This document shows, one piece after another, positions 1-64,000 of a stretch of DNA of 64,000 nucleotides; the stretch's first letter is position 1, and every line of letters begins with the position of its first letter. Below the pieces are notes generated by a model that was given only the letters and a program-made list of their open reading frames with translations, was not told the DNA's origin and made no database searches. The position numbers were made by a program, and so were the translations under genes. This DNA comes from Bacteroidetes bacterium B1(2017) (GTDB taxonomy: Bacteria; Bacteroidota; Bacteroidia; UKL13-3): positions 209,098 through 273,097 of the forward strand of contig NKJG01000002.1 of the NCBI GenBank assembly GCA_002256395.1. The letters are read 5' to 3'.

Positions 1-3000
1 TTCAATAGCAAGTATTTCCTTACCCATAAGGTCAATCAGTTTTAGGGTTGAACTCGATTTCGAATTTGTGTTTATTGAAATACTCGTATTTGTAGGGTTA
101 GGATAAACCGAAATGCTTGGCTCAATGAATTCTTCACTTGATAAGCCTGTAGAATGAGGCCTATTATTGCTTATCCAAATGCTAAACCTATTATTACCAA
201 ACGAGGCTGTATCTGAAGTTACATTGAATGATTTTATCAAAGGTTCTCCATTTAGTAGTTGAGTTTCGGTATGCGTGTATTTATCTAATAAAAATACTTG
301 GTAGAAATTAGGAAGACTTAGGCTTTCAACCTTTATAGTGTAGTTTCCTTGGGTGGCTGAACCTAAGCCTAGCGGAAGCTCTTTTTCACTATTATCTTCA
401 ATATTAGCAAGTGTGTTAATAGCATATTTCTTATTGTTTACATCATAGGAATAAATATTTACACCACTAGCATTTCCCATTTTTTCGGCATCTGCATCTT
501 CGTCAAATAAATCGGTTTTGTTTCGGTTAAATATAATTAAATGTTCATCCGATTTAGAGTTACTATTACTAAGGGTTAATCTAATTTCAAAGGGTTTATT
601 TCCCTTAAACATATTCGATGCAGCACTATTTGTTTTAGCAGCCTCTGTAACAGAAAGGATAGGGGATGCTGCATTTGCTTTTACAAAAAATGCTTGTCCA
701 GATGCAATAATATTTGTACCACCATTGGTTCCACCCGATCCTGTAACATAAGTTGCATATCTATCGTTGGCTGGATCAAAAATCCAAGTAGTTCCCAAAA
801 CATTTGTCTTCGTCCAACTTGCCTGATCCCAATCAATAGCGCATGGGTAAGGGTTTCCAACTAAATTCCATCCATCACCATTTAACGCATTGTAAGTAAC
901 AGCAAAAGTATGGTCTCCTGTTTTAACTGTACCACTCGCACTTAATGTTACATCAATGGGTGTATTGTTAGTTCCATCCAATAAGCCACATCCTTGGCTT
1001 CTATTACCTCTTATATAAACATTATAACCTGTTCCTGCAGTTAAGTTAGTAGAGCCAGTATTTGGGATGCTTGTCCAGGCGTTGGTATATACTGTGGCAC
1101 CACTAATATTAGGAGTGGTTGCAACAGGAGTTGCTGTTGCTTCATTAAATGTAAGCATACTTCCGTTATTATTAGTAGAAGCATCAAATCCATTTGAATG
1201 TGCTGTTAAGCTTGGGCAAGCAGTTCCACCAGAACCAGAACCAGTTATATAAATTTGTTGTTGCCAAGATGAGGCAATGGTAGGACCAGAGCTAAAAGGA
1301 GCCGCAAGATTTCTGTATTTTCTTCCAGATGTAGCAGATGGAATATAGCGTTCTACGGTCACATTTCCTGTAATAGAACCACTTGAACCAATAGAGGCAG
1401 TTCCAGTATTATCTGATTTTAAAGTTAATAGTCCGGCTGTGGTCAAGGTTCCGCTAAATGTTATTTGGCCACCAGCAGAAACAGATTTCATACCTGCACC
1501 ACTTATGGTAATATTTACATAAGCCCTAGGTGTTACTGTTTGAGCCGATGCAGAGGTATATTCAATAGTTGAGCCAGAGCCTAACGTAATAGTAGGTGTA
1601 TTAGAAGTACTAATTGTAGTGCTTGTACTGCCGCTAAATCCTTCTGTTTTCGATGTCTTTAAAATTCCATTTATGGTAAAGGTAGCAGACGCACCTGAAG
1701 CAATAAGTTGATTATTTGCAGCATCTAAAATACCACCACTTGCAGCAACAGTTAAGTTTGTAGATGCACCTAAATTTAAGTTGCCAACTAAGGTTGCAGA
1801 AGTAGAAGAACTAATAGTAATACCATTTGTGTTTGTTAAGGTTAATGATGTTCCGCCATTTGTTCCTAATTGAGCGCTAGTTCCTGTAATACTCCATACT
1901 CCTGTTCCAGATGCAGTCATTGCATTGGTTCCACCCAAACCAACAATTCCATATTTAAATGTTTTTGTACTATTACCTGTCCAACCTAAAGTTACCCCGC
2001 TTGCAAGTTCAACCCTGCCATTAAATGTAGTTTGAGTGCCAGCTCCCAAAGAAGCAATGGTTTGTCCAAATCTAAAAATTGGAATTTCTGTGGTTACATT
2101 AGGGAAGTAGGTAACACCTGATGTAGATGGTGAAGAAGATAAATTATACAATAAAATACCACCCGTTTCATAAACATGAGTAGAAGCATTTACGCCAGCA
2201 TTATTAGCAGTTAATCCAGTAGATTCAACACTTAGAATTCCACCGGTTTTAATTCTAATGTTTGAACTAGCAGTATAGGTAAAAGTACTTACAGTGTAAT
2301 TTACTCTTCCACCTGATTCAATACTAATATCATCGCCCGTTCCATTATTAACTGTCATTGCAGCAGAAACTATTAAAATTCCTCCACTTTGAACCACAAC
2401 CTCATCTACAGTAGCTGTTGCAGAAACAGTAACCGTATGGCCGTTTTGAATAGTTATTGTACTATTTGAGCTACTTGGTAAATCTGCAGAAAGTGTTACT
2501 GTTGCATATGTAGAACCACCATTTGCCGATCTTTCCCATGTTTCGCTACCAGAAGTTACTCCATTCCAATTTCCAGTGCGTAATGAGCGATAAATATAAC
2601 TTGCAGGACCCGCATTAATATCAAAACTAGAGCTTGTTACATCCCAGTCAAGAGTAGAAGTTCTTTCGGCATTTAAAGTTAAGGTAGTTCCTGTAACAGT
2701 ATGTGTTAAGCCAGCAAAAGTAGCTAAACCAGAACTAGCTGCCACATCAATAGGTGAACCTGTTAAGGTTCCAGTTGATGTAATTCTAATGGAGCTTGTA
2801 AAATCTAAATCTCTATTTCCATTCCCATCATTTGCACTAACTGTTACATCTGTCATAGCTACATTGCTAGTTGTATTAGCAGGTTGAGCAACAAATGCTA
2901 AAGCTGTTGCAGTAACTTCTAATCTATTCACATCGACGCTTGTAGAAGAGGCTGCAGCCCCAGCACTAGCTGATGCAAAACCAGATAGAGTAGCTGTTGA

Positions 3001-5925
3001 TGTTGCAGAACTAACCGTAAAGGTTAGTTGCTGATTATCTGTTACAGTTGATTGATAAGTAACTCTTAATTCAAAATCTTTTGTTCCACCATCTGTGCTA
3101 GTACTTAAAGTTAGTCCAGAAAAAGTAATGCTTGTTCCACCATTTACAGCAATCTCTGCTATATTACTTGAACCATCAAATAAGGCTGCTGTTCTAATGG
3201 CAGTTGAACCACCTGTGCTAAATGTAATATCTGTTAAAGTAGTGGCTAAGTTATCAGCATCAGTAGTTACACCACCATCGCGCAATGTTAGTCCATTTAC
3301 ACCTACACTATTGGCTAAAGTTAAAGTACTAGAAGTTTGTTTAGCGGCATAATCAACATTACTGGTGTAAGTATATCCAGCGGTATTTGTAATATCAGAT
3401 GCTACCGAAACTGTTCCAGAACCAGTAACCGTAAAGGTATACGTTCCTTCATCAGTATCATTATTAATGATTGTAATTATAGTAGTTTTAGCTCCTGCTG
3501 TGGTTGGGTTAAACGTAACAGTAAAAGTAGTTGTATTACTTGGAGTAATTGGACTGCTTGCACTAGCGGTATTTAGAGTAAAATCTGTAGTATTTGAACT
3601 TGTTATACTTGAATAGGTTAGATCTAAGGTGCCTAAATTTTCAATAGTAAAAGTTGTGGCCGAACCCGAATTGCCAGAAACAATGCTACCAGCGGCATAG
3701 GTACCACTACCCGATACTATACTGGTTACATTTTGTTTTACATTTATTTCTGGAGCAGCAGAAGTTACATTAAATGAATTACTAAGATCTGTAAACGACC
3801 CTTGTGTAGCCGTTAATTGATTTGTGTTTGAAGCTGTTGAAAATACTAAATTATTTAATGTAGCTACACCTGCAACCATTGCAACTGTAGTGGTTGCAGC
3901 TCCTCCAAAAGTTGTTGAACCAGAAGAAATAGTTAAAACAACATTCGATGTATTGTCTAAATCGTAATTTACGTTTGCGTCAATTGCTCTAACAGTTGGA
4001 GATGGGTTCATCACAGAATTTTGAGCTACATGACTTACATTTTGGTCAAAAATTATATCAGTAGTAGCTACTTCAATTTTGTTATTATCTCCACTAGTGG
4101 AAGTGGCTGCTGCCCCAGCATTGGCTGCCGAAAAACCTGATCCCGCTCCGCTTGCTGTTGCCGAAGATACCGTAAATGAAATTTGTTGATTATCTGTAAC
4201 AGAACTTTTAAAAGTAGCTCTTAATGAAAAAGTTTTACTCCCATTATCTGATGGTGCTAAGGTCAGTCCAGAAAAGCTAGAGGTAGCAGTTACCGAAGTT
4301 AGCTCACCAACATTTGTGCTACCATCAAAAATTGCTAGGGTACGAATATTTGAAAAGTTGGCAACTGTAAAAGAAATAGCAGTTAACGTAGTGCTTAATG
4401 CATCTGCATCCGAACTGCCACCACCATCTTGAATATCAAATTGGCCTACTTCAATTGAATTACCACTTGTTAATGTAGAAGCAGTTTGGTAGGCAGAATA
4501 ATCAATATTTGTTGGGTGTGTAAAGCTAGAATTTAAAATAATATTCGACGATGATGAGGATGAATTTGTAATTGAAACATTATCCAACCCTACTGTTAAA
4601 TTTGTAGAACCAGAGGAATTGTCTCTCCAAGATGCCCATCTTAATTGATAATTTGTGCTAGTTGAAAGTCCTGTTATAGATAAAGATGATTTACTTGTAA
4701 CACTATTCAGGATTGGCGTAGATCCACCGGCTGTGAAAGTAACAGAACTCCCAGATACAGAAGTCCAAGACCCCGTTGTACCTGCTCTATATTCTAATTC
4801 AATCCCCATGGTCCTATATCCCGATGCAGAATACAAAACCTCAATGTCATACGAAACATTAACACTAGTTAGTGATCCAGTATTTATAGTTAAAAATGGT
4901 TGATTTAAACCACTCGTTGTGCTACTTGATGTAGCTATCGCAAGTTCTCCGTTTGAGGATAATCCATATCCTAAAAGTCCGCCTGTTGGTTCAGAAGCTA
5001 TTGCACCTGCTTGGGCAGTTAAACCAATTAAAGAACCTGAAGGTGTGGTTGCCAATGCCGTAGCTTGACTAGCAGTAGCACTGCCATCTTGGGCCCTTCC
5101 ATGAAACCCAGCTGGATAGGTAGTAAAGGAGGCAGAGGTTCCAAAATTTTGTGAATAAGGCAAGCTCTGGGGAAAAACTAATGTTACATTATCTATACCT
5201 ATTCCTTGTCCATTGGTTGAACCACCATTACCAGTATATCTCCACCTAAAATAATAGGTAGACCCATTTGTAATACTTAATCCTGTTAAACTTACACTTT
5301 TACTTATTGTAACAGCCGGGTTTGAAATTACCGTATTATTTGCATCCGCTGCGTAGCTTTGGTCTCCAGCTGTTGCAGATGTATTTACACTGGTATTTGT
5401 ACCTCCGTGAAAAAATGTCCAATCAAAAGCTCTTGAACCCGACCTGTATTTTTCATAATCAAAATGCAAATCTAATGCTGTTATTGTGCTGCCGGTATTA
5501 TTTGTGAAGGCAAAAAAGATATCTCTTGGTGAGGTATATGCTCCTGCTGTTAAAAATCCAATAGCCCTCTCTGTTGCACTACCAGTTATACCATTTGCCC
5601 AATTTATTGCACCTCCACTTGATGATGAAGTTACAGCTCCTGATCCTGTATTTCCATAAGCAAGGGTTGTAGCTGTTGTATTTCCAGCAGCTGTCCAATC
5701 GGCTGTATTGTTTCCAAATTTAAATCCTGTTGGTAAACTGGCAGTACCACTTGTTCCAATGGTAAAATCTTGGAAGTAAGTTGAAGAGGTTGTTATACTT
5801 ACTTGACTCATTACACTGTTAGTACCCAAAAACAAGCACATAACACTTAAACCTATAAACCTAAATAAAGAAAACTTGCCTTTACTTTTAGAAAGGCTTT
5901 GATACTGTAAAACACTTTTTTTCAT
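1..5925 (-). CDS. Giant Ser/Thr/Gly-rich cell-surface protein with T9SS (Por) C-terminal sorting domain; partial, C-terminal ~30 aa lie beyond the window start
   Basis: My own minus-strand translation gives an ATG at 5925 (MKKSVLQYQSLSKSKGKF..., signal-peptide-like). The frame stays open to position 1 (...SVYPNPTNTSISINTNSKSSSTLKLIDLMGKEILAIE). The YPNP + I.I + LIDL.GK motif is the Por_Secre_tail signature. Two ~390-aa internal modules repeat (NQQISFTVSSATASG.. and NQQLTFTVSSATSTA..). It is absent from the ORF track only because its stop lies outside the window. Confidence 0.75.
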   Translation of the reverse strand, partial: MKKSVLQYQSLSKSKGKFSLFRFIGLSVMCLFLGTNSVMSQVSITTSSTYFQDFTIGTSGTASLPTGFKFGNNTADWTAAGNTTATTLAYGNTGSGAVTSSSSGGAINWANGITGSATERAIGFLTAGAYTSPRDIFFAFTNNTGSTITALDLHFDYEKYRSGSRAFDWTFFHGGTNTSVNTSATAGDQSYAADANNTVISNPAVTISKSVSLTGLSITNGSTYYFRWRYTGNGGSTNGQGIGIDNVTLVFPQSLPYSQNFGTSASFTTYPAGFHGRAQDGSATASQATALATTPSGSLIGLTAQAGAIASEPTGGLLGYGLSSNGELAIATSSSTTSGLNQPFLTINTGSLTSVNVSYDIEVLYSASGYRTMGIELEYRAGTTGSWTSVSGSSVTFTAGGSTPILNSVTSKSSLSITGLSTSTNYQLRWASWRDNSSGSTNLTVGLDNVSITNSSSSSSNIILNSSFTHPTNIDYSAYQTASTLTSGNSIEVGQFDIQDGGGSSDADALSTTLTAISFTVANFSNIRTLAIFDGSTNVGELTSVTATSSFSGLTLAPSDNGSKTFSLRATFKSSVTDNQQISFTVSSATASGAGSGFSAANAGAAATSTSGDNNKIEVATTDIIFDQNVSHVAQNSVMNPSPTVRAIDANVNYDLDNTSNVVLTISSGSTTFGGAATTTVAMVAGVATLNNLVFSTASNTNQLTATQGSFTDLSNSFNVTSAAPEINVKQNVTSIVSGSGTYAAGSIVSGNSGSATTFTIENLGTLDLTYSSITSSNTTDFTLNTASASSPITPSNTTTFTVTFNPTTAGAKTTIITIINNDTDEGTYTFTVTGSGTVSVASDITNTAGYTYTSNVDYAAKQTSSTLTLANSVGVNGLTLRDGGVTTDADNLATTLTDITFSTGGSTAIRTAALFDGSSNIAEIAVNGGTSITFSGLTLSTSTDGGTKDFELRVTYQSTVTDNQQLTFTVSSATSTATLSGFASASAGAAASSTSVDVNRLEVTATALAFVAQPANTTSNVAMTDVTVSANDGNGNRDLDFTSSIRITSTGTLTGSPIDVAASSGLATFAGLTHTVTGTTLTLNAERTSTLDWDVTSSSFDINAGPASYIYRSLRTGNWNGVTSGSETWERSANGGSTYATVTLSADLPSSSNSTITIQNGHTVTVSATATVDEVVVQSGGILIVSAAMTVNNGTGDDISIESGGRVNYTVSTFTYTASSNIRIKTGGILSVESTGLTANNAGVNASTHVYETGGILLYNLSSSPSTSGVTYFPNVTTEIPIFRFGQTIASLGAGTQTTFNGRVELASGVTLGWTGNSTKTFKYGIVGLGGTNAMTASGTGVWSITGTSAQLGTNGGTSLTLTNTNGITISSSTSATLVGNLNLGASTNLTVAASGGILDAANNQLIASGASATFTINGILKTSKTEGFSGSTSTTISTSNTPTITLGSGSTIEYTSASAQTVTPRAYVNITISGAGMKSVSAGGQITFSGTLTTAGLLTLKSDNTGTASIGSSGSITGNVTVERYIPSATSGRKYRNLAAPFSSGPTIASSWQQQIYITGSGSGGTACPSLTAHSNGFDASTNNNGSMLTFNEATATPVATTPNISGATVYTNAWTSIPNTGSTNLTAGTGYNVYIRGNRSQGCGLLDGTNNTPIDVTLSASGTVKTGDHTFAVTYNALNGDGWNLVGNPYPCAIDWDQASWTKTNVLGTTWIFDPANDRYATYVTGSGGTNGGTNIIASGQAFFVKANAASPILSVTEAAKTNSAASNMFKGNKPFEIRLTLSNSNSKSDEHLIIFNRNKTDLFDEDADAEKMGNASGVNIYSYDVNNKKYAINTLANIEDNSEKELPLGLGSATQGNYTIKVESLSLPNFYQVFLLDKYTHTETQLLNGEPLIKSFNVTSDTASFGNNRFSIWISNNRPHSTGLSSEEFIEPSISVYPNPTNTSISINTNSKSSSTLKLIDLMGKEILAIE

Positions 5926-6208
5926 ATACTATTTTTTATTTTTGATTTCAGTTACTTTAGAGTTAAAATCAAAATCTTACTACTTAACTCGGGGTAAAAG
6001 TCATCTCACTACTTCAACTAAACATCATCCTAATGTTTCGTTTATGTTAATGAAAAAAAATGACTTCATACAGGTGTATTTTATATCCTTCAAAGGACGC
6101 ATACCCCAAAATAATTTGCAAGCAATAGCCATCAACTAAATCCAGTAAACCGGATTTAATTTTAGTTTTAGAAAATTAAAAATGCTTAAGATGCCTAATG
6201 GGCGTAGG

Positions 6209-7450
6209 TTACAGAGTTTGGCTCGAACCCATTTCTTGTATAGCTAAATAAGCCATAAGTCCAGACCCAAGAGCTAATGCGTCTTCATCAATATCAAAAG
6301 TAGGGGTATGCACACCCGAAATAATACCTCTTGATTCGTTCCTTGTTCCTAATCTATAAAAACACGCAGGTGCAACTTGTGAGTAATATGAAAAATCTTC
6401 GGCAGCCATCCAAATATCTAAATCTAACACATTTTCTATACCAAGATATTCTTGCGCAGCAGTTTTTGCTCTAGCTGTAACTTCTGGGTTGTTTTTAAGA
6501 AACGGATATCCTTTTCTAATTTCAAAATCAACAGAACCGCCAAATCCTTCAGCAATACTAGTAGCTGTTCTTAGCATCAATTCATGTGCTTTTGCTCGCC
6601 AGTTTTCGTCAAGAGTTCTAAAGGTTCCTTCTAAATAAACCTCATTGGGTATAACATTAGTAGCTCCATTGGCTATTACTTTTCCAAAGCTTAATACACT
6701 TGGAATAATAGGATTACTTTGTCTACTTACCAATTGCTGCAAAGCTGTAATCATTTGTGCTGTAATTGCAATTGGGTCAATACATAAATGAGGCATGGCA
6801 CCATGACCACCTTTTCCTTTTACTGTAACATATAATTCATCAGTGCTTGCCATATATAAACCACTTCTAAAACCTACCTTACCAACAGGTATAAGTGGCA
6901 TTACGTGCTGACCCAAAATTGTGTTAACAGTAGGGTTTTCAAGAATACCTTCCTGTATCATTAAGCTTGCACCGCCAGGAAGTTTTTCTTCTCCAGGTTG
7001 AAATATAAGTTTAAATGTGCCTTCAAAAAGATCTTTATGATCCATCAATAATTTAGCAACGCCCAATAAACAAGTTGTATGAACATCATGGCCGCATGCA
7101 TGCATTACTCCGTGGTTCTTTGATTTATATTCCACCTCATTGGCTTCAATTATTGGAAGGGCATCCATATCGGCGCGCAGGGCAATGGTTTTAAAGGAAG
7201 GATTTTTTCCTTCAATTAATACTTCCAATCCAGTTACTGCCATTTCCTTTATTTGAGTAATTCCCATTGCCTCTAACTGGGCCCTCACATAGGCAACAGT
7301 TTCAAATTCTTTAAATGAAAGTTCTGGATGACTATGGATATGCCTGCGAATGGTAATTAATTGGTCAGAAAGTGAATTTGCTTGTGATTTAATGCTTGCT
7401 AGTATGCTCATAACTAAAGCAAAAGAAATCATAAAACTCCATTTTACCAA
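6209..7450 (-). CDS. Peptidase M20D-family amidohydrolase (aminoacylase / hippurate-hydrolase-like), secreted
   Basis: 413 aa with an N-terminal signal peptide. It carries the M20 metal-binding motifs HACGHD and MDALP and the dimerisation-domain pattern. Confidence 0.8.
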   Translation of the reverse strand: MVKWSFMISFALVMSILASIKSQANSLSDQLITIRRHIHSHPELSFKEFETVAYVRAQLEAMGITQIKEMAVTGLEVLIEGKNPSFKTIALRADMDALPIIEANEVEYKSKNHGVMHACGHDVHTTCLLGVAKLLMDHKDLFEGTFKLIFQPGEEKLPGGASLMIQEGILENPTVNTILGQHVMPLIPVGKVGFRSGLYMASTDELYVTVKGKGGHGAMPHLCIDPIAITAQMITALQQLVSRQSNPIIPSVLSFGKVIANGATNVIPNEVYLEGTFRTLDENWRAKAHELMLRTATSIAEGFGGSVDFEIRKGYPFLKNNPEVTARAKTAAQEYLGIENVLDLDIWMAAEDFSYYSQVAPACFYRLGTRNESRGIISGVHTPTFDIDEDALALGSGLMAYLAIQEMGSSQTL

Positions 7451-7541
7451 AGACTGACATTATTCATGTAGTTTCAATCGAATGCTTACATTTGATTTGT
7501 CGTTTAAACCTACATAAATTACTAATTCATAAGTAAAGAGT

Positions 7542-7790
7542 ATGCAACTAAATAAAAACATCGCCGTGAGTGAAAACGGATTTATTTTCAACCCGGTTAG
7601 TGGTGATTCATTTTCAACCAACCCAATTGGTCAAGAAATTATTAGGTTAATGAAGGATCAAAAGGATAGAAAAGAAATTACAAAAATTCTGGCAGATAAG
7701 TATGCTGCCGATGATGCCACTATTGAAAAAGATTTAAGTGATTTTTTTCAAATGTTATTGTCGTACCAATTAATAAACGACCATGAATAG
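7542..7790 (+). CDS. PqqD-like small protein (RiPP recognition element fold)
   Basis: 82 aa with a PqqD-type pattern (NIAVSENGFIFNPVSGDSFSTNPIGQEIIRLM...ILADKY.....IEKDLSDFFQML..QLI). It ends in ...DHE, a C-terminal Glu. Its stop overlaps the next ORF's start (ATGAATAG). Confidence 0.6.
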   Translation: MQLNKNIAVSENGFIFNPVSGDSFSTNPIGQEIIRLMKDQKDRKEITKILADKYAADDATIEKDLSDFFQMLLSYQLINDHE

Positions 7791-8832
7791 GCGCAAAATA
7801 ACCGTTGCCGTTTCTGGATTAAATAATATTGATAGTCCAGGCCCAGGTATACCCGTTATTAGAGCATTAAAAGAAAGTACAGAGTTTGATGTTCGAATAA
7901 TTGGTTTGAGTTACGAAACTCTTGAACCGGGATTATATATGCACGATTTGGTTGATAAATCTTATTCTATTCCATTGCCTTCTTCTGGTATGGATAGCTT
8001 ATTGGTGCGTTTAGAATATATACATTCGAGAGAAAAGTTAGATGTTATTATCCCAAATTTTGATGCCGAATTGCATAGTTTTATTAAGCTTGGACCTATT
8101 CTAAAATCAAGTTATAATATCGCTACCTTCATGCCAGATCTAGAAACATTTGAATCGCGACATAAGTCAGTTCTGTATGAATTTGGTGAAAAGAATGAGG
8201 TAAAAGTGCCTAAAGCGAAAATGATTTATTCACCTGCTGAAATAGGAGCAATAGGTCAAGAACTAGGTTACCCTTTAGTTGTAAAAGGTAAATACTATGA
8301 TGCAAGTATTGCGGCAACTCCAGAGCAAGCTGTGAACTATTTTCATAAAATTGCCAATAAATGGGGACTTCCAATTATCCTTCAAGAATTTGTTTCGGGT
8401 AATGAGGTAAATGTTACTGCAATAGGCGATGGAAATGGAAATTGTATTGGAGCTGTTCCTATGCGTAAGTTATATATTACGGATAAAGGAAAGGCTTGGG
8501 CAGGTATTTCATTATTAGATGAGGAGCTTATAAAAATAGCTAATCGTGTAATTGCAAATTCTAAATGGCGCGGAGGTTGTGAACTTGAATTTATAAAATC
8601 AAAAGAAGGAGAGTATTACCTATTAGAAATGAATCCTCGTTTTCCAGCTTGGGTTTATTTAGCTGTTGGTTGTGGTCAGAACCACCCCGAAGCACTTGTG
8701 AAATTGGCACTAGGCGAAGATGTTAAACCCTATGAAACCTATGAAAGCGGGAAGCTCTTTGTTCGCTATTCGTTTGATCAAATAGTTAGCCTTCAAGAAT
8801 ATGAAAAAATTTCAACCTTGGGCGAACTATAA
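7783..8832 (+). CDS. ATP-grasp domain protein (CPSase/PylC-like carboxylate-amine ligase)
   Basis: 349 aa with a pre-ATP-grasp N-domain. It has a GYPLVVKG ATP-binding region and the E(L/M)NPRF motif typical of CPSase/biotin-carboxylase-type ATP-grasp enzymes. It overlaps the PqqD-like gene by 8 nt. Confidence 0.75.
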   Translation: MNRRKITVAVSGLNNIDSPGPGIPVIRALKESTEFDVRIIGLSYETLEPGLYMHDLVDKSYSIPLPSSGMDSLLVRLEYIHSREKLDVIIPNFDAELHSFIKLGPILKSSYNIATFMPDLETFESRHKSVLYEFGEKNEVKVPKAKMIYSPAEIGAIGQELGYPLVVKGKYYDASIAATPEQAVNYFHKIANKWGLPIILQEFVSGNEVNVTAIGDGNGNCIGAVPMRKLYITDKGKAWAGISLLDEELIKIANRVIANSKWRGGCELEFIKSKEGEYYLLEMNPRFPAWVYLAVGCGQNHPEALVKLALGEDVKPYETYESGKLFVRYSFDQIVSLQEYEKISTLGEL

Positions 8833-8893
8833 AAAATACTACCGACATAAAATCATTTAAATAAACATTAAAAAACTTTCAATTTCTATACAT

Positions 8894-10252
8894 ATGGCAA
8901 AGTTAAGTTATGAGCGTCCAGTTATTCAAAAGTTAAATACTGGAAGTATGAATAAATTTGGTACCCGCACAGAATATGCTCCGGTTACCCATATAGAAGG
9001 TGTGGCTGTTAAAGATATTATTGCAGAATATGGTTCGCCAGTTTTTGTTATTAGCGAGCAGCAAATACGAAGGAATTATCAGCAAGCTGTTAGAGCGTTT
9101 AAAACCAGATATCCTAAGGTTCAATTTGCCTGGAGTTACAAAACAAATTACATGAATGCGGTTTGTAATGTGTTTCATCAAGAAGGTTCATGGGCAGAGG
9201 TTGTATCCATTTTTGAATATAAAAAAGCCATAGGTAATGGCGTTCCAGGAAATAAAATTATTTTTAATGGTCCCGATAAATCGGAGGAGGATTTAATACT
9301 TGCGGTTAAAAATAAATCGCTTATTCATATTGATCATTTCGACGAGCTATATATGTTAATTGAAGTTGTTCAGAACCTAAAAATGAAGGCTTCAGTTGCC
9401 ATTCGTGTGAATATGGATGTAGGCGTATATCCAATGTGGGATCGCTTTGGATTTAACTATGAAAATGGCCAAGCTTGGAATGCTATAAATAAAATTATGA
9501 GTCAGCCAGAGCTAGAATTAAACGGTTTGCATTGTCATATTGGAACCTATATGTTAACCTCTGCAGCCTACGCAACTGCGGCTTGGAAGCTGTGCGATTT
9601 GGCTATTAACATAAAGTCTAAATGGAATAAAATAATCCAATACCTTGATTTGGGTGGTGGCTTTGCCTCAGCTAATACGTTGAAAGGTAGTTACCTTCAG
9701 GGGCCAGATATAATTCCAAGTATGGAAGATTATGCAGAAGCAATTTCATCAACCATCCTAAACTTTGGTTTCAAACCGAATGAATTGCCTACCCTGTTTT
9801 TAGAAACTGGCAGAGCTTTAATTGATGATGCAGGCTATCTTTTAGGTTCGGTAATTGCCACCAAACGCTTAAGCGATGGTCGTCGTGCCACCATTATGGA
9901 TTTTGGTGTGAACCTATTGTTTACTGCTTTCTGGTATAACCACAAAATTTCACCTGCACAAGAATTCTCCCACCATACAGAAGATATGGTAGTTTACGGG
10001 CCACTTTGCATGAATATTGATTGTATTAGAGAGAGTGTAAACCTACCATTATTAAGCAAAGGCGATCAAGTGGTGGTTCATAAAGTAGGAGCATACAACA
10101 TGACTCAATGGATGCAGTTTATTCAAATGCGCCCTAATATTGTTATGGTTGATGCTAAGCAGCAAGTTCATCTTATTCGTCATAAAGAATCGGTTGAAAC
10201 CATGTTGCAATATGAGCATATGCCTGCTCATCTTGAAAAGTTTGAGTTGTAG
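8894..10252 (+). CDS. PLP-dependent decarboxylase, Orn/DAP/Arg decarboxylase family 2 (alanine-racemase-like TIM barrel)
   Basis: 452 aa. It carries the family motifs DLGGGF and HCHIGT (HxHxGS-like), and the length matches DapDC/ODC-type decarboxylases. Confidence 0.75.
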   Translation: MAKLSYERPVIQKLNTGSMNKFGTRTEYAPVTHIEGVAVKDIIAEYGSPVFVISEQQIRRNYQQAVRAFKTRYPKVQFAWSYKTNYMNAVCNVFHQEGSWAEVVSIFEYKKAIGNGVPGNKIIFNGPDKSEEDLILAVKNKSLIHIDHFDELYMLIEVVQNLKMKASVAIRVNMDVGVYPMWDRFGFNYENGQAWNAINKIMSQPELELNGLHCHIGTYMLTSAAYATAAWKLCDLAINIKSKWNKIIQYLDLGGGFASANTLKGSYLQGPDIIPSMEDYAEAISSTILNFGFKPNELPTLFLETGRALIDDAGYLLGSVIATKRLSDGRRATIMDFGVNLLFTAFWYNHKISPAQEFSHHTEDMVVYGPLCMNIDCIRESVNLPLLSKGDQVVVHKVGAYNMTQWMQFIQMRPNIVMVDAKQQVHLIRHKESVETMLQYEHMPAHLEKFEL

Positions 10253-10296
10253 AATTTGAACTTTCGAAAAATTAATAGTAAGATGCAATTTGAATT

Positions 10297-12486
10297 TTGA
10301 ACATGAAAAAAGAACTTAATTGGCTATATTTTTTGGATACTGTACTGAACAGTTATAGCCAAATATTTTTTTCTTTAAACAAGCTATTTGCTAGCACTAT
10401 ACTTTTGGTAACATTTTTTGATCCAAAGGTTGGGTTATTTGGTCTAGTATCTGTTTTGCTAGTGAACCTAATGGCCTTTGCCTTTGGATTTAATAGAAAA
10501 GAAATAAGAGAAGGTATTTTTGGCTTTAATGCCTTGCTATTTGGATTGGCCATGGGTTTTAGATTCGAGATAAACGGAGCATTCCTTGTTTTGTTTTTTG
10601 TTTCGAACCTAAGCTTATTAGTTACAACAGCCGTCTTTAAGGGTAGTTTTGGTAAGGTACAATTGCCCTTTTTAAGTTTCCCGTTTTTACTAAGCTATTG
10701 GATAGTTTGTCTTGCCGTTAGTAGCTTAAGTAATATTCATTTGGCTGCGCCTGTGGTTTATTCTGAAATAGGAGTGCCTGGAGTTCAAAGTTTTTTTGAG
10801 ACTCTAGTGCATAGTTTGGATACTGTTTCAATGCCTGTATTAATTAAAATTTTCTTCAAAACTTTGGCTGCAACATTTTTTATTTCATCGGTTTTAGGTG
10901 GTTTATTAATTGCTATTTCTTTGTTTTTATTTTCGCGTATAACCTTCTCCCTTGCTGTGTTTGGGTTTACTGCGGCATTTTATGTGTATGATATTTTTGG
11001 TGCAGATATTTATCAACTTTCAGATAATATGGTTGGGTCGAACTATATCTTTTTTGCTATTGCGATAGGTGGCTTTTACCTCATTCCAAATTTGTATTCG
11101 TATGCAAGTAGTTTGGTTTTGGTACCCGTTTTATTATTAATGCAAATTGCCTTTGATAAATTATTTACTGGTTTTGAACTTAAAACCTTTACCCTTGCAT
11201 TTAGTGTTTTAACCTGTATCTTTTTATATGCCCTTCATCAAAGATGGATGCATAAATTTTTACACCTTGTTACCATTCAATATTATTCGGCCGAAAAAAC
11301 AGTTTATAAATATTTAAATGCCTTAAGTAGATTCAATCAAGCACACTTAAAGAAATTTGCTTTGCCTTTTTGGGGTGAGTGGCAGGTAAGCCAAGCATAT
11401 GATGGTAAAATAACTCATTTGGGCGATTGGAGTAAGGCTTTAGATTTTGTGGTGGTGGATGAAAAGTTAAAAACCTATAGAGAACCTGGACTTCATCTAA
11501 ATGATTTTTATTGCTATAATAAACCTGTTTTAGCTCCTGCCGATGGATATGTATATGCTATTTTTAACCATATAGATGATAATGAAATTGGGGTGGTTGA
11601 TACCGAAAAAAATTGGGGAAATAGTATCCTTATAAATCATTTGGATGGGGTGTTTTCACAAATAAGCCATCTTAAAAAGGACTCTTTTAAAGTAGCAGTT
11701 GGTGACTTTGTACAAAAGGGAACTTTATTGGCAGCATGCGGCAGCAGTGGGCGTTCACCAGAGCCTCATATGCATTTCCAGCTTCAAACAACCCCAACCT
11801 TAGGGGCAAAAACCTTAGCTTATCCCTTGGCCTATTACTTAGAACTTGGAATTACTAAAGAATGGGAGTTAAAACAATTTGAAGTACCCAAACAAGATGT
11901 AATCATTTCAAATGTTATGCAAGAAAAGCTATTGCATGATGCGTTTGATTGGATGCCTGGTAAACAATTTCATTTCGTAATTGAGGGTAAATCTGATTTA
12001 ATTGAATGGGAGGTTTTTACAGATGAATACAATAGATTATACCTTTTTGAACCTAAAACAAACAGCTATGCCTATTTTGTAAACGATGGCACTCGCTTTT
12101 ATTTCACCGACTTTGAAGGAAGTAGAAAGAGTAGTTTGTTTCAATTATACACTAGTTGCTATTCAGTATTATTAGGTGTATATCCAAAAATAAATTTAGG
12201 AGACAAGCTACCATTGATTCATTTTAATCCGCCTATTTTAATTTGGTTTCAAGATGTTTTGGCTCCATTTTATTTATTTACGGAAGCACGTTTTTCAAGT
12301 AAAATTAGAAAGGTAGACCAATTATTAGCCCCACAACGAATAGAAATTGAAAGTAATGTGGAGGCACGTTTATTAAATCAGAAGTTTAAAAGCAGCACCT
12401 ATTCTATTGTTATTACAGAAAAAGGTGTTTCAGAATTAACATTACTTAATGGCCCTAAAACAGAAAAATGGATATGCGTAGATTAA
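10297..12486 (+). CDS. Polytopic membrane protein: N-terminal urea-transporter (UT)-like domain fused to C-terminal M23 (LytM) metallopeptidase domain
   Basis: 729 aa. The N-terminal ~330 aa are polytopic with UT-family-like motifs (SQIFFSLNKLFAS..., GIFGFNALLFGLAMGF). The C-terminus carries the M23 signature (HLDGVFSQISHL...GSSGRSPEPHMHFQL, i.e. the HxxxD...HxH arrangement). Confidence 0.7.
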   Translation: MNMKKELNWLYFLDTVLNSYSQIFFSLNKLFASTILLVTFFDPKVGLFGLVSVLLVNLMAFAFGFNRKEIREGIFGFNALLFGLAMGFRFEINGAFLVLFFVSNLSLLVTTAVFKGSFGKVQLPFLSFPFLLSYWIVCLAVSSLSNIHLAAPVVYSEIGVPGVQSFFETLVHSLDTVSMPVLIKIFFKTLAATFFISSVLGGLLIAISLFLFSRITFSLAVFGFTAAFYVYDIFGADIYQLSDNMVGSNYIFFAIAIGGFYLIPNLYSYASSLVLVPVLLLMQIAFDKLFTGFELKTFTLAFSVLTCIFLYALHQRWMHKFLHLVTIQYYSAEKTVYKYLNALSRFNQAHLKKFALPFWGEWQVSQAYDGKITHLGDWSKALDFVVVDEKLKTYREPGLHLNDFYCYNKPVLAPADGYVYAIFNHIDDNEIGVVDTEKNWGNSILINHLDGVFSQISHLKKDSFKVAVGDFVQKGTLLAACGSSGRSPEPHMHFQLQTTPTLGAKTLAYPLAYYLELGITKEWELKQFEVPKQDVIISNVMQEKLLHDAFDWMPGKQFHFVIEGKSDLIEWEVFTDEYNRLYLFEPKTNSYAYFVNDGTRFYFTDFEGSRKSSLFQLYTSCYSVLLGVYPKINLGDKLPLIHFNPPILIWFQDVLAPFYLFTEARFSSKIRKVDQLLAPQRIEIESNVEARLLNQKFKSSTYSIVITEKGVSELTLLNGPKTEKWICVD

Positions 12487-13802
12487 TATTTTTTCTTTTC
12501 ATTTGGCCCGTCTTAATAAACGCTCAACCACTTACCTACACTAGTGTTGAGGTTAAATCTTTAGAGTATTACAATGATTTTGAGTATAAAAAATTAACGA
12601 AACTAGGTGAGGAGGCTTTGGATCAAAAAATTGATTTTTACGACCTACGAGTGCGAATGGGAATTGCTTATTATAAAATGAACAAATTTGAACCAGCCAC
12701 CATTCATTTTATGAAAGCAGTTGAAATGAATCCATCTGAACCTGATATTTTATCCTATGCCTATAATTGCTTGCTAATTACTGCTCAATTTAATAGAGCA
12801 AATGCATTCCTAATTCAATATCCAACTACAAGTGCAAGCATAAAACCAAAATCAACAGGTTTAGGAAGCGTTGAAATAGAAACCGGTTTAATCAATACGA
12901 ATTTAGCATCTAGTTATTCGGGAGAGATTTTGCGAGAATCAGGTTCTAATTATGCCTCTGGTAATTTCTTTTCTAAAATGGCCTATACTCGTGTATATGC
13001 TGAGGGATTAGCCTCACCCGACCTTAGATGGCATTTAGGTGGAAATATTTTTCAATCAACCCACCTGAGTAAGCTTGAGTTTTTTGATAAGAATACAGAG
13101 GTAGAAAAGTCGAGCTTAAATTATCAATTCAATTTTGGGTTTACTAAATTGCTTGCACACGGATGGCAAACAGGTATTGGCATTGCTTATTATCGTCAAA
13201 ACTTCCCATTCCCCTACGTTTCATCAACTATTCAGCCACCACCTCCAAATTCGGTATTTAAGGATTCCATTGAAACATCAAACGCTGTTAGTATTAGCGC
13301 TCTTATTTCAAAACGCATGAAATATATAGAACCTATTTTAGTGCTTAATTACGGCGATTTCGATCTTAAAAATAGATTTCAAGCAGAATTAGGAATAACA
13401 ACTTTCCCATTGGGTCATCAACAATTATACACCTACACGAGTGGCTCGTTTATTAGAAGTGATGGGAGTAATTCATATGCCTTTAATCAAAAAATTGGCT
13501 ATTCATTTAAGAATTCAATCTCCCTTGAGGGAAGCTTTTTAAAAGGTTCTTTAGATAATTATATGTGCAATATGGGCTTCTTAACCTTAAATACATTTGA
13601 CCCTTTGAAATGGTCGGCTGGAGCCGATTTAAATTACAGAATAAAGAGGTGGATTATTACACCTGGCTATAGAATTCAAAAAAGAGCTGGATCTTATGAA
13701 AGCGAATCTGCTCCAATTGGTCCTGTTCAACCAACTATAAAGACGAACAATTTTTCTTATTCAACAAACTTATTTTTTATCACACTAAAATGTCAATTTT
13801 AA
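12468..13802 (+). CDS. Secreted TPR-like N-domain + predicted outer-membrane beta-barrel protein
   Basis: 444 aa. The start overlaps the upstream stop by 19 nt. It has a signal peptide and TPR-like helices at ~40-110. The C-terminal ~300 aa show alternating-hydrophobic beta-strand character and end in a terminal Phe (..LKCQF), typical of OMP barrels. Confidence 0.4.
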   Translation: MDMRRLIFFLFIWPVLINAQPLTYTSVEVKSLEYYNDFEYKKLTKLGEEALDQKIDFYDLRVRMGIAYYKMNKFEPATIHFMKAVEMNPSEPDILSYAYNCLLITAQFNRANAFLIQYPTTSASIKPKSTGLGSVEIETGLINTNLASSYSGEILRESGSNYASGNFFSKMAYTRVYAEGLASPDLRWHLGGNIFQSTHLSKLEFFDKNTEVEKSSLNYQFNFGFTKLLAHGWQTGIGIAYYRQNFPFPYVSSTIQPPPPNSVFKDSIETSNAVSISALISKRMKYIEPILVLNYGDFDLKNRFQAELGITTFPLGHQQLYTYTSGSFIRSDGSNSYAFNQKIGYSFKNSISLEGSFLKGSLDNYMCNMGFLTLNTFDPLKWSAGADLNYRIKRWIITPGYRIQKRAGSYESESAPIGPVQPTIKTNNFSYSTNLFFITLKCQF

Positions 13803-14401
13803 AACAACTAGTTCTTGGAATGCTTCTAGTGGCAACCATTAACGCTAACGCCCAAAACTTAAGTGAGATTTTTGCTAAGAGTTATGCTGCAGAAAAAAAC
13901 GCTAACTATACCGAAGCAATTGCAGCTATGCAAGCACAAACGTATACCTCTTCATATGAAGTAAATTTACGATTAGGTTGGCTATATTATGCCGATAAAA
14001 AGCATAGCGAATCTGTAGCTTATTATCAAAAAGCAATTGCCTTAAAACCATTGGCTACAGAGCCATTATGGGGGATAATTTATCCTTTAAGTGTGCAAGA
14101 AAAGTGGACAGGAGTGGAGCAAGCATATAAAGATATTTTAAAGCTTGATCCAAGAAATTCAAAAGCCAATTACTACCTAGGTTCGATCTACTTTTATAGA
14201 AAAGATTATACCACTGCTAAAAAATATTTGCAAGAAGTTATTGCTCTTTATCCATTTGATAAAGATGCCAATTTACTTTACGGCTGGAGTCAATATTATC
14301 TTGGAAATACAAGTGAGGCAAAGAATGCCTTTAACCATGTTTTAAATAGTAAACCAGATGATTCCTCGGCTAAAGAAGGGTTGGCACTGTTAAATAAGTA
14401 G
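13790..14401 (+). CDS. Secreted tetratricopeptide-repeat protein
   Basis: 203 aa with a signal peptide (..ATINANAQ). It has multiple TPR-like W/Y-rich helical repeats. It overlaps the upstream gene by 13 nt. Confidence 0.6.
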   Translation: MSILKQLVLGMLLVATINANAQNLSEIFAKSYAAEKNANYTEAIAAMQAQTYTSSYEVNLRLGWLYYADKKHSESVAYYQKAIALKPLATEPLWGIIYPLSVQEKWTGVEQAYKDILKLDPRNSKANYYLGSIYFYRKDYTTAKKYLQEVIALYPFDKDANLLYGWSQYYLGNTSEAKNAFNHVLNSKPDDSSAKEGLALLNK

Positions 14402-14429
14402 ATTTGGTTTTATTTCTTATCTTTGGAAG

Positions 14430-14816
14430 GTGAAAGATTTCAAGAAATATTATGTCATTCCTGCACCTCCAGAAGATGTGTATTTGGCTCTTACCAATGA
14501 ACCAACTATGATGCTTTGGACAGGTGATCAGGCTAGTTTTGTAGCAGAGGTAGGTTCAGAATTTTCTATGTGGGATGGAAGTATTGTTGGAAAAAATTTA
14601 GAACTTGAGCTTAATAAAAAAATTGTTCAAGAATGGTTTTTTGGAGAGGAACCAACCGAAACTCCAAGTATTGTAACCCTTAAGTTGCATGTTCATAACC
14701 AAGGAACATCAATTGAGGTAAGGCATACTAATATTCCCGACGAAGAATATGATGATATTATCGATGGTTGGACAAACAATTATATGGCAGAACTCTATGA
14801 GTTTTACGATGAATAA
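14430..14816 (+). CDS. SRPBCC-superfamily small protein (Aha1/AHSA1-like)
   Basis: 128 aa. Length and pattern fit the Bet v1-like/AHSA1 fold. It is the last gene of the same operon, 28 nt after the TPR gene. Confidence 0.45.
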   Translation: MKDFKKYYVIPAPPEDVYLALTNEPTMMLWTGDQASFVAEVGSEFSMWDGSIVGKNLELELNKKIVQEWFFGEEPTETPSIVTLKLHVHNQGTSIEVRHTNIPDEEYDDIIDGWTNNYMAELYEFYDE

Positions 14817-14822
14817 TTGGTA

Positions 14823-15458
14823 TTAATTATTAATTTCTCCCTTGCCTTCACGAATTACAATTGGGTCATCCGAAGTGCAATCAATAATGGTTGAGGGGAT
14901 ATTTCCACCCGAACCACCGTCGATAACCATATCCACTTGGTGTTCAAATTTTTCATGAATCTCCTCAGGATCGGTCATATATTCAATTATTTCATCCTCA
15001 TGATGAATGGTTGAAACAACAAGCGGCGAACCTAATTCCTTTATAATGGTTTGTGCAATGGTATTATCTGGAACCCTTATACCAATTGTTTTCTTGTTGC
15101 CAGCAAATAGCTTGCTTACATGGTTATTAGCCCTTAAAATAAAGGTAAAGGCACCAGGCAAATTATTTTTTAACAGCCTAAATACATTTTTATCAATAGC
15201 AGCTGTTACATCAGAAATATTTGCCAAATCAGAACATAATAGGGAGTAATTTACCTTTTCTGGTTTCTTTCCCATAATCCTGCTCATGCGCTCTATTCCT
15301 TTTCTCGAATCCATTCTACAAGCCATAGCATAAATCGTATCCGTAGGAATAATTATTACCCCATCCGAATTCAAAACATCAAGCACCTTTTTTAGGTCGC
15401 GTGGATTTGGATTTTTTGTATGTAGTGCGAGTAGCATGATATAAATGAAAAAAGGCAC
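14823..15458 (-). CDS. tsaC: L-threonylcarbamoyladenylate synthase (TsaC/YrdC family)
   Basis: 211 aa. It carries the YrdC-domain motif ..IIIPTDTIYAMAC.. (the PTDTVYGL equivalent). Confidence 0.75.
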   Translation of the reverse strand: MPFFIYIMLLALHTKNPNPRDLKKVLDVLNSDGVIIIPTDTIYAMACRMDSRKGIERMSRIMGKKPEKVNYSLLCSDLANISDVTAAIDKNVFRLLKNNLPGAFTFILRANNHVSKLFAGNKKTIGIRVPDNTIAQTIIKELGSPLVVSTIHHEDEIIEYMTDPEEIHEKFEHQVDMVIDGGSGGNIPSTIIDCTSDDPIVIREGKGEINN

Positions 15459-15516
15459 TGAGTAATGAAAAGGAAGTAATCCTCACTCATTATTCAGTGC
15501 CTAATTTAGCTAAAAA

Positions 15517-16737
15517 TTATAATTTTCCTGCAACAGCTTGCTGAACTAAATCAGCAGCTTCTTTTAATACAATAGCAGAGTATACTTTCAATCCCGACTC
15601 ATCAATTAATAATTTCGCAGCTTCGGCATTGGTACCTTGCAAACGAACAATAATTGGAACTGGAATATTGCCAATGCTCTTATAAGCATCAACAACACCT
15701 TGTGCAACACGGTCGCAACGTACAATTCCACCAAAAATATTAATTAAAATAGCCTTTACATTAGGGTCTTTCAAGATAATTCTAAAACCAGCTTCTACAG
15801 TTTTTGCATTGGCAGATCCACCCACATCAAGGAAGTTTGCAGGATCGCCACCAGATAATTTAATAATATCCATAGTAGCCATTGCTAAACCGGCACCATT
15901 AACCATACAACCAACGTTTCCGTCTAATTTAACAAAGTTAAGATTGTATTCAGCTGCTTCAACTTCGGTAGCATCTTCTTCAGATGTATCGCGCATTGCT
16001 TCGTAATCTGGATGACGGTATAAAGCGTTGTCATCAATATTTACTTTCCCATCAACTGCAATAATCTTATTGTCTGAAGTGCGCAATACAGGGTTAATTT
16101 CAAACATGGCCGAATCAGATTTGTCGTATGCTTTATATAAAGCGGTAACAAATTTCACCATTTGTTTAAATGCCTCGCCTTCGCAACCTAAGTTAAAAGC
16201 AATCTTACGAGCTTGAAAACCTTGTAAACCCACTTTAGGATCAATGGTTTCTTTATGAATCAAATGTGGAGTATGTTCTGCAACATGCTCAATGTCCATT
16301 CCACCTTCGGTAGAGTAAACAATAATGTTTTTACTTTGACCTCTATCAAGCATTACACTCATGTAATACTCCTTAGTTTCGCCAGGACCTGGATAGTATA
16401 CGTCTTGGGCTACCAAAACTTTACTTACTAGTTTTCCTTTAGGGCCAGTTTGTATTGTAACCAAAGTTCCTCCAAGGATATTTCCTGCAATTTCTTTTGC
16501 CTTATCGGCATTTTTTGCAACGGCAACACCTCTTTGTTCTTTTCCAACAATATTACCTTTCCCACGGCCACCAGCATGAATTTGGGCTTTTATAACCACA
16601 AAATCACTTCCAAATTGATCTTTCAATTTTAATGCAGCAGCATGGGCTTCATCAGCAGTCTCGGCAACTATGCCTTCCTGAACGGCAACGCCAAATGATT
16701 TTAAAATCTGCTTGGCTTGGTATTCATGAATATTCAT
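15517..16737 (-). CDS. sucC: Succinate--CoA ligase (ADP-forming) beta subunit
   Basis: 406 aa. The N-terminus MNIHEYQAKQIL... and the full-length pattern match SucC. Confidence 0.9.
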   Translation of the reverse strand: MNIHEYQAKQILKSFGVAVQEGIVAETADEAHAAALKLKDQFGSDFVVIKAQIHAGGRGKGNIVGKEQRGVAVAKNADKAKEIAGNILGGTLVTIQTGPKGKLVSKVLVAQDVYYPGPGETKEYYMSVMLDRGQSKNIIVYSTEGGMDIEHVAEHTPHLIHKETIDPKVGLQGFQARKIAFNLGCEGEAFKQMVKFVTALYKAYDKSDSAMFEINPVLRTSDNKIIAVDGKVNIDDNALYRHPDYEAMRDTSEEDATEVEAAEYNLNFVKLDGNVGCMVNGAGLAMATMDIIKLSGGDPANFLDVGGSANAKTVEAGFRIILKDPNVKAILINIFGGIVRCDRVAQGVVDAYKSIGNIPVPIIVRLQGTNAEAAKLLIDESGLKVYSAIVLKEAADLVQQAVAGKL

Positions 16738-16801
16738 TTCTTATAAAATTTGTTGCGAAAATACGTTTTCAAACAACAATTGAAAGTATTTATCTGCTAT
16801 T

Positions 16802-18265
16802 GTGCAAAACACTTTTCTCTTTGTTACCTTCGGATTTGCAAAAATGAAATCAATTCTAACTTTAACTTACACAAAATCATGGATTTTGGTGCTCGTTACC
16901 GGATTTTTCGCCTTTTTGTTTCATGTCCAAAATCCTGTTGTTAGGGAGTGGGATGAGGCAACTTATGGCATAAATGCCTACGAAATGAGTCAGTCGAACA
17001 ATCCAATTGTGGTTACTTTTAACCACCAAAGCGATGTTTACAACTCAAAACCACCTTTTGGAGTCTGGTTAATGAGCCTATCTACAAAAATATTTGGAGT
17101 GAATACGTTCTCCTTACGATTTCCTTCAGCTCTTTTAGCCTACCTCTTTTCATGTTTTCTGTTTTATTTCATTTATAAAGAGTTTAAAAATTTAGAATGG
17201 GCATTGTTTGCGTCGCTTATTTTAATTGGAAGCATTGGCTTTACGGGTTGGCACGAAGCTCGTAGTGGCGATTTTGATGCCATGGTGGCCGTTTTTATGG
17301 CTCTTGCTATTCTCTATTTTTCAAAGGCAATTTTGTTACATGAACCTCAAAGGCTCTTACTATTCTTTCTTTTTTTAACTTTAGCCTGCCTAACCAAAGG
17401 CGTTTATGGATTAATTATTTTACCTGGATTATTTCTATTTACAAGTAGTCAAAAACAACTAAAATGGAGCGTGTCGCAATGGCAATTATATATTGGTTTT
17501 GTTGCTTTCTTAATCTCATTTATGGGATATTATTTTCTGCGAGAAAGGATGAGTCCAGGATACTTTAAAGCGGTTTTAGAAAACGAGGTAGGGGAGCGTG
17601 TTTTTTTAGAAACCAATATTCATAAAACAGAAATTCCGTTTTACTATCATACAGTTAAATTACTTGTTTATCGCTTTCAACCTTTCATACTTTTACTGCC
17701 TTTTTTTGCAGTTAAATTTTGGTTCGAACCAAGCACACATGAAAAAAGATTTTTGACAGCTATTGTTTTAAGTGCAGCAAGTATTTGGTGTGTCATTTCA
17801 TTTTCAAAAACCAAATTAGTTTGGTATGATGGGAGCTTGTATCCTTTGCTTGCTATATGTTTGGGGTGGTTTATATCCGTTCAATCGCAAAAGCTTAGAG
17901 CATATGCTACGCCTGCCTTGCTCCTTATTGCGACCTTTGTATTTTATTTAAATTACACTGAAAAAGACAGCTTTGAGTTTCCTCATTTTTTAAAAGAATT
18001 GCGAACACAAAAACAAGTTATCGAACCATTAAAAGTATATAGTACCAAATTTGAACATCCAATTAGATATTACCTTTTACAAGATAGTTTGGCTTGTTAT
18101 AAATCGAGTTATACCAACGATATTAAATCGCTTAATGTTGGCGATTGGCTAATTGTAAATTTAGAAGAACAACCTATCTCAAAATTTGATTCTATTTTTG
18201 AGGTAAATCCAATTTTTGATAAAGGTAAATATGTGCTACTGGTGCTCGAAGAAAAACCCAATTAA
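16802..18265 (+). CDS. Lipid-carrier-dependent glycosyltransferase, GT39/ArnT/PMT-like polytopic membrane protein
   Basis: 487 aa with ~11 TM helices. The N-terminal loop carries a DE/aromatic-rich motif (REWDEATYG...KPPFG) typical of the ArnT/PMT family. Confidence 0.6.
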   Translation: MQNTFLFVTFGFAKMKSILTLTYTKSWILVLVTGFFAFLFHVQNPVVREWDEATYGINAYEMSQSNNPIVVTFNHQSDVYNSKPPFGVWLMSLSTKIFGVNTFSLRFPSALLAYLFSCFLFYFIYKEFKNLEWALFASLILIGSIGFTGWHEARSGDFDAMVAVFMALAILYFSKAILLHEPQRLLLFFLFLTLACLTKGVYGLIILPGLFLFTSSQKQLKWSVSQWQLYIGFVAFLISFMGYYFLRERMSPGYFKAVLENEVGERVFLETNIHKTEIPFYYHTVKLLVYRFQPFILLLPFFAVKFWFEPSTHEKRFLTAIVLSAASIWCVISFSKTKLVWYDGSLYPLLAICLGWFISVQSQKLRAYATPALLLIATFVFYLNYTEKDSFEFPHFLKELRTQKQVIEPLKVYSTKFEHPIRYYLLQDSLACYKSSYTNDIKSLNVGDWLIVNLEEQPISKFDSIFEVNPIFDKGKYVLLVLEEKPN

Positions 18266-20031
18266 TAATAGAAATTTCCAATATTATAGCGCAGTTCCAT
18301 GGCTTCAATTTGAGTGCGTTTTCCAAATATCACATCCAAATACTCCTCATCAAAGGATAGGGTAATAAACTCTTCTTCTAATTTCGCATCACCAGCTATT
18401 AAATTTAATAAATCCGAAATCGATTTATAGTCGTAAATGTCTCCAATATCTTCGGGTTCCATGGTGTAAACCTTATTGTTGGCAAATACGCTCACCGTGT
18501 AAGTGTAAGTTTCAACGGTTTCTGTTTCTGTTGCTTTCGATTCAATTAAATAGGGCCCAATTTTACCTTTACTTAATTCTAAAAAGGAACTTATGAGTGG
18601 CTCATAATTTAATGGTAAATCGTTGCCAATTAGGCTAACGCTTTTGTAATTTCCAATATGCTCTAAAACTCTATAAATATTGCTTCCCGAAGGTTTAGAT
18701 AAGGCAGTATCTTTAGATAGAATATCAATAAGTTTCACTTCATTTTTAGTTTCAACGATACCAATTTGGGTTAAATCATTAACTAATGCTTCTACATTTT
18801 GGGTGTTAATTTCATAGTAGATCAATAGTTCTTTATAAGTTTTTTCGTCCTTTATATATGGGGTTCTATTAACAATAAAACTATCAGCCCCCATATCAAT
18901 TAGCGCCTTTACAACTGTTTCCTTTTCGTAATTTGAAGTATAAGAATTGCCTGTTACCTGCTTAAGTAATTTAATTGGAATTTCAGGGTTATGATTTGCC
19001 TTATAAAAATCAATTGCTATATCTATTTCTGAGCTATAAGTATCTTGGTCACCCAGTTTTTCAAGCAAAATTGGCTCGTATTTCTGTCTGTCGCAGCGCA
19101 TAATAAACTCATTTGGTAGTTTACCTAGCGCTTTGTTTTTTGCTAATATTTTTGCTAACGGAAGTGCATTTTCTGATCCATATTTTAACAAGACGTTTGA
19201 AATTTGATAGGCTGGATTATTACTCGCGTATCCTTTCAAACTCGTAAACTCATTTCGTGCAAGAATCTTCAATTCGTATATTTTGGTGCAAATGTCAACA
19301 CTAATTTGGCGGTTACCAGTATAGTTATTTGTAGCAAACGATTCCAAACCATTGGCAATCCAATAGTCTTTCTTTAAATTGAATTTTCTTTCCAAAATCA
19401 TCTGCCCCATCCATTGCAAAATAGAAGTGTTAATGCCTTCCTCCCCAAGCCAATAAAACAATCTTCCATTTTCTACTTCACCCTTTGTTAATAGATGATT
19501 TTCGAAAGCCTTTTGGTAACCTGGTAGTTGATAAAAACCTGCTATTTGGGCAACTGAAACTTCATCGGCTGTATCTTCTAAGTTCATTAAAATTGCCGAT
19601 GATAAGAGTGTATTTGATAAAAGTTGTTTACACTCTTCATATACAATTGCATTCGACGATAAATCACTATAAATGCTATTTCGTAATTCGGCACTATCTC
19701 CTTTCAAATCAATTAAAACTTGTTTAAGGGCATTGGTATCTCCTAAAACATATCTGGTAGCTGCACTTAATTCATTAAATTTTTGTTGCTTTTTTAATTT
19801 TCTAGCTGGCTCATTATCTAGGTATTCCTGCCTCATAAGCTTTACCAATGCCGAATCACTAATAATTACAATATGTGTCGAACCAGGTTCTTCCTCCTCA
19901 TAGTCTGTTGTTGTAATTTCTACTTTGGGAGATTTTTTGTTCTTAAGTATTTCTTTCTTTAGCAAATCCCAATATTGGGCATGAACCATGGAACTACTTA
20001 ATACACAAATTAAAAATACAATTGTCCTCAT
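18262..20031 (-). CDS. Hypothetical secreted protein
   Basis: 589 aa with a signal peptide (..SSMVHAQ). I recognise no domain. Confidence 0.4.
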   Translation of the reverse strand: MRTIVFLICVLSSSMVHAQYWDLLKKEILKNKKSPKVEITTTDYEEEEPGSTHIVIISDSALVKLMRQEYLDNEPARKLKKQQKFNELSAATRYVLGDTNALKQVLIDLKGDSAELRNSIYSDLSSNAIVYEECKQLLSNTLLSSAILMNLEDTADEVSVAQIAGFYQLPGYQKAFENHLLTKGEVENGRLFYWLGEEGINTSILQWMGQMILERKFNLKKDYWIANGLESFATNNYTGNRQISVDICTKIYELKILARNEFTSLKGYASNNPAYQISNVLLKYGSENALPLAKILAKNKALGKLPNEFIMRCDRQKYEPILLEKLGDQDTYSSEIDIAIDFYKANHNPEIPIKLLKQVTGNSYTSNYEKETVVKALIDMGADSFIVNRTPYIKDEKTYKELLIYYEINTQNVEALVNDLTQIGIVETKNEVKLIDILSKDTALSKPSGSNIYRVLEHIGNYKSVSLIGNDLPLNYEPLISSFLELSKGKIGPYLIESKATETETVETYTYTVSVFANNKVYTMEPEDIGDIYDYKSISDLLNLIAGDAKLEEEFITLSFDEEYLDVIFGKRTQIEAMELRYNIGNFYY

Positions 20032-20152
20032 TTGCTGGGGTGAAAGGTTGGGTTAAACAAACATAAGTATTGAATTGGTAAATTTTGGTGTCTTAGCAAT
20101 AAAATATTCTTAATTTATGTTGAACTCCTTGCGAATTACTTATTTTTGATAC

Positions 20153-22537
20153 ATGCGTTTGAAATGCCTTTTTTTCTTTCTTCTGACCCTATTTATCTTT
20201 TTTGCTTCCTTCCAGGTTTCTGCTCAACAGCTAACTATAAGTGGATATGTAAAAGATAGTGCCACAGGTGAAACCCTTATTGGTGCAAGTATTAGAAATG
20301 TTGAAGGCACGTTTGGAACAGTTACAAATGTGTATGGGTTTTTCTCTATAAGGGTTCCTTCAACTACAACACAATTAAATTGCTCTTACATAGGATACAA
20401 GCCAAAAACAGTTTCAATAAAGAATTTAAAGGGCTCGGCCATTGAGATTGAACTGGCTCCAAAAAATATTCTAGAAAAAGAAGTCCTCATAAGCGGTGAA
20501 CGAATGGATAAAAATATTCGGAATACAGAAATGAGTAGGATTGAATTAAGTGGAGAAAAAATAAAATCGATGCCGGTTATTTTTGGTGAACCGGATGTTT
20601 TAAAGGCTATAACCTTATTGCCAGGAATTAAAAGCGGGGGAGAAGCCAGCACAGGCTTTTATGTAAGGGGAGGTGGACCCGATCAAAATTTAATATTAAT
20701 GGATGAAGCGGTGGTTTATAACCCTTCTCATTTGTTTGGTTTCCTTTCTGTATTTAATTCCGATGCCGTTAAAAATATTGATATCATTAAAGGTGGTATG
20801 CCTGCAAATTATGGAGGTCGACTTTCTTCCATCCTAAATGTAAATATGCGTGAAGGAAATAATCAAGAGTTTAAATATAGCGGAGGCATTGGTTTAATTG
20901 CAACAAGATTAACTGCGGAAGGGCCAATAAAGAAAGGCAAAAGCAGCTTTTTAATTTCTGGTCGAAGAACCTATGTAGATGCTTTGGCTAAACCTTTTCT
21001 TCCTGCCACTATCAAAGGCAATAGCTATTATTTTTACGATTTGAACCTTAAAATGAATTTCATTCTAAGTCCTAAAGATCGCATTTTTATTTCTGGATAT
21101 TTTGGTAGAGATATCCTCGATTATAAAAGTGAACGAAATAGCAGTGTTCAATTTAATTTTGGTTGGGGCAATAGCACCGCAACTGCTAGATGGAATCATG
21201 TTTTCAACCCAAAATTATTTTCTAATACCAGCATTATTTTTAATAGGTACGAACTCTTTAACGATTTTGAATTTGGTGCTGGTGGATTTAAAGTTAGAAG
21301 TAACCTCCTCGATTGGAACCTTAAATCTGATTTTACCTGGTTTGCTCAAGAAAATCATCAAGTGAAATTTGGTGTTAATTATACCTTTCATACCTTCCAA
21401 CCAGGCATCCTTACAGGTAATATTGGTTCGGCACAAATTGAGCAAATTATTACTAAACAATATGCTCATGAGTTTGCGGCTTATTTGTTAGACGAATGGA
21501 AAATAAATCATCGGTTAACAATTAATTATGGATTACGAGCAGTAGCGTTTAATTTAATTGGCCCCTATACCCAAGCCGAATATGATAACGATACCCAATT
21601 GCCAACCGGAAAAAGTATTAACTATGGAAAAGGCCAATCCATTGCTTTTTACCCTAGGCTCGAACCAAGATTTAGCGGAACTTATTTGCTGACCGAAACT
21701 TCAAGTTTAAAGGCATCTTATACTCAAACCTATCAATTTTTACACCTTGCTACAACCTCTGGAGCCCAGTTCCCTGTTGATTTGTGGGTTCCGAGCAGCA
21801 GATTGGTTCAGCCCCAAATGGCAAGACAATTTGCCTTAGGATACTTCCGTAACTTTAAAGATAATGTTTACGAAACCTCAGCCGAAGTATACTATAAGCC
21901 AATGCGAAACCAAATAGAATTTAAGCCAGGTGCTTCTTTATTCTTTAACCAAAATCTAGAAAACGAAATGGTATTTGGTAAAGGTGAAAGCTATGGATTA
22001 GAACTTTTTGTTAGAAAAAAGTCGGGCAAATTAACTGGTTGGATAGGGTACACCCTAAGCAAAACCACCAGGCAATTTGATGCCTTAAATAATGGTAAAC
22101 CGTATTTTTATAGATACGATAGAACTCATGATATTTCGGTTTTATTGAGCTATCAATTTAATAAAAAATGGAGTGGTAATTTTGTGTTTGTATATGGCAC
22201 TGGAAACGCCACCACACTGCCCGATTCGCGCTATGCATATAGGTTTGGGATAGATCCATTAACGGGCGAACCTAAGTTTGTTTTTATTGATAAATATAGT
22301 GGAGTGAATACTTTTAGAATGCCATCTTACCATAGGGCAGATATATCTTTTACCTATCTAAAAAAGCAAACGAAGAAGTATGAAAGTTCATGGAATTTTA
22401 GTCTGTATAATGTCTATAATAGAGCAAATCCATACTTCATTTATTTTCTTCCTGATATCACCACCCAAACAGTAAAAGCGTTTATGGTTTACCTTTTCCC
22501 TATTGTACCATCTGTTCAATGGAACTTTAAATTTTAA
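20153..22537 (+). CDS. TonB-dependent outer-membrane receptor with N-terminal carboxypeptidase-regulatory-like (CarbopepD_reg) domain
   Basis: 794 aa. It has a signal peptide, an ISGYVKDSATGETLIGASI CarbopepD domain, plug-domain motifs, and a C-terminal aromatic barrel ending in F. Confidence 0.8.
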   Translation: MRLKCLFFFLLTLFIFFASFQVSAQQLTISGYVKDSATGETLIGASIRNVEGTFGTVTNVYGFFSIRVPSTTTQLNCSYIGYKPKTVSIKNLKGSAIEIELAPKNILEKEVLISGERMDKNIRNTEMSRIELSGEKIKSMPVIFGEPDVLKAITLLPGIKSGGEASTGFYVRGGGPDQNLILMDEAVVYNPSHLFGFLSVFNSDAVKNIDIIKGGMPANYGGRLSSILNVNMREGNNQEFKYSGGIGLIATRLTAEGPIKKGKSSFLISGRRTYVDALAKPFLPATIKGNSYYFYDLNLKMNFILSPKDRIFISGYFGRDILDYKSERNSSVQFNFGWGNSTATARWNHVFNPKLFSNTSIIFNRYELFNDFEFGAGGFKVRSNLLDWNLKSDFTWFAQENHQVKFGVNYTFHTFQPGILTGNIGSAQIEQIITKQYAHEFAAYLLDEWKINHRLTINYGLRAVAFNLIGPYTQAEYDNDTQLPTGKSINYGKGQSIAFYPRLEPRFSGTYLLTETSSLKASYTQTYQFLHLATTSGAQFPVDLWVPSSRLVQPQMARQFALGYFRNFKDNVYETSAEVYYKPMRNQIEFKPGASLFFNQNLENEMVFGKGESYGLELFVRKKSGKLTGWIGYTLSKTTRQFDALNNGKPYFYRYDRTHDISVLLSYQFNKKWSGNFVFVYGTGNATTLPDSRYAYRFGIDPLTGEPKFVFIDKYSGVNTFRMPSYHRADISFTYLKKQTKKYESSWNFSLYNVYNRANPYFIYFLPDITTQTVKAFMVYLFPIVPSVQWNFKF

Positions 22538-22548
22538 TCCAAAAAACA

Positions 22549-23397
22549 ATGAAACTAAACCAATATACATTCAAGTTTTTCTTAGGTATATCAATACTCT
22601 TTGCTTCATGCGAAAAGGAAATTCAAATAAATGTTCCTCCCTCAAAAGAAGAGCTCGTTGTTGAAGCTTCCATTAACCAACTTACCCCAACTCTTAATTA
22701 TGTTATCCTTTCAAAAACCCTCGATTATTTCAATCCAAGTTTAAGTTTAGCAGCCGTAAGCGGAGCTCAAGTTTTTATTACTGAAGGGTCAATTAGTGGT
22801 ATGGATACTTTTTATGCGGGAAATAGAACTCAATTTTATGATTTATTAGATACTATTATTCCCGGCATTTATTTAAATCCACTCTTCACAGGTAAGGCTC
22901 AAACACCTTATTTACTTGAGGTGGAGCTTGCTGATGGAAGAAAAATTTCGGGTAAAACCTTTATTCCAAAACCCGTTGTAATTGATAGTATTCACTATTG
23001 GTTCGAACCAAATAAGAAGGATACAAATGCTTTTTTTTACCTGCAATGGTTTGATGGCCCAGAGCAAAATAATTACCGTGTGGTACTCAAAAAAGGCTTT
23101 ATCCCATTTCTAACTGGATGGGGATATGGCGATAGATTTTACACCTTTGATGATAAACTAATAAATAATCAAGAACGACCATTTCAAATGCTAAATCCAT
23201 ATAAATATGGCGATACCGTGAATGTATATTTAGCTCAAATAGGTAGGCCAGAATTTGTGTTTTGGGATTCGTTTAGAAGTGCCGCAAATAATGGTGGCCC
23301 CTTTGCTACACCTGTTTCTGTTAAATCAAATGTAACAGGGGCTATTGGTTCTTTTACAGGCTATGGCCTAACCCAAGAGCAACTTATTTTGAAGTAA
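22549..23397 (+). CDS. DUF4249-family lipoprotein, partner of the CarbopepD TonB-dependent receptor
   Basis: 282 aa with a lipobox (LFASC). It lies 11 nt after the TonB-dependent receptor, a pairing conserved in Bacteroidota. Confidence 0.5.
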   Translation: MKLNQYTFKFFLGISILFASCEKEIQINVPPSKEELVVEASINQLTPTLNYVILSKTLDYFNPSLSLAAVSGAQVFITEGSISGMDTFYAGNRTQFYDLLDTIIPGIYLNPLFTGKAQTPYLLEVELADGRKISGKTFIPKPVVIDSIHYWFEPNKKDTNAFFYLQWFDGPEQNNYRVVLKKGFIPFLTGWGYGDRFYTFDDKLINNQERPFQMLNPYKYGDTVNVYLAQIGRPEFVFWDSFRSAANNGGPFATPVSVKSNVTGAIGSFTGYGLTQEQLILK

Positions 23398-23859
23398 TTA
23401 TTTTTTTAATTTTAAAAGTATTTCCTCATACTTTTCTATATATCCTTTAAGACTTATTTTAGTAAGTAATTCCTCAAGTAAAACATAAGGTATATCTGAT
23501 GTTTTCTTAAACCTAATACATGATTTGCCCATATCTAGCTTGCTTTTTGAATGTTTAGGGTACTCATTCACAAACCAGTTAAGGATTTCTTCATTGCCGT
23601 AAATTCCCATATGGTAAAAGGCAATAAAGTTCTTTTGCGAAGCTATATTTATAAAGGGTAAAGCCTGATTAGGATTTACATGGTAACCTTTTGGATAAAC
23701 CTTTAAAGGCACAACAAATCCTATCATTCCATAGGTCATTTTCTCCTCAAATTCACCTAAATGTTTCCTGCATAAATTTATTAGTTTGGTCAATGCCTCT
23801 CTTCGATCCTCGGGAGTTTCAACCAAATACTCTTCAATAGTTTTTGCTTGGCTTTGCAT
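23398..23859 (-). CDS. Small cytoplasmic protein, DUF1801/YdhG-like
   Basis: 153 aa. The N-terminal pattern is ..TIEEYL...PEDRREALTKL... Confidence 0.3.
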   Translation of the reverse strand: MQSQAKTIEEYLVETPEDRREALTKLINLCRKHLGEFEEKMTYGMIGFVVPLKVYPKGYHVNPNQALPFINIASQKNFIAFYHMGIYGNEEILNWFVNEYPKHSKSKLDMGKSCIRFKKTSDIPYVLLEELLTKISLKGYIEKYEEILLKLKK

Positions 23860-23936
23860 ATTAAATCACCTTGTTATTGAATATAAAAAAACGCCCTACA
23901 AAATAATCTGTAGGGCGTTCTAAAATATATTACTTG

Positions 23937-25466
23937 TTATTTCACAAAATCTTCAAATTGAACCTTAAATTCTACGCGTCTATTTTTGGCTTTACCTTCT
24001 GCTGTTTTATTTTCAGCTACTGGTTGTGTATCGCCATATCCTTCTGAGGCAATTCTACTTGCATCTACGCCTTTTGAAATTAAATAAGTTCTAACAGCAG
24101 CGGCACGGTCTTTTGATAATTGCATATTCTTATCTGCATTACCTACATTATCGGTATGTCCACCTATAAACAATCTATAACTTGGATTTTCATTCATGGC
24201 TTTTGCAACTCCATCTAAGATAGGATTGGATGTTTTCTTAATGGTTGATTTTCCTGTTTCGAATTGAACTCCTTGTAAAGCCTTTTCAAATAGCTTTTTC
24301 ACATTTTGTTTAATTTCCGGACAACCACCATTACTTGCTACACCTGCTAAGGCTGGACATTTATCAACATTATCAGCTAATCCATCTCCATCGCTATCAG
24401 GGCAACCTTCATTTGCAGCTGTTCCAACTAATCTAGGACATTTGTCTACTGCATCTTCAACACCGTCATTATCGGTATCAGGGCAACCGTTAAACTCTGC
24501 TTTGCCAGCAACGTTTGGACATTTGTCTAATGCATCTTCAATACCGTCATTATCAGAATCAGGGCAGCCATTAAACTTAGCCAAGCCTGCAACAGCTGGA
24601 CATTTATCTTGAGCATCCTCCACACCGTCATTATCGGTATCAGGGCAACCATTAAAAGCTGCAATACCTGCAACACTTGGGCATTTATCAAAATTATCTG
24701 CTATGCCATCTTTATCTGCATCTATAATACATCCATCTTTATCTATCAAAGCTCCTTTAGGAGTTCCAGGGCATTTATCTCTTTTATCACCTACACCATC
24801 TCCATCCTCGTCTTTCATTTTGCCTATTAGATAACTAACACCTACAGAATGATGCCACAATTGGTCATAGGATAAACGAGTATATTGAACTTTTCCTTCA
24901 ACCTTATCGCCACTAGTCCAACCATAATGCGATTGTATGTTTAAATAAAAACGTTCTTCAATTTTAATATTAACCCCCATTCCTAATGGAATAACAAAAT
25001 CGTTCATTCTCTTCTGGCCAAAGTCGTTGCCATCAGGTAAAGCAGAGGATCTTACTCCAACACCCATCAAAAAATAAGGAGTAAACTTAGCGTAATCTTG
25101 AGCCAAAAATTTCCATCTTATGGTCGCATCTGCATAATTAAATTTAGAATAATAGTTGTAATTAATATTCCTGAAATATCCATGTTGTCCAGTAAGTAAA
25201 CCAAGATTCAAATCAAATCGTTTGTCTAAGTATCTTGATGCACTTAATCCTGCATGCCAAATATGCTTATCAACTACACTTATGTTGTTTTTAGAATAGG
25301 CACGGTGTGAAGATAAATCAAACTTTAAAAAACTATTTCCTAAATCTCCACTGTATTCAGAAAATCCAACATTAAGACCTAAAGCCCATTTATAGTCTGG
25401 AGTTTGGGCCCTCATTGGAATAGTAAAACTGGTTAATACCAGCAAGCATAGTAGTATTTTTCTCAT
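23937..25466 (-). CDS. OmpA-family outer-membrane protein with thrombospondin type-3 (Ca-binding) repeats
   Basis: 509 aa. It has a signal peptide and an N-terminal beta-barrel, followed by about 5.5 tandem 27-aa DKCPxVAGxAxFNGCPDxDNDGxED repeats. The C-terminal OmpA_C domain is present (..NRRVEF..). A Rho-independent-like hairpin lies downstream. Confidence 0.8.
   Translation of the reverse strand: MRKILLCLLVLTSFTIPMRAQTPDYKWALGLNVGFSEYSGDLGNSFLKFDLSSHRAYSKNNISVVDKHIWHAGLSASRYLDKRFDLNLGLLTGQHGYFRNINYNYYSKFNYADATIRWKFLAQDYAKFTPYFLMGVGVRSSALPDGNDFGQKRMNDFVIPLGMGVNIKIEERFYLNIQSHYGWTSGDKVEGKVQYTRLSYDQLWHHSVGVSYLIGKMKDEDGDGVGDKRDKCPGTPKGALIDKDGCIIDADKDGIADNFDKCPSVAGIAAFNGCPDTDNDGVEDAQDKCPAVAGLAKFNGCPDSDNDGIEDALDKCPNVAGKAEFNGCPDTDNDGVEDAVDKCPRLVGTAANEGCPDSDGDGLADNVDKCPALAGVASNGGCPEIKQNVKKLFEKALQGVQFETGKSTIKKTSNPILDGVAKAMNENPSYRLFIGGHTDNVGNADKNMQLSKDRAAAVRTYLISKGVDASRIASEGYGDTQPVAENKTAEGKAKNRRVEFKVQFEDFVK
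24335..24794 (-). repeat. Tandem 81-bp coding repeats (TSP3 calcium-binding repeats) inside the OmpA-family gene
   Basis: DNA periodicity of ~81 bp (...ccgtcattatcggtatcagggcaacc... recurs). It corresponds to the DxDxDGxxD repeats in the protein. Confidence 0.7.
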
Positions 25467-25608
25467 ATTCGCATTTTAAACATTGGTGCTAAAATAAATA
25501 AATCAAGGAGAATATTCGTAATAATGCCTTTATTTTTTTTTAGATATTCTGTTGTAGGGGCTTATCTAAGTTTTTATTTATGTTTGAGGTCAATGTAAGG
25601 ACTTAAGT

Positions 25609-26364
25609 ATGATTTCTATTTTTATAATTGGAACTGGGCGTCTAGCGCATAATTTGGTAAATGCCTTTCAAAAATCAACAGTTACTTTGGAAGGTGTATT
25701 TGCTCGAAATGAATCAGAGGCACAAGCATTTTCCAAGAAATTTGAAATTCCACACATTAAAAATTATTCCTCTATCCCCCCAAATTGCGACCTATATTTC
25801 CTCTGTGTTTCTGATCAAGCAATAGGGGAGGTTTCAAACAATTTAAAGGTAACTGGTTGTGTGGTTCATTGTTCTGGTACCAGTTCAATTGAAACACTTT
25901 CTCCTCATGCACATACTGGAGTATTCTGGCCTATTCAATCATTTTCGAAAGATAAATTAGTTAGCTTTAAGGATATTCCAATTTGTATAGAGGCAAACAC
26001 AGATGAAGACAAAAGGTTACTTGAAGTTATTTCTGATTCTATTACCACTAAAACAATTCTTGCCCAAGGCCAACAAAGACAACAATTGCACCTTGCTGCC
26101 GTTTTAGTAAACAATTTTACCAATCACTTATTTACATTGGCACAATCTTTCTTAAATCAAAACCAGTTGTCGTTTGATGTCTTAAAACCTTTAATCAACG
26201 AAACACTCACAAAGGTGAATACCCAAAATCCATCCTTAATTCAAACAGGCCCTGCTGCACGTAAAGATTTTATTACTATTGATAATCACCGTCGTTTATT
26301 ACTTGAAAACCCTAATTTAGCAAACGTGTATGAAGTACTTACAAAAAGTATTTTAAACAGTTAA
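25609..26364 (+). CDS. Rossmann-fold protein, DUF2520-like (ProC/F420-oxidoreductase-like N-domain)
   Basis: 251 aa. The N-terminal IFIIGTGRLAHNL pattern is a dinucleotide-binding motif. Confidence 0.4.
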   Translation: MISIFIIGTGRLAHNLVNAFQKSTVTLEGVFARNESEAQAFSKKFEIPHIKNYSSIPPNCDLYFLCVSDQAIGEVSNNLKVTGCVVHCSGTSSIETLSPHAHTGVFWPIQSFSKDKLVSFKDIPICIEANTDEDKRLLEVISDSITTKTILAQGQQRQQLHLAAVLVNNFTNHLFTLAQSFLNQNQLSFDVLKPLINETLTKVNTQNPSLIQTGPAARKDFITIDNHRRLLLENPNLANVYEVLTKSILNS

Positions 26365-26388
26365 TTTTATTTAAAGCTGAACCAATCC

Positions 26389-27651
26389 ATGAAGAAATTC
26401 ATTCTATTAATATTCCTATCTTTTAGTATTAGCAAAATATCCTTTGCAACACGTTTGCTTATTCCTATGGATGAAGATCAAAAGAATCATTTAAAAGCTT
26501 ACGGTATTTCATACTGGGTTCTTAAAAAAGACCTGGAGGTAAATTGGCTTCTTAATTATAGAGGTGGAAGCTTTATGATTATGTATAACGAACTAATTGA
26601 AAAAGAGTGTAAAATTAGAGGCGTTACCTATGAAACGATTAGTGAAGGCCAAGTTACCGAAATTCTCACTGAAGTAGCCCGTCCTGAGGTTAATATGGAA
26701 CTTGTTAAATTACTGAAAGCTCCTAAAATTGCCGTTTATTCTCCTAAAACCAAACAACCTTGGGATGATGCAGTTACCCTCGTTTTAACCTATGCCGAAA
26801 TTCCATATGAAGTTATTTATGATGATGAAGTGCTCGATGGCAAATTGAGCATGTATGATTGGCTTCATGTCCATCACGAAGACTTTACAGGGCAATACGG
26901 AAAATTCTATTCTAACTTTTCACAAGCAGCTTGGTATCAAGCCGAGGTTAGAGAAAGTGAAGCCATGGCCTCTAAACACGGATTCAATAAAGTTTCAGAA
27001 TTGAAATTGGCAGTGGCTAAAAAAATTAGAGATTATGTTCTTGGAGGAGGCTTTATGTTTGCCATGTGTAGTGCCACCGACACCTACGATATTGCGCTTG
27101 CCGCCGATGGCTTAGATATTTGTGAGCAAGTTTTTGATGGTGATCCTGCCGATTGGAATGCAAATCCTAAATTAGATTTTAGCAAAAGCTTTGCCTTTAA
27201 AGACTATAAACTCTATTTCGATCCACTTACCTATGAACATAGCTACATAGACGCTATGCAAGGAACAAGGCCAGTTTCCGAAGAAAATGATGTGTTTTCA
27301 TTATTTGAATTTAGTGCCAAATGGGATATGGTTCCTGCTATGCTAAATCAAAACCATACCTCAACCGTTAAAGGTTTTTGGGGTCAAACAACCGCCTTTA
27401 GAAAGCCCTATATTAAAAGTGGCGTAATCATACTTGGCGATAATAAATCACTAAATGAAGCTCGCTATATTCATGGCACTTCTGGTAAAGGCACTTGGAC
27501 TTTTTATGGAGGACATGATCCGGAAGATTATCAACACCAAGTGGGCGAACCACCTACAGATTTGACTCTTCATCCCAATTCTCCTGGATATAGACTAATC
27601 TTAAATAATGTACTTTTTCCTTCTGCTCAAAAGAAAAAGCAAAAAACTTAG
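26389..27651 (+). CDS. Hypothetical secreted protein
   Basis: 420 aa with a signal peptide. It has possible class-I glutamine-amidotransferase-like features (KIAVYSP...), weakly supported. Confidence 0.35.
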   Translation: MKKFILLIFLSFSISKISFATRLLIPMDEDQKNHLKAYGISYWVLKKDLEVNWLLNYRGGSFMIMYNELIEKECKIRGVTYETISEGQVTEILTEVARPEVNMELVKLLKAPKIAVYSPKTKQPWDDAVTLVLTYAEIPYEVIYDDEVLDGKLSMYDWLHVHHEDFTGQYGKFYSNFSQAAWYQAEVRESEAMASKHGFNKVSELKLAVAKKIRDYVLGGGFMFAMCSATDTYDIALAADGLDICEQVFDGDPADWNANPKLDFSKSFAFKDYKLYFDPLTYEHSYIDAMQGTRPVSEENDVFSLFEFSAKWDMVPAMLNQNHTSTVKGFWGQTTAFRKPYIKSGVIILGDNKSLNEARYIHGTSGKGTWTFYGGHDPEDYQHQVGEPPTDLTLHPNSPGYRLILNNVLFPSAQKKKQKT

Positions 27652-28012
27652 TTTCTTAGTGGTTGGTTGATTTTGCCATACTAGCCGAGTTAATATAATT
27701 TTAATGGTAAAATGCCTGAGTTTTGGACAATAAGATTTTATTAATAAAAATTTTACAATTCAAATTAATAATACTTCCATTAATAGGTAAAAGCCGTAAG
27801 ATGCCTGATTTTTCTGAGGGTTTGTTGAAAGGAGTTTATTTATTCGTTTTTATCTTATTTGCCGTTTAATAGTTATAAGCCGCCAAATACTCATTCGTGT
27901 ATTGAAATTTAAAAGTAGTTTCTACATTTGTATATGCAATTCAGGAAATATTTCCATTTTAATTAATTGAAATATTTAATTGTTTGATTAAAGACCAAAG
28001 AAACTAATTACC

Positions 28013-28255
28013 ATGAGCACCAACAACCCCAAGGCAAGCGGCCTACTCTTTACCCTAACTTTTATAGGGCTATTTTTTGTATCTCTCATTGTGGTTCTGG
28101 CCGCAGATATTGAAGTGAGTTCCTTTTTCGAGGATCAAGTTAATTCTCAAATTAACACTCAAGTGCAATCAAAAATTGGAAGCGTAGGTGCTAGTGTTTC
28201 CTCGGGCAAAAGTTTAAATAACAGCTTGTTCTACGAATTTGGCAGTCAAAAATAA
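28013..28255 (+). CDS. Small hypothetical membrane protein
   Basis: 80 aa with one TM helix and a Ser/Gly/Gln-rich tail. It is preceded by ~360 bp of AT-rich non-coding DNA. Whether it is a real gene is uncertain. Confidence 0.2.
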   Translation: MSTNNPKASGLLFTLTFIGLFFVSLIVVLAADIEVSSFFEDQVNSQINTQVQSKIGSVGASVSSGKSLNNSLFYEFGSQK

Positions 28256-28306
28256 ATTATAGTAAAATATTTGGAAGGAGTACAGGTAATCTTTTCAAAA
28301 AAAATA

Positions 28307-28334
28307 AAGAGCGCTTTTGGGCGCTCTTTTATTT
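28307..28334. terminator. Bidirectional Rho-independent terminator between the small ORF and trpS
   Basis: Perfect 8-bp stem aagagcgc/gcgctctt with a 6-nt loop. It is flanked by an A-run upstream and a T-run downstream. Confidence 0.6.
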
Positions 28335-29336
28335 TTAAAAGGATTTGAATCCAATTGCTTCCCTGCATTCATCGAGTGTTTTTTGTGCACTAGCACTCGC
28401 TTTTTCCCTACCAAGTTCTACCACTCTTTTAAGTAGGGCAGCATCAGAACTAATTGTTGCAATTTTTTCTCTGATAGGCTGTAAATATATAATCATGTCT
28501 TCTGCCAAATCTTTCTTTAAATCGCCATACCGTATGCTACAGGTGGCATATAAATTTTGATAATGATTTAACTTATCTTCTGTTGAAACTATTTTAATTA
28601 AATCAAATAAGTTTTGAACCGCAGGACTTGGTTGGGTATTTGGTTCAGTAGGACCTGCATCTGTAACGGCTTTAGACATTTTTTTGCGAATAGTTTCTGG
28701 GGAGTCAATTAGGTTAATCACATTGCCATCGCCATCACTTTTACTCATTTTTCCACCACCTAATAATCCTGGTATTTTAACTAACTCCTTACCATAATTA
28801 AAGGCATATGGCTCAGGAAAAATGGAGTTGTTGTAAATCCTATTAAACCTATTTCCAAATGTTCTTGCCATTTCTAAGTGTTGCTCTTGATCTTTACCAA
28901 CAGGGACTTTAGTGGCCTTATGTATGATAATATCTGCAGCCATAAGTACTGGGTAGGTTAACAAACCAGCATTTACATTATCAGGCTGTGTTCTTACTTT
29001 TTCTTTAAATGAAGCAACACGTTCCAATTCGCCTTTATAAGCATGCATATTCAACATCATATAAAGTTCTGGAATTTGTGGCAAATCGCTTTGTATATAT
29101 AATGTACAAACTTCTGGGTCTAATCCACATGCCAAATACTCAACCAAAACCTGTCTAACATTTGCATGTAAATCTGCCGGATTTGGATGAGTTGTTAAAC
29201 TATGGTAATCGGCAATAAAAAAAAAGCAATTGTGCTCATGCTGCATTTTTAAAAAATTAGTAACAGCACCCAAGTAATTCCCTAAATGCAAATTTCCTGT
29301 TGGTCTAATTCCGCTTACAATTATTTCTTTATTCAT
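28335..29336 (-). CDS. trpS: Tryptophan--tRNA ligase
   Basis: 333 aa with the class I HIGH-like (TGNLHLGNYLGA) and KMSKS motifs. Confidence 0.9.
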   Translation of the reverse strand: MNKEIIVSGIRPTGNLHLGNYLGAVTNFLKMQHEHNCFFFIADYHSLTTHPNPADLHANVRQVLVEYLACGLDPEVCTLYIQSDLPQIPELYMMLNMHAYKGELERVASFKEKVRTQPDNVNAGLLTYPVLMAADIIIHKATKVPVGKDQEQHLEMARTFGNRFNRIYNNSIFPEPYAFNYGKELVKIPGLLGGGKMSKSDGDGNVINLIDSPETIRKKMSKAVTDAGPTEPNTQPSPAVQNLFDLIKIVSTEDKLNHYQNLYATCSIRYGDLKKDLAEDMIIYLQPIREKIATISSDAALLKRVVELGREKASASAQKTLDECREAIGFKSF

Positions 29337-29448
29337 TTGCTCGCAAAATAAAGAAATTTATTTAGCTATTTCCCATCAAATTTGCTTAATATTTACAGTA
29401 ATATTTTTAGTTTCTAAATAAACTAAAACATCTTTTTTGAAACCATAA

Positions 29449-30597
29449 TTAGTTCTCAGAAATAGTTTTCAAAATAGAATTCCAAAGATTATTGGATGTT
29501 AAATCCCAAGAAAATTTCTGCCGTTGTTGTCTTCCATTTTCTATTAATTCTCCTACTAATTTAGGTGAATCATATAGTTGTTTCATGCCTGTCGCAATGC
29601 TCGAAACATCAAATGGATCAACATATAGAGCGGCGTTTTCTGCAATTTCTGGCATGCAGCTAGTATTACTGCACAATACCGGAATATCACATTGCATGGC
29701 CTCAATTAATGGTATTCCAAACCCTTCAAAATAGGAAACAAAGGCCAAGGCAAATGCTGAACCCATTACAAGCTCCAAATTTTCTTGAGCCAGTCTTCCT
29801 ACAATGTGTATTTCAGAAAAATAGGGACTGTTTTTTAAGGCATCATCTAATTCTTTTTCGCCCCAAAAACTACTACCAACTAATACCAATTGAAAATCGG
29901 ATTGACTCTCTTTCTTAAATTTTGTAAAGGCCTGAACCAAACGTATCAAATTTTTTCTCGGGCTTAAGGATCCAACAAAAATAAAATATGGCTTTGAATT
30001 AGCGTATTGATCCCTTACCAGTTGTTTCGTTTCTTCCAACAATGGCTTATAACCCTCATTAATTCCATTAAAAACCACATCAATTTTGTTGGGATTAACT
30101 TGGTAACTTTTACAAATATCTTGTTTACTGAACTCTGAAACAGTTGCAACTCGTTTGGCTTCTTGAATAAATTTGGGTACAAAATAGCTATAATATTTAC
30201 TGTAAAAATATCCTAAGTCTTTTGGGTAATGTAAAAAGTTAATATCGTGTACAACCGCTAACTGCTTGGTTTTTGAACCTAAAGCAACTAATCCATCTGG
30301 CGCCAAAAATACATCCGGCTTTATTTTTTTTAGAATGTTCCTTACCGACCATTGATAATAGATAACATATAGAAAAGGGTGTCTCGCTGGTGGAAATAAC
30401 ACAATTCCCTTCACATTTTTGCTGAAAATAAACTCCTTAGAAAAAGGCCTGTCAAACAAGAAAATAAACTCATGCTCTGGATTGTTTTGAGTTATTCGCT
30501 TGAGTGTTTGAAAAGTAAACCAACCTATTCCATCCAACTTGTTTGGCATTAAAGCACGTGTGTTTACTACAATTTTCATGCTGACAATATTATTCAT
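29449..30597 (-). CDS. Glycosyltransferase family 4 (GT-B, group 1)
   Basis: 382 aa. The C-terminal GT1/GT4 motifs are present (..EGFGIPLIEAM..). Confidence 0.7.
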   Translation of the reverse strand: MNNIVSMKIVVNTRALMPNKLDGIGWFTFQTLKRITQNNPEHEFIFLFDRPFSKEFIFSKNVKGIVLFPPARHPFLYVIYYQWSVRNILKKIKPDVFLAPDGLVALGSKTKQLAVVHDINFLHYPKDLGYFYSKYYSYFVPKFIQEAKRVATVSEFSKQDICKSYQVNPNKIDVVFNGINEGYKPLLEETKQLVRDQYANSKPYFIFVGSLSPRKNLIRLVQAFTKFKKESQSDFQLVLVGSSFWGEKELDDALKNSPYFSEIHIVGRLAQENLELVMGSAFALAFVSYFEGFGIPLIEAMQCDIPVLCSNTSCMPEIAENAALYVDPFDVSSIATGMKQLYDSPKLVGELIENGRQQRQKFSWDLTSNNLWNSILKTISEN

Positions 30598-31040
30598 TTA
30601 TAGTCATAATAGGTACTTTAAAAAGTATTATTTTTATGTTGATCCCAAAAAAATCCCAGCTTCAATACTTTTCATTTTGCTAGTTTTATAATAAATTGAA
30701 TTCCCCAAATAGCTATATTTTATTGGCTACTTCAGTTGCTTCGTGTAATAATGACATGACATATTATCATGAAAAAGTTGGCATTTACTTTGTATTATTT
30801 ACGTATCTGTGCGACATGACAGATTGCCTAAAACTACAGCTATACCAATGTAACTACATTATTTGAAAATTCATTTCCGGTTTGAAACCATTTTTTGCGA
30901 TTCCATGAATTTTCTAAATCCACATTATTTTTTTGTTTGACTCTTTGCATTTAATTGAAAATTTATGCAAATTCTCAAGCTATTAAATGGTTTTAATTTT
31001 TTGTCGCACAGTCTATTTTTAACAATAAATTTTAAATGAA

Positions 31041-32960
31041 ATGGAAATATCAACAATCTTAATAATTGCATCCGTATTATTATTAATTATTTTTTACAAA
31101 TTCACTTTTCGTGTATTCCTCGGAATAGTTATCGTTCCTGAGGATAAAATAGGTTTGGTTACAAAGAAATTTGTGCTTTTTGGGTCTAAAAAGGCACTTC
31201 CTGATGGGCGAATTTTAGCTCTTGAAGGTGAGGCAGGTTTTCAAGCTCAAACCTTGGCTCCTGGTATTTATTTTGCTAAATGGTTTTGGCAATATGAAAT
31301 TACCATGGAAGCACTTACAATTATTCCTGAAGGTAAAATTGGATTGTTTGTTGCAAAAGATGGTAATGAGTTACCTACCGGCCATATCCTTGCTCGAAAA
31401 ATAGAATGCGATAGCTTTCAAAGTGCTGTTATGTTCCTTCAAAATGGAGGATGTAAGGGGCGTCAAGCAGCATTTATTACCGCTGGTACCTATCGTATCA
31501 ACACCTTTTTATTTGATGTAATTGTGGTTGATATGACCATCATTCAAGAAAATATGGTGGGTATTGTTACAACCTTGGATGGACAACCAATTGAGGAGGG
31601 TAGCATAGCTGGTCGGCAAGTTCCCGAGCATAACAACTTCCAGGATGTTGGATCTTTTTTGGTTAACGGTGGTAATAAAGGACTACAACCACAAGTTATT
31701 CTTGCTGGGTCGTACTACCTCAACCCATGGTTTGTTCAAGTAGAACAAATAAAAATGACAGAAATTCCAATTGGTCATGTTGGGGTGGTTATTAGCTATG
31801 TGGGTAATGAAGGAAAAGACCTTAGTGGTGCTGAATTTAAACATGGTAACATTGTAACTAAAGGTGAAAAAGGCGTTTGGGCCGAACCTTTTGGCCCAGG
31901 TAAATACCCTGTGAACACCTATATTATGCGTGTTGAATTGGTACCAACCACAAACCTTGTTTTAAATTGGGCTAGTGCCAGAAGCGAATCTCATCAACTC
32001 GACAAGAATTTATCAACCATAACTGTGCGTTCAAAGGATGGTTTCCCATTCAATTTAGATGTTTCTCAAATTATCCATATACCAACCACTGAAGCACCTA
32101 AAGTTATTGCTCGTTTTGGTAATATGAACAATCTAGTGAGTCAGGTTCTTGAACCAACTATCGGAAACTACTTTAGAAACTCGGCTCAAGATAGCGATGT
32201 AATTGCATTCCTAGGTACTCGTAAGGAACGCCAGGAATCAGCAAAAATGCATATTGGAAGAGTTCTTGAACAATACAATGTAAATGGGGTAGATACTTTA
32301 ATAGGTGATATTGTTCCTCCAGAAAGTTTAATGAAAACTCTTACAGACCGTAAACTTGCCGAAGAACAAAATGTAACCTACGAAACTCAAAAGAAAGCTG
32401 AGCAAACTCGTCAAACACTTGAAAAAGAAACGGCGATTGCTGATATGCAAAAAGAAGTTGTTAAATCTGATCAGGGAGTTTGGATTGCTCAACGTGTAGC
32501 GGATGCTGCCGTTAAAAAAGCAGAAGGTGAGGCAACGAGTGTGAAAATTCAAGCTACTGCGGAAGCTGAACGTGTGAAGGTAATTTCTGGTGCAGATGCT
32601 GAACGTACCAAATTGATTGCAAATGCAGATGCTGAAAAAATTAAAGCCTTAGCAAATGCAGAGGCTCAAAAAATTGAAGTAGAAGGTAGGGCAGAAGCTG
32701 AGAAAATTTTGGCTATTGGTAAGTCAAACGCCGAATCGTATAAATTATCTGTAGAGGCTATGGGCGGAGATAATTTCACTAAATTAAAGGTAACCGAGGT
32801 AATTGGTACACAAGGGGTAAAAATCATCCCTGAGGTATTAATTACTGGGTCGGCTGGCGATGGTTCAAATGGTGCAATTAGCGGGCTTTTAGGCATGCAA
32901 CTTCTAGAAGATGTTATGGAAAAAAAACGCAAAGAAACTAAGGAAACCATTAAAGAATAA
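31041..32960 (+). CDS. Flotillin-like SPFH/band-7 membrane protein (YqiK/FloT family)
   Basis: 639 aa. It has an N-terminal TM, duplicated EDKIGLV/EGKIGLF YqiK-type N-repeats, an SPFH core, and an Ala/Glu/Lys-rich coiled-coil (AEKIKALANAEAQKIEVEGRAEAEKI). Confidence 0.75.
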   Translation: MEISTILIIASVLLLIIFYKFTFRVFLGIVIVPEDKIGLVTKKFVLFGSKKALPDGRILALEGEAGFQAQTLAPGIYFAKWFWQYEITMEALTIIPEGKIGLFVAKDGNELPTGHILARKIECDSFQSAVMFLQNGGCKGRQAAFITAGTYRINTFLFDVIVVDMTIIQENMVGIVTTLDGQPIEEGSIAGRQVPEHNNFQDVGSFLVNGGNKGLQPQVILAGSYYLNPWFVQVEQIKMTEIPIGHVGVVISYVGNEGKDLSGAEFKHGNIVTKGEKGVWAEPFGPGKYPVNTYIMRVELVPTTNLVLNWASARSESHQLDKNLSTITVRSKDGFPFNLDVSQIIHIPTTEAPKVIARFGNMNNLVSQVLEPTIGNYFRNSAQDSDVIAFLGTRKERQESAKMHIGRVLEQYNVNGVDTLIGDIVPPESLMKTLTDRKLAEEQNVTYETQKKAEQTRQTLEKETAIADMQKEVVKSDQGVWIAQRVADAAVKKAEGEATSVKIQATAEAERVKVISGADAERTKLIANADAEKIKALANAEAQKIEVEGRAEAEKILAIGKSNAESYKLSVEAMGGDNFTKLKVTEVIGTQGVKIIPEVLITGSAGDGSNGAISGLLGMQLLEDVMEKKRKETKETIKE

Positions 32961-34116
32961 TCTGCCATTGAAATCAATTATTCCCTATCATGAGGTTTTG
33001 TTTTACGGTATAGTGCTCGTATGGGGATTATTGCGGTACCATTATTTTAAAAGTAAAAATGATGACTATGCGGAAAGTTGGGATGTTCCCAACTTTCCGC
33101 AATACGATACCTTGTTGCAAAATAAGAATCCTTATTACGCAAAGTTATCTATGCCAGGTAAACTTAAATTTATCTCCAGAATTCGATTGATTAGGGAAGA
33201 ATTGGAGTTTCAAGGGAGGGAGGATTTTGAAATAACAGAAGAAGTAAAAGTATTACTTTGTGCTAGCATCACTCAACTTACTTTTGGATTTAATTCACCT
33301 ACAATTCCCATGTTAAAAGGTGTAGTGGTTTTTCCTTCCATATTTTATAGCAGGTTAACAGAGGCTTGGGTTAAAGGTTTAGCAATGGGAAATGGTGTTG
33401 TATTTCTTAGCTGGGACGATTTCATAAATGGTTATAAAGATTCAAGTGAAACCTATAACTTAGGACTACATGAATTTGCACATATCCTACGATTACAGGC
33501 TTTGGAATCTGGCTTTTCGGATGAGCGATTAAGCATGTATTTTGAAGATTGGGAAGAAAATGGAACCGATGCCTTTGAAGATATTAGAGAAGGTTCACAA
33601 GAGTTTTTCAGGGAGTATGGCGGAACCAATAAAGCAGAGTTTTTTTCAGTTTGTATCGAGAACTTCTTTGAAGTTCCTCAGAAATTTGAAGAAAAATTGC
33701 CGGATGTATATTGGCATTTATGTTACTTAATGAAACAAAACCCACTTAATTACACGGAAGATTTTAATTTCGACAGACAGGATGCCCAACTTGCTAATGA
33801 AGAAGTACAAGAAAAAATACCCGAATACGATGTACTAAACTCAAAGTTTGAATATAATTTGTGGCAGTTTTTTGGTTCCTTTTGGTTTATTTGGCTCATG
33901 CTGATTCTAATTTTCCAAAACTTTATTTCCTCAGATGGAACTCCTGTTTGGGCTAGGATGAGCCTAATTTGCGTTGTTATTGGCCTTGTTGTAAGAATTC
34001 AATACTACCAAAATTTTAGGGCAATTCAAGATAGAGAATATTTGTATCATCTCTTCCTTCGAGTAATTCCAGTTTCAATTGGTATTTCCTTATTCTACCA
34101 GGTTTTTTTTAGTTAA
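32911..34116 (+). CDS. MtfA-like zinc-dependent peptidase (M90/DUF980) with C-terminal TM segments
   Basis: It has the HEFAHIL zinc motif and downstream conserved Glu residues. The annotated ATG overlaps the flotillin gene by 50 nt, so the true start may be an in-frame TTG/GTG just after 32960, or the ATG at 33151. Confidence 0.5.
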   Translation: MLWKKNAKKLRKPLKNNLPLKSIIPYHEVLFYGIVLVWGLLRYHYFKSKNDDYAESWDVPNFPQYDTLLQNKNPYYAKLSMPGKLKFISRIRLIREELEFQGREDFEITEEVKVLLCASITQLTFGFNSPTIPMLKGVVVFPSIFYSRLTEAWVKGLAMGNGVVFLSWDDFINGYKDSSETYNLGLHEFAHILRLQALESGFSDERLSMYFEDWEENGTDAFEDIREGSQEFFREYGGTNKAEFFSVCIENFFEVPQKFEEKLPDVYWHLCYLMKQNPLNYTEDFNFDRQDAQLANEEVQEKIPEYDVLNSKFEYNLWQFFGSFWFIWLMLILIFQNFISSDGTPVWARMSLICVVIGLVVRIQYYQNFRAIQDREYLYHLFLRVIPVSIGISLFYQVFFS

Positions 34117-34130
34117 TTAATTCATTTTTT

Positions 34131-34688
34131 ATGGAAACCAAACCTATCCAAATTATAGAAACTGAAAGGCTAAAACTCAAGGTGGTTGATGCAAACATTT
34201 ATGAACACGTTTTAAAAAACTACACCGATGCAGAAATTGCTCAGTTTTTTGGCCATCAAAACGAAATAGAAATAGAAACTGAAAAAAATAGGTTAAAAAA
34301 TGGGATTCAAACCCATAGTAAAACGATTCTACTATTTTATTTGGAGGAGAAAATTAGCGCTAAGGTTTTTGCCTGGTGCGGTTACCATACCTGGTATTTT
34401 AATCATAATAGGGCAGAGCTAGGTTATTCTCATTTTGGTGACGATTTTAAACAAAAAGGTTATATGAAAGAAGCCTTACCATTCATTATTAAATATGGGT
34501 TTGAACAAATGAAACTTCATAGAATTGAAGCTATGATTAGTCCTCTAAATACTCCTTCCCTTAAATTAATTCATCAAAATAATTTTAAATATGAAGGTCT
34601 AATGCGAGAACACTATCTTAAAAATGAAGTATATGAGGACTCAGCTGTATATTCATTATTAAAGTCGGAATGGGATGGTTTAAACTAA
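34131..34688 (+). CDS. GNAT-family N-acetyltransferase (RimJ/RimL-like)
   Basis: 185 aa with a GNAT-fold pattern (..ISPLNTPSLKLIHQNNFKYEG..). Confidence 0.6.
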   Translation: METKPIQIIETERLKLKVVDANIYEHVLKNYTDAEIAQFFGHQNEIEIETEKNRLKNGIQTHSKTILLFYLEEKISAKVFAWCGYHTWYFNHNRAELGYSHFGDDFKQKGYMKEALPFIIKYGFEQMKLHRIEAMISPLNTPSLKLIHQNNFKYEGLMREHYLKNEVYEDSAVYSLLKSEWDGLN

Positions 34689-34704
34689 AAATAATTATTA
34701 ATAC

Positions 34705-35451
34705 ATGTGCTATCATGCTTCTGTAGGTGCTACTTATAAACAATTAGAAATGGAATACGAACGGCCTTTTGAGGGCGATTTTCCAAGCTTTTCAAGCATT
34801 AATGAGGTGGTTGGTTATCATTTAAATGGGTTTGATTTCCCCAATTTTCCAGTAATTACCTCCGAAAAACCAAACTCAATCCAGTTTCATAAATGGGGCT
34901 TAATTCCTGCTTGGATAAGTAATTTTGAACAAGCAAATACATTTAGAGTAAATACATTAAATGCAAAAACCGAAACCATTTTTGAAAAACCTTCTTTCAA
35001 AAACTCCATTCTCAATAAAAGATGTTTAATTCCTGCCACTGGATTTTTTGAATGGAAACAAGAACTAGATAAAAGCAAAACACCTTACTACATTCATTTA
35101 AAGGATCAATCCATTTTTTCGTTTGCTGGTATTTTTGACTATTGGTTCAATCCAGCAGAAAATAGTACTTATAAAACGTTTTCAATTCTTACTATGCCTG
35201 CCAACCCATTAATGGAAACGATTCACAATACAAAAAAAAGAATGCCACTAATTCTAACAAAAGAACAGGAATCAGTTTGGGTAAATTTAAAAAGTACAAA
35301 GGAAGATATTCAGGCATGCTTTCTAGGTGAATTAAATTATAAGCTAGAAGCTTATACCATTTCTAAACTTATCAGCTCTAAGAAGCATCCAAGTAATGTG
35401 GCAGAGGTACTAAAACCCTACTCGTACATAAAGCCCGACTTATTTACATAA
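34705..35451 (+). CDS. SOS-response-associated peptidase (SRAP/YedK, abasic-site processing protein)
   Basis: 248 aa. It starts MCYHA.., placing the catalytic Cys2 immediately after Met, with the conserved SRAP core. Confidence 0.7.
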   Translation: MCYHASVGATYKQLEMEYERPFEGDFPSFSSINEVVGYHLNGFDFPNFPVITSEKPNSIQFHKWGLIPAWISNFEQANTFRVNTLNAKTETIFEKPSFKNSILNKRCLIPATGFFEWKQELDKSKTPYYIHLKDQSIFSFAGIFDYWFNPAENSTYKTFSILTMPANPLMETIHNTKKRMPLILTKEQESVWVNLKSTKEDIQACFLGELNYKLEAYTISKLISSKKHPSNVAEVLKPYSYIKPDLFT

Positions 35452-35454
35452 AAA

Positions 35455-35487
35455 AAGCTGCTCAAATATTGAGCAGCTTTTTTTTTA
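35455..35487. terminator. Bidirectional Rho-independent terminator between the SRAP and ferredoxin genes
   Basis: Perfect 11-bp stem aagctgctcaa/ttgagcagctt with loop atat. It is flanked by A- and T-runs. Confidence 0.65.
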
Positions 35488-35829
35488 AATGTGCATTCTG
35501 TTTTTCTTTTCCAAAAGTGCTTCTTGTGTTTCAACAACATCTGGATCAGGAACGCAGCAGTCAACAGGACAAACTGCAGCACATTGTGGTTCCTCATGGA
35601 AGCCAACACATTCAGTACATTTGCTGCTTACAATAAAGTAAGTATCTTCAGACTTAGGTGCAAAACGCTTACTTACGTCAATGGTTTCTCCATCAACAGA
35701 AATGGTTCCGCTAAGATTGTTTCCGTCTGCCCATGCCCATTCGGCACCAGCTTCATAAATTGCGTTATTCGGACATTCAGGTTCGCATGCTCCGCAATTG
35801 ATGCATTCATCAGTGATTATGATTGCCAT
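35485..35829 (-). CDS. 2x[4Fe-4S] ferredoxin
   Basis: 114 aa with two Cys clusters ([12 protein letters not shown] and [22 protein letters not shown]). Confidence 0.8.
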
Positions 35830-35913
35830 ATTTCTAAAATTTTTATAGGATGATAACTACTGCAAGTTTAGTTTTGTTGGCGCTTTCAAAAAAATAGAAT
35901 TAGTCTAAATTAT

Positions 35914-36927
35914 ATGAATTATTCACAAAGAGTAGAGTTGTTTTCAAAATTAGGAGACAAACTCCTTCAATTAAATTCGGAATCGCCTCTATTACAGCAG
36001 GCTTACATCTACAACAATTGGTTCACCCTAGATATGCAAATTAGGGCCCTTCATGCTTGGGGATGCCTTTTAAATGAAAAAAATATTGGAAAATGGTTAG
36101 ACCACTACCAATTAATTGAACCAAATGAGCCTAAGACCGTCGCAATTATCATGGCGGGCAATATTCCTTTGGTAGGTTTTCATGATTTACTCTGCGTTTT
36201 AATAACAGGAAATAGAGCCCTTATTAAACCAAGTAGCGACGATACCAAATTAATAGGATGGGTTATTGAACAAATTCTTGAATTATCTCCTGAAATGAAA
36301 TCCTATATTAGGATGGCAGAGGACTATCAATTAAAAAACTTCGATGCCGTAATTGCCACTGGTAGCAATAATAGCAATAGGTATTTTGAGTATTATTTTA
36401 AAGATAAATCAAGTTTACTTAGAAAAAACAGAAAAAGTCTGGCTATTTTAACTGGAAATGAAAGTTCAGAGGACCTTGATAATTTAGCGGATGACGTGTT
36501 TTTGTATTTTGGTTTAGGGTGCAGAAATGTATCCAAATTACTGGTTCCAAAAGGCTACAATTTAGAACCTATGTTCTTAGCTTTTGAGCGTTACAAAGAC
36601 ATAATTAACCATAATAAATACGCTAATAATTATACCTACCATAAGGCCTTGTTCCTAATGAATCAGGACCCTCATTTAGACAATGGCTTTTTAATTGTTA
36701 GGCAAGATGATGCTTTAGCGTCGCCTTTAAGTGTATTAATGTTCCAGATTTATGAAAACCAAAATGATATTGATGCGTTCTTAAAATTGCATGAGGAAAA
36801 CATTCAATGCACCGTTGGTTTGCCACAATTTGGAGGGAATGTTCCTTTTGGAAAATCTCAACAACCAGAACTATGGGACTATGCTGATGGAATTGACACA
36901 ATTGAATTCCTAAAAGGATTGAATTAG
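35914..36927 (+). CDS. Acyl-CoA reductase, LuxC-like
   Basis: 337 aa. Family-level similarity only (..IIMAGNIPLVGFHDLLCVLITGNRALIKPSS..). Confidence 0.4.
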   Translation: MNYSQRVELFSKLGDKLLQLNSESPLLQQAYIYNNWFTLDMQIRALHAWGCLLNEKNIGKWLDHYQLIEPNEPKTVAIIMAGNIPLVGFHDLLCVLITGNRALIKPSSDDTKLIGWVIEQILELSPEMKSYIRMAEDYQLKNFDAVIATGSNNSNRYFEYYFKDKSSLLRKNRKSLAILTGNESSEDLDNLADDVFLYFGLGCRNVSKLLVPKGYNLEPMFLAFERYKDIINHNKYANNYTYHKALFLMNQDPHLDNGFLIVRQDDALASPLSVLMFQIYENQNDIDAFLKLHEENIQCTVGLPQFGGNVPFGKSQQPELWDYADGIDTIEFLKGLN

Positions 36928-36948
36928 GTGTTAGATAAGCAGAAACCT

Positions 36949-37962
36949 TTAAAAGAAAGTAGATCTTTTAAAGGTTTCCTCTAATACATTTGCAGCAGCA
37001 ATTTCCATTGGATTATGTCTATCCAACAAAGGATTTATTTCGGTTATCTCGAACGAAAATAGGTTTGGTATACTTAAGAAACCACTTAATAATTCAACTG
37101 CTTCATCTCTCGATAATCCATCATGAACAGGTGTGCCTGTGCCCGAAGAAATAGAAGGGTCCATACTATCAACATCAAAGGATACAAGGATGTGATGGCA
37201 ATGCGACAGATGTTCTAAGGTCTCTTGGAGGATTCCTTTTATGCCTAAATCTTTTCTATTAGCAGGTAAGAAATGCTTTATTTCTAATTCTTTAATTTCA
37301 TTAGTTTCCTCAACCTCCAAATCCCTAATATCAATAAAAACTAAATCTTTGGGATTAAGTTTTGGTGCAATTTTTTTCGACCCCAATTCAATCATTTCTT
37401 TCCATAGTGATTGAACTTGTTTATCAACTTTGTTATGCGAATTTTTATTATTGGTAATTCCTAGGGCAGCTGCCAATGGCATCCCATGCATGTTTCCACT
37501 TGGCGAGGTATAAGGTGTATGAATATCTGCATGGGCATCAATCCATATAACACCCAAATTGTTTTTTGGATAAAGATTTTTATAGGCACTTATGGCTGCA
37601 AGTCCATTGCTATGGTCGCCAGAAATAATCCAAGGCCTGAAACCATCCACTACGGCTTTTTCAATTGCTTCAATTGCTCTATTTTCTACCTCTAAAATGG
37701 ATTCAATATGCAAGGCAAATTCATGATGCTCTTCTTCTGCAATTTCAGATGAACTAATAATATCAATAGGAATGTTTTCTAGTAACTGTTTGGGTAATTC
37801 TTTAAGTAGAGCCTGAGGTCCAAGTTTAGCACCTTTTTTTCCTGCTCCAAAATCAGATTCAATGGTTATTATTTTTACATTATTCACAAAACCTCCGTAG
37901 GATGGTGTTCGGCAAATATAGCTTTTTGCTCGAGGCGAACAAATTGAATGTAAAGTGAACAA
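36949..37962 (-). CDS. Arginase-family hydrolase, likely agmatinase (speB-like)
   Basis: 337 aa with the binuclear-Mn motifs GGDHS (ISGDHSNG), DAHADIHT and the SFDVD signature. It is divergent from the arginine-decarboxylase-like gene. Confidence 0.6.
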   Translation of the reverse strand: MFTLHSICSPRAKSYICRTPSYGGFVNNVKIITIESDFGAGKKGAKLGPQALLKELPKQLLENIPIDIISSSEIAEEEHHEFALHIESILEVENRAIEAIEKAVVDGFRPWIISGDHSNGLAAISAYKNLYPKNNLGVIWIDAHADIHTPYTSPSGNMHGMPLAAALGITNNKNSHNKVDKQVQSLWKEMIELGSKKIAPKLNPKDLVFIDIRDLEVEETNEIKELEIKHFLPANRKDLGIKGILQETLEHLSHCHHILVSFDVDSMDPSISSGTGTPVHDGLSRDEAVELLSGFLSIPNLFSFEITEINPLLDRHNPMEIAAANVLEETFKRSTFF

Positions 37963-38036
37963 AAAAATGCCAATTCATAATTAATTTATGTGTAGAAACC
38001 TTTTGCTTTCATTAAAATTGCACAAATATTTAGAAA

Positions 38037-39443
38037 TTGAGCAATTTACATATCAAAAACAAGTACACAGATCTAATCCATCAAACCTTTTTCTTTCCTA
38101 GGCATGGATTTGATGTGGCAAATAACCAATTAGAGTTTCATGGAATAAACCTAATGGAACTTATTGAAAAATATGGCACACCTCTTAAGTTTACCTATTT
38201 GCCTAAAATTGATTCTCAGATTGAAAAGGCGAGAGACTTGTTTAAATTGGCTTTTGAAAAATATGAATACAATGCCAATTACAATTATTGTTATTGTACT
38301 AAAAGTTCCCATTTTAGCTTCGTTCTGAACCAAGTTTTAAAAAATGGGGTGGATTTAGAAACAAGCTCTGCGTTTGATTTATCAATTATTGAACGATTGG
38401 CACAAGCGAATAAATTCGATAAAAAGCAATTCATCATTTGCAATGGATATAAAACGGAGCAATATGCCACTAATATGGCAAAATTGGTCAATAATGGATT
38501 CGAAAATTTAGTTTGTGTTCTTGATAATATTGACGAATTTGAATTATTAAATAACCATACAAGCAGAGAAACAAAATTAGGAATTCGAATTGCAACAGAA
38601 GAAGAACCCAATTTCCTTGTTTATACCTCAAGACTTGGCATGAGTCACAAAAAAATTCTTGATTTATACCAAGAGAAAATAAAAGGACATCCAAATTTTA
38701 AATTAAAACTTCTACATTTCTTCGTTAATTCAGGAATCAGGGATACCACTTATTTTTGGAGTGAATTAGCACGTTTGGTAAATGTTTATTGTGATGTTAA
38801 GGAGGTTTGTGATGACCTTGATACTTTAGATATTGGAGGTGGTATGCCAATATACACATCATTAGGTGTAGAATATGATTATGCCTATATGATAGACCAA
38901 ATTGTATATTATATTAAGGCCATTTGTGATAATAGAAAAGTTCCAGTACCCAATATTTTTACTGAATTTGGCTCTTTTACGGTTGGTGAAAGTGGGGGTA
39001 TGTTATATTCAATAATTGGCCAAAAAGAGCAAAATGATAAAGAGTTGTGGTATATGATAAATAGCTCATTTATAACAACTTTGCCTGATACTTGGGGTAT
39101 TGGTCAAAAGTTTATAATGCTTGCCGTAAACAATTGGGATAAAGAATTTCAACGAATAAACTTAGGTGGACTAACCTGCGATAGCCAAGATTTCTACAAT
39201 TCGGATACAAATACGAACCAGGTGTTTATGCCAAAAATTGATTCGAATGAAACCTTACATATGGGATTCTTCCATACTGGAGCCTACCAGGAAAGTTTGG
39301 GTGGTTACGGTGGTATTCAACATTGCTTGATTCCAGCCCCAAAGCACATTTTAATAGATAGGGATGAGGCAGGTAATTTAAGTTATGAGGTGTTTGCCCA
39401 AGAGCAAAAAGAAGAAACTATGTTAAATATTTTAGGGTATTAG
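38037..39443 (+). CDS. Orn/DAP/Arg decarboxylase family 2 enzyme, likely biosynthetic arginine decarboxylase (SpeA-like)
   Basis: 468 aa. It has a fold-III PLP decarboxylase pattern (..LDIGGGMPI.., ..GLTCDSQD.., ..HTGAYQESLGG..). It is paired with the agmatinase-like gene. Confidence 0.55.
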   Translation: MSNLHIKNKYTDLIHQTFFFPRHGFDVANNQLEFHGINLMELIEKYGTPLKFTYLPKIDSQIEKARDLFKLAFEKYEYNANYNYCYCTKSSHFSFVLNQVLKNGVDLETSSAFDLSIIERLAQANKFDKKQFIICNGYKTEQYATNMAKLVNNGFENLVCVLDNIDEFELLNNHTSRETKLGIRIATEEEPNFLVYTSRLGMSHKKILDLYQEKIKGHPNFKLKLLHFFVNSGIRDTTYFWSELARLVNVYCDVKEVCDDLDTLDIGGGMPIYTSLGVEYDYAYMIDQIVYYIKAICDNRKVPVPNIFTEFGSFTVGESGGMLYSIIGQKEQNDKELWYMINSSFITTLPDTWGIGQKFIMLAVNNWDKEFQRINLGGLTCDSQDFYNSDTNTNQVFMPKIDSNETLHMGFFHTGAYQESLGGYGGIQHCLIPAPKHILIDRDEAGNLSYEVFAQEQKEETMLNILGY

Positions 39444-39488
39444 TTTGCAAAAAGCAGAAAAGGTATATATTTGCACAAAATTAAAATT

Positions 39489-39626
39489 ATGGCAACTACT
39501 CGTTTGAAAAGAAAAGGAAGAAGAAATAAAGTATCATCTGTCCTACGTAAAATAGGTATTAAAGTAAACACTCAATTGGTGAAAATTAAATCGCCAAATG
39601 CAGAACGTACTGTAATTATCGATTAA
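39489..39626 (+). CDS. Small basic protein (45 aa), possibly DUF4295-like
   Basis: ATG at 39489 gives MATTRLKRKGRRNKVSSVLRKIGIKVNTQLVKIKSPNAERTVIID. A strong terminator follows. It is below the ORF-track length cutoff. Confidence 0.3.
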   Translation: MATTRLKRKGRRNKVSSVLRKIGIKVNTQLVKIKSPNAERTVIID

Positions 39627-39650
39627 TTTTTTCTGAAAAAATTTAAAAAA

Positions 39651-39677
39651 GCTCTGGAGAAATCCAGGGCTTTTTTT
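39651..39677 (+). terminator. Rho-independent terminator
   Basis: Stem gctctgga/tccagggc with one G-U pair and loop gaaa, followed by TTTTTTT. Confidence 0.6.
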
Positions 39678-39727
39678 GTGCCATTAGCAAAAAAAAATGG
39701 ATGATATTACTGAATATCATCCATTTG

Positions 39728-39811
39728 TGCCGTGGAGGAGACTCGAACTCCCAAGCCCTTGCGAGCACCACCCCCTCAAGATGGCGTGTCTACCAATTTC
39801 ACCACCACGGC
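39728..39811 (-). tRNA. tRNA-Leu (anticodon GAG)
   Basis: Reverse complement folds as GCCGTGG-TG-GTGA..TAGA-CAC-G-CCATC-TTGAGGG-GGTGG-[long variable arm TGCTCGCAAGGGCTT]-GGGAG-TTCGAGT-CTCCT-CCACGGC-A. This is a class II tRNA with a 7-bp acceptor stem and GAG at positions 34-36. CCA is not encoded. Confidence 0.85.
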
Positions 39812-39859
39812 AAAGGGATTCAAATATGACTTAAAATACTGAAATTGCCAAAAGAAAAC

Positions 39860-40012
39860 CTACCTAAATACAGATTTAACAGGCGATAAGACAGCAGATA
39901 CTCCATCTACCAATCCCTCAAAACCATCTACAACCGTTTGAAAATCGGTTACAAAGATTACGATAATGAAAGTAATCAGGGCAATAAAGAAAAATCGGAT
40001 TAATTGATTCAC
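39860..40012 (-). CDS. Putative 50-aa single-TM protein (GTG start)
   Basis: My own translation gives V/MNQLIRFFFIALITFIIVIFVTDFQTVVDGFEGLVDGVSAVLSPVKSVFR. It could be spurious. Confidence 0.2.
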   Translation of the reverse strand: MNQLIRFFFIALITFIIVIFVTDFQTVVDGFEGLVDGVSAVLSPVKSVFR

Positions 40013-40129
40013 TCTAATTCAATTTAATACTCAAAAATAGAACTTTTAAATAGCAATAAACCAAAGTATGTTCAAACATTTTCCCCAATCCTAAAGATTA
40101 TTTCTATTTTAGTAAACTAATTTAGGTTC

Positions 40130-41005
40130 ATGGAAACTCAATATAGCATTCAATCCTCCAAGTTAAAAGTTATTATTAATACACATGGTGCTGAAATGAT
40201 TTCAGTATTAGATAAACAAACTGGTTTCGAATTTATGTGGAATGGAAATCCTGAAATTTGGAATAGACATGCCCCTGTTTTGTTTCCAATTGTTGGCAAA
40301 CTAAACCAAAATAGGATCACAATTGAAGGAAAAATAGTTGAAATGAGCCAACATGGTTTTGCACGTGATTGCGAATTTGAAGCCATTGAGGTCTATGAAG
40401 ATTTATTAAAATCAATGTTGGTTTCTGACGATGTCTCATTAAGCAAATATCCATACCAGTTCAAGTTTTTCATTACCTATCAAGTTTTTGAAAATGTTTT
40501 AGAAACCACCTATACCATATTAAATGAAGATGTTAAAACCATGTATTTTTCAGTAGGAGCACATCCTGGTTTTATGCTTCCAGAGGCAAATTTAGAGAAC
40601 TATTATATTGAGTTTTCAGACAAGGAAAATTTGGAACGCCATTTATTAAAGGATGGACTTTTTACTGGTGAAAGTGAACTTCTTTCTTCCAACCAAAAGC
40701 AACTTAATTTGAATCATGAACTTTTTGAAAAAGATGCTATAGTATTCAAAAAGTTAGCAAGTAAAACCCTTTCACTTAAAAAAGTGAATAGCAACTATTG
40801 CATTCAACTTGATTTCGACCAATTTCCATTTATGGGTATATGGACAAAAGCTGGTCAAGAAAATTTCATCTGTTTAGAGCCGTGGTTAGGAATTGCTGAT
40901 GGGTGCAATTTCAATTCGGATATTTCACAAAAGGAGGGAATTGTGGCACTTGAACCTGGATCAGATGTTAGTTTTAGCTATAAATTAACCTTTTCTGCAG
41001 ATTGA
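40130..41005 (+). CDS. Aldose 1-epimerase family protein (YihR-like mutarotase)
   Basis: 291 aa with the pattern ..INTHGAEMISV..PVLFPIVGKL...HGFAR.. Confidence 0.65.
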   Translation: METQYSIQSSKLKVIINTHGAEMISVLDKQTGFEFMWNGNPEIWNRHAPVLFPIVGKLNQNRITIEGKIVEMSQHGFARDCEFEAIEVYEDLLKSMLVSDDVSLSKYPYQFKFFITYQVFENVLETTYTILNEDVKTMYFSVGAHPGFMLPEANLENYYIEFSDKENLERHLLKDGLFTGESELLSSNQKQLNLNHELFEKDAIVFKKLASKTLSLKKVNSNYCIQLDFDQFPFMGIWTKAGQENFICLEPWLGIADGCNFNSDISQKEGIVALEPGSDVSFSYKLTFSAD

Positions 41006-41331
41006 TTAAGAAATAATCCAAAGATTATTGCCCCAACTCCATAGGCAATAACATCAAAAAAATCGGAAGTAAACTTGTTTGATAAAACAGGAATTATTAA
41101 TTCAAATACAAAGGCAACAATGGCCCAAATTACAATAATAACAAAAGGAGAATAAGTGAACTCTTTTTGAATTAATTTTTGTTGAGCTAATAAGGTTATG
41201 CCTAAGAATATGGGCAAAAACAGAATATCATCTAAATAATTACTAATAAAAGCATTTGGTGCATATGTGTTTTGTATCCATTTGTCGAGGATAAATAGGC
41301 TAATAATGAAAATGAAACGCCCAATTTTCAT
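40978..41331 (-). CDS. Small polytopic membrane protein (VanZ-like?)
   Basis: 117 aa with 3-4 TM helices. Confidence 0.3.
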   Translation of the reverse strand: MKIGRFIFIISLFILDKWIQNTYAPNAFISNYLDDILFLPIFLGITLLAQQKLIQKEFTYSPFVIIVIWAIVAFVFELIIPVLSNKFTSDFFDVIAYGVGAIIFGLFLNQSAEKVNL

Positions 41332-41332
41332 A

Positions 41333-41635
41333 TTATCCTGGCATGAGCAGCAAAATAATTGTTATAACTATAAAAAAGAAAACAAGAAACATTTGACCAC
41401 TTTGAAGGGCTTTTTCAACTAAAAACCAAAATTTACTATTGTTGGCCTGCTTTAATCGAACCCATTTCATCATGGGTGTACCTTCGCGTTGTTCCTTTTC
41501 AAGCTCAGCTCGTTCCTCTCTATACTTTTTATCTAAAATCTCTCCACAATGGGTACAAAAGGCCTTTTCACCATCTGTCCACTGCTGGCAGTGTTCGCAC
41601 TTCTTAATTGAATTTTGTTGTTGGGAAGATTTCAT
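41333..41635 (-). CDS. Zinc-ribbon domain membrane protein
   Basis: 100 aa with a CxxC...CxxC ribbon (CEHCQQW..CTHCGE) and a C-terminal TM helix. Confidence 0.4.
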   Translation of the reverse strand: MKSSQQQNSIKKCEHCQQWTDGEKAFCTHCGEILDKKYREERAELEKEQREGTPMMKWVRLKQANNSKFWFLVEKALQSGQMFLVFFFIVITIILLLMPG

Positions 41636-42071
41636 TTAATTTGGTTTCTCTGTGGGCAAATATCTCCTTCACATTCCGATCTACAAAGAACCAATGAAGA
41701 AAAGGTGCCAAAATCCATCCTTTTGATTTATAAGTTATAATATCAGTCATAAGTGTTTGCCCATTTTCTTCCTCAAAAATATGTTGATGATGCCATTCAA
41801 CATAAGGGCCTGATAGCTGTTTATCAGCAAATTTAACATTTGGTTGCCATTCACAGATCTCTGTTTGCCATAAAAATGGAATTCCAAATAATTTTATTCT
41901 ATAATCAATTCGCTGCCCAACCTTCATCAAAATTGGAAGAGGAGTTAATATTTTAAAATGAATTGATTCTGGAGTTAATCTATTTAAGTTCTCCGCTTTA
42001 CTAAAGAAATCAAAAACCTCAGGTAATGGACGACTTATTTTAGTTTGATAGTTTAGGACTTTACTTTTCAT
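41604..42071 (-). CDS. SRPBCC (START/polyketide-cyclase-like) domain protein
   Basis: 155 aa with Bet v1-like features. Confidence 0.45.
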   Translation of the reverse strand: MKSKVLNYQTKISRPLPEVFDFFSKAENLNRLTPESIHFKILTPLPILMKVGQRIDYRIKLFGIPFLWQTEICEWQPNVKFADKQLSGPYVEWHHQHIFEEENGQTLMTDIITYKSKGWILAPFLHWFFVDRNVKEIFAHRETKLNEIFPTTKFN

Positions 42072-42247
42072 GTATCATAAAGGAAATAGGAGGGTGTTTT
42101 GTTTTAGGATATGCCAGAATAGCACATTCAGCGTTGCTTTACAATTGTTTTTAAGGAGTTTACAAGTGTATTAAAATAGTGCATAAAACATAGATATACA
42201 ATTAGTTAAGATTAGTAAATTAAAGTATTTATTCACTAGCTTGCTTA

Positions 42248-42322
42248 ACAAATGTATATTACCAGCTTTACATTTGTATTAGTTGCTTTACATTTGTATC
42301 TTTGACCCTTTACAAATGTATT
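42248..42322. promoter_or_regulatory. Putative operator: three phased direct copies of CTTTACAWWTGTAT (core TACAWWTGTA, internally dyad-symmetric) plus an upstream half-site
   Basis: TACATTTGTA at 42269-42278 and 42289-42298, TACAAATGTA at 42311-42320, and ACAAATGTA at 42248-42256. Spacing is 20-22 bp, two helical turns. They lie 30-100 bp upstream of the XRE-family regulator gene. Confidence 0.45.
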
Positions 42323-42347
42323 TAACTATTGTTAATCAATATATTAC

Positions 42348-42803
42348 ATGGATGAGCTAAATAAACGTGTGTTAAGTGTTATGATTCAAAAGAATTTGAG
42401 CAAATCCTCCTTTGCGCAGATTTTAGAAATATCACTTCCAGTCCTTACTCACATAGGTTCGGGCAGAAATAAGCCTGGTTTAGAATTAATTCAAAAGATT
42501 TTGGATAAATTCCCTGATATAAGTCCAGATTGGCTAATTTTAGGTACCGGAGCAATGTATAGAGAAGAAAAGAAGAATGCAGATTTGAGCATAGAATTAA
42601 AGAATTTGCAAGAAATTGCTCTTAAAATCCCTGATTTAGCTAAAAATGCAGCACAAATTGAAGAATACCATGCAATATTGTTAAGGGAGATTTTATACCT
42701 AAAGGAGTTGGCTCCCTACCTAAGCGCAGTTCAAAATAACTCACGTGCTCTTAGATCCGAAATTGAAAAGGAAATATTCTCAATAGAATCTAAACTTAAA
42801 TAG
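42348..42803 (+). CDS. XRE-family helix-turn-helix transcriptional regulator with C-terminal coiled-coil
   Basis: 151 aa. The HTH_XRE pattern is ..KNLSKSSFAQILEISLPVLTHIGSGRNKPGLELIQKI.. Confidence 0.65.
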   Translation: MDELNKRVLSVMIQKNLSKSSFAQILEISLPVLTHIGSGRNKPGLELIQKILDKFPDISPDWLILGTGAMYREEKKNADLSIELKNLQEIALKIPDLAKNAAQIEEYHAILLREILYLKELAPYLSAVQNNSRALRSEIEKEIFSIESKLK

Positions 42804-43020
42804 CATATTTGATGTTATTAAATATTGATTTATAAAATATTAGATTTCAAGAGTAAGCCAGAAATTTCAAAAGTGTAATGCTATTTTGTCATGGTTGAAG
42901 CCCGATTCATTATGGTGTTTTGTATTGTTATGGGCAATTGTTGTCAAAAAGGGATTTCTATAAAAAACTAAATTTGATAAATTGTACTAGAATAAACATT
43001 TTTGCTAGAGAGGAATTCCC

Positions 43021-43629
43021 ATGCTAGAAAAACAAAAAATAGAGTCGGGTGAAAAAGGAATACTTTTTGAAAGCCAAAAATTAGAACGCTTTACCCAAAT
43101 TAGTCCACTTACCGCCATCCTATTTTATGGTTTTATCTGGTGCCTTTTACTATTTTTAAACAATACATACACCTCAAATGGGTTTACCAAAAGTGCCGGT
43201 ATTTATCTGTTTGCTCTACTATTCTGGACTTTTTTTGAATATATGGCCCATCGGTATATTTTTCATTTTATAACCGATTCTCCAAGGGTTAAGACCTTTC
43301 ATAGGTTTATCCATGGAATACACCATGAATTTCCAAGGGATGTAAAAAGGTTAATAATGCCGCCTTTGCCTGGCTTATCAATAATTTTGCTGCTTTTTGG
43401 GACTTTTTACCTTTTTATGGATTTAAATACGTTTGTTTTTTTAGCTGGATTCATAAATGGATGGGCTATTTATGTTAGCATACATTATGTAATTCATGCC
43501 TATAAACCTATAAAAGGATTTAAAATTTTATGGAGGCACCATGCAAAACATCACTATCAGCAGGGTGATAAAGCATTTGGAGTGAGTTCTCCTTTTTGGG
43601 ATTGGTTTTTTAGAACCCTTCCTAATTAG
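43021..43629 (+). CDS. Fatty-acid hydroxylase / sterol-desaturase superfamily membrane protein
   Basis: 202 aa with three His boxes (HRYIFH, HGIHHEFP, HHAKHHYQ). Confidence 0.6.
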   Translation: MLEKQKIESGEKGILFESQKLERFTQISPLTAILFYGFIWCLLLFLNNTYTSNGFTKSAGIYLFALLFWTFFEYMAHRYIFHFITDSPRVKTFHRFIHGIHHEFPRDVKRLIMPPLPGLSIILLLFGTFYLFMDLNTFVFLAGFINGWAIYVSIHYVIHAYKPIKGFKILWRHHAKHHYQQGDKAFGVSSPFWDWFFRTLPN

Positions 43630-44405
43630 GGTAATTCTTGGATTAATTCTTGGTATTCTTTGCTATTCTTCTTGCCAGTTTTAGCACCAAGTTCTTTCCA
43701 TTTATTCAAAATTGTTTCTATTCTATTTTCGGGTTCAGGATGGGTGCTCAAGAACTCAACCATTTCAGGGTTTTTCTTATCTTTTTTTAAGCGTTGAAAA
43801 AAAACTGCAGCACCCCGAGCATCTAAATCGGTAGAATACAAGTATTCTACCGATTTTAAGTCGGCATCTCGTTCATCTTTTCTGCTAAAGGAAAGGCTTA
43901 ATAAATTAGCCCCTAAGTTTAATAAAGTAGAGTTATCTACCCCAAAAAAGTATTTAACTAACAAGGAAAGCCCCATGTTCTTAACTAATTGGTCGGTTGA
44001 ATGCCTCAAATCTGCATGTGCCATTTCATGCCCTAAAACACCAGCCAAGGCATCTTCCGAGTCGAGGTATTTTAATAGGCCAGTGTAGACATATATATAT
44101 CCACCAGGTAGGCAAAATGCGTTTAAGGTTGAATCATCCTCAATAACTTTAATTTCCCAAGAGAAATCGCTTTTGTGTTCTAGTTTACTAGATTTTAAAA
44201 TCTTGTTCCTAATTTCTTTTAATTTACCATAAACCTTTGGGTATTCCTCCTCGTCGAGAATGGTTACAAACCCAGCATCTGAATTAAGTTGATTTTTACT
44301 TTGTTCTCCTAAACTTTTATCAATGCTAACTGGCAGCCAAGAACTGTTGCAGGATGCAAATAGGAGAGTTGTAAAAAAAAGGCCTAATACTTTTTTGTTT
44401 ACCAT
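43626..44405 (-). CDS. M48-family zinc metallopeptidase lipoprotein
   Basis: 259 aa with a lipobox (LFASC) and the HEMAHADLRH (HExxH) motif. Confidence 0.7.
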   Translation of the reverse strand: MVNKKVLGLFFTTLLFASCNSSWLPVSIDKSLGEQSKNQLNSDAGFVTILDEEEYPKVYGKLKEIRNKILKSSKLEHKSDFSWEIKVIEDDSTLNAFCLPGGYIYVYTGLLKYLDSEDALAGVLGHEMAHADLRHSTDQLVKNMGLSLLVKYFFGVDNSTLLNLGANLLSLSFSRKDERDADLKSVEYLYSTDLDARGAAVFFQRLKKDKKNPEMVEFLSTHPEPENRIETILNKWKELGAKTGKKNSKEYQELIQELP

Positions 44406-46420
44406 ATATTGGCTCTTGATTCAGGTTTTCTATACATTTTATTTCCTTCTTTAACCCCAAAAGCTTGGTAGAATTGAGGCATATTGCTAAGAGGGCCAAA
44501 AACTCTAAATTCTCCTGGAGAGTGCGGATCAGTAAGAATTAACTGACGCATGGCTTCAGGACGCGCATTGTTTTTCCAAATTTGAGCGAAACCAATAAAA
44601 AACCTTTGTTCTGGAGTAAATCCATTTACTATTTTACCCGGATTCTTTTTTAAACGCATTTGATAAGCTTCATATGCAATTGTTAATCCGCCTAAATCGG
44701 CAATGTTTTCGCCTAAAGTTAACTCTCCATTTACATGTAAACTATCGCTAACAAAGTAGCCGTTGAACTGGTTTACAAGCACCTTTGTTTTTTCTTCAAA
44801 TGATTTTTTATCTTCTTCTGTCCACCAACTTTTCAGGTTTCCATCGGCACCGTATTTAGCACCTTGGTCATCAAATCCATGAGTAAGTTCATGGCCAATA
44901 ACGGCACCAATGCTACCATAATTAACTGCATCATCGGCAGCGCCATCAAAAAAGGGAGGTTGCATAATTGCTGCTGGGAAAACTATTTCATTTAGGGTTG
45001 GACTATAGTATGCATTTACGGTTTGTGGTAACATGCCCCAACGACCTTTATCAATTGGTTTTCCAAGGTTATTGATCATATCGTTAAAATCAAATTCATT
45101 AGCCCTATAGTTATTTTCAATATATGAATCCTCTTTGATATCTAATTTGGAATAATCATCCCATTTATCAGGATACCCAAACTTACGATTGAATGAGGCT
45201 AGTTTTATTAAGGCCTTTTCTCTAGTTTCATTGCTCATCCAAGATAAATTATTAATTCTAATCTTAAATGCAGCTACAATATCATCAACCATTGCATTAA
45301 CGCGTTGTTTAGAAGCAGGTGAAAATGTTTTCTCAACAAATAATTGTCCTAATAATTCACCTACAATATTATTTGAGGCTGCAATTCCTCTTTTCCATAA
45401 AGGTTTTTGTTCTTTGGTTCCAGACAAAACCGTAGCATAGAAATAGAAGTTTTGCTTTTCTAATTTACTATCCAAAAATCCCGCTGCATTGTTCATTAAA
45501 TTCCATCTCAAATAGGCTTTTATTGTTGATAGAGGAGTGGTTGCCAATAATTTATTCAGCTGAGCAAAAAAATCGGGTTGGGAAACAATTAAGCTGTCAA
45601 ATGGCTTAACTTGAAGAAGTTGGAAATAAGCAGCTAATCTTACTTCTGGATAATCTGTATCAACTTGTAAAAGTGATCTCTTGTTATACTGCTTTTCCTG
45701 ATTTCGTCTTTCTGTTCTGCTCATTGAAGCTTTTGCCAATTCTGTTTCAAATGAAATTACTTCATCCGAAATTTTCTCTTCAGAAAATCCAAATAATTGG
45801 GAGGTTGCTTGAATATGTTTATTATATTCTTCTCTAATATAAATTGATTTTGCGTCTTGCTTTAGGTAATAGTCGCGATCGGGCAAACCTAAGCCTCCTT
45901 GCGAGATGTAGGTAATATAGGAGGTGCTATTTTTTAAATCTTGACCAACATAAAAATTGAAAAAGCAACGAATTCCTTTTTTGTGGAATTTTGATATTAA
46001 CTCATTTAATTGTTCCTTATTTTGAATAGAGTTAATTGCAGCTAAATCGCCAAGGCATGGTCTAATTCCTTGACCGTCTCTCTTAATTGTATCCATAAAA
46101 AGACGGTAAAATGCACCAACTTTTGCTTTATTTGAACCTGGTTTAGCCGATTTATCTGCAGCTGCTTGTTCTAAAATTTGTCGTAAAATGGTATTGTTTC
46201 TTTCCGATACAATGCTAAAGCTATTCCATCTACTTTCACTTGCAGGTACTGGGTTATTTTTAATCCAAGTTCCACTTGCAAAACGATAAAAATCATCACC
46301 AGCAACAACTGATTTATCCATTGCGCTGAAATCAATACCTTTAGGTTCTTTTTTGTTTATAAATGCTAATCCTAAGATTAGAGCTGTGCATACGAAAATA
46401 CTTGGTACAATTCTTTTCAT
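44399..46420 (-). CDS. M13-family (neprilysin/PepO-like) zinc endopeptidase
   Basis: 673 aa with a signal/anchor. It has the VIGHELTHGFD (HExxH) and ENIADLGG motifs. Confidence 0.85.
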   Translation of the reverse strand: MKRIVPSIFVCTALILGLAFINKKEPKGIDFSAMDKSVVAGDDFYRFASGTWIKNNPVPASESRWNSFSIVSERNNTILRQILEQAAADKSAKPGSNKAKVGAFYRLFMDTIKRDGQGIRPCLGDLAAINSIQNKEQLNELISKFHKKGIRCFFNFYVGQDLKNSTSYITYISQGGLGLPDRDYYLKQDAKSIYIREEYNKHIQATSQLFGFSEEKISDEVISFETELAKASMSRTERRNQEKQYNKRSLLQVDTDYPEVRLAAYFQLLQVKPFDSLIVSQPDFFAQLNKLLATTPLSTIKAYLRWNLMNNAAGFLDSKLEKQNFYFYATVLSGTKEQKPLWKRGIAASNNIVGELLGQLFVEKTFSPASKQRVNAMVDDIVAAFKIRINNLSWMSNETREKALIKLASFNRKFGYPDKWDDYSKLDIKEDSYIENNYRANEFDFNDMINNLGKPIDKGRWGMLPQTVNAYYSPTLNEIVFPAAIMQPPFFDGAADDAVNYGSIGAVIGHELTHGFDDQGAKYGADGNLKSWWTEEDKKSFEEKTKVLVNQFNGYFVSDSLHVNGELTLGENIADLGGLTIAYEAYQMRLKKNPGKIVNGFTPEQRFFIGFAQIWKNNARPEAMRQLILTDPHSPGEFRVFGPLSNMPQFYQAFGVKEGNKMYRKPESRANIW

Positions 46421-46566
46421 TTTGGTGATATTTCTATGTTATACTTACCTGCGAACATATAAAAAAAGCGACATTGCCTGTTAATCTTTTTTATTTAGAT
46501 GAAATTTCCCTTGAAAATATTTAAAATAAAGGAATTTCAAGCTCAATTTCTTAATATTGACCAACG

Positions 46567-47220
46567 ATGATTCGAGCAGAAAATTTAAGGAAGTCATATG
46601 GCGATTTGGCTATATTGAAGGGTGTAGACCTGCATGTTCAGGCTGGAGAGGTTGTTTCAATTGTTGGGGCATCTGGGGCTGGTAAAACAACCTTGCTTCA
46701 AATTTTAGGAACCTTAGATAAGTCAGACAGTGGGATTTTAGAGATTGGCGGGCAAGATGTTTCAACGTTAACGGGAAATAAATTAGCGAAGTTTAGGAAT
46801 AAACATATTGGATTTATTTTCCAATTTCATCAATTATTACCTGAATTTACCGCTTTGGAAAATGTGTGCATTCCTGGATGGATTGGCAAGCATCAAGAAA
46901 AGGAAATTAAGGAAAGAGCTGTTCATTTGCTCACCTATTTAGGTTTAGAATCTAGAATTAATCATAAACCAAATGCTTTAAGTGGTGGTGAACAGCAAAG
47001 AGTAGCTGTGGCACGTGCCCTTATAAATCAGCCTTCTATTATTTTGGCCGATGAGCCAAGTGGTAACCTTGATTCAAAATCTGCCGAAGAATTACATCTC
47101 TTGTTTTTTAAATTAAGGGAGGAAATGAAACAAACCTTTGTTATTGTTACTCATAATTTAAAATTGGCAGAACAAAGTGATCGAATGTTAACAATTAAAG
47201 ATGGAATAATATTGAAGTGA
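46567..47220 (+). CDS. ABC transporter ATP-binding protein (LolD/MacB-like)
   Basis: 217 aa with Walker [10 protein letters not shown], the ABC signature LSGGEQQRV and Walker B ILADEP. Confidence 0.8.
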
Positions 47221-49130
47221 GCATTCACCAAATACTTCATAAATATTGGGGATATGATTCCTTCAGACCACTGCAGGAAGAGATTATTCAATCGGTCTTG
47301 GATGGGAAGGATACTTTAGCCCTCTTGCCAACAGGAGGAGGGAAATCAATTTGCTTTCAAGTACCTGCAATGGCCTTAGATGGTTTATGTTTGGTTGTTT
47401 CGCCTCTAATTGCTTTAATGAAAGATCAGGTTGAAAACCTAGAAAAAATTGGAATTAAGGCGTACGCAATATTTTCGGGATTAACGCATCAGGAAATTCA
47501 AATAATTTTGGGAAACTGTGTCCATGGTGGGGCTAAATTTTTATATGTATCGCCGGAACGTCTAAGCACGAGTTTGTTAAGAGACCATTTAAGCCAAATG
47601 AATATTTCGCTTTTGGCAATTGATGAAGCTCATTGTATTAGTCAATGGGGATTTGATTTTAGACCAGAGTACAGAAAATTAAAAGAAATTAGGGAATATT
47701 TACCTGGTGTGCCCATCATGGCTTTAACCGCAACTGCCACCGCAAGAGTGGTTGATGATATTCAAGACCAATTGGGTTTCAAACATAAAAATGCATTTAG
47801 AAAAAGTTTCGAAAGACTGAACCTACATTATGTTGTTAGGAAAAATGAGAATAAATTAGAAAAGCTTTTAAATAGTGTAGCCATTACCAAAGGTAGTGGG
47901 CTTATTTATGTTAGGAACAGAAAAAAAACAGAGGAAATAGCTGCATACTTAATAGAACACGGCATTAATGCAAGTTTTTACCATGCTGGGCTTACTGCAG
48001 AATTACGACAATCAAGACAAGATAATTGGATTAAAAACAAAACTAGAATAATGGTTTGTACCAATGCCTTTGGTATGGGTATAGATAAACCAGATTGTAG
48101 GTTGGTTATTCATTATGAAATACCTGATTGTTTGGAGGCCTACTATCAAGAAGCTGGAAGAGCAGGTAGAAATGGAAATCCTGCCTATTGTTTGTTAGTG
48201 TATCATTCATCTGACGCAGAAATAATGAGAGCCAGATTGGCTCAAAATCATCCACCAGAAAGTGTTTTAAAAATGGTGTATGAAGGAATTGGAAGTTATT
48301 TTCATATACCAATAGGAGAATTAAATGTAGAAGGATTTGATTTTGATTTAGTGTCTTTTTCTACTTACCTAAAAACCAATCCTACCCTTGTTTTAAATGC
48401 TATAAAACTATTGTCGCAATTAGATGTAATTCATGTTAGTGAAGACTTGAGCCAACCCGCAAGAGTGAAAATGTTAATGCCTGGAAACAGGCTATATGCC
48501 TTTCAAGTAGAGTATCAAATGTATGATGATTTACTAAAGATTTTGCTTCGAACCTATGGAGGAATTTTTGATTATTACATTCCGATAAGTGAAAAGGTTT
48601 TAGGTATTAAATTGAATTGTTTGGAACGTGAAATTAGTGAGAAGTTAACTAAATTACATTTGTTGGGAGTACTAGATTATGTGGAGAAGAAGAACCGGCC
48701 AAAATTATATTTAAAAGACCCTCGAATTAAATCCGAATATTTAAATTTAAACCCAAGTTTATTGAGGGAAAGAAAAAAGATTGAAGAAGAAAAATTAGAA
48801 TCTATGATTGCTTTTGCAACAAATGAGCTGGTATGCAGAAGCAGAGTTCTTTTATCTTATTTTGATGAACATTCTGCGATAGACTGCGGTGCCTGTGACG
48901 TTTGTAAGGAAAAATTGGCTCAGCCTTGGGAAGAAGGTAAAATTGAAACTTTAATCGCTCAATTGAAAAGGGTAAAATGGGAGCTAAGACCTTCCACAAA
49001 AGAATTAGCGAAGGAAATAGTAGGGTTTAATGAACAGGATCTTTCATTTGGATTAAGGATTTTATTGGATAAAGGTATATTGCAATTGGATTCTCAACAA
49101 TACATAACTTGGAAAAAAGGCGAAGAATAA
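47217..49130 (+). CDS. recQ: ATP-dependent DNA helicase RecQ
   Basis: 637 aa. It has the helicase motifs (PTGGGKS, DEAH), the RecQ zinc-binding Cys cluster (CRSRVLL...CGACDVC) and a C-terminal HRDC-like region. Confidence 0.9.
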
Positions 49131-50200
49131 TTTTTACCGTAACGAATGATTTAAGTTACGACCAACGAATGCGCAGGCATGCATCCATATTGGTGGATGC
49201 AGGGTTTGAGGTTTGGTTGGTTGGCAGAAATAAAACTGGCTCAATTCCATTAAATGAAAGTAAATTTAAACAAGTTAGGTTTCATTGTTTTTTTGAAAGG
49301 GGGAAGCTGTTTTATTTAGAATTCAATATTCGATTATTATTGTTTTTATTATTTAATAAGGCATATGTAAATGGGGCTGTAGATTTGGACACCATATTAG
49401 CAAATACTCTTGCAGCCATAATTCGTAGGCAAAAATTAGTTTTTGATTCACACGAATATTTTACGGAGGTTCCAGAATTAAGCGGTAGAAATATGAGTAA
49501 GGCAATCTGGAATGGTATTGGTAAATTGTGCATTCCGTTTTCAGTAAAAGCTTATACTGTAGCTCCACAATTGGCAAAAGTTTTAGAGAAAGAATATTCC
49601 AAACCCTTCGACTGTGTAATGAATGTTCCTTTGTTGGTTCAAACCGAAACCATTAGCGAGAAAAGCGAAAAAATAATCTTATACCAAGGAGCATTAAACA
49701 AGGGACGTTGCTTAGAGCAAATAATACGAGCAATGAAAAACCTAGATGCAATTTTATGGATAGCGGGAGAGGGCGATTTAAGTTTACCCTTAAGAGCCTT
49801 AGTAAAACAAGAAGGCCTTGAGGCAAAAGCAGTTTTCTTAGGCTTTGTTGAACCAACAGATTTGCCCGAAATAACCAGTAAGGCATATATTGGATATAAT
49901 GTTTTGGAGCCAGATGGGCTTAGCTATCAGTATTCCTTAGCGAACAAGTTTTTTGATTATATGCATGCTCAGGTTCCTCAATTGGGCCCAACTTTTATTG
50001 AATACGAGCAGATAAATAACAAGTATGAGGTGGCATTATTATGTAAGCATTCGGAGGAGGCGATTTTTGAGACCGTAAATAAACTTCTTAGTGATAACGG
50101 TTTATATAAACGTTTGCAAAATAATTGTTTGAAAGCTTCTCAAGTTTATAATTTGCAGTTGGAATCAAATAAATTGATTTCGATATATTATTCCTTGTAA
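49109..50200 (+). CDS. Glycosyltransferase (GT4-like, GT-B fold)
   Basis: 363 aa. It overlaps the recQ stop by 22 nt. It has an N-terminal GT4-like domain and a C-terminal GT1 motif region. Confidence 0.55.
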   Translation: MEKRRRIIFTVTNDLSYDQRMRRHASILVDAGFEVWLVGRNKTGSIPLNESKFKQVRFHCFFERGKLFYLEFNIRLLLFLLFNKAYVNGAVDLDTILANTLAAIIRRQKLVFDSHEYFTEVPELSGRNMSKAIWNGIGKLCIPFSVKAYTVAPQLAKVLEKEYSKPFDCVMNVPLLVQTETISEKSEKIILYQGALNKGRCLEQIIRAMKNLDAILWIAGEGDLSLPLRALVKQEGLEAKAVFLGFVEPTDLPEITSKAYIGYNVLEPDGLSYQYSLANKFFDYMHAQVPQLGPTFIEYEQINNKYEVALLCKHSEEAIFETVNKLLSDNGLYKRLQNNCLKASQVYNLQLESNKLISIYYSL

Positions 50201-51316
50201 TTGAAAAAAAGCCTACATATTGTTTCTTTCGACATACCTTTTCCGGCAAATTATGGCGGTGTAATAGATGTGTTTTACAAAATAAAGGCCTTAAGTGAGC
50301 TAGGAATAGATATTACTCTTCATTGTTTTGAATATGGCGATAGACAACGAAGGCAAGAGTTAGAATTCTATTGCAAAGAAGTTTATTATTATCCGAGAAG
50401 AAAGCTCGTATTTGAATTTTGGCTGCCTTATATTGTTAGTAGTAGAAAAAACTCCCAGCTCTTAAGTAATTTATTATTGGATGAAAACCCAATATTATTT
50501 GAAGCACTTCATAGTTGTTATTATTTAGACCATCCAAGCCTAAGCAAGCGCAATAAAATGGTTAGGATGCATAATATTGAACACGATTATTACGCACAAT
50601 TAGCACAATCTGAAACCAATATAGCAAGGCGATTTTATTATTGGTATGAGTCAAAGGTTTTAAAATCCTTTGAAAATATTGTTTTGAAGGCGCAAACAAT
50701 TTGGGGGATTTCTTCCAAGGATTGTAAAGATTTAACGGTCCAATTTGGAGAGAAAGTGTTTCTGCTGCCTGCTTTCCATGGGAATGATAATGTAAGAAGT
50801 AAAATTGGTTCAGGGCCTTATTGTTTTTATCATGGGAAGTTAAGTGTTGCAGAAAATCATCTTGCCGCCATGTATTTAGTAAAAGAGGTTTTTTCTAAAA
50901 CGAATCACGTATTAAAAATAGCGGGGGATGGTGTGAAACCTGAGCTTAGAGAGGCAATATCTTTGCAACCCAATATTGAATTAGTTGAAAATATAGGGCC
51001 TGAAGAAATTACAGGATTAATTGAAAACGCCCATATAAATGTATTAGTTACTTTTCAACCTACAGGTATTAAACTAAAGCTTGTAAACGTATTATACAAT
51101 GGAAGATTTTTGCTTGTTAACTCAAGTATGGTTTCCGGAAGCGGCCTCGAAAAAGCGTGTATTATTGAGGACGAACCAGAGAAAATGGCTCTTCAAATAG
51201 ACGCATTAATGGAAAAAGAATTTACCGAACAAGACATTGAATGGAGGAAACAGCTATTGGGTAAGCAGTTTGATGTACTTTTAAATGCATCAAAAATTAT
51301 TCAACACCTGAATTAG
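50201..51316 (+). CDS. Glycosyltransferase family 1/4
   Basis: 371 aa. It follows the previous GT gene with no gap. GT-B-type pattern. Confidence 0.55.
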   Translation: MKKSLHIVSFDIPFPANYGGVIDVFYKIKALSELGIDITLHCFEYGDRQRRQELEFYCKEVYYYPRRKLVFEFWLPYIVSSRKNSQLLSNLLLDENPILFEALHSCYYLDHPSLSKRNKMVRMHNIEHDYYAQLAQSETNIARRFYYWYESKVLKSFENIVLKAQTIWGISSKDCKDLTVQFGEKVFLLPAFHGNDNVRSKIGSGPYCFYHGKLSVAENHLAAMYLVKEVFSKTNHVLKIAGDGVKPELREAISLQPNIELVENIGPEEITGLIENAHINVLVTFQPTGIKLKLVNVLYNGRFLLVNSSMVSGSGLEKACIIEDEPEKMALQIDALMEKEFTEQDIEWRKQLLGKQFDVLLNASKIIQHLN

Positions 51317-52004
51317 TTTCCTTTAGTAGTTTATTGGTTTGAACTTTCCCCGCTTCGCATCGAATAATATTGGCAGGGTATTTATCTATAATTCTATAAT
51401 CATGGGTTGCCATTACTACTGCAGTTCCCGTTTTACAAATTTGATGGAGTAGGGTTAAAATGTCGTCACTCGTTTTAGGATCAAGATTTCCTGTAGGTTC
51501 GTCTGCTAAAATAAGTTCTGGTTTATTTAGCAGGGCTCTTGCTATAGCCACTCTTTGTTGCTCGCCACCACTCAACTCAAAAGGCATTTTATGGGCTTTG
51601 GTTGAAAGTCCAACAAGTTGTAAAACTTCTTTAATACGTTGGTCTATTTCAGAATCATTTTTCCAACCTGTTGCTTTTAACACAAAGTTCAAATTTTCGA
51701 ACACATCTCTATCAAAAAGTAATTGAAAATCTTGGAACACTACTCCAATTTTTCTTCTTAACTGTGGTATTTGGTTCTTTTTCAAGGAGCCTAAATCAAA
51801 TCCTACAATAGAGCCAATGCCTTTAACAACAGGTAATTCTCCATAAAGAACCTTAAGTAAAGAGCTTTTACCACTGCCTGTTGTACCAATAAGATATACA
51901 AATTCACCAGCAGAAATAGATAAGTTTATTTCAGATAATATCAAATTATCTTGTTGAAACACACTCACATCATTCAATGTTATTAGAGGATTGTTATCAG
52001 TCAT
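51297..52004 (-). CDS. ftsE: Cell-division ABC ATPase FtsE
   Basis: 235 aa with Walker [19 protein letters not shown] and [11 protein letters not shown]. FtsE-like length. Confidence 0.8.
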
Positions 52005-52206
52005 GTAATTCTAATTTGGTCATTTTCCCAAAGGGAATAGTATTCATTAATTCAAGGATTTTAGGAATGTTCTTTCCAAGGCCACATTTCTCTAAGGCCT
52101 TTTCTGGTCTATCGGTGCGAGTGTAGGCAATAAGAGTGAAGTTATCATCTCTGACTTGCAGGTAATCTGGGATTTTTGCCTTTCCTCTAATTTTAATTAT
52201 ATACAA
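51997..52206 (-). CDS. Small hypothetical protein translationally coupled to ftsE
   Basis: 69 aa. It overlaps the ftsE start by 8 nt. Confidence 0.3.
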   Translation of the reverse strand: MYIIKIRGKAKIPDYLQVRDDNFTLIAYTRTDRPEKALEKCGLGKNIPKILELMNTIPFGKMTKLELHD

Positions 52207-52273
52207 AATATGAGAATTATTTTTTTATTGTTTGATTCAATGCCTTATAATTGCGCAACAAAAATAAATAACA

Positions 52274-54004
52274 ATGAAGGATTTTTTCCAAAAAGTTCTA
52301 CCAATCAGTTTAGCCACTTCAGTTTTTTTAGCCGCCTGTAGTGGACCAAATTTCACAAAGAACAACTATTCAGTTACGCCAAACCCATTAGAAATGAGAG
52401 GCGATTCTGTAAGCGTTGTGATTAATGGTAATGTGCCACAAAAATCAATGAAAGCCAGCGCCCTGGTTACATTTCAACCTTATTTAAAAACCAAGGATGG
52501 AAAAGAAATTGCACTTAAAAGTGTAACAGTTAAAGGCGAAAAAGCTAAAGGATCGGCAGATTACACTGTAAATTCAAAATCGGGAGGTTCTGTTACGTAT
52601 AGTGACAAAATTCCTTATACTGCCGATTTGAAAAATGTAAAATTGTATCCACGTTTTAGCTATAATGGAAAAGCACTTAAAGTGCCTGATAGCATTATGG
52701 TTGTTGGTACTATTACCACTGCGGGTATGTTAAAATACTCAAATGAATTTCAAAGTGGAACAGATTCTTACCAGCCTGAAATCAGTAATAAATCGGTGAA
52801 TATTTACTTCCCAATGGATGTGGATAAGTTCAATCCGAACTTTAAAGTAGGAAAAACTCTTAGCAATAAAGGTCAGATTGCCGAATTGAAGAAGTTATTG
52901 AAGAAAGATCCAAATTGGATTATTAGAGGAATATCTATTAATGCATATGCATCTCCAGATGGAGAATTAGAAAGAAATAGTAATCTATCTAAAGGAAGAT
53001 CATCTTCTACATTTGCTTATTTCAGAAAAGAGTTAAAGAAATTAGGCTTCTCGGAAGTGAATGATAGTAACTTTAGCATGGGCTATATGTTGGCTGAAGA
53101 TTGGAAAGGTTATGCAACTGAACTTGCTGCCTCTACTTTAGCTGATAAAGATGCTATGATTGCTATTGTAAACAACTCTAATATTAGCGACGACGAGCGT
53201 GAATCTCAATTGCGCAAGAACTATGAGAAATCGTGGAAGAAATCGGCTGAGACTATTTTACCTAAATTACGTAAATCAGAATTAGTTGTAATTGGTAACA
53301 AACCATTTAAAACTGAAGCTGAATTAGTTACTTTTTATGGTAAATATGATCAATTAAATAATACTGAATTGTACCATTTAGCAATTATTACTACTGACCT
53401 TAAACAAAAAGAAGCCGTTTTAATTGCTTATACAATGAAGGTTGCTGATGATTGGAAAGGTTTTAATGATTTAGCCGTTGTTAATCTTCAAACGAATAAT
53501 TTGAATGATGCAACAACTAATTTAAATAAAGCCAATGAACTAAGCGCTAATAATGGTACTGTATTAGCAAATATGGGTGCTTTAGCTCGCGCAAAAGGAG
53601 ACAATGTTACCGCTAGATCTTTCTACCAAAAAGCTGCTGATAATGGAGCTAATACCTATTATAACTTAGGTGTATTTGATGTTAAAGCTGGTAATTATGC
53701 TTCAGCTGTAAGTAACTTTGGAAAAAGTGGTAAATCTGATTTCAATACCGCTTTAGCTCAATTATTAAATGGTGATGCAAATGGTGCAAAAACTACAATT
53801 GATAATTTGAATGTTGACGAATTAACTTGGGAACACTATTACCTACGTGCCATTTGTGGTGCTAGAATGAATAACCAAGATGTTTGTACAACTAATTTGG
53901 TTCAGGCTGTGAGCAAAAATTCAGCTGCAAGAACGATGGCAAAAGATGATGTTGAGTTTTTGAAATTCTTCAAAAACCCATTGTTTGAAGCTGCAATTCG
54001 TTAA
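52274..54004 (+). CDS. Hypothetical lipoprotein with C-terminal TPR-like region
   Basis: 576 aa with a lipobox (FLAACSG). The C-terminal ~170 aa are Ala/Asn-rich TPR-like. Confidence 0.4.
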   Translation: MKDFFQKVLPISLATSVFLAACSGPNFTKNNYSVTPNPLEMRGDSVSVVINGNVPQKSMKASALVTFQPYLKTKDGKEIALKSVTVKGEKAKGSADYTVNSKSGGSVTYSDKIPYTADLKNVKLYPRFSYNGKALKVPDSIMVVGTITTAGMLKYSNEFQSGTDSYQPEISNKSVNIYFPMDVDKFNPNFKVGKTLSNKGQIAELKKLLKKDPNWIIRGISINAYASPDGELERNSNLSKGRSSSTFAYFRKELKKLGFSEVNDSNFSMGYMLAEDWKGYATELAASTLADKDAMIAIVNNSNISDDERESQLRKNYEKSWKKSAETILPKLRKSELVVIGNKPFKTEAELVTFYGKYDQLNNTELYHLAIITTDLKQKEAVLIAYTMKVADDWKGFNDLAVVNLQTNNLNDATTNLNKANELSANNGTVLANMGALARAKGDNVTARSFYQKAADNGANTYYNLGVFDVKAGNYASAVSNFGKSGKSDFNTALAQLLNGDANGAKTTIDNLNVDELTWEHYYLRAICGARMNNQDVCTTNLVQAVSKNSAARTMAKDDVEFLKFFKNPLFEAAIR

Positions 54005-54023
54005 TAAAAATAAAATTTATTTT

Positions 54024-54058
54024 AAAACCCCGGAGCAAAAACTTCGGGGTTTTTTGTT
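54024..54058 (+). terminator. Rho-independent terminator
   Basis: aaaaccccgga..ttcggggtttttt: a GC-rich stem followed by a T-run. Confidence 0.6.
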
Positions 54059-54087
54059 TTTTTGTACCCTCAATTGCTAATTTTTCG

Positions 54088-55080
54088 ATGATAAACCATC
54101 CAGAAGTATTCCAATCGGCTTTAGATTTTTCACCTGATGGAATAATGATATATGACAGTCAAGGTAAGATTTTATTTTGCAATCAATCTATTTGTAACCA
54201 ATTAGGTTTTCATAAATTAGAAATACTGCACCAAAATATTAGAAACTTTGTGGCACCTAATTTTATTGAAAAGCTTGATAACGTTTGGCAGAACATAGAA
54301 CAAATTCCCAATCAGGAATTTGATTACGAAAAATTACTTCTAACCAAAAAAGGGGAGTTTATACTTTTTACAGTAAGTAGTAAATTGATTTTATTGGATA
54401 AGCAAGTATTTCGGGTTAGCTTTTATAAAAACGAATTGGTTCAGAAAAAGCAACATGCTGAATTACTTGAAACCACAAAAAGAATAAATGAATACTCTTT
54501 CTTAACATCCCACAAACTGCGTCATCCCATTGCAAATATGCTTGGTTTGGTAAATTTATTAGACACTAATAATTTGGCAAATCCAGAAAACTTAATGCTT
54601 ATCGATTACCTAAAACAAGCATCCTATCAGTTAAATGAGGTTGTTCATGAGTTAAATAATTCTCTTAATTCATCAAAATTCAAAGACGAATTAAACATCT
54701 TCCCCAAAAATGACAGGGCAAAAGTTGTTATGCTAGTGGATGATGACTCGATCAATCACTTTATTACCAAGTCAATTATTGGAAGGACAGACCCTTCAAT
54801 TTTGGTGTTATCATTTAATAATCCAAAAAATGCATTGCTTTATTTGGAGGCAAATACGAGTATGCCGGATTTGATTTTATTGGATTTGGGGTTGAAATGG
54901 ATGACTGAATGGGACTTCATGGATGAGTTTCAAAAATTAGAAATCAACCCCGTACCTATGTATGTATTCCGCAATTTTGTGGATACCGTGGATAAGGTTA
55001 GCAGCAAACAATTTCCTGGTTTTAAGGATTTTATCATAAAACCAATTACCACAGAAAAGCTAGAAGCTATTTTTATTTAA
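54088..55080 (+). CDS. PAS - HisKA(DHp) - receiver signalling protein lacking an HATPase_c domain
   Basis: 330 aa. It has an N-terminal PAS-like region, the DHp phospho-acceptor SHKLRHPIANMLG, and a C-terminal REC (..VMLVDDD.., ..LILLDLGL..). No ATP-binding G1/G2 boxes are present. Confidence 0.5.
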   Translation: MINHPEVFQSALDFSPDGIMIYDSQGKILFCNQSICNQLGFHKLEILHQNIRNFVAPNFIEKLDNVWQNIEQIPNQEFDYEKLLLTKKGEFILFTVSSKLILLDKQVFRVSFYKNELVQKKQHAELLETTKRINEYSFLTSHKLRHPIANMLGLVNLLDTNNLANPENLMLIDYLKQASYQLNEVVHELNNSLNSSKFKDELNIFPKNDRAKVVMLVDDDSINHFITKSIIGRTDPSILVLSFNNPKNALLYLEANTSMPDLILLDLGLKWMTEWDFMDEFQKLEINPVPMYVFRNFVDTVDKVSSKQFPGFKDFIIKPITTEKLEAIFI

Positions 55081-55170
55081 GAAGGTTTAGCCTTTTTCCA
55101 CAGGATTGTGCAAAACCCACCATAAAGTTATAGTCTATCTCTGCGTATCTTGGCATCTTAAATTAAGCGT

Positions 55171-57051
55171 ATGGCAGAAGAAGTTGTAAATTATGACGAG
55201 AGCAGTATTCGCTCATTAGATTGGCGTGAACATATTAGGCTTAGGCCAGGTATGTATATAGGTAAACTGGGCGATGGTAGCGCCATGGATGATGGTATTT
55301 ATATCCTATTAAAGGAAATAATAGACAACTCTATTGATGAGTTTGTAATGGGCAATGGCAGGCAAATTGATATAAAAATTTTAGACAACAGAGCCTATAT
55401 TAGAGATTATGGTAGAGGTATTCCTCTTGGAAAAGTTATTGAATGTGTTTCTCAAATTAATACTGGCGGTAAATACGACTCCGCCGCTTTTAAGAAGTCT
55501 GTTGGATTAAATGGAGTTGGAACCAAGGCTGTAAATGCCTTATCTGCAAATTTTAAGGTTCAATCATTTAGAGATGGAAAGTGTAAAATAGCCGAATTTG
55601 AAAAAGGACATTTAGTTAAAGACCATAAACTGCAAGATACTATTGAGCCAAATGGAACTTCGATAAGTTTTGTTGCGGATGATACCATTTTTAAGCACTT
55701 CAAGTATATTAACGAGTATATTGAAAATATGCTTTGGAATTACGTGTATTTGAATGCCGGATTAACCATTTGGTTCAATGATAAAAAGTACTTTTCAAAA
55801 GATGGTTTATTGGATTTATTAAAGCGTAAAACAAATGAAGAAGCTTTAAGGTATCCAATTATTCACTTAAGAGGAGAAGACATTGAAGTTGCCATTACGC
55901 ATGAAAATCAATATGGCGAAGAGTATTATAGCTTTGTTAACGGGCAACATACCACCCAAGGTGGAACGCATTTAAATGCGTTTAGAGAAGCATTTGCCAA
56001 AACGGTAAGGGATTTTTATAAGAAGGATTTTGATTTGGCTGATATACGTGCCAGCATTATTGCTGCAGTAAGTATCCGCGTTCAAGAACCTGTTTTCGAA
56101 AGTCAAACCAAAACCAAACTTGGTTCACAAAACATGGCACCAACCGAATCGCCTAGTGTGAAGCAGTTTGTTATGGATTTTATGAAGAAAAGTTTAGACG
56201 ATTTTCTTCATAAACATCCCGAGGTTGCAGATGCCCTTCAAAGAAGGATTAACCAAAGTGAACGTGAGCGCAAGGAAATGGCAGGTATTAAAAAGCTTGC
56301 AAACGACCGCGCGAAAAAGGCTAACCTACATAATAAAAAATTGCGCGACTGTCGCTACCATTATAATGATGGAAAAGATGAGCGTAGGTTTGAAACAACT
56401 TTGTTTATTACAGAAGGGGATTCGGCAAGTGGTTCAATTACCAAAAGCAGAAATGTAGAGCTTCAAGCTGTATTTAGTTTACGTGGTAAACCATTAAATA
56501 GTTATGGCTTAACCAAGAAAATTGTTTACGAAAACGAAGAATTTAACTTGCTTCAACATGCTTTAAATATTGAAGAAAGTATTGAAGATTTAAGATACAA
56601 TAGAATTGTTGTGGCAACTGATGCCGATGTGGATGGAATGCATATTCGTTTATTACTACTCACATTTTTCTTGCAATTCTTCCCTGATCTAGCGAAAAAC
56701 GGACATATTTTTATTTTAGAAACTCCATTATTTAGGGTTCGAAACAAACAAAAAACCTTTTATTGCTATACCGAACAAGAAAAGCACGATGCTATACGAC
56801 AATTAGGTGCTAGACCTGAAATAACCCGATTTAAAGGTCTTGGCGAGATCTCTCCAGATGAATTTGGATTGTTTATTGGAGATGATATGCGCTTACAACC
56901 TGTTGTTTTAACACCAGATATGCCAATACAAAAAATGTTGGAATATTATATGGGTAAAAACACCATGGATAGACAAGCCTTTATCATTGATAATTTAAGA
57001 ATTGAAAAAGATACGGTAATTGAAGAAACGGAGGAAGAGGAATTAGTATAA
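55171..57051 (+). CDS. parE: Type IIA topoisomerase B subunit, most likely topoisomerase IV subunit B (ParE)
   Basis: 626 aa. It has a GHKL ATPase N-domain (..IIDNSIDE..), a TOPRIM domain (..ITEGDSASG..) and the ..LGEISP.. motif. It is shorter than typical GyrB. The assignment ParE versus GyrB is by length/pattern only. Confidence 0.6.
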
Positions 57052-57087
57052 ATGTAAAGCCCGAGTGATAAAAACATTCGGGCTTTT

Positions 57088-57933
57088 TTATGCTAGGATT
57101 CGTTTCTCTCCACAGTATACATTGAACCTATTATCCCTCAAAAATCCTATTAAGGTAATATCATTTTCTTTGGCTAAATCTACAGCCAAACTACTTGGTG
57201 CACCAACAGCCGCCACTAAAGAAATCCCTGCCATTGCTGCCTTTTGAAGTAATTCAAAACTTGCTCGTCCGCTTAACAATAAAATACTTTCTTTAAATTG
57301 GTTTTGGTTCGAACCAAGAATTGCTCCAATGAGTTTATCTAAGGCATTGTGCCTACCAACATCTTCTCTACTAAGTATAAAATTTCCGTCTTTTGAAAAT
57401 AGAGCACAGCCATGTAATCCTCCGGTATAGGTAAATACTTGTTGGTGTTCTTGTAAGGTTTTTGGCAAACTTAATAGGAGGGGACTAGCTACTAAAAACA
57501 GCTCTTTCTCTGTCTTGTCGCATTGTTGAAAAACCGCTTCAATACTAGCTTTTCCGCAAACGCCGCAACTTGAGGTGGTATAAAAATTCCGTTGAATAGA
57601 ATCTAGATTTATATCTACATTTTCATTTAATTCAACTCGTACAATATTGAAATTATTTTCTAAAGTATTTAGTTCGGTGCAATATTGAATGCTGGAAATT
57701 TCAGTAGAATTTTTAACAATACCTTCAGTAAAAAGAAAGCCCAAAGCCAATTCAAAATCATTGCCTGGGGTACGCATAGTAACAGAAATTTTCTTCTGTT
57801 GTCTATTTTCTTTTGAACCAAAACCTAAACGAATTTCAAGAGGCTCTTCAACGGCAAGTAAATCTTCCTTGTAAGTAACTTCGCCATTTTCAATTCTCAT
57901 TAGGCGCGTGGCAGCAACAGCAGGCTTGTTCAT
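57088..57933 (-). CDS. fdhD: Formate dehydrogenase accessory sulfurtransferase FdhD
   Basis: 281 aa with an FdhD-like pattern (..EEPLEIRL.., conserved Cys in ..TSSCGVCGK..). Confidence 0.75.
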   Translation of the reverse strand: MNKPAVAATRLMRIENGEVTYKEDLLAVEEPLEIRLGFGSKENRQQKKISVTMRTPGNDFELALGFLFTEGIVKNSTEISSIQYCTELNTLENNFNIVRVELNENVDINLDSIQRNFYTTSSCGVCGKASIEAVFQQCDKTEKELFLVASPLLLSLPKTLQEHQQVFTYTGGLHGCALFSKDGNFILSREDVGRHNALDKLIGAILGSNQNQFKESILLLSGRASFELLQKAAMAGISLVAAVGAPSSLAVDLAKENDITLIGFLRDNRFNVYCGEKRILA

Positions 57934-57936
57934 AAA

Positions 57937-60348
57937 TTACTTTACAATAAAGGTTTGTGTAAGTTTACCTTTTTCATCCTCAAATAAAATAGTATAGGCA
58001 CCTTTTTGCCAGTTGCCTGTTTGAATCTCCATTTGAGTATCTGATTTAGAAACCTTGTGTTCGATAATTAAGACTGCATTCATTGTAAAAACAGAAAATT
58101 TACCTGTCCCGTGATTTGCTGGAAGTTGAATGTTTATTGCTCCATCAGTGGGGTTCGGGTATACAATTAACTTACGGGCACCTTCATTTGGTTCAGCTTT
58201 TATACCAGCACGAATATCATAAACACCAAAAACATAATCTCCTTTTTTTAGATTATTTACCCAAAACCTACCTGTTTTATCGATTTTACTTGGCCCCATT
58301 TGTTTAGTTAAATCGGTTTCTACCACAAAAGGAGATTCAGCATCCTTACGAAATAATAAAACCAAGCTATCTTCCAACCCAGAAATTAGTTCATTGTCTA
58401 AATAGCCAGTATTGGTGGCACTTGGAGTACTGCCATCGTAATTAAAGAAGGCTGTTGCTTTAAATTGATCATTCCATAAGCCATCAATATTCCAATAGCG
58501 TTCACCAGAAATTCTAATTCCTACCGGTAATTGTTTTGAACCAATCCATGGTTGAGCAAAATGATGTTGGATGAAAAAATAGGTTGAATCAGAATTAATT
58601 TGTGGCGTTATAGTTAACAATACATTTGCAAATGTCTTAGGTGTAGTACCTTTTACCCATTCTTTTTGAGTACTGGCGCCATTCATAGTACCTTGATTAA
58701 TTCCAATTTTAAAATTTGTAATTGTAAGATTTCCGGTACTAATTGCAAGCGAATAATCACCTGTTTGATTATTTCTATAAATAGGAGCATAATATTCATT
58801 CCATTGAGTACCTAAATTATATGAAACAAAAGCCCAAACCAATTCAGGAAGGTTAGTTTTATGTCTCGACATTAGTTGAAAAATGGCTTCACAGTTTTGT
58901 TTTCCATTATTATTAATCCTAATAAATTGCAGGTCGGTATGCCCTTTATCATAAATATACGAATTGAAAAATGCAGCTATCATTCCTCCAAATCGTTTTT
59001 CAAAATGTGCCTGTAAATCAGAAGTGGAAACATCTTTAAATCTATTAGCCGCCAAATAAGTTTTAACGGTATTAAAGAAAGCAGTATCATTATTAATTAG
59101 CATTCGAAGACTATGTACCATAAGACTCCCTTTGGTGTACACATGGGTTCCATATGTTTGTGCTAAAGGCACGCCCGATACTGGTTTGTAGCCCTTATCT
59201 CTTACATGAGCCCACCTTAAAACCTCAAATAGTTCTGAATTCATTTTTTCTTCATAGGTAGCTTTTCCATATACACATTCTAAAAACAAGGCCTCGCAAT
59301 AACTTGCCCAACCTTCGTTTAGCCACATATCACTTGCAGTGCGAGTAGTAACTAAATTCCCGAACCAATGATGTGACAACTCATGCGCCATTAAGGTTTC
59401 GTAATTTGTTGAACCATCAACTGCATATAATGGAAAAGAAATATTGCAGGCATGTTCCATGGCGCCAGAGGTAAAAGGCACTCCAACATAACCAACTCTA
59501 TCAAATAGATAAGGGCCAAATTTAGATTCAAAGCAACTTAAGGCATCGTTTAATTTAGCAAAGGATGCTTTTGCTTTTAGGGTATCGGCAGCCGAAACAG
59601 CTAATGAAATTGGTATGTTACGTGCAATTCCTGAATAGGAGCTGTTAATTAATACATATTTACTAACAGCTACATTAGCAATATAGGTTGGAATACTTTG
59701 GTTTAAATGCCAATTCCAAGTTATTGATCCATTTCCATTTATAGTTGCAGGGTCTTGCAAACCGCTACAAACCGCCATAAAACCAGTATCTGTTGTGATA
59801 TGGAATTCATATTTTGCTCTGTCTGTAAAATTATCAATACATGGAAACCAGCAACGACCAAAATTCGGTGGGTTAGAAGCCATGCCGACACCCATGTTAA
59901 AAGCATAGTTTCCATTAAAGAAAAACCCGCCCCAACGGGCATCTTTAACAGGAGAGCCAGCATAAGATACCTCTAAATTAATTGAGTCTCCTTTTTGGAA
60001 GGATTCTGTAAGATTAATATGGAGTGTGGAATCTGTTTGAGAAAAATAAGTATTCTTATTATTACACAAAACCTGGCTTACTGGTAGATTTTGAAGGTCA
60101 AGAACTAAGCTGCGTGTTTGATTAAACAAGGCGGTACAATTTATCTTACACGTACCTTGAATTTGCTTACTAGTTATGTTTTGCAAATTGACATGGATAT
60201 TGTAATAGTAAACGTCCACAGAGTCAACACGTTGAGCCCATGAATTTGACAAATTAAAAAGTGAAATTAGTGCGATTAAGATACGCGTATAAGTACTATT
60301 CATATTGGACCAAATATAAAAGAAAAAATACGACAATTTATTATCCAC
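57937..60348 (-). CDS. M1-family aminopeptidase with T9SS C-terminal sorting domain
   Basis: 803 aa with a signal peptide. It has HELSHHWFGNLVT (HExxH) and a downstream ..WLNEGWASY.. The C-terminal ..LIVYPNPTDGAINIQ... tail is a Por secretion tail. Confidence 0.8.
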   Translation of the reverse strand: MDNKLSYFFFYIWSNMNSTYTRILIALISLFNLSNSWAQRVDSVDVYYYNIHVNLQNITSKQIQGTCKINCTALFNQTRSLVLDLQNLPVSQVLCNNKNTYFSQTDSTLHINLTESFQKGDSINLEVSYAGSPVKDARWGGFFFNGNYAFNMGVGMASNPPNFGRCWFPCIDNFTDRAKYEFHITTDTGFMAVCSGLQDPATINGNGSITWNWHLNQSIPTYIANVAVSKYVLINSSYSGIARNIPISLAVSAADTLKAKASFAKLNDALSCFESKFGPYLFDRVGYVGVPFTSGAMEHACNISFPLYAVDGSTNYETLMAHELSHHWFGNLVTTRTASDMWLNEGWASYCEALFLECVYGKATYEEKMNSELFEVLRWAHVRDKGYKPVSGVPLAQTYGTHVYTKGSLMVHSLRMLINNDTAFFNTVKTYLAANRFKDVSTSDLQAHFEKRFGGMIAAFFNSYIYDKGHTDLQFIRINNNGKQNCEAIFQLMSRHKTNLPELVWAFVSYNLGTQWNEYYAPIYRNNQTGDYSLAISTGNLTITNFKIGINQGTMNGASTQKEWVKGTTPKTFANVLLTITPQINSDSTYFFIQHHFAQPWIGSKQLPVGIRISGERYWNIDGLWNDQFKATAFFNYDGSTPSATNTGYLDNELISGLEDSLVLLFRKDAESPFVVETDLTKQMGPSKIDKTGRFWVNNLKKGDYVFGVYDIRAGIKAEPNEGARKLIVYPNPTDGAINIQLPANHGTGKFSVFTMNAVLIIEHKVSKSDTQMEIQTGNWQKGAYTILFEDEKGKLTQTFIVK

Positions 60349-60430
60349 AAATAAGCATTTTTATGTGGGAATTTTATGCCTAAAAATCGGCCTAAATACC
60401 ATATTTTGCAATGGTTTATATATCGGTACA

Positions 60431-60448
60431 AACAGGTCGAGACCTGTT
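60431..60448. promoter_or_regulatory. Palindrome AACAGGTC-GA-GACCTGTT upstream of gyrA
   Basis: Two 8-bp perfect inverted arms with a 2-bp spacer, ~65 bp upstream of the gyrA start. Confidence 0.3.
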
Positions 60449-60511
60449 CTAATATTATTATATAAAAAGAAGTAAAAAAAGGCAGGCTAACACCTGTACA
60501 ATAAATAGATT

Positions 60512-63130
60512 ATGGCAGAAGATAGAATTATACAGATTAACATCGAAGATGAAATGAAAACCGCCTACATCGATTATTCGATGTCGGTTATTGTGAGCAG
60601 GGCCTTGCCTGATGTTCGTGATGGTTTAAAACCGGTTCACCGTAGAGTTTTATACGGTATGACAGAGTTAGGTTTAGCTTCAAACAGAGCTCACAAGAAG
60701 TCGGCTCGTATTGTTGGGGAAGTTTTGGGTAAGTATCACCCACATGGCGATTCATCCGTTTATGATACCATGGTGCGTATGGCCCAAGAATGGAATATGC
60801 GTTACATGTTGGTAGATGGTCAAGGAAATTTTGGTTCGGTTGATGGTGATCCACCTGCAGCAATGCGCTATACAGAAGCTCGCTTGCGTAAAATGGCTGA
60901 AGAACTATTGACTGATATTGATAAAAATACCGTTGATTTTCGTCCCAACTTTGATGATAGCTTAACAGAACCAACCGTTTTGCCATCAAAGGTTCCTAAT
61001 TTGTTAATGAACGGTGCTGCTGGTATTGCCGTAGGTATGGCAACCAATATGGCTCCTCATAATTTATCAGAGTGTGTAGATGGAATTCAGGCATACATTG
61101 ATAACAGAGACATTACCATTCCTGAATTAATGAAATTTATTAAGGCTCCTGATTTTCCTACAGGTGGAACAATATATGGATATGAAGGAGTGAAGAATGC
61201 ATTTGAAACAGGTAGAGGACGAATTGTTATGCGTGCTAAAGCCGGTTTTGAAACAACAAAAACGGGTAAAGACCAAATTGTTGTAAATGAAATTCCGTAT
61301 CAAGTAAACAAAGCAACCCTTATTAAGCAAATTGCTGATTTGGTTAATGAAAAGGTTATTGAAGGCATCAGCGATGTAAGAGATGAGAGTGATAGAGATG
61401 GTATGCGCATGGTGTTTGACTTAAAACGCGATGCTGTTCCAAATGTGGTATTGAATAAACTTTATAAGTTCTCTCAACTTCAAACATCCTTTAGTGTAAA
61501 CAATGTAGCTCTTGTAAAAGGTCGTCCTGAAACATTAAACCTTAAAGATTTAATTGTTCATTTTGTTGAGCACCGCCATGTTGTTATTGTTCGTAGAACT
61601 CAATTTGATTTAGAAGAAGCACAAAAACGTGCTCATATTTTAGAAGGTTTATTAATTGCCTTAGATCATTTAGATCAAGTAATTGCCTTAATTCGTTCAT
61701 CGCGTACTCCAGATGAAGCTAGAACTGGCTTAATGGAGAACTTTAAATTATCTGAAATTCAAGCCAAGGCCATTTTGGATATGCGTTTACAACGTTTAAC
61801 TGGACTTGAACGCGATAAAATTAAAGAAGAATACGCCCAAATAATGGAACTCATTGGCAGATTGCAAGAAATTCTATCAAACGAAAGCTTGCGTATGCAA
61901 ATTATTAAAGATGAGTTAGCCGAAATGAAAGATAAATACGGCGACGAACGCAGAAGCATTATCGAAATGGTTGGTAGCGAAATGAGTATGGAAGATCTAA
62001 TTCCAGATGAAGAAGTAGTAATTACTATTTCACATTTGGGTTATGTTAAACGTACGTCTTTAAACGAATACCGTACTCAAGCTCGCGGTGGTAGAGGAAG
62101 TAGAGGCGTAGCTAAACGTCAAGAAGACTTTGTAGAACATATCTTTATGGCTACAAATCATAACTACTTGTTGTTATTTACAGAACAAGGAAGATGTTTT
62201 TGGTTGCGTGTTTACGAAATTCCAGAAGGAGAAAAAACAAGTAAAGGTAGAGCTATCCAAAACTTGATAAATATTCCGGTTGAAGATAAAGTAAAAGCAT
62301 TCTTATGTGTGAAGACATTAAGCGATCCTGAATACTTAAATACCTATAATGTAATTATGGTAACTCAAAAAGGTACCATCAAGAAAACTACATTAGAAGC
62401 ATATAGCCGTCCAAGAGCAAATGGTATTAATTCTATGAATGTTCGTGAAGGGGATACTTTAGTGGAAGCTAAACTAACCAACGGAACGAGCGAGATTATT
62501 ATCGCAAGTAGGGAAGGTAAAGCCATTCGTTTTAATGAAAGTGGTGTTCGCCCAATGGGTAGAAATGCTACTGGGGTTAGAGCAATTCGCTTAGCAGATG
62601 GAGATGAGGTAATTGGTATGGTTTCTATTGCCGACCCTAAAGAATCCAATGTGTTGGTGGTGAGCGAAAATGGTATGGGTAAACGTACAGAGGTAGAAGC
62701 TTACAGAATTACCAAACGTGGTGGTAAAGGTGTAATGGCTATGAATGTTACCGAAAAAACGGGTAAGCTAGTTTCTATTAAGGATGTAGATGATACAAAT
62801 GATATCATGATTATTAATAAGAGCGGTATTACCATTAGATTAAGTGTAAGCTCGTTAAGAGTGTTGGGTAGAGTTACCCAAGGTGTACGTTTAATTAATA
62901 TTGGTGGTAAAGACGAAATAGCAAGCGTAGCAAAAATCAATTATATTCCTGGAGAAGAAGAAGGTGAAAATGATGGGGAAGTGGAAGAAGGAGAAATTGT
63001 AGAAGGATTTGAAGTTATTGCTGGAACAGATAAAGATATAGAGGAAGTTGGACCAGAAATAATAGAGGAGGATATTGAAGAGGAAGAAGATGAGGATGAA
63101 GGTGAGGATGAAACTCCACCGACAGAATAA
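60512..63130 (+). CDS. gyrA: DNA gyrase subunit A with an extended acidic C-terminal tail
   Basis: 872 aa. The N-terminus closely matches GyrA (..[32 protein letters not shown].., ..[25 protein letters not shown]..), better than ParC. GyrA-box-like repeats follow, and the protein ends in a ~60-aa Glu/Asp-rich tail. Confidence 0.9.
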
Positions 63131-63145
63131 GTAGAGTTCAAATTA

Positions 63146-63183
63146 AAAAGCGCTTCAAATGAAAATTTGAGGCGCTTTTTTTT
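63146..63183 (+). terminator. Rho-independent terminator after gyrA
   Basis: Stem gcgcttcaaa/tttgaggcgc with one G-U pair, followed by TTTTTTTT. Confidence 0.6.
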
Positions 63184-63247
63184 ACGCCTACTTTAAAACT
63201 TGTAATGTATCTTTGGCTACTAATTTTTTGAATTGGCTTAAGTTCAT

Positions 63248-64000
63248 TATGTATAAAAAAGGTCTACTTATTTTCGGTCTGATCCAATTGTTGGTCTCAA
63301 ATTATGCGCTGTCGCAATACTCGCCGCAAGTTGGTATAACTGGTTGTGCGGCAATTCATGCGGATAGTTCTATTATTAAAGATTGGGCTTCTTTTGTAGT
63401 AGAAAAAAAATTAGGATTCAAAAATTGTGCAGATACAAGTTTAGGTTTTGCTTCTTCTGGATTAGATTCCTTCGCAACCCAAAAAGCCGACCGATTAACC
63501 TATAGTTTAGGAGATGGTGGCTCAATTACACTCCTTTTTCCAGGTGGTATTTATAATGGCATAGGGCCAGATTTTGTTGTTTTCGAAAATGGATTTTCAT
63601 TTGGCTCCGATTCTAACTTTTTAGAATTAGCATTCGTAGAAGTTAGTAGCGATGGAAAGAATTTCTATAGGTTCCCTGCACATAGTTTAACTGATACCAA
63701 TAGCCAGGTAGGTCCATTTGGAAGCTTAAATGCCAGTAAAATAAACAACTTGGCCGGAAAATATGTTGGCGCTTATGGAACTCCATTCGACTTAGAAGAC
63801 CTTAATCTTAATTTGAATGAGATAGGATATATTCGTATTGTGGATGTAGTTGGAAGTGTTAATCCTGCTTTTGGATCGAGAGATTCTATTGGAAATTTAA
63901 TCAACGATCCTTGGCCTACTCCTTACCCTTCATCAGGATTTGATATAGATGCCGTTGGAGTAATTCACACTTATAGGTTGGAAGGCATTCAAGAATTTTC
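63248..64000 (+). CDS. Hypothetical secreted protein, partial (continues past the window end)
   Basis: ATG at 63248 gives a signal peptide MYKKGLLIFGLIQLLVSNYALSQ. The frame is open to the window end. It is not in the ORF track because no stop lies in the window. Confidence 0.4.

Follow-up and report, generated by a model that had tools for sequence, protein, structure and literature searches.

In Bacteroidota, a self-contained module of six genes probably carries a small product of its enzymes through the cell envelope, and a TPR-armed outer-membrane barrel together with a soluble periplasmic TPR protein appears to provide the periplasmic and outer-membrane part of the route. Export is the favoured direction, and the reading of the two proteins as the outer leg of a small-product export route is given a probability of about 0.5; for this reading we infer the physical coupling of the components, the direction of transport, the cargo and the role of one barrel loop. 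The routes by which Bacteroidota pass small metabolites over the outer membrane are poorly known, and no paper on the cassette was found in the literature. The module brings together an outer-membrane protein family without a Pfam model, an unusual protein in which a urea-transporter fold is joined to an M23 peptidase predicted to face the cytoplasm, and a trio of a PqqD-like protein, an ATP-grasp ligase and an FslC-like decarboxylase. If the reading is true, this would be a new envelope-crossing pathway pointing to an undiscovered class of metabolite or peptide, for which six genes in fixed order provide a clean genetic handle. The genes lie as follows in the window (the whole stretch of 64,000 nucleotides analysed), with the parts of the barrel protein given below its gene:

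6209..7450, minus strand: M20 amidohydrolase, accessory, divergently transcribed, found in 8 closely related loci
7542..7790, plus strand: PqqD-like peptide-binding (RRE) protein, 82 aa (PqqD E 4.2e-12; lasso B1 protein TbiB1 E 5.7e-11)
7783..8832, plus strand: ATP-grasp ligase, a ligase-type enzyme by sequence matches
8894..10252, plus strand: PLP-dependent fold-III decarboxylase by Pfam, closest to the N-citrylornithine decarboxylase FslC
10297..12486, plus strand: inner-membrane fusion protein, 729 aa: urea-transporter fold at aa 9-314, M23 metallopeptidase domain at aa 361-500, beta-rich C-terminal domain at aa 510-729
12468..13802, plus strand: TPR-barrel outer-membrane protein, 444 aa: signal peptide, periplasmic domain of 3 TPRs, beta-barrel of 14 strands
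12468..12527, plus strand: putative signal peptide of the barrel protein, aa 1-20, cleavage at about INA/QP (sequence reading; low-pLDDT model helix 3-16)
12537..12818, plus strand: N-terminal TPR-like domain of the barrel protein, six helices, aa 24-117 (TPR match, AlphaFold2 model, conservation)
12864..13799, plus strand: 14-stranded beta-barrel, aa 133-444, with C-terminal Phe (AlphaFold2 model)
13548..13604, plus strand: barrel loop between strands 11 and 12, aa 361-379, motif NYMxxMGFLTLNTFDP (conservation, AlphaFold2 model)
13790..14401, plus strand: soluble periplasmic TPR protein, 203 aa, with a signal peptide (...INANA/QN), TPR matches and no lipobox
14430..14816, plus strand: AHSA1/SRPBCC protein, accessory, adjoining the cassette in the close clade and at locus L072 but not elsewhere

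Three points have direct support: the folds assigned to the barrel, to the TPR proteins and to the transporter fusion; the strict linkage of the genes; and the closest relatives of the enzymes. Linkage was counted in 62 species loci found via the ATP-grasp gene and having enough downstream DNA. The barrel gene directly follows the transporter fusion in 61 of these, all six genes are contiguous, with the TPR gene directly 3' of the barrel gene, in 55, and the TPR gene lies a few kb upstream, within about 5 kb, in five more. Co-occurrence with the ATP-grasp gene across genomes, which the first-pass annotation had named as a check, is thus found for both envelope genes, and since an outer-membrane barrel and a periplasmic TPR protein keep tight synteny with the genes for the ATP-grasp enzyme and the decarboxylase, a dedicated outer-membrane step is the most economical reading. 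The order PqqD-like protein, ATP-grasp ligase, FslC-like PLP decarboxylase, urea-transporter-fold/M23 fusion, TPR-barrel and TPR protein recurs in L001-L005, L007, L009 and L090, including barrel relatives just about 20-26% identical, and all five contigs looked up for distant barrel relatives (about 20-26% identity where measured) carry the same cassette. When a collection holding a single genome for each species was scanned with the ATP-grasp protein, at least 580 stretches matched; the cassette is widespread in Bacteroidota, occurring in at least several hundred species. At L072, no gene for the transporter fusion, the barrel or the TPR protein lies within 8.5 kb of the three cytoplasmic genes, an observation that speaks against the module reading.

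The open reading frames of the 444-aa and 203-aa proteins are both present at the coordinates listed above, and the product of the former is 100% identical to a 'hypothetical protein' at NCBI from the MAG Bacteroidetes bacterium B1(2017). The first-pass annotation had described the 444-aa protein as a signal peptide, TPR-like helices and an outer-membrane barrel ending in Phe, and this architecture is borne out. The N-terminus, MDMRRLIFFLFIWPVLINA followed by QP, reads as a signal peptide. The AlphaFold2 model, likewise proposed as a check and built on an alignment of 9 sequences (mean pLDDT 81.1, pTM 0.69), predicts a barrel of 14 strands in residues 133-443 behind six helices in residues 24-117, the helices forming three TPR-like pairs, or about three repeats. 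Residues 60-90 match a TPR (TPR_1 E 1.3e-5, under Pfam's cut-off), the C-terminus ...FFITLKCQF has hydrophobic residues at positions -1, -3, -5, -7 and -9, and Pfam OMP_b-brl is matched by two of the 43 barrel-family members (best E 2.2e-8), with no Pfam family existing for the barrel itself. A crude dyad-hydrophobicity test of the predicted strands was not significant, the observed value being reached in 229 of 2000 shuffles, so the case for a barrel is built on the model together with fold matches and evidence from the family. Conservation is highest in the TPR domain, where R63 never varies and Y97, Y99, A84 and L60 each reach 93% conservation or more; the conserved positions comprise TPR groove residues, a periplasmic turn (P314/G316/N317) and the strand 11-12 loop. 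This loop is gap-free and the most conserved element of the barrel (N375 98%), the remaining outer loops being variable and gapped, and it may form a lumen plug or constriction; it is of low confidence in the model. The TPR arm is missing from short, about 300-aa, barrel-only orthologues at five loci (L034, L054, L063, L064 and L069) and is therefore not essential everywhere.

The expectation that a periplasmic TPR protein follows the barrel was likewise confirmed, the 203-aa product having a signal peptide, no lipobox and TPR_2 matches in three stretches (E 1.9e-17). Among 65 orthologues, 62 have a hydrophobic N-terminus and only 4 a lipobox-like motif. Its gene overlaps the barrel gene by 13 nt and seems from this arrangement to be translationally coupled to it. 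Upstream, the 3' end of the transporter-fusion gene overlaps the barrel gene by 19 nt, and the fusion belongs to a family that comprises, at 90% identity, at least 1,916 clusters. Urea transporters are marked by the UT fold together with a two-part urea recognition motif (Q-Pa/T-5a and Q-Pb/T-5b); they are passive and bidirectional, and their pore is very narrow.

The cytoplasmic enzymes have recognisable relatives. In NCBIfam, the decarboxylase scores 238 bits for FslC and 224 bits for lysA, both under the cut-off (500 for FslC), and against the PDB it matches 7kh2 (E 1.9e-61) ahead of the DAP decarboxylase 1twi (E 2.4e-46). The substrate of FslC is an N-acylated ornithine. The ATP-grasp ligase is 62-92% identical across the fetched loci, and its start is overlapped by 8 nt by the stop of the PqqD-like gene. 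A PqqD-like protein normally means a peptide substrate, yet no conserved precursor ORF adjoins the cassette in about 70 loci, which counts against the export reading, and peptide cargo is hard to reconcile with the narrow urea-transporter pore.

In the proposed mechanism, the PqqD-like protein, the ATP-grasp amide ligase, the FslC-like decarboxylase and the M23 peptidase domain constitute the cytoplasmic half of the module and would make a small amide-linked, decarboxylated product, candidates being a diamine with an acyl or aminoacyl group, or a short (modified) peptide with a diamine cap. Passage through the inner membrane would be provided by the urea-transporter-fold domain to which the peptidase is fused, and the product would then be received in the periplasm by the TPR protein and the TPR arm of the barrel. 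The barrel would let it through the outer membrane, with the strand 11-12 loop probably acting as constriction or gate. A small solute rather than a polymer is suggested as cargo because the inner-membrane partner is a urea-transporter-fold channel.

The same domain logic of TPR scaffold, outer-membrane barrel and additional periplasmic TPR protein, the last recalling AlgK, occurs in the synthase-dependent exopolymer porins PgaA, BcsC, PelB and AlgK-AlgE, likewise encoded in the operon that they serve, and the first-pass annotation had suggested exit by this type of route, in which a polymer made by the operon runs through both TPR scaffold and barrel. Foldseek lists BcsC (E 4e-8) and PelB (E 2.8e-7), and some ATP-grasp enzymes synthesise poly-amino acids, cyanophycin for example, though the match to the cyanophycin-type enzyme is weak here (E 0.002). 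Strand count and gene content nevertheless largely refute this explanation, which we regard as hardly credible: the barrels of PgaA, BcsC and PelB are 16-stranded and that of AlgE 18-stranded as opposed to 14 here, and these families have long TPR arrays forming a superhelix, whereas the window protein has about three repeats in aa 24-117. No polymer synthase or glycosyltransferase occurs in any cassette and no synthase-like cluster recurs in the flanks (some clusters checked against Pfam), the BCSC_C, PgaA-type and Alginate_exp models match neither the window protein nor, at E <= 1, the 43 family members, and the inner-membrane partner has the fold of a urea transporter, which suits small solutes. 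Closer in layout are the type XI, Slam and NilB (DUF560) proteins of Proteobacteria, which join a periplasmic N-terminal TPR domain of ~100-140 aa (~140 aa in DUF560) to a 14-stranded barrel and have their cargo gene adjacent (PMC8406197), as the translationally coupled 203-aa gene is here. A translocon moving a protein to the surface, perhaps the 203-aa protein itself, is still very improbable: PF04575 (DUF560) matches neither the window protein (E <= 0.1) nor any of the 43 members (E <= 1), and the described systems are proteobacterial (PMC8406197), whereas this family belongs to Bacteroidota. The likeness meant here is one of domain architecture, solved Slam structures being absent from the fold matches of the window barrel. 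Known cargo is a surface lipoprotein or a hemophilin-like protein with a beta-barrel handle, unlike the all-alpha TPR neighbour with its type I signal peptide and no lipobox. The strict linkage to enzymes and a transporter fusion, where Slam proteins adjoin lipoprotein or hemophilin-type cargo genes, would also go unexplained.

The best structural matches of the barrel model are the uptake channels FadL, TodX, OmpG and CymA, and FadL and TodX share its 14 strands at 8-12% sequence identity. The barrel and TPR proteins might thus import an external small or hydrophobic compound that would cross the inner membrane through the urea-transporter-fold channel and be processed, assimilated or detoxified in the cytoplasm by the M23, ATP-grasp and decarboxylase functions, a direction compatible with passive, bidirectional urea transporters and with the SRPBCC/AHSA1 proteins, typical binders of hydrophobic ligands, beside some cassettes. 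We consider uptake unlikely on balance, as a ligase that consumes ATP, a chaperone like PqqD and a decarboxylase of biosynthetic type look more like a biosynthetic than a catabolic set, and conserved catabolic or assimilatory enzymes are absent from the cassette, in contrast to the fatty-acid or hydrocarbon catabolism that surrounds FadL and TodX. FadL is marked by a kink in strand S3 that makes a lateral opening, and its barrel is plugged by an N-terminal hatch; the N-terminal 117 residues of the window protein are instead signal peptide and TPR-like helices with no hatch equivalent, and none of the 43 barrel-family members matches Toluene_X. Alternatively, the barrel may be no conduit at all, serving with the TPR protein as envelope anchor, sensor or assembly factor while the product leaves otherwise. 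TPR domains are generic protein-interaction modules, the TPR surfaces here are more conserved than the barrel wall, and some FadL-like barrels of Bacteroidota (BamG, PorV) are subunits of complexes rather than channels. This is improbable, however, given that the barrel is kept where the TPR arm is lost, that the gap-free conserved loop inside it suggests a functional lumen or gate, and that the M23 domain, which might have required positioning at the envelope, is predicted to be cytoplasmic.

For the export reading, the nearest known logic is that of the Francisella fsl rhizoferrin locus, comprising the ligase FslA, the decarboxylase FslC, transporters and the outer-membrane protein FslE. Both loci pair an amide-forming ligase with a decarboxylase acting on an N-acylated amino acid, dedicated transport and a lineage-specific outer-membrane barrel, FslC being closest to the window decarboxylase. 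The ligase of fsl is, however, an IucA/IucC-type synthetase rather than an ATP-grasp enzyme, its transporter is of the MFS rather than a urea-transporter/M23 fusion, and, unlike fsl, the cassette has a PqqD-like protein and shows no TonB-type uptake or iron regulation. A more elaborate form of the export reading, tentative and rather doubtful, envisages an unrecognised Bacteroidota-wide make-and-export system with scaffold-based chemistry. The ATP-grasp enzyme would add an amino acid such as ornithine, lysine or diaminopimelate to a carboxylate, either on a peptide bound to the PqqD-like protein or at the acidic C-terminus of that protein itself, and from the residue so attached the FslC-like decarboxylase would generate a diamine. 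At the mouth of the channel to which it is fused, the cytoplasmic M23 domain would then clip off the small product, and the new family of TPR-armed 14-stranded barrels would, together with the periplasmic TPR protein, carry it out of the cell as a signal or antimetabolite under LytTR, AraC or ECF control. Around the constant six-gene core, flanking genes and regulators vary by lineage, the recurrent ones being regulators, M20 and AHSA1.

The 444-aa outer-membrane protein (the TPR-barrel) and the 203-aa TPR protein are encoded by the last two genes in a row of genes that share one direction and partly overlap, the barrel gene overlapping that of a urea transporter (UT)-M23 fusion by 19 nt and the TPR gene overlapping the barrel gene by 13 nt. 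Scanning for sigma-70 promoters and terminators gave none exceeding shuffles. The six genes from the PqqD-like protein to the TPR protein form the cassette considered here.

Genes of the cassette and its immediate flanks in the window
6209-7450, minus strand: M20 peptidase, flanking gene
7542-7790, plus strand: PqqD-like protein
7783-8832, plus strand: ATP-grasp ligase
8894-10252, plus strand: PLP decarboxylase
10297-12486, plus strand: UT domain and M23 peptidase fusion, 729 aa
12468-13802, plus strand: TPR-barrel, 444 aa (open reading frame, signal peptide, AlphaFold2 model)
13790-14401, plus strand: TPR protein, 203 aa (open reading frame, signal peptide without lipobox, strong TPR matches)
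14430-14816: AHSA1/SRPBCC protein, flanking gene

The first-pass annotation read the 444-aa frame as a signal peptide, TPR helices and an outer-membrane barrel, which the AlphaFold2 model and Pfam matches bear out, and its separate periplasmic TPR protein of 203 aa is likewise upheld by a signal peptide and strong TPR matches. In NCBI the 444-aa product has an identical counterpart, a hypothetical protein from the MAG 'Bacteroidetes bacterium B1(2017)'. The window protein opens with a signal peptide of the typical kind (MDMRRLIFFLFIWPVLINA|QP), gives a weak Pfam match to TPR at residues 60-90 and ends in ...FFITLKCQF, and its AlphaFold2 model (nine homologues, mean pLDDT 81.1) places six helices at residues 24-117, followed by 14 beta strands at 133-443. 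Pfam OMP_b-brl is matched by two of 43 family members, with a best E of 2.2e-8. The alternating (dyad) hydrophobicity of the predicted strands was not significant in a simple test and is thus not counted as support for the barrel. Among 65 orthologues of the 203-aa protein, 62 have a hydrophobic N-terminus and four a lipobox-like motif.

Conservation across 43 diverse members of the barrel family is concentrated in three spots: helices 3-5 of the TPR part, where R63 is invariant and Y97, Y99, A84 and L60 are kept in at least 93%; a single periplasmic turn (P314, G316, N317); and the loop that joins strand 11 to strand 12 (aa 361-379; N364, G370, N375, D378), which reads NYMxxMGFLTLNTFDP in the close clade. 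This loop aligns without gaps and is modelled at low confidence by AlphaFold2, the remaining long outer loops being gapped and variable; it would enter the barrel lumen as a constriction or gate. Five loci (L034, L054, L063, L064, L069) encode a barrel-only protein of about 300-324 aa without the N-terminal TPR arm, the profile match being confined to the barrel part and a separate TPR gene kept downstream, so the arm is dispensable in some lineages.

The linkage of the barrel to the enzymes extends well beyond close relatives. An exhaustive profile search for the barrel gave 124 representatives at E < 1e-30, mostly of 430-470 aa and aligned end to end; a profile search with a diverse alignment (A2) against a word-indexed database gave 10 proteins only. 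Close homologues at 49-51% identity (P0004, P0008, P0005) lie in the same eight-gene arrangement as in the window. Four distant representatives were examined in their genomic context, and around three of them (P0014, at 26% identity to the window barrel, P0121 and P0152) the six-gene core stands between unrelated flanks; the fourth, P0060, lies on a short contig where just the cassette's last three genes are visible. The ATP-grasp protein, scanned against one genome per species, gave at least 580 confirmed matches, and the record titles listed for them are nearly all of Bacteroidota, with a few odd MAG labels. Profiles of each cassette protein were then run over 80 loci, 62 of which continue for 5.8 kb or more beyond the ATP-grasp gene on its downstream side. 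In 61 of these 62 the barrel gene lies directly 3' of the transporter fusion, which confirms the synteny with the ATP-grasp gene whose examination in relatives had been suggested at the outset. All six genes are contiguous in 55, the TPR gene lies a few kb upstream in five, one locus ends before the PqqD gene, and one (L072) has the three cytoplasmic cassette genes only. Conserved linkage despite variable flanks marks the six genes as a self-contained module.

The flanking regulators vary by lineage (L007, L009, L016-L029, L031-L087, L090), with a LytTR response regulator beside the cassette in 25 loci, 11 of which add a PF06580 histidine kinase; 15 loci have an AraC-type regulator there, and nine have both an ECF sigma factor and a Spy/CpxP-like protein. 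The M20 and AHSA1 flanking genes are limited to the close clade. Ten loci, and also L090, carry the 203-aa TPR gene twice. The sole exception to the linkage, L072 (9403-13746), lacks the UT-M23 fusion as well as the barrel and TPR genes: its PqqD-like, ATP-grasp and decarboxylase genes lead into a LytTR two-component system (histidine kinase plus regulator) and an MFS transporter behind it, and an ArsR-type regulator and a tandem AHSA1 protein are encoded upstream.

The transporter fusion is modelled (pLDDT 84.6) in three parts, the M23 and beta-rich C-terminal domains (aa 330-729) coming after the last helix of a complete UT fold. Two alignments of 38-39 orthologues show the metal and catalytic residues of its M23 domain (H374, D383, H448, H458, H491 and H493) to be invariant. 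The N- and C-termini of UT proteins are both intracellular, and the M23 tail of the fusion is accordingly predicted to face the cytoplasm, the more so since the positive-inside rule holds for the K/R-rich loops and for the basic linker that succeeds the final helix, and since no further hydrophobic helix is modelled beyond the UT fold. A peptidase so placed and joined to a channel would be unusual for the M23 family, and the role of a periplasmic peptidoglycan hydrolase is disfavoured, as the domain trails a complete UT fold by way of a K-, R- and H-rich linker. The UT domain (10297-11238) keeps the first-half channel motifs (SQIFF; LPFLSFPF). The urea recognition motif includes a second-half Gln and Thr (PMC11589576); these are not evident here, apparently replaced (AATFFI; LVPVLLLMQ), so by sequence the channel may serve a solute other than urea.

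Among the cytoplasmic enzymes, the decarboxylase has FslC, which decarboxylates N-citrylornithine, as its nearest match (7kh2, E 1.9e-61), and clearly weaker matches to DAP decarboxylases (1twi, E 2.4e-46) and BtrK (E 1e-23). The ATP-grasp enzyme has only remote solved relatives; its identity between the loci compared is 62-92%, far above the 20-50% of the barrel. The PqqD-like protein is similar to TbiB1, which binds lasso-peptide leaders (E 5.7e-11). Of 53 orthologues (from L001-L089), 39 have E or D as their last residue, its tail is otherwise variable, and its terminal codons overlap the ATP-grasp start (ATGAATAG); the acidic C-terminus recalls a LysW-type carrier or scaffold, a likeness confounded by the gene overlap, which may itself explain the acidic residue. 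A RiPP precursor adjoining the cassette was rejected: small ORFs of 12-90 aa with ATG starts, compared all against all across the flanks of about 70 loci, gave no conserved precursor-like frame, the sole matches being the PqqD gene and frames that are antisense shadows of conserved genes, and the intergenic gaps of 92 nt and 29 nt leave no room for one in the window.

The function of this widespread and rigidly conserved cassette, in which an M23 domain predicted to face the cytoplasm is joined to a UT channel, has to be read from its parts, and an envelope-crossing route is the most economical model. Beyond the folds, gene linkage and nearest enzyme relatives observed, we infer contacts among the parts, a direction of transport, a cargo and the gating role of the loop. 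An amide bond would be formed in the cytoplasm and a carboxyl group then removed; the decarboxylase's closest relative has an N-acylated ornithine as its substrate. Release of the product may fall to the M23 domain, the UT-fold channel would pass it, the two TPR units would take it up in the periplasm, and the 14-stranded barrel would carry it across the outer membrane. Export is favoured since the cassette enzymes look biosynthetic. Uptake through the barrel and UT channel is a serious rival, as the best fold matches of the barrel are all uptake channels and UT channels work both ways. The UT pore is also narrow, which argues for a small cargo, whereas the PqqD-like protein, M23 peptidase and TPR domains argue for a peptide-like one; assembly of a small product on a peptide or on the PqqD-like protein, followed by its cleavage from that scaffold, would fit both, though such a mechanism is speculative.

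By its modelled fold the barrel belongs with FadL, TodX, OmpG and BamG. Fold comparison scores are 20.2 and 20.1 for FadL homologues, 19.6 for TodX, 18.6 for BamG of the Flavobacterium johnsoniae BAM complex, 17.9 for CymA, 17.7 for OmpG, 13.9 for PorV and 12.4 each for PelB and PgaA, and Foldseek agrees, ranking FadL first (E 1.7e-10), with BcsC at 4e-8 and PelB at 2.8e-7. Pfam DUF560, Toluene_X, BCSC_C and Alginate_exp match none of the 43 members, and the family has no Pfam model. FadL membership fits by fold, but the barrel lacks a hatch and a Toluene_X match. The closest architecture is that of type XI secretion (Slam) proteins, which join a TPR domain to a 14-stranded barrel (PMC8406197), but there is no PF04575 match and the cargo type differs. 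The operon logic recalls both the exopolysaccharide TPR-porins and the Francisella fsl locus. The first-pass annotation took the TPR and barrel pair for an exopolymer-type exit; the dedicated outer-membrane component of a pathway is supported, on linkage and fold, and the exopolysaccharide porin is rejected, since the number of strands, the ranking of fold matches and the genes present speak against it and Pfam matches are lacking. As the defining membership tests failed for each family compared, the TPR-barrel is a new family of known architecture in an uncharacterised module, and a literature search for this gene combination found nothing relevant.

Downstream of the cassette, the genes at 14823-22537 are by appearance of ordinary housekeeping or envelope type.

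Genes downstream of the cassette
14823-15458, minus strand: Sua5/YciO/YrdC protein
15517-16737, minus strand: succinyl-CoA synthetase beta-like protein
16802-18265, plus strand: PMT_2 glycosyltransferase
18262-20031, minus strand: 589-aa protein, no Pfam match
20153-22537, plus strand: TonB-dependent receptor

Upstream, no Rfam matches occur in 1-7600, and RNA genes in 1-6200, a stretch without listed ORFs, were rejected in favour of a giant minus-strand frame. This single ORF (1-5928, at least 1976 aa) extends past the window start and is similar, in its C-terminal part, to a type IX secretion sorting domain (...SISVYPNPTNTSISI...).
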